A stretch of DNA of 64,000 bases from Octopus vulgaris (taxonomy: Eukaryota), in contig OX597832.1 in NCBI GenBank assembly GCA_951406725.2, forward strand, positions 10,540,001-10,604,000, given 5' to 3'. Below, piece after piece: positions 1-64,000 of this stretch (position 1 is its first letter; every line of letters begins with the position of its first letter). The notes beneath the pieces are model-generated. The model did not search any database. It had not been told where the DNA came from and saw only the letters and a list, made by a program, of their open reading frames with translations. The position numbers were made by a program, and so were the translations under genes.

Positions 1-321
1 GAACTCACAGGAATCAACTTGCAAAACGAGATACGGCTATTTTTTTTATAACAGAACGCATGCGATCTGTGGAAAGATGTGCCTTTCAATTGGACGATTG
101 AAAAGGCAAGTCAAAAGACTTCATGCAGTGGCTCTTGTTCCCTCTGCCAGCCAGACACACCTGTGCCTTTATATAATAAAATGTGCAAAACATCGACCAG
201 GCTCAGGAGTCATAAATGTGTCTCACATTGCATAATATAATCATCCAAGATTCGTTTCAATGATTCTGTCTAGCAATGGCTTTGCTCGTATACGAGAATG
301 CAGTTCCTATATATATATATG

Positions 322-361
<40 letters not shown>

Positions 362-410
362 GTATGTATATGCGTGTGACCGTGCATGTGTGTGTGTGTA
401 TAGCCGCTTG

Positions 411-581
411 TTTAGTTGTGTGGTAAGACACCTACTTCTCAATCACGTGGTTCCTGGTTCAGACCAATTGCGTGGCATCTTGGCAAAGTGTGTTTTACTA
501 TTGTCTCGGACTGACAAACGCCTTGTGGATTTGGCAGACGAAAACTGAAAGAAGCCCTTCGTGTATATATGCATATATATG

Positions 582-637
<56 letters not shown>

Positions 638-850
638 TGTGTGTATGTGTGTGTGCGTATGTGTGTGTGTCTGAGTGTTAGTGTGTGTGTGTACGTATAT
701 GCATATATATATATATTATTTACATATATATATATGTATATATATATATATTTACATGCATGTATATTGATATGTCTCTGGTTGCGTACCATGTTGGTAC
801 TGAAGCATGACCACAGCCACCTGGCTGAAATACATAAAAGAATTAAAGAA
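411..850 (+). mobile_element. SINE family A (tRNA-like head, CORE-like 'ggcaagtgtcttc' body, internal TA/TG microsatellite), degraded
   Basis: gtgtggtaag...tggttcctggttcagacc...gcgtggcatcttggcaaagtg...ggatttggcagacgaaaactgaaagaagccc matches the copy at 3255. Confidence 0.75.
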
Positions 851-1580
851 TGCATATACAGAACGTTTGTCCTGATATCTTGCTGTATTTCTACGGATTT
901 TGTGAATTCTGAATTAAAATCACAACATATTGTGGGTAGGAAGAAGACTTCAGCCGTCAACCCATTCAACATAACCATCTAGAATACTGGTGCCTTCAGC
1001 GTAGTTCGGTGTGTTGCATAATGTTGGCGAAACTTTGAGCATAAGCTATCAATTTCCTCCACAATCAATTATAAAGATAGACAGCTAATTGATTCAATGC
1101 AGTGAGAGAAAGATAGAGGGATAGAGAGAGGGAGTGAAAGAGAGAGAGATACTGACAGACAGAGATGCAGTCAGACAGATAGGGTGTTCGCGTGAACTGC
1201 AAGAAATTTCAGCTAAATGTCCTGTACATTCAATCATACCGTTTTCAATGATACCGTACATGTTTCTAAATATATTCTGCAAAACTTTAACATATCCACT
1301 GTATTATGATAGTGTTTGTCGCTCGACCACGCATCATTTACTAGTAAATTACACCAAGATCTTGACACTTCATATACGAAGTGTTAACTGTTATGTTTTC
1401 TTAACTATTCTTAATTCCGTATATCATTTTGTTATACACAAACTCATTCATACGTTCGAATCAGGTTTTCAAATCAGGTCTTTCTACTAATATTATTTTA
1501 CATTATTGTCATTCTACAATAAGTTTCACTCTAACAACACAGGCGTAATTGTTTCTATTTCATCACTGGTTATTTTACAT

Positions 1581-1849
1581 GAATAAAAAATAAAATAAAT
1601 GTTCCTTCTGGAGCCATGCCAGGCTCACAAGGGCAGTTTCCCGGTTTCCGTGGCGTAGAAATTCACAACCTGGACGGAACGCCGGTCCATATCAAGATTA
1701 CTCATTTTTGCCAGCTGGGCGGACTGGAGCGACGTGAAATGAATTTTTTTTCTTCTCAGGAACAAAACGCATCGCCCGGTCCAGGAATCGAAACCACAAT
1801 CTTACGATCATGATACTGATACCCTATCCACAAAATACGTACCTCCATA
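1581..1849 (-). mobile_element. SINE family D (tRNA-derived) with 14-bp TSD
   Basis: Reverse complement matches 48294-48545; TSD tggttattttacat at 1567-1580 and 1850-1863. Confidence 0.8.
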
Positions 1850-2488
1850 TGGTTATTTTACATAAGATATATTATTTCCAAACAATTCGTTTCATTAATC
1901 ATTTCTTTGCGCACGTTAAGATGTTAAGAAGGGAGCGTTATTTTGTTGGTGTGTTTGTGCGTGTATATAAACAGTGGTGTATGTGAGCTTGTCAGTGTGT
2001 GTTCGTGAGTTTCGTTCTATTCCATATTGCATCATATCCTAGCATGTTTATTACAGATATGAAGAACGGAATAAAATATATATTGATTTATTATTACTCT
2101 TAACTTTTTTGCAGTAAACATTTCTATTGTTCTCCTTCGGTAACCAGTTGACCATATTTTATAGTTTTTGAGGAGCATGATACTTAAATATAAATATACA
2201 GTCTGTCAATTTATCCACATATTGGGAAGTAGTTTCAGAGAAGAAAAATTTTCAGCTTGTAACCAGTCTCTTCAAATCGCACCACTTTACATTGGCACTG
2301 GATCACAAGACTACTCCTGATTATAAGTTTCATGTGAGGGGTTGCGTGCAGCAAAATATTCAAAGTGAGAAATCTATGGCCTGCAGGTTTCTGCCCCGAA
2401 TAGGCACCCACTATAATATATAGATATATATATATATATACTTATGCATACATGTATGTCTGTGGGATCGTGTATACATTACATACAT

Positions 2489-2554
<66 letters not shown>

Positions 2555-2571
2555 GTACATGCATATCTATA

Positions 2572-2640
<69 letters not shown>

Positions 2641-3254
2641 GTGTGTGAGCGGTGGCGTTTACAAACATTCGTACGAATTCACACACACAAACACTGATAT
2701 GGGTATCAGAATTTTTGACATTGAGCTATTATACCAGTGATTTTTATGCACACATGATAGTATGGGACGATGTATTTCATTCTGCGTGTGTGTGTCCGTA
2801 TATCTTTTTATCTTTACTGATACGTGTGCGTATGTGTGCGTAAGTGTGTGCCAATGCGAGTGCCCGTTTGTATATTGCTGATGAGGATGCAGAACTGCAT
2901 ACTAGTCTCTCACGTCATGTTTGTTCTGACTTGGAATATATCAAAGACAAGTACGTTAAGTTTGTGTTTCGATTTTCCAAGGAATATACTGTTATCTAAA
3001 TTTGTGCTGGTTATTTCTAGCAGATTGAGTAAACGCTTAGAGGGATGGAATTTGAAGTTGAACATAATACATAAAGCTGAACATAGTACATGAAGTGCTA
3101 TTATTCCCACCATTCTCTATGCATTACGTAAATATGGCCAATATGTAACATTACTATAACGTCTACTGCTCTATATGGAGACGACTGCATACAAATGCTA
3201 TCAAATAATACAACACCATGTTTATTTGCATTATTTTAATATTCAAGACACATA

Positions 3255-3630
3255 GGCGCAGGAGTGGCTGTGTGGTAAGTAGCTTGCTAACCAACCACAC
3301 AGTTGCGGGTTCAGTCCCACTGCGTGGCATCTTGGGCAAGTGTCTTCTGCTATAGCCCCGGGCCGACCAATGCCTTGTGAGTGGATTTGGTAGACGGAAA
3401 CTGAAAGAAGCCCGTCGTATATATGTATATATATATATGTGTATGTGTGTGTATTTGTATGTGTGTGTTTATCCCCCTAGCATTGCTTGACAACCGATGC
3501 TGGTGTGTTTACGTCCCCGTCACTTAGCGGTTCGGCAAAAAGAGACCGATAGAATAAGTACAAAAAGGTGGTGCTCCAGCATGGCCGCAGTCAAATGACT
3601 GAAACAAGTAAAAGAGAAAAAAGAGAAAAG
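3255..3630 (+). mobile_element. SINE family A, near full length
   Basis: ggcgcaggagtggctgtgtggtaag (A box), gggttcagtccc (B box), internal microsatellite, tail gctccagcatggccgcagtcaaatgactgaaacaagtaaaagag; ~10 copies in the window. Confidence 0.9.
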
Positions 3631-4020
3631 AGTATCAGAAAAATCAAGCACAAAACAAAACATGTTTCTATATTAAAGGAACGAATACTACGATTGGCAA
3701 ATATATTGGTTTCAAATTTTGGTTCCATAAATCCTAAATTTTATTTTAGAATTTAGGGGAGCAACCGTGTTTGAAGACTCATATTGTCGTTGAATGCTCG
3801 AAATGGGGAGTAGCGATAGACAGCCGACAATTGATGAAGGGACACATCTCTGTGTTTACTTGTCCTGTTTTCCACGGGAAGGAATATAGATGTTGCACCG
3901 ATGGTAGTCGAACCAAGAAAGAAAAGTGGAAAGAACGAAGTAAGTGTGAAGGGGATGAAAGAAAGAAAGACTGAAAGAATAAGAGTCGTACAAAAATTAT
4001 ATATATATATCTTTTTTTTT

Positions 4021-4242
4021 TTTGTACTTGTTTCAGTCATTTGACTGCGGCCATGCTGGAGCACCGCCTTTTAGAGTGGTGAAAGAGTACAGCAGGGATC
4101 ACCACCATCCCCTGCCGGAGCCTCGTGGAGCTTTTAGGTGTTTTCGCTCAATAAACACACACAACGCCCGGTCTGGGAATCGAAACCGCGATCCTCCGAC
4201 CGCAAGTCCGCTGCCCTAACCACTGGGCCATTGCGCCTCCAC
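4021..4242 (-). mobile_element. SINE family C tRNA-like head (4074-4242) abutting a family A 3' tail (4021-4073)
   Basis: Minus strand ggaggcgcaatggcccagtggttagggcagcggac...ggtttcgattcccagacc has A/B boxes; body matches 34410-34620. Confidence 0.8.
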
Positions 4243-4764
4243 ATCTATATATTATATATGCATAAATCTACGCTCATCCACTTACTAACACGTTGATTCA
4301 TGGACAATGCATATATGCATGTAGATATATATGTAAGCATGTAGGCATGTTTTTATGTTTAAAATAACTGCATTCATCTTTATTGTCCATAGTCATGTCA
4401 CTGATTTTACTAACTTATTTCCCTGAGTACAATTTTTTTTTTCAATAGTACAACTAACTCTAATGTATAACATTTTTCTATTGCTTAAGTGCATGTTTAT
4501 AGCATTTTTTTTTCCGGAGAAGGTAATATAAATGATGTGTTTGATACATCTCTACTGTGGCAGAATACATGCCAGGAAATTTTCTCTTCATTCCAGAAAT
4601 TGAGACACTTATTTTTTTACTTCCTTCCATATTAAATTCAAAGAAATCTTGACTCCTGAGATTGTCAGCTTACATGCATTTGGTTACAGTTGCCATGATG
4701 TGACTTTTAGTTTATTTCAATCGAAAAGAAGATAATTTTATTAAAAGTTAATCTTCTAACATTC

Positions 4765-5114
4765 TTTTACTCTTTTCTACGCTTCAGTGAATTTGTCTGC
4801 GGCCATGCTGGAGCACCACCTTCAAGGGTTTCAGTCGGAAAAATCGACCCCAAAACTTTTTATAAGCCTAGTACTTTTTCTCTCGGTCTATTTCGGAGTG
4901 GGAGATATAAACAGATACAATAACGCACACACATAAATACATATACACGTTTACGACGGGTCTCTTTCGGTTTCTGTCGACCAAATCATTCACAGGTCTC
5001 CGGTCGGCCCAGGGCTAAAGTAGTGGACATTTGCCCAAGGTTCCACACAGTAGTACTGAAACAGAAATTACGAGGTTGCGAAGCAAGCTTCTTACGACAC
5101 AGCCAAGCCTGCGC
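4765..5114 (-). mobile_element. SINE family A, degraded
   Basis: ggccatgctggagcacc, tacgacgggtctctttcgg and cttacgacacagcc are reverse-complement matches to family A. Confidence 0.75.
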
Positions 5115-7465
5115 GTATTTAATGTCACCTTATTTTTCTGGTCCATATTCAAGCAACTGGAATCTCAGATTTCGTGCGAAATATTTCAGTGCATACTTAG
5201 ATACATGTATATGTGTGTGTTTCTGTGTGTGTATATGTTTAAGTGAATACAGATATTCTTTATTACTTACTTATACAAGCAAACGCAGAGGTATACCTGC
5301 ATTTACAAATACATATGGGGTTTGCGCATATCTGCTTGTGTGTGTGTGTGATAAGATGGTTACGCTACGACTCGAATACATTTAACCATATTGAGCCTCA
5401 ATCGCCTCAATCAACGACGGTATCAACAACAAAACACTAAAAACAAGCACATTTTTTTTTCAATATGTAAAGAAAAACATAGTTTTCTGGGGAGTTTTTT
5501 TCCTATTCTTTTCGTTGTATTTGCGATGTACAGAAAGAGTGAAAGTTTTATGACAACGTGAATACAGATAAGAGAATTGATCAATACAATACGTAGTGAA
5601 ATTGGAGTTTTATTCCCTGAGGAACAGACAGAAACTGAACACGATCTGGTGCTACAATTAACTTATATTGTAGTGTGTCAAAATTATATTTTTTTACGAT
5701 TCACCCCATAGGTATTTTTTTTCTAAAAACACTTCTCTTTTTTTCTAAATGAAGCAATGTATAAACTCCTAGGTTTTGTTAGAAATCTCATCTCTATTTC
5801 TTCCAGTATGCTTTGCAGAGGAAACTATATCCGGAGTTACTTATTATACATAGAGCAATATAATTCCTACCGCCTCGCAGCATTATCAACTCAAGTAAAC
5901 TTTTTTACACTGGTTATTTTTAAATAGATTGTCTCATTTTATAGTTGTCTCTAACTTAAGCACAAGGCCAGTAATGTTTAAGGGACGGAGTTCTTCTCTA
6001 ACGGACTCTAGCTGAACAGATGCACTATTGGATGGACTTGGATGGACTAATACACCGCACGAATTATCTATCAGTTTCGTTTCTTTTTTTCCTTCGGCAA
6101 TAACTATTCTATTTCCATGAAATATTGTAACTTTTCTGCAGTCATATCTATATTCAAGATGAGATGATTATTCTCACCTTTTATATTTTCTCTGTTTTTA
6201 ATATAAAGACAGTTACAAATTCCTTTCCTCGGGCGAGAGATATTACATTTGCATGAAACATTGTGTTTTGCCTACTGTCAAATGTATATGCTAGATGTAA
6301 TTACTATTTACTCCCTGAATTTGTGCTCACTTTCTTAGCATAAAGAGTCTTATAGATTTTACTTATCCAAAATTCTGAAACAACACATTAAAACAAAAAT
6401 CATGAATAATGATGAGCTGCTGCTTCGGTAAAAATTAATATGCAAATTTCGAGCTGTAGAACATATTTTATGCTGGAGAAAGATGTTAAGAGATATTGAT
6501 GGCAATATACGAAACAGAAATTGAAAGACAAGCGAGAAGAGTAAAGAAATCTATATATGAGATGAGAAAGGTGATGTAATATAAGTAGAAGGAAAGACAA
6601 GATGTGTTACTGGAGGAGGGCTATTTGAGAGCGGGGAGGAAATAAAAGAAAGGCCACTAGACCTTTAGAGAGCCATTATAGAAAGAGGGCAATAATAGCA
6701 AACTACATATAAACACACTCACGAATATATATATATATATATAACATCCCTTACACCATTCCTACAACTAAAAAATCTTTATTACTTCAAATCTTATAGC
6801 AGTTAGATACAGCCATAACCTGGTCAGTCATGGCAGAACTTCACAACCTCATATGTTCTTAAAATTTAAATCTACATCTTTATCTGTATATCTACCTTCT
6901 CTATAATGTTACTACTTGATTTGAAAGCTTTTGTAGGAATGGAAAACCTTTATATTTGGTTGATGAGCACTCAGTATCTTAAGTCTGCTGTAATACTTAC
7001 AACTTTTAATAAAATGATGTAGTGTGAAACAATTGTATCAAATTACCGGAGTCATTCTTGTTGCTTATTTTGATTTTATATATATATACATATATTTATA
7101 CTCACACACACAAACATATACTTACGTGTGTATGAGAAGTGGGATTTTTTCACATGGATTCTAGTATGTGTTACAAAATTATTGTTCTGATTTCAAATTC
7201 CATTACCTACAAATTTATTTATCATTATACTAGGATGTATAAAATAAAATAGCACTCCCGTGAACAAGATTGTTAGCTCTGGTTCCTTCTGGATTCACAT
7301 GCACCGGATCTCATTCAAGATCTCACTGTTCACTTCCACAGTATCTATGACGTTGAGGTGATATTGGGGAATGTGCTGCAAGATAAACCTTTTACTTATA
7401 ACAAAAACAATATTAAGCGAAACTGTGGGTTGTCAGACGCCAGTCATACATATATATATGTATAC

Positions 7466-7686
7466 ACGAGAGGCTGCTGAAAAGCTCCTAGTTTTGGGTA
7501 AGAGAGAATACTGGAGGATCAGTTTATTATGTTTTATTCAACACGTTCTCCTCTTAGAGTCATATACTTATTGCAGTGGACCATTAATTTCTTTCTAAGC
7601 TCTGTAAAGGAAATCGCAACATCGGTCCTTTAATCACGTCGTATGCGATAACCTTCAAGCTAGGAAATGTTCAGCACCATCCTCTT
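7466..7686. mobile_element. Tc1/mariner-type MITE relic
   Basis: Imperfect terminal inverted repeats acgagaggctgctgaaaagctcctag and ctaggaaatgttcagcaccatcctc in a TA-rich context. Confidence 0.5.
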
Positions 7687-9326
7687 CTGAGTATGTACAT
7701 ATACATATATATATATATATATATGTAATATTATATGTTATATAAACACAAAAACACACACACACTTACTGGAAGAACGTAGGCTCGATACATTAAAGTC
7801 TTTTTCACTTCCCTAGGGTTATACTAATACATCTGTTTGTTGTCTACAGCACCTGCCTTTGTCTTTCGTTATTTTTTTTTTGTAAATTCCTACTATATAT
7901 ATACATATATATGCAAATAAAATCCCATATATACGTGAATAAAGGCATGTATGCAGCTTTACCCTGGGATCCTTTTCTGCGCATATTGCAAGTCGATCAC
8001 AAAGTAAAGATTCACGACAAATTTTAACGATGCACAAACACTTTTGTACTGATTTCATGTACTTTGCCTGCAGGGGCGGAGATTTATCCAAATTTAAACA
8101 CACACACACACATACACGCACACACACACACACACACACATTGACACATAGCCAAAAATACGCAAATACAAGCGCACAGGGCAAGAAATTCAGATATCCA
8201 TAAAGTAAAGTAGCTTCTATCAACTGTAGTCTCGTGTTAACTCGAGTGCTGAAAGTCAGTATGTTTACCCTAAACAACTTTGCCATATCATCCCAAAAAA
8301 GCATCATGTTAATTTCCTAAAACCAATCACTTCCTTCTCCAGAGTCATATTCCTGTGCCACATACAAGGTTTGGTAGACTTTGACCAACGCGTAAATCGT
8401 TTGTTCTCAGTTATTTCTGTCTTGTTCACACTATAATCTATTTCATGCCATCAACCAAACTGATAGATGAATGGCTTCAGGGCAATCCTCACAAAACTCT
8501 AAACGAAGCTGCATCCACTCAACGAGTAAGATGCGCAGTCCATCATGTCATGACCTTTCTTATGTTTTTGCTCACTCGGCTGCATCAAACTCTTTCACCG
8601 CTCTCTTTGCATTTGTAATATAAGATAAAGATGACGAGTGTTAACTGAAGTAGAATAATACAAGACGGTGTGTTAATAAACAATGACAGCGATAGGTTTC
8701 TACTCGTGATGAAAATCATAAGGTCAGCTTCCTTACGTAGACTTAATCAATGATGATCAAACGCTCACCAACTCGACACATTCTTCAATCAGCAATACAA
8801 TAATGTACAATGTATCATTCAAGTTAATTAAAATTAAAACATTTTACGTGCGTTCTTCGAGAGTTCATTTGCTGCTTTTGATGTAATTGTTATACAATTT
8901 ATATACTCAAAACTAAACAAGAACATTATAAAAATGAGACAGCTTTGAAATTTAGTTTTACACGCTTAATACTTAGTCACACGTCAGCCGTAATGAAGCA
9001 GACATTTGATAAAGTAGATTGTAATCTGGACAAACAGCATTATTATTGATCGTAAGATATCTAGGAAAATAATGTTTTATCTGCCAAAAAGCCATCATTA
9101 ATTCAGTACGTGCAAATCTGGAAATATATCCTAAGATTAAATTTTCTTTGCTAGCAGAGTAAGTTGTAATAAGAGGGATATACTATTGAGAATATAAGTA
9201 ATTGGTTAATCTTCTGTCTGATATGTATAAGTCATGAAATATATGTATACATGGAGACGGAATAATTCAGAGATACAGCCGCACAGAGAGACGCATATGT
9301 ACATAGATATAAACATATCTGCATGA

Positions 9327-9366
<40 letters not shown>

Positions 9367-9397
9367 AGGTAAACGCAGCTGTTATTCAAATTCTTTT

Positions 9398-9486
9398 ACT
9401 TTCACATGTGTTTCAAAGACAACATTGGTATTATTCCAGAAGGATTAACTTGGTGTAAAACAATGCAATATCCTCATCAGGAAAAG
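9398..9486 (-). ncRNA. Degenerate Penelope-type hammerhead ribozyme motif
   Basis: Minus strand ctttt-c-CTGATGA-(long stem II)-GAAA-cacatgtg-aaag with a palindromic stem III; the cleavage triplet reads GUG, so it is probably inactive. Confidence 0.45.
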
Positions 9487-9517
9487 AAAGAAAACAAACA
9501 CATCAATAAAACTTATT

Positions 9518-9809
9518 GCAGTTCTATATTTAAGAGATGAGGAAGTATGTACATTATTTACATTATTTACATTTGACAGATATTGTTCTTATCGTGTTTG
9601 TTGTTAATACAACGTTTCGGCTGATATAACCCCCAGCTTTCATCAGGTGTCTTAGAGAAATTTCGAACATTATGAATAAGAACCCAGGTTCAAAATTTCC
9701 CCAAGACACCTGATGAAGGCTGGAGGGTATATCAGCCGAAATGTTGTGTGAACAACAAACAAGATGAGAACAAATATCCGTCAAATGTAAATAATTTAAA
9801 TAATGTACA
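9518..9809. repeat. Palindrome with ~120-bp arms, each carrying a hammerhead core
   Basis: Arms 9548-9668 and 9688-9809 are reverse complements; gacac-CTGATGA-aggctg...cagcc-GAAA-(c/t)gtt-gtgt. Confidence 0.85.
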
Positions 9810-10094
9810 GCAATAAGATATTTTAAGAGAATGTGATAACTGCATATATGATGAAATGAACGCTATAAGGTTGTTTTTCTTTAAACCGTTAGTAGATTCA
9901 ATGTTGTGATAGTTAATAGAAAGAGAAGTAGGAGGAAGAAATTAGCAGAAAGCTAATTGTGGAGAGATATAGAGTGATAGGTGAATTGGAATATAGCATA
10001 AAGGCATGGAAGTAGATATATTTAGTGGAAGTGAAATGTAAGAAGACAGAGAAAGGTCGAATTTTATAGAATGGTAGAAACTACTCATAGGAAA

Positions 10095-10620
10095 TAAAGG
10101 TATGTTTCTGCCAATATTTGCAACGATAAACTCATGCTATAAACATGTTTACAAGGCGATTCTCAGAACAGGATAAATTACATTTGACTGTTACAAAGCG
10201 AATAAAATGATTTACCTTTGTCAAACGGTAAAGATATTAAAATGTTTATTATGATCTTTTATTTAGGATATTAAATTGTTTATTATGATCTATTAGATGC
10301 CAGATTAATTTACTAAGCGCAGTATTGTTACATTTATTGATATGCCTAAAGGTAAAGTAATTATTAGAAACTCTTTTGGACAAATGAGATGAAGAATTAC
10401 GTATATAAAAATAGATGTCAGTACCGAAAGTAATTTTACATTGAGAAATAGAGTTTCTAGTCTTAGAATTACTGCTAAGAATACGAATGCGTTTGGTGTC
10501 AACTACTGAAACAATAACTCCGCTATTATTATTTAAAGAATGGTTAGTGTTAACAACGTTAAGTGGATTTGTATCTAACAACTTATTATTATGTGAAGAG
10601 ATGATTTGCGAAAGATTTTT
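10095..10620 (-). pseudogene. Penelope-like element GIY-YIG endonuclease C-terminal relic
   Basis: Translation ..QCKITFGTDIYFYIRNSSSHLSKRVSNNYFTFRHINKCNNTALSKLIWHL..PFDKGKSFYSLCN resembles the PLE GIY-YIG pattern (Y-x-C...YIG...R..H..F...T.LS..IW); stops and frameshifts present. Confidence 0.7.
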
Positions 10621-10786
10621 GTGTTATATATATAAAGACTTTTGTGTTATATATATATAGGGTGGACATCCCATATATAACGCAGTATTTTATACGTTTG
10701 TTTCTTAATCTAGAATGTACTCTCATTTATTTTCTATAATGCTCTTCCATCTTTCTGGTAGACTTGCAAGGCCTCCTAAATTCACT

Positions 10787-10850
10787 TCTCCGTGACGAAA
10801 ACACTACTCCAGTACTATTCTCCGTGACGAAAAACACTACTCCAATACTG
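10787..10850 (+). repeat. ~33-bp tandem duplication
   Basis: ttctccgtgacgaaaacactactccagtact occurs twice. Confidence 0.8.
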
Positions 10851-11331
10851 CTCTGACCCCATCTAAAGAAATCATATTTTTTCGTCCCAATGACTTTGAA
10901 GACTGCAGAATAAAAGATAAAAAGATGGGTGAATACACAAACGACATAGCGTATACTCTTTGTACAACATGACGGCAGACAGACAAAAGGTGCCTAGTTC
11001 TTTATCAGTTATCAACCATATGGTATTACTCAGTTTCGTACCATTAATCATAAGACAGAGAACTTTCCATGCAGGCAGTGCCAGCAAAACCTCCGAAGGA
11101 TATAAGGCCGAGAGCAGCTAAAAATGAAATATATATGGAATGGACATACAAAAGTGAAAAAATGTGATTTAAGACAATGGACAAGGACAGAAAATATAAG
11201 AAACGAGTAAAATATAACTTCAGGGTAAATGAAGAAATGAATGGTGCGTAACGCTTCGGTTTTTCTTCAAATAACTAATGTCGTATACGTGAAGGCAAAA
11301 CTGAAAGCTTGCCGGTGGTGTATGTGTGTAT

Positions 11332-11563
11332 AAGGCGGTGAGCTGGCAGAAACGAAAGCACGCCGGGCGAAATGCGTAGCCGTATTTCGTCTGTCGTTAC
11401 GCTGTGAGTTCAAATTCCGCCGAGGTCGACTTTGCCTCATCCTTTCGGGGTCGATAAATTAAGTACCAGTTACGCACTGGGGTCGATGTAATCGACTTAA
11501 TACCTATGTCTGTCCTTGTTTGTCCCCTTCTGTGTTTAGCCCCTTGTGGGTAGTAAAGAAATA
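11332..11563 (+). mobile_element. SINE family B (Meta-domain-like) with 18-bp TSD
   Basis: ggcggtgagctggcagaa...gagttcaaattcc...catcctttcggggtcgataaattaagtaccag; TSD ggtggtgtatgtgtgtat at 11314-11331 and 11564-11581. Confidence 0.9.
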
Positions 11564-11854
11564 GGTGGTGTATGTGTGTATTTCTTTCATTCTATCCCAA
11601 GGGATACAAAACAGTCACATACAGAGAATTTTCAATATGTGTGAAAAAGGGTGAGAAACAAGAAAAGCTGTCCACGGGTGACGTGAAAGCAGCAGTGGCA
11701 GAAAGAGCGAAACAGAAATAAGACAAAGAAAGGGATGAAGGGGGAAAGCGTAAAAAGGAAATGACTAGGAATACAAGAAGGCGGGAGAGATGAAAGAAGA
11801 ACGAACGGAGGATATACGTGTATATGTACATCTATATATATGTATTTATGTATG

Positions 11855-11931
<77 letters not shown>

Positions 11932-12110
11932 TCATATTTCGGTTAGTTAAGTTAGAGGTTAAAATAACCGTCTAAAGCATAGAAGTATCCATTAAACTAC
12001 CAGTATATTACCTATATTTAGCCATGGACATACATATTCAAACATATTATTTCATAACTTATAGGTAAAGACAAGTATAAATGTGTTTTATCAAGAATCC
12101 AAATTTAAAC

Positions 12111-12276
12111 AAAACAGAAAATAGAGAAGCAGAGAATAAGAACAATTCACTTACATAGATTATTATTTATTAATTCAAAGCAATGTAAATAGCTTGCAGT
12201 GTATTTGCTTTGAATTAATAAGTAATAATAGATGTAAGTGAATTTTTGTTAATCAGTGCTTCTCTATTTCCGGTTT
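12111..12276. repeat. Palindromic element, ~73-bp arms, abutting (TA)n
   Basis: aaatagagaagca...aattcacttacat..attattatttattaattcaaagcaa versus ttgctttgaattaataagtaataat..atgtaagtgaatt...tgcttctctattt. Confidence 0.8.
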
Positions 12277-12278
12277 TC

Positions 12279-12326
<48 letters not shown>

Positions 12327-12489
12327 TAATTATAAAGGTTACAAACCTCATTAAGGCATAGTGATGTCCAACGAAATTACTGGTTGGTTATCTATAAAAA
12401 GAATGTTGAACATTACAATTAATATTCAACTTTGAGGTAACTCTATGAACAGTGGTTTACATGTATTTATTTATTTAAAGAAGAGAAGA

Positions 12490-12748
12490 AATTAATTAAT
12501 TATTATTTATTATTCAAACAAATTGTCATCTCTTACAGCTGTTTCAATTATAGTCATTCATAAAATTAATTATTAAATTAAAAATTAATTGAAGTCAAAT
12601 CTCGTCGGAGGTGGTTTAACCCATGTCTCACAAGATTCGACATTGAAATAATTATCATTTTTATTAAGTAATTACTATAGATCTAAAATTAAAACAGCTG
12701 GAACAGATGTTGTAAGCTTTTTTTAATTAATGAATAATATTTTATTAA
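12490..12748. repeat. Degenerate palindrome with Penelope-type hammerhead remnant
   Basis: cttacagctgtttcaatt versus aattaaaacagctg; minus strand ccgacga...GAAACAGCTGTAAGAG. Confidence 0.5.
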
Positions 12749-12791
12749 CTGCCTCTCCATTTTCTCATCTTATTTAAATATACATACATAC

Positions 12792-12822
<31 letters not shown>

Positions 12823-13162
12823 CATATATATACATATATATATATATATATTCACGTATATGTAAAGAGAAAGTAAGTGAGAATGTGTGTTGGTATGTAT
12901 GCTTAGACGTTTCTGAATATGTGTGGATACGTGCTTTCTCCTGGTCATTTGCAGATTAAGGGTTTGTTTCATATCATCTCTACAAGAACGCCAGTTTAAA
13001 ATGTCGGTCTTGTGTGAAAACATTAAACAACCCATTTGATGAAATGAATTAAAGAGAGTGAAATGAATTCTGAGATTTATGTTATCGACAATGAGGTCCG
13101 TTTTTGTCAATGTACACCATTAAATTCAGAGTTCAATGGTGCAAGCAGTGATATGATTATTC

Positions 13163-13199
<37 letters not shown>

Positions 13200-13254
13200 A
13201 ATCTTTGTGTTCGCGTTAGAATGTGTTTGTACGTATAAGTAGTGCGTTAGAACA

Positions 13255-13296
<42 letters not shown>

Positions 13297-13639
13297 TACG
13301 TATGTGTGTGTGTGTGCGTGTATGCAAGTAAGTATGTATATGATTTCTCTATAAGTTTAGATTTTTTTCAAATATATAATGCTGTAACCTGAAGGCAAAA
13401 CTGAAAGCTTGGCGGTGGTGTATGTGTGCATTTATTTAATTCATTTGAAGTAGTGTATTCTAATTTTAATTTCTTCTTTTAATTTTATTTCATTATTACA
13501 TAATTCGCTATATTAACTTTCTCTACTAAAAGTTTTCTCTCATACTATTCCTCTATTGCTTTCCCCTTTACCCCGTCCACCACTTTTCTATTTCTTCCTT
13601 CCTACTTTCTCCCGCTTCTTCCTATCATTGTTATTATCA

Positions 13640-14060
13640 AGGTGGGGAGCTGGCAAGATCTATAGCGTGCCGGGTGCAATACTTAGCGCTAAATCGCCCG
13701 TGGCTACGATCTGATTTCAATTTCCACCGAAGCCGATTTTGCCTTTCGTGCTTTCGGTGTCGATAAATTAATTACCAGTTACACACCAGTGCCAATGTAA
13801 TCGATTATCTCCCTTCCCTCAAATTTCATGCCTTGTACCCATGCCAGAAAGGATTATTATAAAGTTTGCAAGGTGGCAGAGTCGTTAGCACACCGGGAAT
13901 TTCGTCCGTCTCTGCGTTCTGAGTTCAAATTCCAGCGCGATTAATTTGCCTGCCATCCTTTCAAAATCAATGAAATAAATACCAGTTACACACAGGGGTC
14001 GATGTAACAGAGAATCCACCTGACCCAAATTTTCAGGTCTTGTTCTTTTAATAGAAATGA
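13640..14060 (+). mobile_element. Two old, tandem family-B-related SINEs
   Basis: ggtggggagctggcaag..gcctttcgtgctttcggtgtcgataaattaattaccag and gagttcaaattcc..catcctttc..ataccagttac. Confidence 0.7.
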
Positions 14061-14648
14061 TGTAATCGTCTTACACCTCCAACAGACATTATGCCTTGTG
14101 CTTATTGTAATTTATTACGCACATTTTATTTTATCTCTGCCAACAGGTTTAATGGAATGGTAAAGTCTGTCTCCACATTTTCCAGCTTTTCCAGTTTGTC
14201 CGCTTGGGACAAACATTTACATCTGTAGGATATCCATCTTATACAACTCTATGACCGTTACGACCGTTGCTGCGAATGTATGCTGATTAATGTTCTTGAT
14301 GCTGTTATTTACATTTGTATATATATATATATATATACATTTACATTATTTGATTTATAAAAAATTTATGAACAATTCATATCTATGTATACAAGTCTTT
14401 TGGGGGGGTTTTGTTCAAAAAGATAGACAAATTCCATATAAAAGAAAACATATATAAATTATATAAAATGATAATATAGCATGATGTTAATATAATGATA
14501 AAATATACTAACACATCTCGTTTATTCAAAGTTACTGATATAAAGATTATTGAAAGTAAATAACAGATAATGGTCCATATTTACATAGTTTATCGAACTC
14601 CGCAAATGAAATAAACAAAAACTTAGATCTACGATAATTATAACCTAT

Positions 14649-14945
14649 ATTATTTCTTAGATAAAGAGATAATAAAATATAAATAATAAATATCAAATTT
14701 TTACTAAAACTTTCATAAGTAACTAAATAAGAAATTACTGGAATAAAGATAATTCTAAGCCACTAACTGAAACTTGTCGTTGTTTACCCAGGTTATCGAA
14801 GGGACAACTTCGTAAATAAAATAAACACAAGGAAAAACATAAAATAGATAACTACAATAAATAGAGCCGATATTATTTCTTAGATAAAGAGAGAGTAAAC
14901 TATAAATAATATATGTCAAAATTTACTAAGTCTTTCAGAAGTAAG
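14649..14945 (+). repeat. Diverged direct repeat, ~75 bp, spacing ~222 bp
   Basis: tattatttcttagataaagaga...ttttactaa..ctttca.aagtaa at 14649 and 14871. Confidence 0.7.
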
Positions 14946-15294
14946 GAACTAAGAGTGCTGCAATAAGAATACGAGCTATAAAGTACACAACATTATAAAA
15001 AAGTAATTAAAATTATTAAGCATGGTTTATGTCACAATTAATACACATATTTACAATTATTCAAAATTATGAAATTATATGCAATGATTACTGTAATCTA
15101 CTTATTCATACTTGCACAAACATTTTCTAGAACGAATGCTAAATTACTTAATTTACCAGAGGAACGAGTATGTATTTTTGTAAATAAGAGTTTATATATT
15201 TATAAATAAATGATCTATTTAAAAAAAAAAAACATAAATGCGTAATTAGAAATAAATCTTTTAGATCAAATTATGGCATTATATAAAATTATTC

Positions 15295-15296
<2 letters not shown>

Positions 15297-15358
<62 letters not shown>

Positions 15359-15372
15359 GTTGTTGTTGTTGT
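15297..15372. repeat. (TTA)n(TTG)n microsatellite
   Basis: Read directly from the sequence. Confidence 0.95.
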
Positions 15373-15629
15373 AGTTATAATTAATAAATAAATTAAATGA
15401 ATGTAATCATAAATGTATAAACATGTAGTACAATGAACATAGCTTATATGTAATTTATAATTAATATTTAACTACGAATATACTTATTTATTTTCCAGAA
15501 AATAATAATAGTTTCAGTTGACCTAATATGAAATATTATGAATATTATGTTTTTTTTTAATGCCCACTTTAGAATAGAATTAAAAATAATAAACCTTGTC
15601 TCAATGCAAAAAACTTACAAAGGCTTCAG

Positions 15630-15694
<65 letters not shown>

Positions 15695-16687
15695 ATAAAG
15701 TAAATAATGACAAACGAGGCACCGATACTTACTGGAAAATAGCGAACGTAATAAATACTACGCTAATGTATAGCTTCACTTCGTATGTACTAGTAAAGAT
15801 GCTTATGTGCAACAAACATGAAAATAAATTGTCTTACCTCTAGGAAGAACATCTGAAAAATGAAAAACCTAGAAACGGATAATGTACGGGTTTCAGATTC
15901 TTCAAAATACGTTTGCCAACGTATATTTGATTTATCTTCATCAGCTGCATATACCTCTAAACTTCTTCACTGTTCTCGTTCTGTTAACGTTATATATATA
16001 TATTTCTTCGAGCGTTTAGATTCAATTAGAATAAGGAACTTGTAAATCATTTGTCATAATAATGAGTAAATAAATAAACTGTTTGTCTGAGGATATGTTG
16101 TTTAAGTAATGTTACCCTGTTAGCCCTTTGGTATATTGATTACTATATCCATTATGTAATAAATATATGTACAAAATAAATATAGAAATATATGTATATA
16201 CACACACATATACATACATATTTATATAACTAAACAAACACTTGTACATATACGTATATATATATACGTTTATATATATACTTTTCCATACATACACACA
16301 TATATAAAGATACATAATCATATATACATATATATATATATATACACGTTAATACACAAAAGTATATTCACATGTACCCATATATACACATACATATATT
16401 CATATAAACATAATATATAAAGATATTCATACATGTATATACATGTACACATACATATCTCTATCCATATCTACACACATACCGATAGGCGTATACATGC
16501 ATCTATATATATGCACACACATTTATACATATAGACATGTGTACATATATAAAAATCCAAAAGCACAAAGACATACATACATATATGCATGCATGCATAT
16601 ATACATGCACTCATATGTACAGAAATATCTACACATACACATCCATGCTTACATGCATATATATATACACTCACACACAAACACACA

Positions 16688-16736
<49 letters not shown>

Positions 16737-17009
16737 GTATATCTATATTATAATGAGGAAAGTTTCTTATTAATTAGGTATGCAACAATTACTAAAAGTA
16801 CTAAATTAAAGCAATTCCTAAAGGGGTGACCGTCTGGAAAATTTTTTTATAAATTCCTGTTCTAAGAAATTTGTTTCTTATTTGCCCACAAGGAGCCAAC
16901 ATAGAGGGGAGGGCACAGCCTGTCAAAAATGCAGCAATGTACAAGGAGTGTTACGAGTGCATTTGTGTTATGAACACATTTTCCGTACTACCCATTCCCG
17001 CTAGTTTTT

Positions 17010-17695
17010 ATTTTTTCAAAAAATTTCTTCTTTTTTCGATATAGGGGAATACTATTTTTCCCAGAAATCATGTTTTCAAACTTTTAATTTCCACCTCCTC
17101 ACCCCGATTTCTTTAATTGTTTACTTTTTTCCAACGTTTCTTAATCCACGTAGAAAAATACAGATTACGAGTTTTGGAAATTACTTAATTTTTGTTCTTA
17201 AAACTTGTTCTTAAGGAAACACTCAATGTCGCTTCCCCCATTTTGCCTACCCATCACCTCCCCGCTCTCAGAAAGCTAAAAACTGCAAATGTTTCCCTTT
17301 CGTGTTATGTTTCATGCGTGTGTAGAATTCTACTTCAGTAGCAGTCGTCAAAAATATCAGACCACCACCAGGAAAGTTGACACGCCAGAAACAACAGCTA
17401 AACGACGTTATTTCTGGAAAAAATTTAAAAGTGAAACATTCAGAGATTTTATCATTTCGAATGTGGGGAAGTGATGGATGGAGGTTGGGGAATGGAATTT
17501 GACTGTTATTTAAGAAAAGTTTTTTAAAAGATCTACATAGATTATGAAACAAAATTTCGAAAACAGATAAAAATTAAATTTTAAGATGGGGAGAGGAGAA
17601 ATAAAAATTTTGAAGACGCTTTTTGTTTAGGATAAAACCTAATCTCCTATATCGAAAAAATAAGAACCCGGAGACATTTTGGAATAAAAAATAAG
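17010..17695. repeat. Imperfect long inverted repeat, probably inside a non-autonomous DNA element
   Basis: ttttttcgatatagggga (17031) versus tctcctatatcgaaaaaa (17643); tttccacctcctcacccc versus ggggagaggagaaa; direct repeat aacagctaaacgac at 17393 and 17733. Confidence 0.5.
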
Positions 17696-19229
17696 GTGGG
17701 GGCGCTAATGCCACATCCAACATGCTAGAAGCAACAGCTAAACGACAAGATTCCTGAAAAAGCTTCTTTTTAAGTTTCTATCGAAGATTAGCTTTTTAAA
17801 TACGTTCATCATAAAAAACGAATTACAAATTAAATAAAAGGCTCGGTGAAGTTCAGATCGAAGCACGTACTAAAACACCTCATAACTTTTTTTTATTTTT
17901 AAGAACTTTCACAAAATTATTTCGATTCTGCTGTCTGCATAATAGAACTAATGCGATTATCCAATAAAAAAAATTACACTTTCCCCCACACCACCCTCTT
18001 AATTCCACTGTTTTTTCTATTCATATTTTAAAAAAAATTTTGATCCTAAAATACGGACAATCCGATTCTGCCATTCGTTTCTTTTATAAGTTCCAAATAA
18101 TTTTCAAAATACTTCGAAATCAAAATTGTTGGGTATTCGTTTGCGTAAAAACCATTTACTAACAAAATATGTTATTAAAATAATTTCTCTCTAACAAACC
18201 TTTAAATTGATGCGAGAAAAATACATTTAGTAACGGAGAATTATGAACATAACTTATCTGTAACATGGCTTTATATTATTGCGGGTAAAGTATTCAAACT
18301 AGAAAACATGCAAACGAAGTGTACAACTCAAATTTTAATTTGATTGCGATCTTCTCGCCAGGAGTCACTCTTATTTCTATAAAAACAGGAGTTTGTTTTG
18401 TTACAAATAAAGAGAGAGTGCGTACTGTGTCATTCTTCCAATTTTCCAGGCAAAGGAAGTTTTGCGCACTTGAAATATATGATAACACGGCAAAGAATGA
18501 GCCCATCCAAAACGAGACAGAAAGGTTACCTGCAACTTGTTTCTCATTGAAATCCAGGAACTATGTTAGCGGTAATAAATTAAAGGTATATTAGAGATAA
18601 TTTATTTTAATAACATAATTTTCTGTTTGTAATTGTTTTTCTCTTACACAAACACGCAAGACTCAATAAAGGAAAGTTTTGAAATTAGTGGGATGGGGTC
18701 AAATATTAAAAAAGAAAATTACTAGATTATCATTTATTCCATTGTGAAAACCAAGAATTAAAGATAAATCGAAAAATATTGGTGTGTTTTGGAATTAGGG
18801 TCCAGGGGCTGAAATATTTTTTTACAAAATTAAATTTATTGGATAATCATATTAATACAATTATGCAGAAGACAGAATCGAAAAAATTTGTGAAAATACT
18901 TAACAATAAAAAAAAGCTGTGGACTTTTAGCACGTGCTTCCATCAGAACTCCGCCAAAAGGTAGTTTTTATTGAAGTTGATCTGTACTTGTGCACGTGGA
19001 TACAGCAAGATATAACATAAATCGTACAGGAGTTTTAGGTAGAGTGTGTGTAAGTGTGTGCATGTGTGTGTATGTGTGTGCGTGTGCAAAAGCAGTTACT
19101 TTTACGTACCTTTCTTACATCCAAAATAAGAAAAACTCGAGCAATACTTCCAAAAGGTGTACACATAAATATTATATTATTATCTTTAAAGATAAATATT
19201 TCTTGAAATAAGTTATGTTTACAGATAAA

Positions 19230-19404
19230 GGAGTGGCTGTAGGAGCATGAGTTGGTGTGTGGTAATAGGCTTGCTTCCCAATCACATAGTTCCGAGTTCA
19301 GTTCCAGGGCCTGGTACTTTGGGCAAGTGTCTTCTTCTATAGCCTCAGACCGATCAAAGACTTGTGAGTGGATTTGGTAGACGGAAACTGAAAGAAACCC
19401 GCTG

Positions 19405-19435
<31 letters not shown>

Positions 19436-19676
19436 GTATATATATACACACACATATATATATATATATATATGTTTATGCATTATTAATGTGTCTGTGT
19501 TTGTCTCCCCACCATCACTTTACAATCGATGTTGGTGTGATTTTGTCTCTGTCACTTAGCGGTTTGGATAAAGAGACCGATAAAATAACTCCTGGTGGCA
19601 ATTTGGTCGACTAAATAGGTGGTTCTCCACCATAGCTTCAGCCAAATGACTGAAACGAATAAAAGAATAAAAGAAT
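19230..19676 (+). mobile_element. SINE family A
   Basis: gggcaagtgtcttcttctatagcc...ggatttggtagacggaaactgaaagaa...aaatgactgaaac. Confidence 0.85.
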
Positions 19677-19789
19677 GAAAACCATATTTGCTATTGTGTA
19701 TATAAGTAATAGCAAACTGTATATAAAATAAAATTTAATGCTGGCTGAGTCACATATCGGCCAAGTTAAAGTTTTAGCATTTCTTTGGA

Positions 19790-20040
19790 AACATAGTGTC
19801 TCGAAGCATTCTAATAAAAAAGTGAAAGAAAGAGATAGTGTCACTGTCGCTTTGGAAGAGAAATTAATTTTAGTGTTGGTAGAAAAGCAGAAAAAACGAG
19901 AGCAGTCAATTGGAAAGGGAGAATGTGAAATTGGGGGCAATATCCTAACCTACTATATCGTAAACAGGAATACGCAGAAATTTTGGAAAGAAAAATGTGG
20001 GCGAGAGTGCGCAATGTCAAAATTTCGGTATAAGGAATAG
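19790..20040 (+). pseudogene. Possible pogo/Tigger transposase N-terminal (CENP-B-like HTH) relic
   Basis: Translation SKHSNKKVKERDSVTVALEEKLILVLVEKQKKREQ resembles the KRK..LTLEEKL start of pogo-family HTH domains; highly degraded. Confidence 0.3.
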
Positions 20041-20619
20041 GAAATGTCTTCATGCACTATCCGACTTATAAGAAACTAAAACACTCCCATGTACATTTGT
20101 AATCACCATTAGACTCATCCAGCTCTTTCAGAGCCCTCGGCACGAATATGAAGCAGTACAGCATGTCGTTTCCCAATTTCTGGCCGAATGAATTGTGTCA
20201 TCGTGCTGTTTTGCTTACAGACAGTGCCCAACTGACCCTACTATACTATGCAGTTGACTACACCAAAGACGAACAAAGAAGAATCACGAAATTAAATATA
20301 TGTGCCGACATTTTACCCATCTCAGCATGTATGTTTGTATGTATGTATGTATGTATTTATCTATCTATATATATGTATGTATATATATATATATATATTT
20401 GTATATATACATTTATGTGTGTGTGTGCATGTGTGTATGTGTGTGTGTGAGATGGAGTCATCTGTGTATACTCTACATTTTATCAAGTAATTTTATCAGT
20501 TTTGCTAAGTTAACTTGATTCTTGTTAACAGAAACACCTGCACTGTATATGTGTATATATATTTATATATATATATATATGTATATATGCCGGTATACAT
20601 ATACACACACATATAAAAA

Positions 20620-20849
20620 GGCGGCGAGCTGGCAGAAACGTTAGCACGCCGGGCGAAATGCTTAGCGGTATTTCATCTGCGTTACGTTGTGAGTTCAAAT
20701 TCCGCCGAGGTCGACTTTGCCTTTCATCCTTTCGGGGTCGATAAATTAAGTACCAGTTACGCATTGGGGTCGATGTAATCGACTTAATACCTATGTCTGT
20801 CCTTGTTTGTCCCCTCTGTGTTTAGCCCCTTGTGGGTAATAAAGAAATA
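20620..20849 (+). mobile_element. SINE family B, young full-length copy with TSD
   Basis: Near-identical to the copies at 11332 and 53762; TSD ggtatacatatacacacac at 20592-20610 and 20850-20868. Confidence 0.9.
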
Positions 20850-20889
20850 GGTATACATATACACACACTCATTGATATATACATACATG

Positions 20890-20977
<88 letters not shown>

Positions 20978-20989
20978 GAGAGATGGAAT

Positions 20990-21120
20990 TCACACAAAAA
21001 TACAAACAAAAGACGAAGACAGGCGTGTAAACAGGCGTGAGAACCTCTTTTACGTTTCGAGCCTACGTTCTCCAAGAGAAAGGAACACAAATTTACAGAA
21101 AGAGGAAAAAATAAAATATA
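20990..21120 (-). mobile_element. Penelope pLTR-like fragment with degenerate hammerhead, between microsatellites
   Basis: Minus strand ctttctcttggagaacgtaggctcGAAAcgtaaaag; a related piece (gaagaacgtaggctcga) lies at 7770-7800. Confidence 0.45.
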
Positions 21121-21486
21121 TATATATGTAATACATGGACTATACAAGATTTCTTTAAGAAATCTTATTCGTTTCCTGAAGTATATTTAGATATGCCTTG
21201 CACTTGCTTCAGAATATTGTCAATCCTTTTCATCAACCTATTTCTCCAACGTCAAGTGTCAATAAAATTAATACAAAAACTTTGATATGAAGAAATTACA
21301 TTCTCTTCTTGCACGTTTGAATTTATTATCTGTATTGTGTGTCTACGTTTATCGCATAAAAAGAAAATCACGCACGCAGCTATAATTCCAATATATGTAT
21401 ATACACTGATATACATCAACGCAAATGCATACCTGCATACACATGCCATCCGTCTTGGATATGAATATATACTTACACACATTCAG

Positions 21487-21546
<60 letters not shown>

Positions 21547-22069
21547 CTTATACCCATTAACGTATGAGGTGTGCGCGTAGGTGTATGCATATAAATTGTA
21601 TATGTATGCTTGTGATATATGTGAAGGAGAATAAAATTTACGTTAAGATCAGTTATTTTTGAATATTTTATATCAATATTCTTTGATGTATTTTCAATTT
21701 TATGCATTCACTTAAAAGAGATTTCACACAACAAGATGTACAAAGATTGCACAAGAATATTTCACGCATTATGGATTTTCATTGGGGATATATTACAAGA
21801 TGCAGCGTCATGAAAACTACTTGGGTGAAATATAGTAATAGTTTAGAGGGAAAATTTCTTGAGCTACGGATATATGAAGCTGTTCTCTAGAAATGTAGAA
21901 AAGAAAAAAGGAGACGCCAGAGTACACGTATGTGTGTGTATGTGTGTGTGCGTCAATGTGCGGCAGATTTTGTGTGTAGATGTGTGCATGTGTGCGTGTG
22001 TATGTGTTGTGTGTGTGTGTGTATGTGTGTGTGTATGTATGTCTGTGTGTGTGTAGCCTAGTAAAATAG

Positions 22070-22560
22070 GGATCATCAACGCTGACATATCCTGCTCAGG
22101 GTTTTTGTGAAAGGTACACATTTGCGTATCAATAAATCTAAGATTTCTCGGCTGAAGCATGTAACATATTGGTAGAGATCCTTAAGATGATAAAGAAATT
22201 ACGCGTGGCGTATCAAATGGATATCGTCAACAATATCTGAAAGTTAATATCACAAAGAGCACATATTTGTCGCTAAGCTAGGCACTTACCTCTTTTAACA
22301 TCATAACGTAGAGTACATTTTAGTGGGTGCTATTATGACGATGTTGACCTGATGCTAGTTTTCATTTTATGGATACATTGCATATATAGTAACGAAGGAT
22401 GTATACTATTATGTTCGGTTTTAACGTAAGCCATAAGCTATGAAAGGCAAGAATCTGGTGCAGAGTTTTGATACAATTTTACGTTCACGCTTGGCAGTTG
22501 TCACCAGGTTGGGAAGATTGTTGTGATAAATGACGTTGGATTGTCATCTTCACGAAAAAT
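22070..22560 (-). pseudogene. Penelope-like reverse transcriptase relic
   Basis: Minus-strand motifs in RT order: LPSVNVKLY (~L.SLDV.SLY), TFRY/VDDI (1-nt frameshift, ~22220-22245), LRFID (~FLD). Confidence 0.45.
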
Positions 22561-23139
22561 TTACACTGAGCAGTCATAAACTACCTTATCGGTACGACTA
22601 ATCTAAACGCTACTATAAATGCTACTACGTAAGTTTTAGTTTAAGTATTTAATAAAAGTTTGTCTCATTACTATTTCGTATAAAATTCGAAGATGTAGTA
22701 CTTAAGGATCTTGCGTGTATTTCAACCACCCAGCGACAATGTTCTTTCAATTGCATGCTTCACATAGTATGGAGTCAACACGTAGGGGTCAGTTATTATC
22801 TATTCTGTGTAGTGTGGAAAGTCTTTGACAGCTGTTACCATCTGCAGAGGTAACAGGTTTTGTGACGTCAGGTTACATAACAAATCTCATGAGGGCAAGC
22901 TGGCTGATATTACACCACATTTATATTACGTGAAGTGGAATATTTTCACTCTACAGGCTCCAGACATCTTATAGAGTGCAAATATTTGCGTTATTCCCTA
23001 TGTCACTATGGATGTATAAAGTGGCATTCACACACCAATAGCGACGTAATCTATCACGCAAATATTTGCACTGCATATAATCCCTGATGCATGTACATTG
23101 ACAATACTATGTCTTTCTCTTTGTCTGTCTGTCTCTCTC

Positions 23140-23196
<57 letters not shown>

Positions 23197-23290
23197 TCAT
23201 GTATATATATATATACACATATATATATAAATATATATACATATATATATATGTACATATATATACACATATATATAAATATAAATATTC

Positions 23291-23367
<77 letters not shown>

Positions 23368-23368
<1 letters not shown>

Positions 23369-23639
23369 GAAAAACTTTGGAGTCAAGAAGTAGTACATTT
23401 ATTTTATAATCACTACGATTGTTTCCACGTAACGTAGTTCCCCAAGCACGCAGGTATTTCATTATTCAACCGTTTTCATGCATTATGAGGTCTAATTGTA
23501 TTTTTATATAAGAAAACACAAATATATTTCACAATGCATGGAAACGGTTGCATAATCAAGTATCTGTACGCCTGATGAACTACGTTGCGTGGAAACAATT
23601 GCAGTTATTAAAAAATGCATTGTTCACTCCAAATTTTCT
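23368..23639. repeat. Palindromic element with hammerhead core, directly after (TA)n
   Basis: Arms ~23368-23488 and ~23529-23639; CTGATGA-actacgttgcgtg-GAAA-caattg at 23572-23601. Confidence 0.8.
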
Positions 23640-25701
23640 GAGTTACCTATTCACACACAACAGATGCCCAAACGCAAATCTGAAAGTACGTATGATACTA
23701 TTACTGGATAGCACAGGGTGAAATCTGAAGTTGGACTCGTTTTATACTCTACTCTACTACTTTCTTAACAGAATATATCATAACTATATACATACATATG
23801 TGTGTGTGTGTGTATGTGTGTGTATGTGTGTGTGTGCGCGCGCGCGTTTGTATGTGTGTGTTCAGAACACACATAAAGATGTAATGTGTTACACTAGTGT
23901 TTTTGTCTTTGTATAGCTAAATTGCATATCCTTCAGATTTCTTTTACAGAAAAATACAAAGAAAAGAAAAGCAGTAGGGTTACTGAAATTATACTCACCA
24001 TTTAGAGGAACTTTTGAGCCCGAAATATGCCCCTGTTAAAATGTATCCTATTAGTAATAATAGAATCACTTCCTGCATTCCACAATTACACATGACAAAA
24101 ACTTGTTGACTGTAGCATTGATAATTATCCAGATACAATTGTAATTGTATCGGGAAATCCAGATCAGAGGAATTCAATAATCTACGACCAAGGTACGGTG
24201 TCAAACGTTTTATTGTAATCCAATCAGTATGCGTCTAAGTTACTCTTAGGCCACCTTTGACGTGAAAGTTTTGTTAGATTAAGTATTGGTCAGCACATCC
24301 CCAAACTCTTTTCTTTCCAGTTATTTATTCAGCAGTTATCAAGCTATTTCTGTTAAATGAGACAAAGAGGAACTCTTTCAGAGCGGCTGCGTATAAAATA
24401 TGCATACAATTCTTGGATGCAGAAGGCCGATAGTTTTTTGTGAGGTATGTCCCATCCCATTCCTCAAAATTATTAGTTTTTGCTCCTGCTCGCGCTAACT
24501 ACTTTGGAGTGTTTATACCTCTAATCAGATCTTGCTAGCAGTTGCCAATGTAATGTAATGCTGTCACTAATAGTTTAGTTTTAGTATAAGTATCCGATAA
24601 CCAATTCATTTCGTAGTGCTTTCCACTCCTGAAGGTTTTTGATCACATTCTCAAGAGTCTCACCCCTGGTGTGGTACGTGCTATTTTTTCTTTTATTTCA
24701 TACAGAGAGAATATTTATGCCACAACCCTGTTTCTATCGGGCTTCTGATCATATCTCTTGCGCTTGGGAATGACTTATACTTCCCTGAGAAGGGGACGCT
24801 GTGATATTCATTTATTTTTTTTTTTTTCACAGATATCTGTAGACCACCGACTTACTTAGATTATACATCTCTTTAATCATTTTATTTTTGTCTACTCCCT
24901 TCTGATACCAGATATTTTCCCTGGTGGCTTTCAGTCCCTATGACCATGCCTATATCCAAATATTCCTTTTACTATCTCTAAACAAATTCTTACTATATTT
25001 TTCTTTCTTTGCGTTTGGCGAATATATTTGTCTGTTTGCATGTGAGAAGCAACGCCATTGAGCTTTCGTACAACAACAAATATATTTTCCATTAATTTTT
25101 TTTCTTTTACTTTTATTATCGTTCCGCTGTAATCTTCAATTATCCGCTGTATCTCCATGCAATGAATGGGCATGTAAACAAGCGTTAATTTGTCAAGCAC
25201 ATAATTTGTTTATATATTAATATATATATTTATATATATATTAATATATATATATATATATGTAGGCTGTATGTTTGTGGTTATGCTTGTACAGACTTTG
25301 ATTATTAATATGTGGCATAAACAATGCATATTTAAAAGTGAATTTACAAGTCTGGCTGATGGAAATTCCCTTTGTATACATTACAAGGTTTCCTTTACAT
25401 CGAATATGCTTTGAGTTGATAGCATGTGTATATCAATTCCCCATTCATCAATCTACTTTAAATGATATTGGTTTCATTCATATACTGTCTCGGAGCCGTA
25501 GCTGATTCGGCAGACTATATGCCTTTGTTTTCAAATGATTTCAATTTAAATTATCGCATACTGGATATTTCAAAGCCCACACAGTTGCACAATCTCCACA
25601 AATATGCATTCAGAGAAATATAGTCATGTTTTTATATCTACAATCAAAATTACACACCGACGCGCATACATAGATAAATACATGCATTCATAGACGCACA
25701 C

Positions 25702-25771
<70 letters not shown>

Positions 25772-25895
25772 TCCATACACATATAAATACATAGGTTCAT
25801 ACATGTATGATCATATCATACGTATATTTCCTTTCAAGGACATGTTTTTCCTTGAATTGATTTGGGTGAGTGTGTACACATACATACATACGTAC

Positions 25896-25955
<60 letters not shown>

Positions 25956-26744
25956 TTATAAACGCGTATTTGCCAAATCATATCTATATGTTATCACTTT
26001 CCTAATTGTTGATTGTTTAACAACAAGCATTATTTATTTGTTTTAAAGTAAAGCATAAAACCGATACAATAGAAATAGCAATAGACTCCCAATTATTAGT
26101 ATTTTTAATATGTTCTGTTTATGCCATATAAAATGTTTGCAATTCCAGCGTACGACAGAACCTCTAACTAGTTATTTACAATGTAGAGTTACATTTGTTT
26201 CGTTATTATCATATTCTGAGAGGCGATTTGGTATACCTTGTAATTCAGCTTTTGTAGTTTTTGACCTCTTAGTTGTTACCCGAAATGAAATCTTGTTCCT
26301 ACGAATAAATCGATGATGAATTTGCTCACAGATGTCCTGAATGTTTGTACTTGAATATTTGCATAATGACATTCGAAAACATATTCTAAATGTCCTGTTT
26401 TGCTTCCTTTCTTCTCTGCCTTTTTTTGCAAAGCTACCACATGTTCCTGAAAGATCAGACATCCTCATAAAGAGCCTCAACTAACTGGTTTATTTCTGTT
26501 TTTCTGATGGCCTATATTGTGCCCCAAAACCATATTACATGCATTTTCGTTCTGCTCGTTTCCACTAGACGTCGTCCCTCTGAAATCATATTGGAGTACA
26601 TGCCTTATTTGAAGACGCTGTGGTTCCAAAACTAAAATGTGAATATAAAATTCTCGCAGGAATTTCGACCCTACGACACCTATGGTCACCCTACTTTTCC
26701 TCGAAATCTCATAGGAAACGAGATCAGTTCCGATCGACCACACC

Positions 26745-26765
<21 letters not shown>

Positions 26766-26775
<10 letters not shown>

Positions 26776-26917
26776 GTTTCAATCATTTGACTGTGGCCAT
26801 GCTGGAGCACCGCCTTTAGTCGAGCAACTCGACCCTGGGACTTATTCTTTTGTAAGCCCAGTACTTATTCTATCGGTCTGTTTTGCCGAACCGCTAAGTG
26901 ACAAATGCACACCAGCA
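26766..26917 (-). mobile_element. SINE family A, 3' part with poly(A)
   Basis: tacttgtttcaatcatttgactgtggccatgctggagcaccgcc...gccgaaccgctaagtgac preceded by poly(T). Confidence 0.85.
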
Positions 26918-27816
26918 TACATAAAGTTGTATGTTTTTTCAAACAGTGTTTAGTTGTTTACATTATACTCTCTGTTATTCAATTTCCTAGACTCTAAAGT
27001 GTGTTCTAAGAATGATTGCTTGGTTATTTCTAGCTGGACGCTTTACAATGCTGAGGTTTTTTCATTGGCTCTTAACCAGCTGAGTTGTACCTTATACGAC
27101 TGTAATTTCAGGAGATAAATTTAGAACTGCCATAAGATGAATATAATTAATATGATCCTGTCCTGGATTTGTAATAGATAAAAGGATGATGTCTGGGAAC
27201 ATTTGCAAAGTAACTGTCAAATGTAACAATAGAAAATCCTGTAGACAATGTCTTAACATCTAGTGTTGTTGTTCCCTGTCGAGCCATACTCTATGGAGAA
27301 TTATTATATCTAATACATGTCCTATAGAGGAGATATTGATTATCTGTTACAATTGAGATTATCTAATAGGTAGGTAGTCGCCATCTCAGGTCAATTTAAA
27401 GAGAAATTGTGAGGCCTAGCTATTATAATGCTCGTGTTGTTGTAGATAGAGTGTAGTATCGCGTGTTACTTTGATATCTGTATAGAATGTATGTTTGTGC
27501 TACCGCATCTGCTGAACCTGCCAAAATCCCATTCGAAGTAGATTTACGATGTGACATCTATAGATTTAAGTTGTTCGAGAGAGCATATCGTTAATGTATC
27601 ATTCGATTGTCTAGTGAAATAATGAAAGATTCTCTGTATAATTTATCTCATTCTAAGACACTAAATCTTGATATAATCATCATGCAGCATTTAGAATGAT
27701 TTTAAAATGTACCTTTCAAAAGATTCAACTTAATAATTAACTCGTTCGAGATGTTTAGACAAGCAACTTTTACATATACATGTAAATCACATATAAATGA
27801 ACAATACATACATTCA

Positions 27817-27877
27817 TAGACAGACAGACAGAAGGACTGATAGAACGACTGACAGACAGACAGATATATATATATAT

Positions 27878-27958
<81 letters not shown>

Positions 27959-27972
27959 CGGATACATACATA
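27817..27972. repeat. (GACA)/(TA)/(GATA)n compound microsatellite
   Basis: Read directly from the sequence. Confidence 0.95.
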
Positions 27973-27973
27973 C

Positions 27974-30625
27974 GTTATCATATGCGAATTTTTGAACGAG
28001 CCAGTATCAATCGCAAGTTTGCTTCCGACCCACAAGCATTATACAGAGATAAGGAACGAAAACATAATCATTAAGAAAGCTCCCTCCCAAGTAGATCTAC
28101 AATCATTCTGGTCACAAATTTGGAACGAAAATAGGGATTTCAACCTGTTATGGTTGAATACAGTTGAGAGAGAATACTGTACCAAAACTAACAGTAAAAC
28201 ATACACAATTAATGCAATTACTCTCGCTATAGTAGTAGGAAAAATGTAGACTGGGAAAGCACCTGGAAGGGATCTAACAGTTGGAGATTGTTACAAGAAG
28301 CTAACATTTTATAGAAACCAATTGGAATGTATGTTCAAAAGGACTATGAAAGGTCAGACTGATGTAATCAAATTGGCTTGCTACAGCAAGGACAAGCCTT
28401 ATTGCCAAGAATGAAATCAGCGAGATGGCAGGAAACTACAGGCCCATTGCTTGCTGAAACATTATGTGCAAAGTGTACACAGGATGCCTCAAACAATTCC
28501 TCCAGGACTGTTTTGGGTCGAACAACATTGCGATTGATGAAAAGGAAGGTGGAAGAAAGAGAGTGTGGGGATGTGTCGAACAACATTTAATAAACAATGC
28601 TGTACTGTCTGAAGTAGGAAAACAACGTATAAACTGTGTGACAGAATGGTTTGACTATAAGAAGGCATACGACCCTATCCCTTATTCGCTGCTGTTGAAG
28701 AGTCAACATCTGGCAAAAGTACCTACTACATTAATTGCTGCTATAGAGAGACTCACAAAGACATCGAAGACAACTCATACCTCTACAACTCAGAACAAAA
28801 TAATTGTTTCTGATAGTATAGGTATTTGAAAAGTAATATTCTATACTTCTTTTCATTTTGGAACTGAATCCATTATCATTCCTACCGCAGAAACCAAATT
28901 GTTACACGCTAGGTTAATAAAGTGCTAGTAACATCAATGTCACTCATGATTTCTTTGTAGACGACCTGAAGATTTATGCTAAAGGTGTTAACTATGCCAA
29001 AAAACAACTGGAATTAATAAAATTTTCTGCTGACATAGACAAGGAATTTGGTTAAAAGAAATGTTCATATTTGGTTATAGATTGAGGATAGTCAGTCCCA
29101 CAAACCCAAAACCTGTACGTCAACGGTCTCTCTATCCTACACCGACCGACACAAAGAATGCTAAAAGTATCTAGGCATAGATGAAAATGTATTATATGAG
29201 GGCGCCGCTATGAATAAATATAGAATGACTCGAGAATATTACACCAGACATGGGAAAATATGGCAGTCGGAACTCTTCTCATACAACAAAACAATATTCC
29301 ACAGTACATTTGCAGTACCAGTGCTTTCCTCACATTTGGGATACTTGATTGGTTTGTAGAGGAAATCCACTCCATAGATATCAAAACCCGCAAAATCCTG
29401 ACAATAACTGGGACGTTCCACAGATACAATGATGTTGACAGGATCTACCTAGGAAGAAACGAAGGTGGTAAAGGCCTGAGATCGGTACAGACGGCTTCCG
29501 GATTCCGTATGGTATCACTCAGGCAATAGCTGATAAACAACAGCAGCAAAATTAAATATATATAAATACAGAGCTGAAAATGGAAGTGAACAACAGAGTA
29601 CAAGTTGACAGTGAGCTCCTCAAGAAGCACTCTCTTCTTGATGATCTCCCATACAGCCCCAAAAGAGATGGGCTCTTTTAATCAGAGAAGACTTGGATGA
29701 AAAGCACTCAGCATAGAAAACAAAAAGAAGAATACACATGGGTATGTTGCCCAGAAGCTTGAAGACAGTGAGACTGACACGAAGTGCAGCCACTCTTAGA
29801 CACAAGATCACTACATCGCATCACACATTGAAGGCTATACGTTTGCAATCCAGAAACAGAAGATTGCCGCAAAGTGCTTGATGGACTTGAGAGATCATGA
29901 TGCTCTTGTAATCCCATGGTGCAACCAAATGAGTACGCTATATCACGTTTCTGTGGAAGACATTAAACATGTGATTAGCATTTGTTCTAAAATGTAGTCA
30001 CTTTACTGCCTCCCTATGCAGCACTATGTTGTTGCTAAAACTATTTACAATGCCATCCACAAAAATAACTGTCCTGAAATAAACTTATACAATCCCTGTT
30101 GTTGAAAACATTCATAAATATCACCTCAAAGAATGGTGGTGGAATACTCCCATCAAATCTTCTGTGAAATATAGACATAACAGGCCGGATATTGTTGCTT
30201 GGGACAGAGGGAGAAAGGCATGTAACAACATAGCAGTTAGCTGCCCTTCAATAATAAATAGTTCTTTGAAAATCAACGAGAAACAGTATACCTATGGACA
30301 ACTGCTTCGAAACCTCTAGTTTCTATATCCAGAATATGAATTCATATTCATATCAATAATAATTGGAGCACTCGGTTTTGTTAGTAAATGCTTACAGGAG
30401 AATCTAGATGAACTGGGATTTTCAGAAAGAGAAATCGACCGGCTATTTCATACATAAATCGACCGGCTAATTCGCAATCTGCGAGTGGAACAATTAAAAA
30501 TATGCAAGACTTTTCTCAAGTTCAAAATCTGAACAAAGTCTGCGTTATCTATATCCCAAAAATGGAGCCTTGTATCATTGTTGGAAACCGGCTAAAAGAG
30601 TTATAATTTTTAAAAAACAGAAGAG
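27974..30625 (+). mobile_element. 5'-truncated, degraded R4/Dong-type non-LTR retrotransposon (RT plus restriction-like endonuclease)
   Basis: Motifs in order across frameshifts: FWSQIW, WKAPGRD, NYRPIAC, GC.EQ.LINNAVL, WFDYKKAYD, FFVDDLKIYA, YLGIDE, IDIKTRKILT..FH..DVDRIYL..EGGKGL, EGYTFAIQ, degenerate CCHC (EDIKHVISIC), HNRPDIVAWDR, IIIGALG. Confidence 0.9.
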
Positions 30626-31984
30626 ACATACATAGACACATACATAAATACACATACAAAAATAATTGTGCGTTTGTATTGCAGTACAACAGCTATATAT
30701 TGTTATATAGTTGACTCTACTCCGAAGACAATTCGCTGTATGTTATTAGGCATTAAGCAATACACTTAGTTAGAGAAGGTATATTTAAAAGCCCATTCAG
30801 TGTATATATATATACATAGAGAAAGAGAGAGTGGGTGAGAGAGAAAGGGGGTGAAGCAGTAGTTTTTGTCCGTGCAACCATTACTGGGCAATATGAATAG
30901 ACTAACCATTATACCTTTAATCGAAGAATTTCAAATCAAACTCCGAATTATGCGGTACAAATAACTTTTCCTAATTACCACTTGTACTGTCTGGCTGAGA
31001 CATTTCTTAATTCTAATAGCAAAAAAATAGTAATATATTCTACTCTTAGTATTAATATCGTAGAAAAAACATTTCTACGTTAGGTCACTAGATATATACA
31101 TTTAAATGTGACCGAAACAACATACAGTATAATTAGATACAAAATATAATGTGCAATAATTATCCCTCGACACTGGATGATATATTACGCTCATTATGTT
31201 CGAGTGAAATAATTTTGAACAAGCTTTTACTATATACGGTCATCTAGGTTTTGAAAATAACACTTAGATTAGGAAAATGAATGTTATGTATATTAAATTT
31301 AATATCTAATGATAAAGATAATGTTTTCTCCAAATATATATTTAAATGTGAGTGTTACATTTTATTAACACCGTAGTTTCCAATATTGACAACTTGTGAA
31401 GCCATTTTCAAAAGAGTTACTCCATAATAGAATTTATTATGATAAATTTAGAATATATATTAGTTCAGTCCCTCAGGAAGTAAGTGATTATAAAATATTA
31501 ATAATTAATTGATATTTATTATAGAGAAGTCCAAAGCAAAATTCCTTCCTACGCTGCTTCCTCTTAGCTCTATGTTTCATTTCTACCGTTTATGCTAAAA
31601 GGATTATATATTTTCTCCTTTCCTAGTGAGATGTGCATAAACGTGATTGCTAAACATAAGGACAACATGTTTAAGAATTCGCTTTTCGCTAATTTTGCCA
31701 CGCTCGGAATCACACGAAATATGGACTGCAATGTTAGGCTGCATTTGCTACTGTGCTGTTTTCTGTATTTAAATGTTTAAGAAATAGATATCTGCTTATG
31801 CATCTTCATGCACCAACGCATTTACGAAATCACATGCACTGAGACACGTGCACGCGCATATTTTCATATTTGCGGATATACTGAAATATCCTTCTGTCTG
31901 AATAAAAATAAATTAGTTTTTCAAGGCATGCAGAATGCAATCATGGATGTGTACTCGCACTCTTATTCCTTTCTCTATTTTTTC

Positions 31985-32185
31985 TTTCCCTTGCTTCAGT
32001 CATTTGACTGCGGCCATGCTGGAGGAGGACCGCATTTAGTCGAGCAAATCGACCCCAGGACTTATTCTTTGGAAGCCTAGTACTTATTCTATCGGTCTCT
32101 TTTGCCGAACCGCTAAGTTACAGGGGACGCAAACATACCACCATTGGCTGTCAAGCGATGGTGGGGGACAAACAAAGGCACACAA

Positions 32186-32271
<86 letters not shown>

Positions 32272-32433
32272 GACGAGCTTCTTTCAGGTTCTGTCTACCA
32301 AATCCAGTCACAAGGCTTTGGTCAGCCTGGGGCTATAGTAGAAGACATTTGCACAAGGTGCCACGTCGTGGGACTGAACCCGGAACCATGTGGTTGGTAA
32401 ACAAGGTACTTACAACACTGCCACTCCTGCGCC
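31985..32433 (-). mobile_element. SINE family A, full length, internal (CA)n
   Basis: Ends gccactcctgcgcc, the reverse complement of the family head. Confidence 0.9.
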
Positions 32434-33354
32434 TGAATATATATATGTGTGTGTATGTGTGTGTGTGTGTGTTTGTGTGTGTGAGCTGCTGGTTATTTAT
32501 GTATAATCATACAGACAGAAACGCAGATATATATATACAAATTATTCGAAAAGACAGAGAATAGTATTTAAACACCACAAATGAGGGAACTCGCAAGTCA
32601 TAAGTTCTACACTCCGATGAGCAACAAACAGAAAATCAAAAAAACTACGCGAAAGCAGGCAAGATACAGAAGTTATTAGAAGCTCAATCATTACCTCCTT
32701 ATGAAGCATACTTACATCAAAGTAGATCAGCTCAAAACATTTTAATTTCAAATACGAGAGAGAAAATAAGCTGAAATTACATAAACAATGAAAAGTTATA
32801 CAGAGGATATACTAAACCACCTCCTGGAATACATATCAAAACAATACATAAATAAAGAAGAAAATTTGATCTATGAAAATGCAGTACAAACAACTAAGAA
32901 GTAAATAATACGAGGGAAATTATAACTATTTCACACAAACACAATGCAAAACATGAATGTAAACCAATTGCTTGACGACAATCAGGGACCAACCAACAAA
33001 GAAAAACTAGATAATTTTTTTTTAAGAAAACGGTGAGAACAATAACAACGCTCAAATGAACAATACAAAACATATTGATATTAAATAAGCACGAATAAAA
33101 ATTACAGCTTACACCTAAATGTTGCAGAAGGTTAAAATTCGGGAAAGAACGCAATTATATTTAGACAAATAACTCGCATTAGTTATATATAAACTCCTTC
33201 TTCTTTCGTGATGAACCAGTTGAATTGAATTCACACACTCACAGACATACATACTAATACGTATGTATGTGCGGTTGCACATATATGTGTGTCTGCGCGT
33301 GTGTTTTTTGGGTGTATCTGTGTGTTTATGCGTAAGTGCATGTGCTGTGTCGAT

Positions 33355-33460
33355 TGGCCTTGTGGTTAGGGTGTTGCGCTCGTGATCGCGAGATCGTGGT
33401 TTCAAGTCTGGACCGGATGATTTTCGTAACGCCAAACTGCAACCATGTTACTAACGATAT
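33355..33460 (+). repeat. tRNA-like SINE head duplicated at 34255-34357
   Basis: gtgttgcgctcg.gat.gcgagatcgt.gtttc..gtctggaccggatgattttcgtaa.gccaaactgcaaccatgttac occurs twice ~900 bp apart. Confidence 0.75.
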
Positions 33461-33654
33461 TGAAACGCATGCAAATGTATGTCAACATTGGAAGGTGTTA
33501 CTGAGCGGTAAGAAAATTGCTACCAAAGCCCGCATTCTTGGTTAAGTCTCACTGCTTGACACATTTGGCAAGTGTTTTCTATCATAGCCTGGGGCAGTCC
33601 AAAACGATGTGGTAGACGGAAACTAAAACAAGACCGGCATATATATATATATAT

Positions 33655-33959
33655 ATGAAAGACAAAATGGGAAAAGAACGCAAAACATCCGGAGAGTTAG
33701 GTGATACAAAAATGGGACAACAAAATATCCAGATAGACGACACAAAGAAAACAAGGACGGATCATTCGAAGTTTACTTTCCTCAGTAAAGTACCAGATTA
33801 TCATATCAGCCGAAATTGCGAAGATAATCTGGTACTCGAGTGAGGAAAGAAAACTTCGAATGAACCGTCCCTGTTTTCGTTGTATCGTCTATCTAGATGT
33901 TTTGTCCCAGTTTTTTATCACCTAACTGTCCGGATGTTTTGCGTTCTTGTCCCATTTTG

Positions 33960-33967
<8 letters not shown>
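33655..33967. repeat. 313-bp hairpin element (~148-bp arms, 20-nt loop) embedded in (TA)n
   Basis: Arms 33655-33802 and 33823-33967 are reverse complements; (TA)n on both sides. Confidence 0.9.
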
Positions 33968-33993
<26 letters not shown>

Positions 33994-34384
33994 GACAAAA
34001 ATAAATAGTTTATTGAAATTTTATTTAATAATAAGAAAATTCTAATCTCAATCTATTTCTATGTCATTTACGACTTCATGCGCTCCTTATCGTTTTCTCT
34101 TATATTGTGCTATATATACTATGTTATATTCATGAGTCGTATCGATTTACTTGAATACATATTCTTTGACTTAACTTTATGCGTGTGTATGTGTGTGTGT
34201 CTTTGTGCTATGTTTGTCCTCCACCACCACACCACCACTTGATAACCGATTGTCCTTGAGGTCAGAGTGTTGCGCTCGCGATTGCGAGATCGTAGTTTCC
34301 TGTCTGGACCGGATGATTTTCGTAAAGCCAAACTGCAACCATGTTACCAACGATATGAACCGCATTTAAATTTATAGGTTTACA

Positions 34385-35052
34385 TTGCAACTCGCGTTCG
34401 TGAGATCGCAGTTTCAATTCCCAGACCGGGAGTTGTGAGTGGTTATTTAGCGGAAACACCTAAAGCTCCACGAGGTTCCGGTAGGGAATGGTGGCGAACC
34501 CTACTGTTCTCTTTCACCACAACATTATCTCACTGTGAGTGTTCACTGACCGAAAACACCTAAAGCTCCACGAGGTTCCGGCAGGGTGTGGTGGCGAACC
34601 CTGCTGTACTCTTTCACCACAACATTCTCTCTCTCTTTATTCTTGTTTCTCTTGTACATGTATTTCAAAGGGCCAGCCTTGCCACTAACTCTGTCATGCT
34701 GAAACTCCCTGAGAACTACTTCACAGATACTACACATATCTTTCTTTTTTACTACCCACAAGGGGCTAAACAGAGAAGAGGACAAACAAGGACAGACAAA
34801 GGGATTAAGTCGATTACATCGACCCTAGTGCGTAACTGGTACTTAATTTATCGACCCCGAAAGAATGAAAGGCAAAGTCGACCTCGGCGGAATTTGAACT
34901 CGGAACGTAGCGACAGACGAAATACGGCTACACATTTCGCCCGGCGTGCTAACGATTCTGCCAGCTCGCCGCCTTCACGTTAATTTCACGCGCAGGCTGT
35001 TCCTTGATCGGCTCAACTGGAACCCTCATCGTCGGAAGCGACGGAGTGCCAC
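34385..35052 (+). mobile_element. SINE family C with internal duplication, interrupted by a family B SINE (34740-34975, minus strand)
   Basis: aaacacctaaagctccacgaggttccgg...tctttcaccacaacatt occurs twice; nested reverse-complement family B copy. Confidence 0.8.
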
Positions 35053-35064
35053 GAGTAATAATAG

Positions 35065-35250
35065 GTGTAGCTGCAGTTATTGTCATTGTTGTAGTAGTGA
35101 TGGTGTTTGTGACAGCAGCAGCGGTAGTAGTAGTAGTAGCAGCAACTCTAGCAGCGGCGGCAGCAGCAACAGTGAAAGTTTAGTTGCTTTAGTAGTAGTG
35201 GTGGTGGTGGTGGCAGCAGCTGAAGTAGGAGCATTAGTAATACAATAGTA
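35065..35250. repeat. Degenerate (GTA/GCA/GTG)n trinucleotide tract
   Basis: Read directly; explains the Ser/Val-rich ORF 34946-35248. Confidence 0.85.
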
Positions 35251-35599
35251 CATAGCTAACAATACGAACGATGATAACGGTAATCAAAATAATATTAATA
35301 ATCATAACAGCATTAATAAAACAGCAAATGAATAGAATTTTAACAAGTATAACACGTTAATATAATTTTTCAGAAATATCATAACACAAGCAAGAAGAAA
35401 GAAATTCATATTATAAGTAAGAATAGACTATATATCTATGTATGAATCTATGTGAGTATATATATTTGTAAGATAAAACTTACTTGGAAATTGATGTGTC
35501 GCGTTCGATCATATAATAACAAAAGACTTAAAATATATGCATACATACATACATATATGTACATACCTACATCTATATGTATATATACATGCATACATG

Positions 35600-35736
35600 G
35601 GTACAGGACACCCCGAAAAAAAAACTTTGTACCCAATGAGAAACGAAATGATAAAAACAAAAACATGGAAACGGACTTTTTTTCAAACAATGAAAAAACA
35701 AGACATACAACACAAGGAATATTCCCCTTCTTCAGT

Positions 35737-35738
<2 letters not shown>
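35600..35738 (-). mobile_element. Penelope-like terminal fragment (related copy at 41700-41840, +)
   Basis: caactgaagaaggggaatattccttgtgttgtatgtcttg versus caactgatgaagggaatgttctttatgttgcatgtcctg; next to (TA)n. Confidence 0.45.
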
Positions 35739-35810
<72 letters not shown>

Positions 35811-37734
35811 CATATATACATATATACATTCCACGTGATATTGTAAGTGTTATTTTAATTTGTTCCAGAGCAATCCAAGAATATAACCATTACCACTTTA
35901 TTAACCAGTTTCATAATTGCAAACATCCGAAACTTTGGTAATTCTGTTGATGGTCAATATAAACGCATCTATATCCTCATGTTTCCATTCCTATCGTCCT
36001 CTTTGTATATATAACCAAACACACTCACACATCTATGTGTGCTTATACACATACATACATATATGTGTGTTCGTTGACCTTGTCAGCCTCTCTGTTTTTT
36101 TTTCTCTCTCTCTCATTTTTACTCTCTCTGCATGCAAGCATATATACGTGCTCTACACGAACACACTACATACTTTTAAATTTTCGTAATTGCTAAACGC
36201 GTAATGTGTTATTGTAGGACTGCGATGATAAAGAGTCGGACGGAATTTTCCATTTGACACGTAGACACGTAGCTGAGAGCAGTTCCAGGAAATTTTGTCT
36301 TCTTCCTTTATAAACAGAATTCTTGGATCATATAACCTTAAATGTATTCCATTTTACATTATCACAAATTATCTAGAAATTTTGATTTTTTGTTATTTTT
36401 TGCAAATTTATAACATTATGAAGTACAATATGCATTTATATACCCAATAAACAATTCGAGAATGATTTGGAAATTTTGTTTCTTTTCGTTACGAAGAGTT
36501 TCCTGTAGGTTATTTCAGCGGACAGCTGAGTATGGGATTTTGGTTTTTATTTTTGATCCAACTCAAGTGTTCCTAGTTTCTTTTATAGATGTAACCCATA
36601 ACGTTCATAAATCAGTATCGAAGCAAAAGAAAATACTTATTATAAAGTCAGATTGGCAAACACATTTTCTGTTGTTTCCGCTAAGGATAAAATTGCTTGC
36701 ATGCTTTGATATATGACAATAGGAAGTGCTAAATTTTTTTGTGCAAATCCACGTTCGTTCAACGTGGGTATCATAAACATGCCAAATTATAGGAACATAA
36801 AATATAGGCATTAAAATTTGAAAGATGAGAAACAAAAGAAAAGCAAGTATTTGAAGCTCTATTTCGCTCCCAGTAAATCTATAAACAACGTTTAAACTCT
36901 CGTATAAGTTATGGCTTTTACAGATGGTCAAATTATAAATGATTATATTTCTAGAGATGCAGAATGCTTAGACGTTGATATAGCAATCACATACAAAGAA
37001 TGTTTCCTTTCACGGATAGGTATACTTCATTGGCAGAACTAAATAGCACTTAGCTGGAAAAATAATTATAGGCGTCAATACAACTGTAAAATGCATAAAA
37101 TATTCAGTAACTCTCTATCTACAAAAAGATGCTACTCGTTTTATCTTATACATCATTCAACCAAAATCCTGTTGCACACGACAAATTTTCTGAATTGACA
37201 TTTGGATCTGTTTTATAAACAACTGTAAGTAATAATTTCAAATTTATGCCAAATTAAAGAAATTTTAGTGGAATAGATAAGTCGAGTACCTCGATCCCAG
37301 TGTTAAGCTCGTATTCACTTTTACTAGCCCCGAAAATGTGAAAAAAGAATTTGATGTTGACGGAAATTGAACTCAGAGCGTACAGATTAAGGACAGATGA
37401 TGCTAATCGTTGACTGTAGCAGCTTCAGATAAAGTGAAATATGAAGAATTCCAAATTGAGTATGAAAATACTCTCTAACTCATTCGAATGACGTTTTCGT
37501 TAAAGTTCTCATATTTCGTAATTTGAAACAATCAATGACGTGCATTCAGGTGAATAACATTACAGCCGTTGTTTGTCACCAACAACTATCGGCGGTGTAT
37601 TTTTCGTTTGTCACTGTTATTTATGACATCGTTCGTGCGTTTGTATTGGTTTTAGCTTTAAGGTTTTAGGGTTGTACTGGTTTTAGCTTTAAGGTTTTTA
37701 AATCTGTCGGTCAAAAGGTAAGGATCCAAATACT

Positions 37735-37880
37735 GAAAATCTAATTGGTACTATTTTATCAACCTCAAAAGGATGAAACTAAGTCGACTTCGGCAGAATT
37801 TGAACTCAGAACGTAAAGACGGACGGAGTAACGCAAAGCATTTCGCCCGGCGAGCTAACAACTCTACCAATTCGCCACCT
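37735..37880 (-). mobile_element. SINE family B, degraded
   Basis: aagtcgacttcggcagaatttgaactcagaacgtaa...catttcgcccggcg. Confidence 0.75.
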
Positions 37881-38134
37881 GAATCAATTGATAAAATGTT
37901 GCAAATAGAAAAACGTTAGTTTTCACCGAGAGTCTACTTATTTTAAACCCATTATACTGCAATGTAGCATTTGGTTAAAACATTTCCACAGCTAACAATA
38001 ATTATTGCTGTCGAGAAGGGCTTGTATGCATCAATTACGGACTGTACTACAATTATCAGTTTCTCAATTTAGAATATCCACAATGTGAAACTTCCAAAAT
38101 ACTTCACGCAGGTAATTAATTCTGTTATTGTTAA

Positions 38135-39340
38135 TTGTTGCGTTGTCTGAGTCTTGGTGTTGCTGCCACACGACTGTCTTGTTGACGTGTACCTTCTTGG
38201 GGGAAGGGAGTAGCACAGTGTCTTAAAAAGAATATGGAACATGAACGGTTGAGTTCGTCCAAGTATGAATTACTCCATGCAATTGTTGAGATGGACAAGG
38301 AGAAAGGAAAAATGAATTTTGCGGCGGTAGCCAAAAGCAACAAGAAAGTAAACATGCAAGAGCTGGACAACTACAAGAATATGCTTCGTAGGGAGGGTCA
38401 CGATGTAAAGGTGTCCTCTTCCCAAGAAGTATTAAACGAGGCCAAGAGTAGTATGATAACCAACAGAACATATTCTGTGAAGGCCCAGAGAATAGAACTA
38501 ATGCTGACGGAGCAAATTGAAAAGGCACTAAAACCTATCTGGTAGGAAATTTCCAACCTGGCTAGAGGGAGAAATTCGGAATGGTGGAAGGGCCACAGCC
38601 AGGCGACACGCGGTGACCTCCTTGAAAACGGATGAAGTAATTTTTCTACCCATATACCTTGGAAGGCATGCTTGCAGGGTGAGGGTATAAGATAAACTCC
38701 CGGAGATAAATATGCCCTTGCTGGTGACAGCCATATTGCTGGGCATGGAGTAGAATAAGATAACGGTTTTCGACGTCACTAGCACCGCTCACAAGAATTG
38801 GCAGGGTCAGACCCCTGAATATGGTGATTCAAGCAGCCCCAGAAGACTTCGAAGAGATGGTGGAAACCATTACGGTGGACGATATAACGCTCAGGGTTAA
38901 AGTGGAGGGCAAGACCCCTTGTTTTTACAAATGTGTACAAAAAGGGCAACATTAGGGTAGAATGCTCTCAACCACCCGTAAAGCCTCAACAAGCGCCAGT
39001 GTCCGTAAAGGAACCCGCACCTCCGCCAACGGCGAAGGTCAGCAAAAGTACAGAGGGCGTTGGAGGAATCTTAACCAAGGACAGATGAGAAATTATTGGA
39101 AGGAAGATCAGAAACAGGAGGATAAAGATAAAAACCCTGAACGAGCACCCCATCCCACACCCATGCAATTCCTACCCGAACCCACTTCGTGCCACCCTTC
39201 CCTTGCAGACACCAAACCTTGCCCTGCTTCCTCTGACATTAACAAACTGAACACAAGCACAGGAGCCCCAAGTTCACCAGCCCCCAACCAGTGTAGAGAA
39301 AACAAAGAGCATAGTCCTTTAAAATGCACACAATAGAAAA
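38135..39340 (+). pseudogene. ORF1/gag-like zinc-knuckle relic, copy 1
   Basis: RTYS..IEKAL..LARGR..LKTDEVIFLPIYLGRHACRVRV..PEINMPLLVTAILLG..WQG..VKVEGKTPCFYKCVQKG/IRVEC; homologous at protein level to copies 2 and 3; boundaries approximate, no TSD found. Confidence 0.75.
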
Positions 39341-39553
39341 TTGTTAAAAAAAGGGGAACAGTGGGACGGTTTCTGTTCTTGAAGTAACCTATATCTTTTC
39401 ATTACCTGCAGTCTTCTTAACTGTAATTTTGTACCAAACAAATGCTGATACAGTTTTTCCTTCACTAGTCACTAAATTCTCATTATCTCCTAATATACGT
39501 GCAATGGACCTATTACGCGAATGCATCTCGGTACATAATCCAGTAAAGATCTC

Positions 39554-39969
39554 TTTACTCTCCTTTCTCTTTTACTTGTTTCAGTCATTTGACTGCGGCC
39601 ATACTGGAGCACCACCTTTAATCGAGCAGCTCGACCCCGGGACTTATTCTTTTGTAAGCCCAGTACTTATTCTATCGGTCTCTTTTGCCGAACCGCTAAG
39701 TAACGGGGACAAAAACACACCAGCATCGATTGTCAAGCAATGCTAGGGGGACAAACACAGACTCACAAACACACATACGCATATATATATATACATACAT
39801 ATATACGACGGGCTTCTTTCAGTTTCCGTCTACCAAATCCACTCACAAGGCTTTGGTCGGCCCGAGGCTATAGTACAAGACACTTGTCCAAGGTACCACG
39901 CAGTGGGACTGAACTCGGAACCATGCGGTTGGTAAACAAGCTACTTACCACACAGCCACTCCTGCGCCT
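39554..39969 (-). mobile_element. SINE family A, full length
   Basis: Close reverse-complement match to 3255-3630. Confidence 0.9.
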
Positions 39970-40111
39970 AATCTGAGTACATTATCGCTATATATTCGCT
40001 TCCAGGTGTCAGTATGTTCTTTTAAATTATTGTCAATTATATATTTAATTTTGGTATGAGTAATACCCTTTCTCATGCTAGTTATTTAACTTTTTTGTTT
40101 TAACTGTTTTC

Positions 40112-40629
40112 CGGGAGATCCTTGAGAAACGCACCTCTCTAAGAAAATGAAATGCAATTAAAATTGTTAGGGTTAGGGTTTAGTTTTAGGGTTAGGGTAA
40201 ATTTTAGGGTTAGGTGGTGTGCACTCGCTTTCTCTTCACCAATTTTATGATCTGATATACGACAGAAATAATCATAAAACAATAGAGTAAATATGCTTAA
40301 GACGTATGCAAATTTTGTAATTGTTATTTTTGTTTTCAGTTTACAGAAAAAATAAATTATACAACAGTTGCTATTTGGCCCCTCGTATCATTAATAATAC
40401 CTGATTGGTAAAAGCAAATTACCGTCCCTTGTATTGTCCGACATGTTTGTTTATATTAGCGAGTGTCAGTTTTCCGTTTGTTTTATTTTTTAGCATAAAA
40501 TATTTAAAAATAGATGAATCTTTCTAACTTTTTGCATACATCATTTATTTGTATATATTTTCTATTTACATAACTTGTTTTAAATTGCGTTTCATTTTCT
40601 TGGACAGGTGCGTTTCTAAAGGAGCGCCG
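40112..40629. mobile_element. MITE with ~47-bp TIRs and internal TTAGGG-like repeats
   Basis: cgggagatccttgagaaacgcacctctctaagaaaatgaaatgcaatt versus aattgcgtttcattttcttggacaggtgcgtttctaaaggagcgccg; ttagggttaggg at 40167-40215. Confidence 0.75.
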
Positions 40630-41842
40630 TTATTCGAATTATACAAACACAGTATTGATACAGAATTACATTAAAAGATAAAGTCACACACATATATACA
40701 CATATGTGTGCTTCACATATGCACATTAATCTTTGGCAATATATTCCAAGTGAATGTTTTAAATATTACTGATGTGGAGGGAATACGGCAGTTCCCATTA
40801 CATTTTCTATACTTCTATATTAGAATGCTATGTTACTGAAGGAAGAATGCAAATTTTGTGTCTTCAGCTCCATCGATTTGCATACATGCATTTAGTTTCT
40901 TTCTGTAGTTTATAAATATTATTCGAGAATATCTTAGGGGGATGAGATTGTCCACTTCATTATTCATCGAGTTATCTTTAGTTGCATTCATTTTAATTTC
41001 AAAGTAAACCGTACAAAATAGCCTTATAATAATTATTTTATGTATGTACTGCGTGTGACAGAAATACAACATGTGTGTGCATGCGACAGGTTTTAGTTCA
41101 AAATGCCATCATTAATTCCTTAAAATATAAGTATGTTGAAAATGTATAGCATTGGTATTTAAGAAACGTTTATGTAACCTGTTTCTTGACATAAAACTAT
41201 CTAAATTTGTGGAATCGAAGTGAAATTTAAGAAAGATGAATATTCTAAAGGATTTCATGTTTGGTTTCGAAACCTTTGCTGGGATTCATTTCAAAAACCG
41301 ATCTAAGTTCATATTGAATACATATTTTAAAATATATATTTGCTTTATTTTGTTATATATACAATATTTATTTAAGAACATAGCTTTATAGAACATAATA
41401 ACTGATTTGGGGCTTAATATATAAATATTACCTATATAATTTCCGGCAATATTAATATTAGATGTGCAGGTAATTACTTTCGTTGATGGATATTTATAAT
41501 TATTGTTTATTTCTTAGATCTGTGTATGTGTTCGGGATTAGCGACTATAAAAGAGCGTAGGTGAGTGGGTATGCGTCGGTGAGAGAGAAACACACAAGGA
41601 CAGGCATTGATTTTAGTTACTATTTTCACCCTCCGCAAAAAATCCTAAATTTTATTTAATTTACTTTGCGGGAAGGAATGTTTTAACGAAGTCGCGTCTT
41701 GTTCTCATCTTCGAAACACGGATTAGATAAAACAGGGGACAACTGATGAAGGGAATGTTCTTTATGTTGCATGTCCTGTTTTTTTTCTGTTTGTTTGATT
41801 TTTTCGTTGTTCGAAAAAATTTCGTTTTCTGTGTTTTTTTTT

Positions 41843-41993
41843 ACGACGGGCTTCTTTCAGTTTCCGTCTACCAAATCCACTCCCAAGGCTTTGGTCAGGC
41901 CGAGGCTATAGTAGAAGACACTTGCCCAAGGTGCCGCGCAGTGGGACTGATAAGTGGTTGATAAGCACGTTACTTACCACACAGCCACTCCTG
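41843..41993 (-). mobile_element. SINE family A, 5' part
   Basis: acgacgggcttctttcagtttccgtctaccaaatccac...cttaccacacagccactcctg. Confidence 0.85.
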
Positions 41994-42091
41994 TGAATTC
42001 ACATATGCATGTGTGTATAAATGCGTACATTTACATATTCGTGTACACATATGCATGCACATACAGGAGTGTGTATGTATATATGTGTGTG

Positions 42092-42159
<68 letters not shown>

Positions 42160-42567
42160 GCGTGGGCGTGTTGTCTTATATGTGCGTGTGTGCGTATAAA
42201 ATTATTATAAGGATGTATGTACATATATATGCATGTATACAGTGTACGTGAATACCTTTGTTACACTCAGACTCGTTAATTTTCATGTATGTTTCTCTTT
42301 TGAAAATCTAGAAATGCTTTTTTCTTTTTGTGTAGGATGTTTTGTAATAATGTGTGCCCAACATTAATTCACACCTTTTCATTCTACTGTCATAAGTATT
42401 TTATAAAAACGCGAAACGTTGAACTCATATGCTAAACTTTAACAATTCCTGTCACGACATGAATCCATGTTTAAAATAGGTGCAATTTCCAGTGCATTCA
42501 CTGATAATTAGTAATAAACCTAGCATACCTTTCTTATTGCATGTGGAGAAAGTTTTTTTTTTTACAT

Positions 42568-43020
42568 GGGAGTTGTTGTGTGGTAAGAGATTTCTTCCAA
42601 GCCGAATAGTTCTTGGTTCAGTCCCACTGCATGGCACTTGGTCGAGTATTTTTTACTCTAGCCTCTAGTCGATCAGGGCTATGTGAATGTATTTCATAGA
42701 CGAGACTGAAAAAATCTCGTTGTGTGTGTGTGTGTGTATGCGTGTTTGTATGTGTGTATGCGTGTTTGTATGTGTGTGTGTGTGTGTCTATGCGTGTTTG
42801 TATGTGTGTCTGTTTGTTGTCCACCGCAGCTTGACAACCGGTGCTGGCGTGTTTACTTCCCTGTAGCTTACCAGTTCCGGAAAAAGCCGACAGAATAAGT
42901 ACCAGGCTTTAAAAAATAAGTAGTGGAGCCTTCTCTGTCTATCATTAGACTAAAAATTCTCCAAGAGGCTGCCCCAGCATGGCCACAGTTTAATAATTAA
43001 AACAAGTATAATATAAAGAT
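42568..43020 (+). mobile_element. SINE family A, older copy
   Basis: gtgtggtaagag...ggttcagtcccactgc...gcttgacaaccggtgctgg...ccagcatggccacagt. Confidence 0.8.
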
Positions 43021-43404
43021 AATACACCTATACACACACACACACACACACACTTATATAGGGAGAATATACAGATAGATCTAAATATCTTTTGGGTTTT
43101 ATGATTTCTACCGTGGTTGCGTGAGTGCAACTATTTAGGTTACTGAGAAATAGAGTCTGCTGCTATATTGCCTTCTCTCTTATTAATTCCTAATATTAAT
43201 GAGAAGTTTGTTTTCCATCATTCTCGCTCTTTCATACATAAATACGTGTGTGCTTTGTGAAGATGACAATTGCACATACTCAAACACACGAACACATATA
43301 GAAATATATAGATCAATACACAGAAGAGTATTTATACATAAATACATATTCACTTCTGATGCATACGTAGATGAACAAAAACAGAAGTAGGTACACACAC
43401 ACAC

Positions 43405-44146
43405 ATATCTGTCAATCTGTATCTATCTTTCTCTCTACATCTCTAGCTATTTATCTATCTCTTTATCTCTCTATCTCTCTATCTTTCTATATCTATGTAT
43501 CTACCTCCATCTATCTATGTATATCTCTATATCTATATCAATATCGATATCTCTCTATCTATATCTTCATCTATACCGATATGTCTCTATCTATATCCAT
43601 ATATCTATCTACATAAATTGTCTACACTCACACACAGAAAAATATATCCTGTTGCGCATTTGTTTATATTTGAGATTGAGCATGAAAGTTCAATTGCTGC
43701 GTAAAAATATTGTATGACACTTCTCTCAATATGTATACACACGCATGCACACACACACATAGACACAGAGTATTTGTGCATCAGTATAAATACACACACA
43801 CGTGCGCATGTATGTCTGTATTATGTGAATATATATGCTTGTCTGTATATGAATATGTATATGTGCATGTATGACTGCATGTGTATATGCATGCATGTGA
43901 GTAAGTGTATATATGTGTATTGATATACATGAATATATGTGTATGAACATACGTAAATGTGCATACATATACGAGTGTATATGTGTATATATGCGTATGC
44001 ACTTGTGTATATGTGTATACATAGGTATGCATATACGTGTGTGTGTATGCTTGTACGTGTGTGTATACGTATGCATATACCTGTGTATATATATATATAC
44101 ATGTTTATATATACGTGTGTACTTGTGTTTATGTATCCATGTATCT

Positions 44147-44210
<64 letters not shown>
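43405..44210. repeat. Degenerate (TCTA)n and (TA/TG)n microsatellite field
   Basis: Read directly; source of many spurious ORFs. Confidence 0.9.
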
Positions 44211-44214
<4 letters not shown>

Positions 44215-44564
44215 CCCCTTGCAATCAAGGAAGTCTTTGTAGCGTGCGCCGTTATGCACCTACTGTTTTCAGGCGACTTATATAGGTAGTGGCTGTGGTG
44301 ATGCTCATAGACGTTTAAAACTAGTCAGATAGGAACATCTTCGAATGCGGCAGGTAGGTGGGAGTGTTCTACGGGTAACTACAGAGACACATATTTCTAC
44401 TGAGAAAAGAGGGCTATCTTGAATCTTAGAGCATTATTCAAGGACACAGAGATTTACAATGTCAAGGAATTAATCATGAAGACAGTTTGTTAAATATTAC
44501 GCAAAGCACATCTCCACAGATCTTTCTACGCCTTTCATCTTCTATGTTTATTTTTTAGCTTAGC

Positions 44565-44780
44565 AGCCGTGATGTGGTATAATCGTTAGAAAGCCGGTTG
44601 AAAATCTTTAGCGGCATTTCGTCTTTCATTACGTTCTGAGTTCAAATTCCGCCGAGGTCGACTTTGCCTTTCTTTAGTTCGGGGTCTACAAAATAGTTAT
44701 CAGTTGAGAACTGGCGTCGATGTAATCGACTTTCCTACTTCCAGAAATTGCTGGTCTTGTGACGAAATGTGAAACTAATA
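44565..44780 (+). mobile_element. Old family-B-related SINE
   Basis: acgttctgagttcaaattccgccgaggtcgactttgccttt. Confidence 0.75.
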
Positions 44781-47700
44781 TTACTTCCAAAATCTTTTTA
44801 ATACTTCTCCATTCGCCTGGGAGACCTCCTTTTAACTGAGTAACTATAGTTACTCATATCATATCATTCATACGTCCTTTTTTAATTGTCTTAAGATCAG
44901 TCTTCAGTTATTTTTGTGTTTTGGTGGGTGGGGTATCAAATGTTTAGTTTCTTATAAAATTTTAATTTGTCACTGTTCAATTTAAGGTTGTACTATAGCC
45001 TAGCTTTTACCTTCTCAATTATTTCTAAAAGGTATTTCTTCCCTTTTCTATCAAAAACTTTATTTACTTATTTCTTCCCAAAAATAGCCATAAATTAAAA
45101 ATTCCATAATTAAGATAAATAAAAATAATGGACACTGATTTTAGTTCTGAGTAAATATTTTAATTTCAAAAACTATAGCTTAAATTATGAAATAAAATTA
45201 TTCATGAGTTCATAATTCGGATAAAGATAAAAATGTGTTGTTTAAGATAATATTTTGTTGAGAAAAATGCAAGATTAAACGAAGCCCATTTGTATTTTCC
45301 AAAGCTGTTTCTAACTCACGACGCAATTCTGAAAGCAAGACAGGAAGTTATAATAGTGCTTTTTTTGTTTTTGTTTGTTTTTTTAATATGCACAAGGAAA
45401 TACCCCTGGTTGTCGGTGATACTTATTTGAAAAACAAATACAAACATAATTGACAATGAAGACTAACTTTACTTCTGAAAAGCGTGCGACAGAATCTCAA
45501 CGTGGACGGATTCTCCAAAGTTGATAGTATAATTCAAAATTAGAAACTGCATGCCCAAGAAATAAAATTTTTGTTTTAGTGACGTAATGCAGATAAAACA
45601 TCATAATTTCACATTGCTAATCCATATATAAAATATATATAATACCATTACCTACAGATTCCATCTTTCAAATTTCTCGTACTCCTGTCAGTCTCAGGAG
45701 TATATTTTAAGAATATTTCTTTTGTTTCTTGTTTTCTTCGAGTTTCAACTATTTGTGTTCATTTTGTTAATCATTTTCTTTCTAACGTTATAATCTTTAT
45801 TGTACAACACGTAGTCTAAATTTTATAGTGTAGTACATCTCGCTATTCCCTTTCTTCTGTTCATATCCCGACTTTTCTTTTATCGTTGTTTTCTTTTTTC
45901 TTTAACTGTTTTGCTTAAGTTGCCTTCCTTCGTTCACGCACATTCTCATAATTTCATAATGTGTTCCTTTCATTTATTCTCTTTCAGGTTCTTTACTTGC
46001 GATTTCTCTTTTTCTGCCTATACTTTGTATTTTTTCTCCATTTTCATATTCATCTATTTCTTGTCAACAATTTCCCTCATTCATTCTTACCGTATTACTT
46101 ACTGATTCAAACCTTTGTAACATACATTGATCCTGTTTATATTTACAGGTTTCATCTGAATACATTATCCTTTTTCGTTCACACAGCTAACATTCACCAC
46201 CTTTCTTTTAATATCAAATTCAATATTTCTTAGCTTTATCATTTCCTGCTTCTACCTTTCTCATTGCAGCAATACAATGAACGCCTTCTTTATTCTCTAT
46301 ATTTTAAAGGATTTACGACTTCATGGCCTTCTTTGCCATTGTCTATGCATCTCAGGTTCTACATGTCGCTATACCCATGTTCGTATACAACCGTGTAAAT
46401 GTATCTGTTTATATATATGTTTGTCTCTGTATTTGTGCGTCCCTACTCGAACACGCGCACATAAATGTACATTAACGTGAATTAACCTGTTGATAGGAAT
46501 TTCCTTCCATTCACCGCTCACTGGATTCTGTGCTAGCTGCAATTAATTTATATTCTATATTTTTCCACAAAAGGCCGAAATTAGACAAAAAGAAATTCTT
46601 CTCTCATCACTGTTGATGTATATCCAATTAAAGCGCCATCCTCTCACTGCATCAGTCGTATAAGCATATCCTTATTTATCCTAGTTTGTGCACACTGAAA
46701 CTCGAAAATATTTCCTCAGACATCTTGTATGTCTTGCAATTGGCCTGTTTCAGACTTTGTTTTAACCTATTTTCTCAATTTCTCATGTCCACTGAATTAT
46801 ACTGCACATGAATACACGGACACACACACGGACATGAATACACGGACACACAGAGACACACTCACACAAAACATATTACATTTATTTCTCTCAACCTAAA
46901 TTATATATTGGTGTATTTTTACATGTATATATTACCTTCAGTTATTCAATGCTGGTCTTTGTTTTGTTTTTTCCTCCTTTTTCTAATTATCATGGGAATC
47001 GTTTGGTCGTGGGAAAATTTAATTTGCAGAATATGCCTCAGGTATTTTCCGAGTTCAACTTCTGCTTTCACCAGTCCAGGGCTAATAAATGAGTACCGTT
47101 AAATTTGAGGCGTCAACAATATTGACACCCTCATCTGACGCTGTACGTAAATAAATATGATGGTCTAGGACGTAAATCAAAAATAATCGATCTTATTATC
47201 GGACAAAAGTTTGCCGTATTTATTTCATTTTCTTAACGTTTACATTTCAAATCGTGACGATATCAACTTTGCCTTCCATCACTCCAGAATAAATAAAATA
47301 AAATAGCAGGCAACTACTGGGTCGAGGTAACAGATGAAATTATCTCCCTTCAATATTGCTGCCCTTGTACCAGGTTACTACTTCAAAACTCAGTACACTC
47401 TTTGAACGCAGGTGGTCATATCGAAATTTTCCTACATTCATTAGATTTAACCACCGCAAAAGCACGTGGCACTTCCCGTTCCCGTTTTCAATATTATTTA
47501 TTGCTTAACTATTTTATTCGTATGTGATATCTGCCTTCATTTTTCTCCAAGCTTCCACAGTGGTTCTGAAACATCTACCTCACTTTCGATAATTTGTTTT
47601 GTCATATATTTTTCTTTCATTCGTTTAAGTTTTGGAGTACAGGAAGATAATGGCATATTTTAACTTTAGAACGGTAGGTTAAATGAGAAGTGTGACAAAC

Positions 47701-48293
47701 TCACTATTTGCTCAGAGAAAAATACACTTTTGACACCACTTTAAAATGCATAATAAATTACATAAGATCTTGCGTCCCTTTACATATGAGCTTGGAGCGA
47801 TGACAATTTCTTTATCTTCGACGGCACTTGAATGTAAACATCTTTCAGTCAGTAATATGAGAAATAGTTCTGTGTTGCGAAATAATGCAGTTTTATAGTG
47901 CGAAAAAAAAAATTACATATCAATCTTTCAGAAAAAATCTGATGAGCAGATATAGGCTGGTAAAAAACGAAATGTTTCGCGCATGTACATATTGTTGAAG
48001 GACCGATAATATATTGTTTTGCTTTTAATAGGCAAATTTTGCCTGTATCCATTTTGGTTGAAGATCAGGTATATTTTCAAACATAATTGATTAAATATTC
48101 GGTACTTTTGAGTAACACAATGGGAAATTAAAGAACCGTATTTTTCCCCTGCCCCCAAATTTTCTTTACTCGGATATCAGGTAGGTAGTTTTCATTTACT
48201 TGTAGGAAGTCATTTGACTTGTAGTAAGATGAGAACCTATAGTGACAAAACGTATTAAAAAAATAAATAAATGAGTGATACTTAGTGTGAAAG

Positions 48294-48545
48294 TGGAGGC
48301 GCGTGGGTTAGTGGTTAGGGTGTCAGCATCATGATCGTAAGATTGTGGTTTCGATTCCTGGATCGGGCGACGCGTTGTGTTCTTGAGCAAAACACTTCAT
48401 TTCACGTTGATCCAGTCCACTGACCTGGCAAAAATGAGTAACGCAGCGATGAACTGGCGTCCCATCCAGCTGGGGAACACCTACGCCATAGAAACCGGGA
48501 AACCGGGCCCATGAGCCTGGCTAAGCTTTAAAAGGGCGCATTATT
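48294..48545 (+). mobile_element. SINE family D with TSD
   Basis: tRNA head tagtggttaggg..ggtttcgattcc; body ttgtgttcttgagcaaaacactt..gaactggcgtcccatccag; TSD ttagtgtgaa on both sides. Confidence 0.85.
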
Positions 48546-49093
48546 TTAGTGTGAAGCTAATCGCCGAGTCAACTCAACTGGTGTAGATAAATGAAGTGTC
48601 AGCAATAGGCCATTGATAGATTATCAAGCAACTGAAGATTTCCAGAAATATCGGATTTCAAGATATTCATAGAATTCCGTTAAATATACATACAATTGCT
48701 AATAAATCTACAAAGCGTCACTTAAAAAGCCTCCACACAGCCTTTCAATATGCCAGAAATACCAGCCAATATTAGTAACATGACACGTACCTTCCTAAAG
48801 TAGAAGGGCTCATTGGGCTCTATAGTTTTAGATACACCTTTTTTTCAAATAACAAATTGATCACTGGTTTTCGGCCAATTTTAAGCTGATCTTGATAAAA
48901 TTACAAATATTATGAGTTGCTAGTCATTTAACTTGTATGATAAGTGGTTGTTTTGTTTTGTCGGTAAAATTCGAAAGATTTTTTCAAATTGTTTCTATAC
49001 AACAACAATCATTTGTTTTCAGTATGACCATAATAAATACGCTTTGTCATTTTTGGAATGGGAAATATTCTTGTTATTTGCTGCTCTGTCTGT

Positions 49094-49139
<46 letters not shown>

Positions 49140-49639
49140 GTGTACATTTAAACACAAAGAGAAATAACCTATAACAGGCAATTTCTACACGCTAGGAGAC
49201 AGCCAAGTTATAGGTAATTTCTATTTGTCTTTAAATGAATACTATTTCATATTGAATAATATGTCGTCTATTGACTGTTTATGCATGCTAGGCCACTGGT
49301 AGTGAAATTTGCAAAAAAAATACTACCTTATATATATATATATATACACCCTCATCATTGAAATTCTTTCTTTTAGACAGATAGAGATATATATGAGTAG
49401 CACATGATATTGTTCTGATGCTTTTAAAACTGAATGTCTCAGTTTACCGTTCAGATTACCCAAACTATAGTTTGTACAAGTATTGTTGAATTTAGGGTGT
49501 AAAACTGATGATTCTATGAAGAGCATTGTTTAAAAAGCGAAACCTACAGCTAGCATTGTTTTTTGTTGCTTGTTTTTTTTTTGTTTTTTTTTTGTGGAGC
49601 AATGTTTGGTGTATATTCTTCACAATGTATCCAGTTGAA

Positions 49640-49852
49640 AAGGCGGTGATCTAACTGAAGCGTTATCCCGCCGGACAAAATGGTTAGCGGAATTTCGTGA
49701 CTTTTACGTTTTGAGTACAAATTCCGCCGACATCGACTTTGCCATTCATCATTTCAGGGCCGATACAATAAGCATCATTATAGAAGTGGGATCGATGCAA
49801 TCAACTTAATCTCTCTCCCTAAACTACTGGCCTTGAGCAGAATTTTGAAACC
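49640..49852 (+). mobile_element. Old family-B-related SINE
   Basis: aggcggtgatct..aaattccgccgacatcgactttgcc. Confidence 0.7.
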
Positions 49853-50254
49853 AATACATATATCTAGTGGTGGAAACTTTTCCCCATTCACAATGGGTAA
49901 TTGTATTCAGCAAAGACATATACTAACATTAACTAGAATCAATTAAACTTCAGATTCTACCGAGATCAACATTGCTTATTATTCATCTATGTTGGTTAAA
50001 ATAAAGTAGCCGTCTAGTACTGAAGTCAGAAAACCGAATGCAATTATTCTCAAAATTGGAGAGTTTATGTTAAGTCAGAATAATATCGGTATTTGTGCAG
50101 CGTGTGGACTGAAAATGTCTTTCGTAGAATTGAGAGTAAAGCCTATCTGCGTCATGTTGATGAAATACGAATCGATTTCAAACCCTTAATTTGTTTATTG
50201 TTACGTTCTTTGCCGTGCATAGTGCATCAATTGTTATCTTAGGTTTCATTTTTT

Positions 50255-50607
50255 TTTTACTTGTCATTTGACTGCAGCAATGCTTGATCACCGCCTAGAA
50301 GGGAATTTTAGTCGAGCAAATTGACACCAGAACCTTTTAAAGCCTAGTATAAATGCTGTTGATGTCATGTGCCCAGTCTCTAAATTATGTAAACGTAAAT
50401 GTAAATACACCATCACCGGTTGTCAAGCGGTAGTGGGGAGGGGAAAACACCCGCATCCACACCCACACAGATGTGTGTGTCTGTGCGTGTGTACGACGGG
50501 CTTCTTTCAGTTTCCATTTACTAAATCCACATACAAGGCTATAGTCGGCTCGAATGTGCCACGCAGTGAGACTGAAGCCGGAAACGTGGTTGGGAAGCAA
50601 GTTTCTT
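50255..50607 (-). mobile_element. SINE family A split by the ORF1-only element; its head continues at 52411-52446
   Basis: ...ggttgggaagcaagtttctt | insert | ggaagcaagtttcttgccacagagctacgactgcgc. Confidence 0.75.
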
Positions 50608-52410
50608 TATTTCTTTTAAAATGCCGTAAAGACATTACAAAAAGGGGGACACTACAACGTATGTGGCGACATGAAACAAAAATATGAAAATCAAATATGA
50701 TATAATGAATGACACAAGAACATGAAAAACAAATTTAATATAACATGAATGATATCTGAAAATGGATACTATGAAGCGTGTGCTACTCACCCCACACTGA
50801 GTAACATCGCTCGCCGCCTCTGGGTCGTAAGCTCTTTTTCTCCTTAAGTTCAATCATTTTTCCCCTTTCTCCAGCATTTAGTGACATCATTCCCTCCGCC
50901 ATGCATTTGTAACCTTCCTCACTGGTGGCGGGGGTCTTCTAAATTTTGTGGTGTCTGTTCATTCTTTTTCTATTTTTTCTTGTGGGCAAATGGTGTAGGT
51001 GGGTTTGGTGTCTGTATGGGGAGGGTGGGTCTGAGTGGTCATGGGTGGGATGGAGTTGGACCGAGGTACCACATCATACTCATTATTTTTTCTTCTTTTT
51101 CTCTTTCTCCTGCTCTCTTTAACTTTCCATTCTTCCCCATTCTTCCTCCTTTCCCCCGTCTGTCATTTCTTCCTCTCTTTTCTCTTCCGTCTCCACAACT
51201 GTTTCCTCAGCCATGGGCAGTATGCTCTAATGTAGCCCTTTAGGCCACATTTAAAACAACGTGGTACTCTGTCCTCTTCCCACACCCTCTACACGATTGC
51301 CCTCAACGTCACCATATCTGCCAACTTCTCCAGTTGACCCTCCTGTCTGAATAAGGAGTTCAAGAGTCCTTCGTTTCCAACCTCCTACTTCCGTTTCTCT
51401 GCCTTGGAGGACAGCCACCTTCACCTCGCTTCCAACAAGAACAGCTGCCGCCAACCAAGCCACATCTGTATCCGGTGGAATTGCTTCTACCCTCACCTTG
51501 GAAGTCTTTCTTCCAAGGTATGTGAGCAGAAGCACTACTTCCTCTGTTTTTTATCCAAGGGCTGGCTCACAAATTTGCGAGCCACCTCAGGGGCGTCATA
51601 TAAAAGCCATACCGTTGCATACTTGACACCCCTAGAAATAAACTTTATAGTTGGCAGATGCTCTGCCAACTCTTTCTCTATTTCAATTTTAGGAAAGACT
51701 GTGATGGTTTCGAGTGACTTTGAATATGTCCTCCACACCACCGGCCTTTCCTCTAAGTCTTCTAACCACTGATCGGGTGGGACAAACTCCCACTCCAACA
51801 CAGAGTTCGTTTTCTCTGACATGTTTTGGAAAAAGAAAAGTTCACACAAAAACAGCGAAAGATTAAAACACAAAAAAGGAAAGAAGGAAGAAGGAAAGAA
51901 AAACAGTCCAAAACACGGCGACTTCAATCTTCCGGCCAATTGATATGGCAACAGGAGCACAACAACCGGAACAAAGCTTCGCAAATTTCAACAATAAATT
52001 GATACAAAAATTGGTAAAATATTTCACAATATTTGGAGGTGGAATACGCCTCCAAAATATTCCACACAATCTTCCGTCCACTATTACTCCAGCCCGACCA
52101 AATAGTAGAAGGGACACGGCCACAGGAACACAAAAACAACGTTCACAATTTTTGGAGGCGAGATATGCCCCCAAAACAAGTTACTTCTCACCGCTAAGTG
52201 AGATACTTATGCCAAACTGCAGGCAGACAAATGTCCGGAATCCAGTGACTAGATTGGAAAGAAAAATTAAACACCAAACAACAAACCCCTAGTGAACTCC
52301 AAAAAACAAAAGTCTTGCAGCTGATCTTCACTAGTTCAATAATTCACGAAGCTAGTGTCCAGCGTCGTGACTCCTCTCAGTGTAAAGAAAACACTGACAC
52401 ACGCATGCGC
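50608..52410 (-). mobile_element. ORF1-only zinc-knuckle retroposon, copy 2 (1803 bp) with 15-bp TSD
   Basis: TSD ggaagcaagtttctt at 50593-50607 and 52411-52425; ORF from ATG 51822: WRTYS..IEKEL..FISRGVKYATV..TYLGRKTSKVRVEAIPPDTDVAWLAAAVLVG..RCFKCGLKGYIRAYCP; no RT. Confidence 0.85.
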
Positions 52411-52479
52411 GGAAGCAAGTTTCTTGCCACAGAGCTACGACTGCGCTTATTATTGGTAGTGATTGTTTTTCTTTTTTCA

Positions 52480-53270
52480 TAAACGTATTTCTATTTCAGT
52501 CTCATTGTATTCTAATGGTGTCTTGATATTTTTCTAGGTGACAATTTGATCTGAATGGAATAAGATATCTGTCAAATTACAGCGATAGTTGTCAAGTTAT
52601 TAAAAATTATATCTGAGCTGTTAGCCCTAATCTGGTTATCAGTCTAGTTTTGTTGACTATATTTTTTCCGATTATAATAGATTTTTCTATTTTGTAATTA
52701 TACCAGTTATTATATGAATACAAGCCGAGCAAAGTGTCAGCATTGGACCCAGTCTGCATAGCTGCCAACTGAATCGTGGTTGCATATATATTTTGACTGT
52801 TCAAGAAAGCTAGAAATAATTTGGTCAATTGTTTTGTACTATTAATTTCATAATTTACACTTGACGTTCGTCTCTTATTTCTCTGTATTGTTTATCCAGA
52901 TATTTTTTTTTCTATTTGTAGTAAGACATTGATCATGTGCTGCTATCATCCCATCATCCGTTTCTGCTTTTAGTCCATAGCATCTCAGTGTAAGTTAGAT
53001 TTCATGCTGACTTATTTCCTCTATTTTGAGTCTTACAGGATATTGGCCATGGAGTTGTTTAGTCTCCAGAGTTTCTTTAGTATATTTTGGAATTCCATTT
53101 TGATTTTGTCTCCTGCGTTTTTTAAACTCATTCTTTTGTCTTTTTGTTATTATCTAAGAATTCGTTCAGTGAATATCTTGTTTCTTTGTTCATAGAGAAA
53201 TGCTTTTATTTTGTTCATTGTTCAAAATACGCTAATTAGTATCAATTAGCTTGTTACTAATTATTTTACG
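52480..53270 (-). pseudogene. Older R4/Dong-type LINE C-terminal fragment
   Basis: Minus-strand translation GLKAETDDGMIAAHDQCL..VKCKL..KTIDQIISS..YICNHDSVGSYADW..IRANSSDII matches the LKAETEG..AAQDQ / CCHC / ANRPDI consensus. Confidence 0.65.
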
Positions 53271-53761
53271 AGAAAAAATATTCTTCCATTTAATTGTCTT
53301 TTAATTGCATCGACTCCCCCTCTTTATATTACGACTATCTTCTTGATATTCCTTCTCTTTAAAAAAATGAACTGTTAATGCAGTACTACATATAAAAGTG
53401 TTGTAGATGGAATACTTAAGATCATAGGGTTTATTTGTTTGGGGTGACACAGAACTATAGAACACCATACGCAAATACAGACGCACGTAGATTTTAATAA
53501 GAGAAGCAGAAGGGTATTGCACTTACGATTGCGAGATTCGTGGTTTCCATTTCCAGACTAGCTGTGCATTTTGTTCTTGAGCAAATCTTTTATTTCACGT
53601 TTCTGTAGTTATCTCTTTAAATGGGTAACCTTGAGACGGATTGGTATACAAGACCAAGACGTTGAATCACGTAAATCACCCGAACGGAGGTTTCACGGGC
53701 AACATTTTGGATTCACTGATCGAAACAATGAATACTACAACCAAATGGTTGGTGGGTGGTA

Positions 53762-54254
53762 AAAGGCGGCGAGTTGGCAGAAACGGTAGTGCGCCGGGCG
53801 AAATGCTTAGCGGTATTTCGTCTGCCGTTACGTTCTGAGTTCAAATTCCGCCGAGGTCGACTTTGCCTTTCATCCTTTCGGGGTCGATAAATTAGGTACC
53901 AGTTTCGCATTGGGGTCGATGTAATCGACTTAATCCGTTTGTCTGTCCTTGTTTGTCCCCTCTGTGTTTAGCCCCTTGTGGGTAGTAAAGAAACAAGTAT
54001 TTCGTCTGTCTTCACGTTCTGAAAGGCGGCGAGCTGGCAGAAACATAGCACGCCGGACGAAATGCTTAGCGGTATTTCGTCTGCCGTTACGTTCTGAGTT
54101 GAAGTTCCGCCGAGGTCGACTTTGCCTTTCATCCTTTCGGGGTCGACAAATTAAGTACCAGTTACGCACTGGGGTCGATGTAATCAACTTGATTCGTTTG
54201 TCTGTCCTTGTTTGTCCCCTCTGTGTTTAGCCCCTTGTGAGTAGTAAATAAATA
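53762..54254 (+). mobile_element. Head-to-tail dimer of family B SINEs inside an older tRNA-headed SINE
   Basis: Two near-identical copies (53762-53996 and 54022-54254) joined by gtatttcgtctgtcttcacgttctga. Confidence 0.9.
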
Positions 54255-54984
54255 GGTTGGAGATGGTTGCACAACCACGTAGATGTACAAAAATGAATGA
54301 AATTGTATCTTTTGAAATGCTCTCAGAAGCTATCTAATTTTCTTACCTGTATTTTACCATTCTCTTCATTTGCAATTCAATATGTTGAAGCTGCATGTTA
54401 TTACCAATGCGACATGAATTTATAACCATTGTCCTTTTGCTAGTACAGATTTTTATTTTTTTAAATTACTGTGATATTCCTGTCGTAGTCATTTCTAATG
54501 TCATTTATTTTTGTACTGTATCTCATAACATTTTAATTTTTTGTGAGTGGATAAAATGTAATGTTCGCACTTTTAAATATTAAGTATCTTCCTCAAGCAG
54601 CTTCGCTCCATTTGTGCAGACCTCTACCGAATTTTATATCCTAGTTCAATTCATGAACAATGTTCAGTGATTTCTCCAATTGACTATTATCACTGGTAAG
54701 TGAAGAGACGTGCTGTGCTTACTTCAATATTTGAAATCGGACAGATTCTGCAACAAGGCTCCAAAAACCAGAAGGTAGAAATGAAACAGGAAGACTGAGT
54801 GAGTCCACTAACCAAGTATTCCATGGTAGGAATTGAACTACCAGTCGCAATCCGACGATTGGTGGGTATTGCAGTGTTTTTTTTTCTTTTCGCGTGATCA
54901 GAGCTACGTAGAAAAGAATAACATAAGTCGAGTTCATGCAAGATTTATTTACCTATGAATACTTGTCTGATTTTTATCATCTAC

Positions 54985-56433
54985 GTGAGTTGGTTGAGCT
55001 TTGGTTTCGCTCCCAGGTGAGTTGTTGTTTTTATTGTTCTGAAATACGGAATTGTTGAATTACTGAATTGTTGGATATTGTGTTTGATATTCTGTTTCTG
55101 AATTTGCTGAAAATTTTATTTGGTTTCCCCATTTATGGGTGAAGCGGGTAATAACGCAATTATGCCGGTTCAAACAGGCAGTTATGCGGCAGTGACGGGC
55201 AAAAGCCTGACAGCTGAGCTACTGAATATACAAGAACTTGAAGTAAAGGATATAGATTATAAGATACAGAACGTTAAATATAGCTACAAGGAAAGTGGAA
55301 TTCGCAACCATCGAAGCGATAGAATGCCTAAAAGACGTAAAAGACAATTACATTCTACAACAGAGCACGGAAGTTTGGCACGGTGGAGGTTCGCTTCGTT
55401 AATGAAAACGAATAAAAAAAGTACTCCACCGTATCGTTGAAGACAGTACTGTGGGCACTCTTACCTACTTATTGTGGCAGACATTCGGCCAGAGTGAGAA
55501 TAGGGAGAGTGCCACCAGAAATAGACGAGGATTGGTTGGTGGCAGCCATCCTCTGTAGAGGAAAAGGTCGAGATTTTGATAGCATCCAAAACAGCGGAGG
55601 TCAACTGGTGGGGGTTTGGCCTCGAAGTGATGGTACTCATAATCCTACCAGACCTCCACAAGATGACGGAGGAGATAATATTGCTCGACGAGACTAGACT
55701 GAGAGTCATGGTAGAGGGGTGATCACCAATATGCTTCCAATGTGGAGTAAGGGGGCATGTAAAGGCAAGGTGTCCCCAGAAACATGAACAACTGGTGGTG
55801 GAGGAAGAGAGTTCGGAAAATGTAAATGAAATAGCGGAGAAGGAAGTAGAGTTGTCCGAGGAAGACAAGAGAGGAAATAGTGAGTCCCCACCAAAAAAGA
55901 AATGGAAAGCAGAAAAAAAGGGAAAAGAACAGCTGAAGCAACGATAGAACAAATACCAGGGCCGGAGCCGTCAACAAGTAAGGAGGAGGAAGGACGGGAA
56001 GAACTGTTAGATCTGCTAGAAACAACAGCAAAAATGACAGAGAATGTTGAAAGAAGGCCGAAGCCGTCAACAAGTAAGGTTGACGAAGAACGGAAGTCAT
56101 TGGAAGAACCGATAACAAGTAAAGGCCACGTAAAGGAAAATACAACAGAAGATATGTGAGATACGAGAAAAGTGTAGAAATTGAAAAACGGATAGCAAGA
56201 AGGAAGGGAGTTATCAGTGAAACTTGCAGATAAGGAGGTGAATCGAAACAAGAAAGCAGTATTATTAGATGAGGAAAAAGCAGCCAGACTGAGAAAGACA
56301 TTCGGAAGTAGGATAGAGAATACAGCATTATGGGTTCGATTCGACGAAGTACCACCTGTGATAACTTTTGAGGAAATGGTAAGTCTTATGATATAGAATA
56401 AAAATAAAGGAAAAAAGATATCAAACAGAACGG

Positions 56434-56488
<55 letters not shown>

Positions 56489-56697
56489 GAACAGTAATAA
56501 AGATACAAACTGAACAGTAAAATGCAACTTTCTACTTTTGTGGGGGTGGGGTAGAAAGTCATTTTCGTCATCATTATAATTTTATTTTTACATCTTATAA
56601 ATCATTCGCTAATATTTTATTTGTACCCCACGTTTGTGTTATCTGTCTCCGTAGTGTCCCCTCTATATTTAAGGATTTATGCCTAATAAAGAAAAGA
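54985..56697 (+). mobile_element. ORF1-only zinc-knuckle retroposon, copy 3 (1713 bp) with 16-bp TSD
   Basis: TSD gatttttatcatctac at 54969-54984 and 56698-56713; ORF relic SYAAVTG..RKFGTVEVRF..LKTVLWALLPTYCGRHSARVRIGRVPPEIDEDWLVAAIL..VMVEG*SPICFQCGVRGHVKARCP plus E/K-rich tail; aataaa near the 3' end; no RT. Confidence 0.88.
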
Positions 56698-56729
56698 GAT
56701 TTTTATCATCTACTTTGAGTTATGATGCA

Positions 56730-57460
56730 TTCATATGTTTGTCTATATATTTTCTTAGCATGATTGATATGAGATATTGAAGTTGATTAGTTGATATACA
56801 GTTATTCCAGTATATAACACCAGGTATGTTCACAAATGACTTCATTTAATCTGGTTTCTTTTTTCTATGTCAGTTTATAATTGCATGATTCCCTAGTTAC
56901 GCCACATGCGTTCATTACCGGTTTCCTTTGTTTTTCTATGGTAAAATGTAATTGATTTCCCCGCCAGAAGCCATTCTTTCAGGACACAGCAATGCGAGAA
57001 TGTGACATGTTGTTGGCAAACAAATTATAGACCTGTAGCTGCAGTGGTATCTCATGTTTTATATGCCTTTTATATTTTTTGTGGAATCAATATTCTTTCT
57101 CTCTTTGTAACTTTTCACGGGATTCTGGGTTTGTTTACTAATTCATCGAATGTTCTTTCCAGAGATTAATGAATACTCTTTGGTGCTTCAACCAGAAATT
57201 GCCGACACTGACAATCCTCCATGATTTCCATTTGATTGAATCTTTTATCGCCTTTGGTGAAGTCATGATAGTTATCATGTTAGCACTGATATTACATTTT
57301 TCTTATCCTTCTACCTTCTGATCCATTGTGATTTTTGATTGAGTCGGAAGACCCCTTTCTCCACGCAAACACTATGGCTAAAACTGCCTTTGATGTTCAT
57401 GTGTCATCCAGGGTTTTATTAAAATGGATGTCTGTAAAGTCTTTCAGCATTCGGTTGTAA
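56730..57460 (-). pseudogene. Possible very old R4-type LINE fragment
   Basis: Minus-strand RGERGLP (GGRGL-like) preceded by D...MT..GSF; weak. Confidence 0.3.
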
Positions 57461-58334
57461 TCACATATTCTCTGGCCAGAACCTCAAACACTTTTCGAAG
57501 TGATGTATCCCGAATTCTTTTGATAACGGCTTGATAAATTGTTTCTGCGGCTTCAAATTTCTATTCTTTTTATTTTTATTATTTAAGACGGGAATTCGTT
57601 CGGTCATATGAGTGTTGGATAGAATACAATACATTACGAAATATGACGGTGAGTTCAAGTCCCACAAAATTCTAAGTTTTTTTTTTTTTTTTTTTGGTTT
57701 TCTAATAATGTTACAAATACGATGTGGTGGATTGTCGGATCTGTTGAATAGACAGAAAGATGTCTTGCAATACTGGTGCCAGCTCTCCGCATTTTAACTT
57801 AAAACCAGCGACGACTGTATTCTAGAAAATGAAGACTTGCATACATGGACAACAACCACATTTCTGTAAAATTAAAAGTAAAGCTTTCTCGTGTCCGTAT
57901 CTTGTATCTTGGAGAAACTTTTTTAAAGTGATGCCTAACAAATCTTTTATATCAGATGACAAATGCCAGTTATGTTTTTAAATTTATCTTGTAACAGCTT
58001 GATTTAGATTTTTAAGATTTGTTTGTTTATCATTTGGTTATTTATTTTACGAAATTCGTAATAGTAATGAGTTTATCTTTAAAGTTCGGAATACCTCTTT
58101 ACTACTACTACAATTACTACTGAATAAATTGCATTACTTATTTTGTTGCTCTTAGAAATTTTCTTTCCCTGAATATATCCTCTGTCCTTCATCACCGGCA
58201 ATTTTCCATTATCGTTTCCCAGTTACACATTCAACTACCGTCAATTTTTAACGCTTATTGCATGAGCAAGATATTTCTAGCTAAAAGCGGAAAGCAATAT
58301 TTTTAAAACCATCACAATCATCAATTTCGAGGGA

Positions 58335-58510
58335 GGGTGGAAATGTCGATTACATAGACCTCAATGCTCAACTAGGACTTATTTTATCGACCCTGAAAGG
58401 ATGAAAGGTATGGTAGATCTCAACGGAATTTGAACTCAAATCATAAAGACAGACGAAATGCCGCTACGCATATTACCCGGCATGCAAACCATTCTACTAG
58501 CTCGCTTCCT
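58335..58510 (-). mobile_element. Old family-B-related SINE
   Basis: ttttatcgaccctgaaaggatgaaagg...cggaatttgaactc. Confidence 0.75.
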
Positions 58511-60319
58511 TACAACTATCACAATCATGAACATTAATTTAGATTATAAATTTTTTATTACTATGACTATTAGTATTTGTAGTTGTTGCTGATTGTTAGA
58601 GATACGAACAAAGATTTGCATGAACAAAGTAGTGCATGCACTTTGTCTTGAGTTCAAACCCCACCGAGGGTACATTTACTTACAATCCAACGAACTCAAT
58701 GCAACAACATTTCTTTAGATTCAATATCTTTAACTTTTGTGATAAATCACTATTAATGGAGAAACAATTACACAGGAAATACTTAGGCGGCAATGCGGCA
58801 CATGAATGAATTTATATTAAGTTTCTGCGTGGCATAATATTGTTTTACATGTTATATTTAATAAGGCTGTTGTGAAGAACATTTGTTCCATATTTAATTA
58901 TATCCATCACTAAATAGAGATAAATAGTGAACACAGAAAATCGCAAGTAGATTTCATATGCTAAATTCAATATCTTTTAGAGTTTGAGCTTAACACACTT
59001 CATTACACACTTGTGTAATATGTGATCATGATATGGTAAAACTTAAAACAGTAGCCCATTTTATCTACTTCTGAAATTATTGATATTAATGTTGAGAAAG
59101 GTTTTAATATATCTTACCAACCCTTGTAAAACAGAGATATCGCTTGCAAAATTTCAATAAGTCATTTAGTTGTAAATGTAATCAAGAGCAAATATAAACA
59201 CCCGCCTCCCTTTCTGGCCTGGCAGAATATTTCGAGACTAAAATGTGGCCAGATGTACCAATACATATCTGGTGCCTGTTTTACCTGAATAGAATGGAGT
59301 CAAGTGACAAGAAATTAGAGCGCGATGCTTAAGGGCGCAACGCAACAACTTGGACTTTAACAGAAGCCACAACCACACGGCTGATTATAAATCGAAATTT
59401 ATGACTAATTTATCTTTGTTCATAGTAACGAATCCCGGCTATATACACGCATTCACATACTTGCACACTCACACATTAAGCTTTAACTATAGAATATGCT
59501 TTCGGCATGACAACAGTCTCAATTTAATATAAGAAACAAGTTTAAAAGAATGTGTTGAATGTTAAGAGAAATAATATTAAAAGCAATATATCAAAAACTT
59601 TATGTATCTTAATAAAAGATAGGCAAATACACATTCACTTTCTATCTCTTGCTCTCTCTCTCTCTCTCACCATTCTCTCTGATTTCTAAGATGCAAATAG
59701 CCTATATGAAATATTTTTTTTAATCTAAAAGATCAGTTATTTTTATTCTATATAAACATTTCAGACGAAAGAATAGGAATTAACATCTTTAACGATTCCA
59801 GAAAAGTGACCACTGCTGATCTATCAACCAAACAAAATGCTTAAACGAGACCGCTTCATAGCTGTCTTTTTGAAGGTAACATACAATTTCCTTTCTTTGG
59901 AACAGTTAATGGGTGAGTCCAAGTTGCTTTATGGGCTTATGGCACTGACAATTTCATATATGAAAGACGAAATCAGGAAAGGAGATTTCAAAGATGCTGA
60001 AGCGATTATTCGCCATTACTTCAACCATTCTTCATTTAGCACCACCTTATGGAATTAAAGACGCATGTTTAATATTTTATGAACCTTTAGGAGGTTAAAT
60101 GACCACGTATAACTCATTTATTTTCTTGTAGATTTAAACCGCTGTAGTAGTTTCTTGTGTTGATTCATGAGACATAAAAACGCTAAGTTTAAAAAGCCGG
60201 GACACACTGTTTTCATTCCTAATTGCTGATATTTTTATGCTGATATTAGTTTTCAAGTCCCTGCCTGGGATTGAACTTAGAATCTGAAGTTTAGTAGCGC
60301 TAAAATACACTTTATAATT

Positions 60320-60605
60320 GCCCGCGAGCATATAGCGTAGTGGATAAGAGCGCAGGTTACTAACCCTCAGATTCTTAGTTCAATCCCTGGTTGGGATTTG
60401 AAAAATAATATTAACAGAAAAATAACATCAGGTACGAGAACAGTGTACCCTATTAGTCAAATGTAGAGTTGGGTTTGAAATTTCAATAGAAACCTGATGA
60501 AGGCTGGAGAGCAAATCGCCCGAAACGCAGCGATAATAACAAGCGGAGGACACATATCTGTCCATAAGTAAATAACGTACATAATTCGTCATCTGAAAAA
60601 TATGG
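60320..60605 (+). mobile_element. tRNA-headed element whose 3' half carries the hammerhead tail of the 9688-9809 family
   Basis: tagcgtagtggataagagcgc..agttcaatccc (A/B boxes), then aatttc..cCTGATGAaggctggagag..cccGAAAcg..aaataacgtacataattcgtcatc. Confidence 0.65.
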
Positions 60606-61286
60606 AAGGAAAAAATATAGAAACTATAGAGAAATATAAAAGATCACCAAAGTATCGTAAGCAAATACAAGATTGCCAAAAAACACCTACCTTCATTAGC
60701 ATTTTCATCGATTTCATTGATTGTGACAGAAGTATTCAGATGGATTGGTAACGATTTGACTGCATTAGATCACGTGTCCCTTAGATCACTGGATCCTTAG
60801 TTGAGCCACGCAAACACATTTTTTTCACTTTAGTAGTGCAGTCCTTTGCTAAATCATACCACACACCGTTTAATCGTGTTCTTGACGTATAGGAGGATTT
60901 TGCCTCTTAACTAGTTTACTATGGGTCTGTTATACATAAAAATAAAATATTTACTATTCTTCTCATAGCAGCTCGAGCAAGCCATTTATTTCGCATTCGT
61001 AACCAGGTAATCGAATCTATCGAACAAAGTGCATTCCTTACGAAATTAATTCTCTGCCTCTTTCATCAATGAAATCTGTGCTATAGCCCGTAAAGCAACA
61101 TTTCTCAAACTTCGAACCAGCGTGTATCTTCCGTAATTAAAATTCATGTTCCAAACATCTAAGTCAAAAGTAGGTATATAATGGTGTGGTACACACTAAC
61201 GTATCTACCATCCTGTAAGCTCCATGGTGTGCTACGTATTTTAAAGAATTTTAAACTTAAATTTTACTAAAATTTTGGTTAATACC

Positions 61287-61510
61287 TATTTCTTTATTAC
61301 CCACAAGGGGCTAAACATAGAGGGGACAAACAAGGACAGACATAGGTATTATGTCGATTACATCGACCCCAGTACGTAACTGGTACTTAATTTATCGACC
61401 CCGAAAGGATAAAAAGCAAAGTCGGCGTCGGCGGAATTTGAACTCACAACGTAACGGCAGACGAAGTACCGCAAAGCATTTCTCCCGGGGTGCTAACGCT
61501 TCTGCTAGCT
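61287..61510 (-). mobile_element. SINE family B with 12-bp TSD
   Basis: TSD ttggttaatacc on both sides (~61275 and ~61518). Confidence 0.88.
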
Positions 61511-61595
61511 CGCTGCCTTGGTTAATACCATCCGTATGAGGTGTTTTCCGAGCAAATTCAAGAAAAGATTTTGTGTGGAGCATCAAACAATTTTA

Positions 61596-61959
61596 TCTCT
61601 CTATATATAAACGGCAGTTTGTCTGTGTGTCTGTTTGGTTGTACCCTCACTCTGACCACGGATTTCAACCGATTCTGATGAAACTTGACACACACATAGC
61701 CCAATGTCATAATTCAAAACTAACCCAGCGAAAATTTTGAAAAGTTCCCCTAGTTCTGAAAAAGATCGATAAATTCGACATGGGTTCGACAATCAGAAAC
61801 ACAAACCACAGATGGTCTAGGGGACGCAACTCGACCTTTTTAACTATCAAAAAATAAATTTACCATCATTTTTTTTCCTATTTTTTGGCTATAACTCTCT
61901 AAAAATACTTTATAGTCATTTCCCTTACAAACCCGAGCAACGCCGGGCGATACTGCTAG
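61596..61959 (+). mobile_element. Non-autonomous Helitron (DINE-1/HINE-like)
   Basis: Inserted between A and T; 5' TCTCTCTATATATAAA, (GTCT/GT) tract, ccgattctgatgaaactt, 3' hairpin cccgagcaacgccggg followed by CTAG. Confidence 0.85.
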
Positions 61960-63664
61960 TCTTAGATAAACGAGTACTGCAGTGTTTAAGCTAAATGTGT
62001 TTTTGTGCGTGTTTTCGAATGGTTACTATGCGTCTCCCCATTATAGCCATTGTTATAGCATCAATACACGATTACAGATCAATCACGTGTTTGGCTATTA
62101 CACCACCTAAATTTTCAGATATTAATAACTTAGAAGTCCCGGAGAAGTATTTGGGTGTTGTTTGCTGATTTTTAAGTGAACCAGCACATGCACCCATTTA
62201 TGTTTTCTTTATTTTTCTATTTCCATGAGGTGTTATGTGTAAAATTGTCGTTATGTGTTGCCGCTTTTCATACTGCGCCAATGATATGATCATTAACTTG
62301 ACATTCATGTATTTTTAGTACATTCCCTGTCTTTACTATTTCTTCTTGTATCTTTTGATGAGTAATATGCATTAGATGAAGCATCCGGGGATTCTGTTAT
62401 GCGTGCAAAATTTTGGGGGAATTTAGTTCGAGTTCTCTTTGGAAATGCTATACTGCATGCACGTTATTTTATCCATCAGCTATGGAACTATATTTCTCTT
62501 CACTCGTTCTTTTTAATTAATTGACTTGCAGAAGCTGTGATTATTCTTATTCTTGAAGTCACATTCGAAGTGTGTTTATTCTGTTAGCTTTATTTTGTTC
62601 TTTTCTTCTTGGACTGCTGTTCTGACTGTTTTGTTCGGTTCTTTGTTCTGTCCGGCTTTGACAATATCGTTTGAATTGTTCAAAATTTTTATTCTAGCTG
62701 TCGTTTTACGTTCACAGCTTGTCACTAGTTCTCACGGCAGGTCGTTCAATTGTTTTTCAATGCTGAAACAGACGTGTCTTCTGCCATTCTTTCGGCTCTG
62801 TCTTTGTAATCGACACACATTTCTTCGGTGTCATCTGACTATAGCTAAATCAAAGACGCTAACGCATCTCCTATCCGTCTTTAAAATGTTCGAGCTAAGT
62901 CTTTATCGGCAAACAGTTACGCGCACACAGTTTTTAAAAGCACATCTCTTTTCTATTATGGAGCATGTACACAAACTTGTATTTGTACTTAAGCGTATTA
63001 AACGTTAATGAGTCTCAAGCACATTTCGATGAATATTACATCAGCTATGCGATCCTCGAATCTCCAAATAAACTGAAATGTAACGGAAATATGAGTAATC
63101 TATTGTGATGTGTCACAGGATAGTGTTTCGTGTATACTTTTTTTCATTGTTTACATAAGTGGCATTGCAAATATAATCAGATATATTAAAACAAATATTC
63201 TCAATCTACTCAAGGTTCCAGCCAATAAACGAAGTTGAATACACAACAGAATTCCAATCGTATTCATGTAAAGCGATTAAAAGAGCAGATACAAAGAGAA
63301 AATGAAAATTCTGCTAAACGAGGAAAATTATGAGTAAGTTCGAAGTAAATGTTTTTAAACGAATTTCTCTTTTATTGGAATACCTCCATGGGTAAAATAA
63401 TACAGTGTGGAATAATACAGAGTAAGATTTAAATAAGTTTTGGAGTAAAAGCATGAAAAGGGAGTTGACGTACCCTACAAGATGTGCCACTTGATCCTTA
63501 GGATATTCGAGTAGAGATCCGAAATTCATCCTCCTTTAAGTTTGCTAACTTTAATTTTTGCTTTCATTTGAATGACTCGGCCAATACAAGTCTCTTAATA
63601 TTAGGCAAAACATCATGAGAATTGAACAATTATAATATGTATAAGTGTGTATCTATAATTTTGA

Positions 63665-63960
63665 AGGTGCATAGCTCACTAGTTAGAGCGTCGCGTATAC
63701 AATCGTGATGATGTGAGATAGATTCCTGAACTGAGATGTGTTCTTAAGGAAGACACAATTTCACGTTGCCCCAGTGCACTCAGCCATAAAAATGAATTAC
63801 ATCACTTTTACCAAGCTGTATCGGCCTTTTCCCTTCTTTTGGATAACATCAGTGGTGTGAAAGGGGGAGGCTGGTACGTATGGGCAACTGCTGGTCTTCC
63901 ACAATCAAACTTGTCTGGAATTGTTCCAAGAAGTGGAACTTTCTAGGTGCAATCCTTTTG
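63665..63960 (+). mobile_element. Degraded tRNA-derived SINE related to family D
   Basis: tagctcactagttagagcg..gattcctg..gtgttcttaaggaagacac..tttcacgttgccccagt. Confidence 0.55.
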
Positions 63961-64000
63961 TGATTCGTGACCAAATGGGGTCTTCTCTCTCCTGCCTCAT

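Follow-up and report, generated by a model that had tools for sequence, protein, structure and literature searches.

ORF1-only retroposons related to L1/Tx1-group LINEs in the Octopus vulgaris genome, probably copied by a borrowed ORF2 protein

Can sequences that encode the first protein of a LINE, and no reverse transcriptase, be mobile elements in their own right? This question is raised by three relics in the window, a stretch of 64,000 nucleotides of Octopus vulgaris DNA. The earlier note read them as one family of ORF1-only retroposons. Their proteins are indeed homologous: translated comparisons of copy 1 gave E 6e-11 with copy 3 and 3e-10 with copy 2, and the protein motifs quoted before were seen in the translations. 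DNA similarity among the copies is as scant as had been stated, limited to one stretch of 67 bp with 78% identity and another of 27 bp with 89%. ORF2 matches were absent across the whole window. Our results confirmed that the three relics are ORF1-only retroposons, and showed that they belong to a larger set than had been seen. The idea of a single family did not hold; copy 1 belongs to clade C1, copy 3 to clade C3 and copy 2 to clades B and A.

Copy 1 (38113-39368, plus strand) is a decayed clade C1 element, delimited by alignment to L062 and L064, by the tree and by a search for target-site duplications (TSDs), which found none at either end. The relic formerly placed at 38135-39340 on the plus strand is there, but its real span is the slightly different one given here and it is 3'-truncated: in the alignment to its relative L062, the 5' end is kept and about 350 nt of the 3' end are missing. 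Its ORF1 core (38318-38949, plus strand; tblastn and translation) has frameshifts and stops, and the CCHC knuckle stands at its end. Copy 3 (54985-56697, plus strand) is a full-length, decayed clade C3 element with a (TA)n run in its 3' UTR. The exact 16-bp TSD described earlier was found on both sides (5' 54969-54984, 3' 56698-56713, plus strand). The ORF1 core (55195-55776, plus strand) is frameshifted and also ends with the knuckle. An upstream hairpin with a TGGGG loop was computed in the 3' UTR (56519-56566, plus strand), and the terminal hairpin, with one pair broken, lies together with AATAAA at 56672-56690 (plus strand).

Copy 2 (50608-52410, minus strand) is a chimera inserted in a SINE. 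Its 5' part (51554-52410, minus strand) consists of a clade B leader and the beginning of ORF1, starting at about 51822; its 3' part (50608-51550, minus strand) holds the remaining ORF1, knuckle, low-complexity tail and 3' UTR of clade A. Both DNA and protein identity support this division. The clade B part is 81-82% identical to L048 and L050 in DNA, and the protein before about 51552 is 62-68% identical to clade B consensuses. Past this point the protein is 77-81% identical to clade A consensuses, and the DNA of the clade A part is 77-84% identical to clade A copies. A recombinant subfamily was considered and rejected: of the 40 matches scored for the junction, the window copy alone covers it in full, and one other extends 48 nt beyond the joint. 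Copy 2 is thus likely a one-off B/A chimera. Like target-site specificity, tandem trains and young intact copies, it lies beyond what the earlier note had seen.

The exact 15-bp TSD of copy 2, also noted before, was found at 52411-52425 (5') and 50593-50607 (3', part of the SINE head), both on the minus strand. The interrupted host SINE continues as a 5' stub (52426-52447) and a 3' remainder (50491-50592), again on the minus strand; these were read from the sequence, and the flank recurs in relatives, the 5' stub in 42 of the 55 measured A and B copies. A 4-bp terminal hairpin (50622-50634, minus strand), recognised from sequence and family covariation, stands before AATAAA and is likely the recognition signal for the partner reverse transcriptase. 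The upstream hairpin with a TGGGG loop (50773-50816, minus strand; computed fold) is of a type also present in three LINE families. The A-rich end proposed earlier has to be replaced, since the elements end with a small hairpin and AATAAA(GAA) and have no poly(A) tail.

Searches of the genome with ORF1 queries gave 155 ORF1 copies. No ORF2 was found downstream in 137 of them (107 with a recognised tail and 30 without ORF2 over at least 1150 nt), two had an ORF2 end and 16 were too short. None of the 155 reached an endonuclease, and the refuting case foreseen in the earlier note, that most homologues continue into an EN/RT ORF2, did not hold among them. The census was query-driven: each search scored its top 40 or 150 candidates, and 30 loci were then retrieved (for clade B, 46 of 150), so rare LINEs with an A-, B-, C1- or C3-type ORF1 may have escaped. 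Intact, lower-scoring C3-like ORFs were also observed, several of them at 1.7-1.9 kb spacing, and some of these may belong to LINEs. The ORF1-only copies fell into four clades, A, B, C1 and C3 (tree supports 100/95, 100/100, 100/96 and 98/97), with no sampled LINE inside, and formed 13 subfamilies with at least three copies. In clade B, intact ORFs of 414-415 aa, 97-100% identical, were found on different chromosomes. A TSD-bounded unit without ORF2 was confirmed; its length is not the single 1.7-1.8 kb given before, but varies from about 1.43 to 2.27 kb across clades. Of the units measured, 16 of 20 in clade A have 1.43-1.47 kb and 32 of 35 in clade B have 1.96-2.27 kb, and C1 and C3 copies with a clear TSD are about 1.5-1.7 kb long. 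A clear TSD (score at least 12) was detected in 28 of 77 tested copies versus 6 of 76 control positions. Among the ORF1-only families 5'-truncated copies exist as well.

The RRM-like region supposed in the earlier note to lie ahead of the knuckle was backed by a confident structure model of ORF1 (pLDDT 84.8). Residues 49-136 of the model match RRMs (Z 9.6, rmsd 2.8, 80 aligned), and the top Foldseek matches of the model are tandem-RRM proteins. Residues 135-218, a candidate second RRM-like domain cut from the whole model, alone match other alpha/beta folds (Z 7.7-7.8). The Pfam domain zf-CCHC was matched by 31 of the 48 aligned ORF1 cores, and Transposase_22 by none of the 48 (25 of 26 families listed), so the protein is not of the mammalian type II. 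Human L1 ORF1p was absent among the fold matches listed for the model. ORF1p is thus predicted to be of type I, with at least one RRM ahead of the CCHC knuckle. An LTR or retroviral gag origin was rejected: the nucleocapsid match is limited to the knuckle, no terminal repeat was found beyond the TSD, and the partner ORF2 is of the APE-RT kind.

Intact APE-RT LINEs in the octopus genome carry a homologous ORF1 as their first ORF. The sampled LINE ORF1s are about 21-44% identical to the ORF1 cores of the ORF1-only clades, and each is about 21-25% identical to that of clade B. The LINE ORF2 contains Exo_endo_phos, RVT_1 and zf-RVT domains, and its closest solved relative is human L1 ORF2p (E 1e-66, versus 1e-19 for R2). 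Since the nearest solved reverse transcriptase is that of human L1, and no named Tx1 reference was among the homologues returned, the partner LINE is placed in the L1/Tx1 group only. Its two-ORF plan, a type I ORF1 (RRM and CCHC) and an APE-RT-zinc-binding ORF2, is Tx1-like; a passage of PMC5203782 regards the type I ORF1 of non-mammalian animals as in line with Tx1.

LINEs and ORF1-only elements have a terminal 3' hairpin in common, which shows compensatory changes. In 37 tails 76% of cells were paired versus 53% after shuffling, covariation was 0.66 versus 0.19, and the three central pairs had 13-17 two-sided changes, for a hairpin defined from the very sequences used to test the pairing. 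Identity to the tail of the LINE family with a 1140-aa ORF2 was highest in clades A and B (0.61-0.74) in a comparison that left out the consensuses of two C3 subfamilies. Clade A tails also scored 0.65-0.73 against other LINE tails, so the tail alone cannot name the partner.

The insertion site gave a second connection. One and the same base of a tRNA-like SINE head is occupied by the LINE family with the 1140-aa ORF2 and by the elements of clades A and B. The target motif lies right behind the tail in 24 of 26 clade A copies (including copy 2) and 46 of 52 clade B copies, 70 of 78 in total, and in each of six LINEs from the 1140 family, versus 0 of 17 in C1 and 0 of 27 in C3. The LINE 1138 family sits in (TC)n (2 of 2 among the copies listed). 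Such target preference for repeats is a Tx1-type trait. Flanks of C1, C3 and LINE copies had no common target in 34 of 53 cases. The target SINE has more than 37,000 exact empty sites. We counted 482 exact tail-SINE junctions, the first 30 of which comprised 17 B tails, one A tail, nine LINE tails and three too short to assign. Insertions at this site show 15-bp duplications and tandem trains. An Rfam scan of 37000-57500 returned microsatellite noise alone, with no match to ribozyme or tRNA models, and ARAGORN found no tRNA in the window; the term tRNA-like therefore rests on A- and B-box-like motifs read by eye.

Taken together, these elements are very probably ORF1-only retroposons related to the L1/Tx1-group APE-RT LINEs of octopus, with an ORF1p of their own and likely copied by a borrowed ORF2p. 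Each element likely makes its RNA-binding ORF1p, which would coat its own RNA. The common target base and tail point to mobilisation in trans: ORF2p from a full-length LINE would recognise the common 3' hairpin, and copy and insert the element. The partner endonuclease would pick the SINE site and so pass its specificity on to clades A and B. Because the 15-bp duplication would restore the site, later insertions could stack head to tail in trains that mix families. A mainly cis-acting ORF1p may explain why ORF1 is retained. The partners of clades C1 and C3 may be different ones, whose targets would be different or less strict.

A wider reading is put forward tentatively. Octopus may harbour a long-lived guild of ORF1-only retroposons, independent of any one parent LINE, which switch helpers through the 3' tail. 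Clade B would still be active, combining the ORF1p that it encodes with an ORF2p from elsewhere and outnumbering its helper at their common landing site in the commonest SINE. Another abundant SINE might be driven by the same RT lineage, which would make four tiers: LINE, half-LINE, client SINE and target SINE. Contigs of four runs, whose RNA nature is guessed, cover a young B element, which is not proof of transcription; splice-like signals in its 5' leader had no matching joint in these contigs.

Between ORF1-only subfamilies, ORF1 evolves under purifying selection. The comparison of subfamily consensuses suggested in the earlier note gave dN/dS of 0.07-0.28 (25 pairs), with upper limits not above 0.42 in 9 of 9 bootstrapped pairs, for protein-driven loci that are biased toward low dN. 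Shared changes had w 0.18 versus 0.53 for private changes (Fisher p 5e-23), the latter an imperfect neutral control as its w is not 1. Such constraint could also date from an autonomous past, if every subfamily had a separate, recent origin from a LINE of its own, since lost or unsampled, and no longer needs its ORF1p. One-off internal deletions of LINEs do occur, three among 188 copies (L089, basal to clade C1 with an ORF2 end; L202, whose C3-type ORF1 leads into ORF2 residues 735-1135; and L240), the deep tree nodes lack resolution, and LINE sampling in full covers four families only. However, B subfamilies separated by dS of about 1.5 have the same ORF2-less 3' UTR in alignment, with 165 exact copies of one 3' UTR motif, the changes shared within subfamilies have the low w given above, and young B copies keep the full 414-aa frame. 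Separate recent origins are thus improbable. A single origin of the ORF1-only clades is neither established nor rejected (p-AU 0.11, 18 rows).

The same three deletions are what speaks for dead-on-arrival LINE products, made by internal deletion or premature polyadenylation and not mobile as families. This is very improbable and largely refuted, because dozens of ORF1-only copies on many chromosomes have both ends and length in common, their ORF1s fall in clades without any sampled LINE, and a true LINE-type 3' tail is present. Hardly credible either is an origin as processed pseudogenes from a domesticated host gene resembling ZCCHC3 or L1TD1, for which an ESM Atlas ZCCHC3 RBD1-RBD2-CCHC cluster at 0.89 is a lead only, or a spread chiefly through tandem duplication at the DNA level, although unequal exchange could have lengthened one train of seven B copies at 2.0-kb spacing: poly(A) is absent, the same ORF1 opens intact LINEs, site-specific insertions have individual TSDs at dispersed loci, and most trains join different subfamilies.

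Counterparts exist in a few clades: HAL1, HeT-A, Ag-Sponge and TRE5-A.2 are all ORF1-only LINE derivatives. HeT-A is telomeric and builds tandem arrays together with its partners. A passage of PMC5786205 lists HeT-A, of the Jockey clade, and Ag-Sponge, of the CR1 clade, as bipartite non-autonomous LINEs with ORF1; they belong to other clades, whereas the octopus elements are dispersed and SINE-targeted. HAL1, described in parts of PMC5753468 and PMC5786205 as a non-autonomous mammalian L1-group derivative with ORF1p only and several origins, is likewise an ORF1-only L1-group derivative. The octopus ORF1p differs in being type I (RRM and CCHC) and not the type II Transposase_22 of mammalian L1 (types as given in part of PMC5203782); the octopus end is a hairpin and AATAAA common with the partner instead of poly(A), and two octopus clades are site-specific.

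The Dictyostelium element TRE5-A.2 has also lost ORF2 and kept ORF1, and according to passages of PMC3159450 it is moved in trans by the ORF2p of full-length TRE5-A.1, as we infer for octopus. There ORF1p acts mainly in cis, the structured 3' UTR is essential, insertion is site-specific, and TRE5-A without ORF1 moved at 0.5% of the rate by experiment. In contrast to the several diverged octopus clades, with ORF1s so distant from those of LINEs, TRE5-A.2 derives from its partner directly by deletion; it targets positions upstream of tRNA genes via TFIIIB, whereas the octopus target is a sequence within a SINE head. For the Tx1-clade LINEs Tx1L, Keno, Kibi, Koshi and Tx1-Mar and the client SINEU, passages of PMC4494074 describe APE-encoded repeat preference, clients with the partner's target and tandem insertions. 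The octopus LINE family in (TC)n resembles Kibi in this respect. The octopus clients differ in encoding ORF1p, and a tRNA-like SINE head is not among the targets listed in those passages. No description of ORF1-only derivatives of Tx1-like LINEs, or of such elements in cephalopods, was found in the literature; Repbase and Dfam were outside this comparison.

The octopus set extends the known cases by one from the L1/Tx1 group, in which at least four lineages have diverged and selection on ORF1 without ORF2 can be measured. [quoted passage not shown] If a LINE endonuclease targets one SINE base, this would be a new safe-haven strategy and possibly a site-specific insertion tool. RT-based annotation would overlook ORF1-only elements or mislabel them as genes.

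ORF1-only retroposons (half-LINEs, with ORF1 present and EN/RT absent) are a genuine system in Octopus vulgaris, which is partly still young; a candidate helper for it can be identified, and it has a landing site in a SINE. The three relics in the window had been claimed to encode one protein, and their translations were indeed homologous (E 6e-11 and 3e-10), with nearly no DNA similarity. Copy 1 (+) exists, and its proposed span of 38135-39340 was revised to about 38113-39368, with ~350 nt of the 3' end lost. The exact TSDs claimed for copy 2 (-, 15 bp) and copy 3 (+, 16 bp) were confirmed, and the whole 64 kb contained no ORF2 fragment. In the ORF1 tree, copy 1 belonged to clade C1 and copy 3 to clade C3. 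Copy 2 was a chimera of clades B and A, joined in register immediately 5' of the LP.Y motif (junction at 51550-51554; the two joined ORFs are only ~25% identical), and it occurred once among the best 40 scored matches to the junction. Template switching and deletion inside a B-A tandem are both possible origins of this junction.

The host genome (2.8 Gb, 227 contigs) was searched three times with DNA and twice with protein. The best 40 or 150 candidates were scored in each search and loci were taken with 1.5-kb flanks; for clade B, 16 extra matches were taken with longer flanks. Frameshift-tolerant alignment of 240 loci gave 257 ORF1 matches, 207 of which spanned at least 130 codons, and 188 were left after removal of 19 duplicates. 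A recognised tail and no ORF2 were found in 122/188 copies. Another 32 had no recognised tail and no ORF2 over at least 1150 nt, 16 were too near the locus end to call, and three retained the ORF2 end alone. ORF1 continued into an endonuclease in 15 copies, all at loci fetched via ORF2. The earlier note had considered that most homologs might continue into an EN/RT ORF2, as ordinary LINEs shortened by deletion or premature polyadenylation. No endonuclease followed ORF1 in the 155 copies from ORF1-driven loci, and therefore this explanation fails in a sampling that depends on the query. One-off internal LINE deletions do occur (L089, L202, L240, L136). These copies kept ORF1 together with the end, or some other portion, of ORF2, and they are possible raw material for new half-LINEs.

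The ORF1-only copies fell into four well-supported clades (A 100/95, B 100/100, C1 100/96, C3 98/97), and C3 additionally contained one deletion copy. None of the sampled LINEs fell inside these clades in the ORF1 tree. Constraining all ORF1-only rows to one group cost 3.9 log units (p-AU 0.11), a result compatible with either one origin or several. The dN/dS between subfamily consensuses, a measurement proposed earlier, was 0.07-0.28 (25 pairs), and bootstrap upper limits were at most 0.42 in 9/9 tested pairs, some of which were chosen by DNA similarity. Shared ORF1 changes gave w 0.18 and private ones 0.53; 34 stops were private and 4 shared. The constraint on ORF1 is likely later than the loss of ORF2, because B subfamilies at dS ~1.5 share one ORF2-less 3' UTR. 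Clade B has intact 414-415-aa ORFs, with four copies in different places being 99.4-99.9% identical and five others 97-100%. Four clade B loci (L190, L227, L167, L164) joined B16-type ORF1 heads to B7-/A-type tails or C-termini, which suggests that families may often exchange tails at the shared site. In two B families, the 5' leader carried splice-donor-/acceptor-like signals (L165:1065-1150 and about 3060-3140), and no matching spliced joint was found in four contig sets.

The ORF1p was modelled from 48 unaltered sequences (mean pLDDT 84.8). Residues 49-136 matched RRMs (Z 9.6, rmsd 2.8, 80 aligned), in line with the RRM-like region suggested before the knuckle. The best Foldseek matches were tandem-RRM proteins; the second domain is RRM-like and a candidate second RRM. 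A single CCHC knuckle lay C-terminal of the RRM region in 31/48 members. The predicted RRM and CCHC fit a type I ORF1p, as defined in the accessible part of PMC5203782. The ORF1 profile matched 533 proteins (E < 1e-10) among 50%-identity representatives, many by knuckle or fragments; named homologues came from Octopus sinensis, O. vulgaris, O. bimaculoides and Argonauta hians. Some ORF1 pieces had been annotated as gene models or merged into them (P0003, P0004, P0039, P0050), including 'EPM2A-interacting 1-like', LDL-repeat, C2H2 and WD40 proteins; these are probably annotation artefacts. A related clade (P0090, P0136, P0150, P0173-P0260) had ORF1 branch support of 100/100 and an ORF2 ~50% identical over RT.

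An ORF2 fragment adjoining one ORF1 copy led to intact LINEs (1130-1150-codon frames), which over their full length had an ORF1 homologous to that of the half-LINEs. Their ORF2 contains Exo_endo_phos, RVT_1 and zf-RVT domains, and its nearest solved protein was human L1 ORF2p (E 1e-66, against 1e-19 for R2). Four families were sampled. The partner LINEs presumably belong to the Tx1 clade, because they combine a type I ORF1, an L1-group RT and a target preference. Many intact two-ORF LINEs of the L1/Tx1 group were present (L141, L142, L143, L144, L146-L150, L154-L156; 1130-1150 codons, several scores identical), among them arrays with a 5.27-kb period on C22, C27 and C30. The 3' flanks of the family with a 1138-aa ORF2 (L141, L142, L239) were (TC)n microsatellites, and Kibi likewise has (TC)n at its end. 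Unrelated elements lay close by at L145 (-) 1704-4993, L150 (-) 6438-8000, L058 and L160. Judged by their motifs, they comprise a different APE-RT LINE whose ORF1 is CCCH-like, a GIY-YIG ORF of Penelope-like type, and additional RT/transposase fragments.

At the 3' end of all clades and of the LINEs stands a hairpin of 4 bp, closed by a 5-nt loop and followed by AATAAA. In 37 of 43 extracted tails, pairing reached 76% of cells versus 53% after shuffling, covariation was 0.66 versus 0.19 (slid controls at most 0.15), and two-sided changes in three central pairs numbered 13-17; these figures are inflated by sequence kinship and by our own choice of helix. Another hairpin, with TGGGG in its loop, was found in A 15/18, C3 7/24, C1 3/9, B 3/40 and 3/5 LINE tails examined. 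A second abundant SINE has the same tail as the LINEs (TGTCTGTCCTTG..GTCCCCTCT..hairpin..AATAAAGAAA), starting in the window at 11505, 20792, 53938 and 54197 (+) and at 34800 and 61344 (-). The SINE core preceded 39/40 such tails across loci, and the RT lineage of these LINEs probably also serves this SINE as a client.

The insertion base in the tRNA-like head of another common repeat, the target SINE, directly followed the tail in 24/26 A copies (copy 2 counted), 46/52 B copies and 6/6 members of the 1140-aa LINE family, the candidate helper. The site is regenerated by the 15-bp duplication. Exact empty sites numbered 37,722 in the genome; six empty copies of the site lay in the window (3270, 5100, 19257, 32418, 39953, 41982). 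There were 482 exact tail-SINE junctions, the first 30 being 17 B, 1 A, 9 LINE and 3 very short tails; exact 3' UTR motifs numbered 165 for B and 142 for the LINE. Within the short flanks, a further member followed downstream on the same strand in A 9/26, B 7/52, C3 8/27 and C1 3/17. One train held seven B motifs at 2.0-kb spacing, adjoining a LINE.

Anatomy, family structure, selection, shared tail and shared site of the half-LINEs are shown by the data. As a mechanism, ORF1p would attach in cis to its own RNA, and the partner's ORF2p would recognise the hairpin, nick its preferred site and then copy the half-LINE RNA. According to the available text of PMC4494074, it is chiefly the endonuclease that decides where such LINEs insert. 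The best experimental parallel is TRE5-A of Dictyostelium: as far as the accessible text of PMC3159450 goes, ORF2-less elements are mobilised in trans, mobility falls to 0.5% without ORF1, and a structured 3' UTR is required. TRE5-A.2 is a fourth ORF1-present non-autonomous LINE beside HeT-A (Jockey), HAL1 (L1) and Ag-Sponge (CR1), which are on record in the part of PMC5786205 available. The octopus half-LINEs work like these four, although they are not HAL1 in the strict sense, since the ORF1 type differs. No ORF1-only Tx1-like or cephalopod element was found in the portions of the literature available, including PMC4758252 and PMC5753468; consensuses of these elements may already be present in Repbase, Dfam or supplementary repeat libraries. 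In their accessible sections, papers on repeats of octopus and molluscs name L1-Tx1 as a class only (PMC8967140, PMC10294476) and give an RTE as the active LINE (PMC9115989). Published octopus work reports RTE and Dong as full-length LINEs.

The target-SINE base followed the tail in 0/44 C1/C3 copies. Flanks of these clades formed small clusters, one common to C1, C3 and another LINE type, and 34/53 flanks were singletons in the clustering. A second target repeat, GTTCCACAGTTC..TGTTGATAGTTC, was shared by C1 and C3 copies and also by LINEs of a decayed type (3' flanks of L010, L072, L073, L152, L153, L240). Other small target clusters were L062/L064/L077 and L016/L018/L022.

What the first reader, a model, noticed from the sequence alone, without database searches (positions are those of the whole stretch)
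56644..56697. ORF1-only elements and the young Meta-like SINE share a structurally conserved 3' tail with covarying stem
Seen, in element orientation. SINE B: tgtcccctctgtgttta-gccc[cttgt]gggt-aataaagaaata. Copy 3: gtgtcccctctatatt-taagg[atttatg]ccta-ataaagaaaaga. Copy 2: gtgtccccctttttgt-aatgtc[tttac]ggcatt-ttaaaagaaata. Orphan tail at 16870-16910 (-): cccctctatgtt-ggctc[cttgt]gggc-aaataagaaac. The layout TGTCCCC-(Y-rich)-hairpin-TAAAGAAA is kept while the stem sequence changes but still pairs. Known: 'stringent' LINE RTs recognise a 3' stem-loop shared with partner SINEs. Inference: one LINE lineage mobilises both a non-coding SINE and a protein-coding half-LINE, a three-part system.
Basis: partly seen in the sequence, partly recalled or inferred. 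Interest (0 to 1): 0.75.

Follow-up and report, generated by a model that had tools for sequence, protein, structure and literature searches.

The report
Shared hairpin tail of octopus retroposons
In this octopus-like DNA, a short non-coding jumping element and two defective protein-coding ones end in the same small RNA hairpin, whose stem letters change but keep pairing, which suggests they borrow copying enzymes that recognise this shape, though the enzyme-coding partner was not found.

Summary
All four quoted tails are in the window. Target-site duplications (TSDs) place the tails at the true 3' ends of two complete ORF1-only elements (1.7 and 1.8 kb) and of SINE B. I found a fifth tail at 39312-39360(-). 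In five tail types a 4-bp stem with a 5-nt loop lies 13-14 nt after a C-run. 19 of 20 stem cells pair, all 4 pairs show double-sided change, and 0 of 500 shuffles reach the covariation score. A model built without the fifth tail finds it with structure (E 0.011) but not without (E 1.7). TSDs start 16-18 nt after the loop, with no poly(A).

No autonomous LINE with this tail was found. The ORF1-only copies are distant families (at most about 45-50% protein identity), so a clade of LINEs fits better than one lineage. SINE B lacks the published Meta-domain motifs. Single tails fold no better than shuffles. Best reading: stringent, shape-based tail recognition by L1/Tx1-type LINEs, used by half-LINEs and a tRNA SINE. 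This is a new variant of known systems.

The parts
54985..56697 (+). Copy 3: complete ORF1-only retroposon, 1713 nt; about 150-nt 5' leader, decayed ORF1, (TA)n, about 200-nt 3' UTR, hairpin tail; no ORF2 trace seen
   Evidence: TSD; translations; tblastn to P0001 31%
54969..54984 (+). 5' TSD of copy 3 (16 bp)
56698..56713 (+). 3' TSD of copy 3 (16 bp), starting 17 nt after the loop
55135..56396 (+). Decayed ORF1 of copy 3 (stops and frameshifts); CCHC knuckle about 55729-55779, then an E/K-rich region
   Evidence: zf-CCHC E 4e-4
56655..56697 (+). Tail of copy 3: C-run, pyrimidine tract, stem 56672-75/56681-84, loop 56676-80, A-rich end
50608..52410 (-). Copy 2: complete ORF1-only retroposon, 1803 nt, inserted in the tRNA head of another SINE; ORF1 starts at 51822
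   Evidence: 15-bp TSD 52411-52425 and 50593-50607; 75% identity to Octopus sinensis LOC115225585
50608..50651 (-). Tail of copy 2: 6-bp stem, loop 50630-50626; TSD starts 18 nt after the loop
20618..20849 (+). SINE B, 232 nt: A and B boxes, central domain, about 60-nt tail with the hairpin; 19-bp TSD
11332..11563 (+). SINE B copy, 18-bp TSD
61287..61519 (-). SINE B copy, 12-bp TSD
53763..54254 (+). Two SINE B copies in tandem (53763-53995, 54023-54254) with a short internal SINE piece between and one degenerate TSD
34737..34975 (-). SINE B copy; 3' end approximate, no TSD found
16872..16912 (-). Orphan tail, closest to the SINE B tail (84% over 38 nt). The 110 nt upstream are not SINE B and end at an inverted-repeat element; no TSD, parent unknown
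39312..39360 (-). Fifth tail (new here): 5-bp A/U-rich stem, 5-nt loop, same spacing; ends an unidentified fragment interrupted by a SINE (39552-39970)
   Evidence: best non-self hit of the copy 2 tail; held-out CM hit E 0.011
38100..39300 (+). Copy 1: decayed ORF1 relative, boundaries approximate; no tail in its own orientation and no TSD found
   Evidence: tblastx to copies 2 and 3, E 4e-14 and 2e-12
13639..13862 (+). Example of the older SINE subfamily (also 13868, 44566, 49640 on +; 58512 on -): same head and central domain, a different but similarly laid-out tail

Best explanation
The tail is the 3' cis-signal of a group of related two-ORF LINEs of L1/Tx1 type in an octopus. Their ORF2 protein binds a short hairpin by its shape and its conserved flanks (C-run, pyrimidine tract, TT in a 5-nt loop). 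It nicks the target and starts reverse transcription 16-18 nt downstream of the loop, without a poly(A) tail, leaving 12-19-bp TSDs. Copies 2 and 3 are half-LINEs from different, long-separated members of the group; they kept the 5' end, ORF1 and this tail and were moved in trans. SINE B is a Pol III (tRNA-headed) SINE that carries the tail of another member, probably the family of the orphan tail at 16872-16912. Shown: boundaries, ORF1-only anatomy, shared geometry, covariation, no poly(A). Inferred: that ORF2p recognises the hairpin, that the parent is L1/Tx1, that the half-LINEs are multicopy families, and that any one enzyme serves both kinds.
For: TSD-defined ends. Tail similarity ranks above background for copy 3 and the orphan. 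19 of 20 cells pair, and the outer pair is a different pair type in each of the five tails. RNAalifold covariation term -2.04. P(>=11 of 12 cells paired in the three divergent tails) is 1.6e-4 on window background, and 5e-3 for copies 2 and 3 alone. The held-out tail scores E 0.011 with structure and 1.7 without. Loop-to-TSD distance is 16,16,16,16,17,18 nt. Longest A run is 3-4 in the four non-SINE tails; AATAAA occurs in 1 of those 4 and 3 of 6 SINE B. ORF1 look-alikes are RRM plus CCHC proteins. L1-Tx1 covers 56 Mb in O. vulgaris against 0.5 Mb for the I group (PMC13282606 supplement).
Against: No autonomous LINE with the tail was found. Only five tail types from 64 kb, and I trimmed the alignment to 32 nt by hand; with the longer MAFFT alignment 24 of 28 cells pair. 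Single tails are not unusually stable (z -1.35 to +1.03; the 50-nt MFE of copy 3 is not the hairpin). Copy 2 to SINE B sequence similarity is within background in one direction. The orphan tail is only E 0.24 in the held-out model, close to a background hit at 46291 (E 0.28). TSD starts differ between SINE B and the half-LINEs. Copy 1 has no tail. The clade cannot be fixed without RT; linking this ORF1 type and TSD length to Tx1 is recalled knowledge.
Confidence: 0.6

Rival explanations
1. One reading: one autonomous LINE family mobilises SINE B and both half-LINEs at the same time.
For: Same hairpin geometry, loop-to-TSD distance 16-18 nt and TSD length range. SINE B and copy 3 share 41 identities over about 65 nt.
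Against: ORF1s are distant (copy 2 78%, copy 3 31% to P0001). Stem and loop letters differ. All 4 SINE B insertions with a recognisable TSD start with GGT, while copies 2 and 3 start AAG and GAT.
Confidence: 0.12
2. Copies 2 and 3 are not families but one-off defective insertions of ordinary LINEs (spliced RNA, template jump or later deletion of ORF2). The tail is a real LINE tail and SINE B took it, but there is no propagating half-LINE.
For: Each element is seen once; there is no DNA-level second copy in 64 kb. Both ORF1s are broken.
Against: Two unrelated elements both lack all of ORF2, are of similar length (1713, 1803 nt) and keep intact TSDs. The closest database protein is an ORF1-only product, and no longer fused form was found (weak evidence).
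Confidence: 0.15
3. The hairpin is inherited and conserved but serves 3'-end formation or RNA stability (processing or termination signal), while the RT is relaxed.
For: AATAAA lies next to the stem in copy 3 and in 3 of 6 SINE B copies. A fixed 3' end could come from processing. No functional data exist.
Against: AATAAA is missing in the other tails and no poly(A) was inserted. The same signal sits on a Pol III-type and on protein-coding elements, whose transcripts end by different routes (general knowledge).
Confidence: 0.08
4. Chance: pyrimidine-rich then A-rich 3' ends with a short stem picked after the fact.
For: Small sample; 4-bp stems are common (2% of positions); folding z-scores are ordinary.
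Against: Ends were fixed by TSDs first. Ranks in 127,902 positions, slid-register controls and the held-out fifth tail all go against chance.
Confidence: 0.05

Closest known systems
HAL1 (half-L1), HeT-A and Ag-Sponge: ORF1-present bipartite non-autonomous LINEs (PMC5786205, passages; PMC5753468, passages)
   Same: ORF1 only, LINE-like 5' and 3' parts, TSD-flanked; HAL1 arose several times independently, as the distant ORF1s here suggest.
   Different: Mollusc host; RRM+CCHC ORF1; ends in a covarying hairpin with no poly(A) (poly(A) ends of mammalian HAL1 are recalled); the tail is shared with a SINE.
Stringent L1-clade pair in grasses: LINE1-1_ZM with ZmSINE2/3 and sorghum SINE2 (PMC3747384, passages)
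   Same: About 45-50-nt tail; hairpin with variable, compensating stem and conserved loop and flank.
   Different: Animal host; weaker hairpin (-3 to -7 against -11 to -18 kcal/mol); no poly(A); half-LINEs also carry it; autonomous partner not yet identified.
Stringent L2/CR1 SINE-LINE pairs, e.g. bivalve BivaV-SINE2 with CR1-14_CGi (PMC4824008, two parts of the text)
   Same: Shared 3' stem-loop with compensatory changes taken as the sign of a partner LINE.
   Different: No terminal microsatellite; long exact TSDs; linked elements carry a two-ORF-type ORF1.
SINEU with Tx1-Mar in crocodilians (PMC4494074, passages)
   Same: An animal SINE assigned to Tx1 machinery; target preference (SINE B TSDs start GGT).
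   Different: There the link was drawn from shared target choice; here it is a shared structured tail.
MetaSINE superfamily (PMC4824008)
   Same: tRNA head, conserved central domain, exchangeable tail.
   Different: The Meta-domain motifs tested are absent. The central domain recalls that of Sauria SINEs (from memory, not tested).

Membership tests
HAL1-type ORF1-only non-autonomous LINE | Encodes ORF1 but no ORF2 between its ends | tested here: met
   ORF1 homology; 1713 and 1803 nt between TSDs leave no room for ORF2
HAL1-type ORF1-only non-autonomous LINE | Inserted by retrotransposition (TSDs) | tested here: met
   16- and 15-bp exact TSDs
HAL1-type ORF1-only non-autonomous LINE | Propagates as a multicopy family | not testable with these tools
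   No octopus genome searchable; one copy of each in the window
HAL1-type ORF1-only non-autonomous LINE | Derived from an L1-clade autonomous element | tested here: inconclusive
   RRM+CCHC look-alikes; no fused ORF1-ORF2 relative found
MetaSINE | tRNA-derived head with A and B boxes | tested here: met
   A-box pattern in 6 of 6 and B-box in 5 of 6 copies at 1 mismatch, patterns recalled; ARAGORN and Rfam found no tRNA
MetaSINE | 66-bp Meta domain directly after the head | tested here: not met
   Two 12-mers from the printed BivaMeta/BivaMD alignments give no same-strand hit in SINE B at up to 2 mismatches; the full Fig. 2 consensus was not visible
Stringent SINE-LINE partnership | Conserved 3' stem-loop with compensatory changes | tested here: met
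   five tail types only
Stringent SINE-LINE partnership | Tail shared with an autonomous LINE | tested here: inconclusive
   The only RT-bearing element detected in the window (27990-30530) has no tail hit; parents of the 16872 and 39312 tails unidentified
Stringent SINE-LINE partnership | Mobilisation depends on the tail | not testable with these tools
   Needs a retrotransposition assay
Tx1 clade | RT-domain phylogeny | not testable with these tools
   No RT linked to the tail
Tx1 clade | Target-sequence preference (common in the clade, PMC4494074) | tested here: inconclusive
   TSD starts GGT in 4 of 4 SINE B insertions with a TSD, GAT and AAG in the half-LINEs

The most novel reading that the evidence does not exclude
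Octopus holds an animal L1/Tx1-type LINE clade that kept stringent, poly(A)-free, shape-based 3' recognition. It repeatedly spawned half-LINE families and drives a major tRNA SINE whose older and younger subfamilies carry successive versions of the same hairpin. This would be an animal example, found by structure, of the proposed ancestral stringent state of the L1 clade, serving both coding and non-coding parasites.
Probability: 0.4. Interest if true: 0.7.

Novelty: new variant of a known kind. Interest (0 to 1): 0.5.

Why it matters
A 2013 survey found only 3 SINEs with L1-clade tails among more than 800 L1-clade LINEs and proposed that stringent recognition was ancestral (PMC3747384, passages); the pairs described there are from grasses and a green alga. 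An animal case with a covarying, poly(A)-free tail would make that proposal testable, by comparing ORF2p of this clade with poly(A)-dependent human L1. It would also name a partner for an octopus SINE. SINEs make up 11.7% of O. vulgaris, and 1279 of 1317 SINE families are unclassified (PMC13282606). Sequence-only searches miss such links, as the copy 2 and fifth tails show. The building blocks (half-LINEs, shared stem-loop tails) are each known, which caps the surprise.

Tried and rejected
Search for the autonomous partner. The 60-codon frame upstream of the fifth tail gave one unrelated hit with seven repeated matches, no Atlas hit and no credible Pfam hit. The 101-aa frame upstream of the orphan tail gave nothing and lies largely within an inverted-repeat element. 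An ORF1 alignment found no longer fused protein among 7999 candidates. P0001 found nothing in bacterial genomes or the PDB. Pfam on the 150 longest of 278 stop-free frames (67 aa or more) found no RT or endonuclease, but it also missed the RT piece at 28458 that a read-through found, so it is insensitive; the other 128 frames were not scanned as a set. Single-sequence AlphaFold of P0001 was uninformative (pLDDT 38), so no fold search was run. The RT-bearing element at 27990-30530 was rejected as donor: its 3' end gives no CM hit. The CM hit at 46291-46322 (E 0.15-0.28) was rejected: no C-run, T-rich context. Twin priming was rejected for the 39312 tail, which lies tail-to-tail with copy 1. A longer basal helix (pyrimidine tract with the A-rich end) appears in some folds but changes with the stretch folded and is expected from composition, so I do not count it. 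Rfam: 0 hits. Supplements: tail motifs were absent from the readable files of PMC9115989, but its sequence files were empty, too large or not searched. SINEBase supplements, file 1 of PMC4824008 and Bao and Jurka 2010 were not readable. Repbase, Dfam and the Zenodo O. vulgaris library were not available, and any of these could already hold these elements. Cluster members of P0001 stayed unchecked. Viral and metagenome contig collections were not searched.

Full report
Setting. The window is AT-rich, microsatellite-laden animal DNA full of SINEs. The N-terminal 95 codons of copy 2 match one protein, Octopus sinensis LOC115225585 (P0001, 281 aa, 75% identity), so the source is inferred to be an octopus. 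No eukaryotic genome collection was searchable, so DNA evidence comes from these 64 kb only.

The observation. To avoid circularity I fixed element ends by TSDs, not by the motif. Copy 3 spans 54985-56697 (+) with a 16-bp TSD; copy 2 spans 52410-50608 (-) with a 15-bp TSD. Three of six SINE B copies have exact TSDs of 18, 19 and 12 bp, two form a tandem with one degenerate TSD, and one has none. In each case the tail ends at the TSD.

Is the likeness more than chance? I scored the last 50 nt of SINE B against all 127,902 positions. After the six SINE B copies come the orphan (48), the copy 3 end (48), an antisense overlap of a SINE B end (39) and the copy 2 end (37); everything else is 34 or less. 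With copy 3 as query, the six SINE B ends and copy 2 take seven of the eight best non-self peaks. With copy 2 as query the picture is weaker: copy 3 ranks second, but SINE B ends (36.5-37) fall below background peaks of 38-40.

Structure. A sequence-only alignment of five tail types (one SINE B, copies 3 and 2, the orphan, the fifth tail; 32 nt chosen by me) has one gap. It puts a 5-nt loop with invariant TT 13-14 nt after a C-run. The four pairs around it are paired in 19 of 20 cells. All four show double-sided change, and the outer pair is G-U, G-C, A-U, U-A and C-G in the five tails. 0 of 500 shuffles reach the score, and slid registers pair at 33-40%. RNAalifold returns the same helix. On a longer alignment of seven rows, where MAFFT set a gap inside the fifth tail's stem, 24 of 28 cells pair. 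Against window background, 11 of 12 cells in the three divergent tails has P 1.6e-4, and copies 2 and 3 alone give 5e-3. A descriptor fitted to these tails hits 9 sites against a mean of 0.63 in 100 shuffles, but it was designed after the fact. The cleanest test left two tails out. A model from SINE B and copies 2 and 3 finds the fifth tail at 24 bits, E 0.011, with structure, and at E 1.7 without; the orphan goes from E 0.99 to 0.24, still near a background hit (E-values rough, scoring modes differ). The all-tail model finds the ten tails and no further convincing site. Against: no single tail folds better than shuffles (z -1.35 to +1.03), the sample is five, and R-scape could not be run.

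How the RNA ends. The TSD begins 16 nt after the loop in four SINE B insertions, 17 in copy 3 and 18 in copy 2. There is no poly(A): the longest A run in the four non-SINE tails is 3-4, and AATAAA is present in 1 of them and in 3 of 6 SINE B. A fixed start just behind a hairpin fits a reverse transcriptase positioned by the hairpin (inference).

The ORF1-only elements. P0001 looks like RRM plus CCHC proteins, including ZCCHC3-type RNA-binding domains (Atlas scores 0.89-0.93), and copy 3 has a zinc knuckle. In both complete copies the decayed ORF1 runs into an A/G-rich, charged-residue stretch, then a T-rich UTR of about 140-200 nt and the tail, with no room for ORF2. They are not one family: copy 2 is 78% and copy 3 31% identical to P0001 over the matched stretches, and copies 1-3 share 42-48% in their best segments with almost no DNA match. 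Copy 1 has neither a tail nor a TSD. That two-RRM, single-knuckle ORF1s and 12-19-bp TSDs point to L1/Tx1 is recalled knowledge. It agrees with L1-Tx1 being abundant (56 Mb, 80 families) and the I group rare (0.5 Mb) in O. vulgaris. Without RT the clade is not proven.

The SINE. SINE B is 232-233 nt (one copy 239 as bounded), 87-96% identical between copies, with A and B boxes. Its body does not carry the Meta motifs printed for BivaMeta-SINE1 and BivaMD-SINE1, so 'Meta-like' should be dropped. From memory its centre resembles the Sauria SINE domain; this was not tested. Five older copies share head and centre but have another tail with the same layout: C-run, 12-13 nt, a CTTGT-like loop and, in 3 of 5, GAAA 10 nt later. 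12 of 20 core cells pair (P about 0.02), but the CM does not detect them, so this is a lead. All four SINE B insertions with a TSD start it with GGT (background 0.9%); copies 3 and 2 start GAT and AAG. This hints at a site-preferring enzyme or microhomology for SINE B and argues against one identical enzyme for all.

The missing partner. The orphan tail is closest to SINE B (84% over 38 nt) but its upstream 110 nt are different, so it is a good candidate for the 3' stub of the donor LINE; nothing identifies it. The fifth tail ends a fragment with a 60-codon open frame, also unidentified. The one RT-bearing element detected, 27990-30530 (RVT_1 E 8e-6; R4/Dong-like by my recall), ends differently. 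The three-part system is therefore two parts observed and one inferred.

Comparison. ORF1-only LINE derivatives are known from L1, Jockey and CR1 (PMC5786205, passages). Covarying tail hairpins shared by SINE and LINE are known for L2 and CR1 (PMC4824008, two text parts and supplement part 1) and, rarely, for L1 in grasses (PMC3747384, passages). Bivalve SINE partners reported are CR1, CR1-Zenon, L2 and Nimb (PMC11481361, passages; PMC4758252, passages). I also read most of the text and the supplement of PMC13282606, and passages of PMC4494074, PMC5753468, PMC4176376, PMC8967140, PMC9115989, PMC10294476, PMC10351740, PMC11203168 and PMC3531059. Ten searches showed no description of octopus half-LINEs or of this tail. 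The library lacks subscription journals and Repbase Reports, so prior annotation is not excluded.

Verdict. It works like a stringent LINE tail. The elements meet the anatomical tests for HAL1-type half-LINEs, family status is untested, and the SINE is not shown to be a MetaSINE. New variant of a known kind, interest 0.5.

Noticed in passing
window 11314, 20592, 61529(-), 53747/54255: All four SINE B insertions with a recognisable TSD begin it with GGT (0.9% background), suggesting target preference or microhomology.
   Followed up: partly
window 53763-54254 (+): Two SINE B copies in tandem with a short internal SINE piece between them, inside one degenerate TSD; looks like template jumping in one insertion.
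   Followed up: partly
window 50480-50607 and 52411-52460 (-): Copy 2 is inserted in the tRNA-like head of another SINE family ('SINE A', CORE-type by recall); one case only, but Tx1 elements often target multicopy RNAs or repeats.
   Followed up: no
window 13639-13862, 13868-14070, 44566-44790, 49640-49860 (+), 58300-58512 (-), 37742-37880 (-): Older subfamily of the same SINE with a different tail of similar layout: tail replacement on a constant head and body.
   Followed up: partly
window 27990-30530 (+): Decayed single-ORF LINE with RT (RVT_1 E 8e-6) and a C-terminal region that looks like a restriction-like endonuclease; R4/Dong-like by recall.
   Followed up: partly
window 10250-10620 (-): 124-codon frame that resembles a Penelope-like GIY-YIG region by recall; no Pfam hit.
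   Followed up: no
window 39312-40120 (-): Unidentified fragment ending in the fifth tail, split by a SINE A (39552-39970) with a degenerate TSD of about 16 bp and bounded by an inverted-repeat element.
   Followed up: partly
window 17025-17670, 17850-18950, 40119-40623: Three inverted-repeat (MITE-like) elements; the last holds a short TTAGGG-like run near 40170-40200.
   Followed up: no
window 34390-34634 and 4076-4242, 33351-33493, 48293-48488: A third SINE-like family with an internal inverted repeat (34434-34634); one SINE B copy lies beside it.
   Followed up: no
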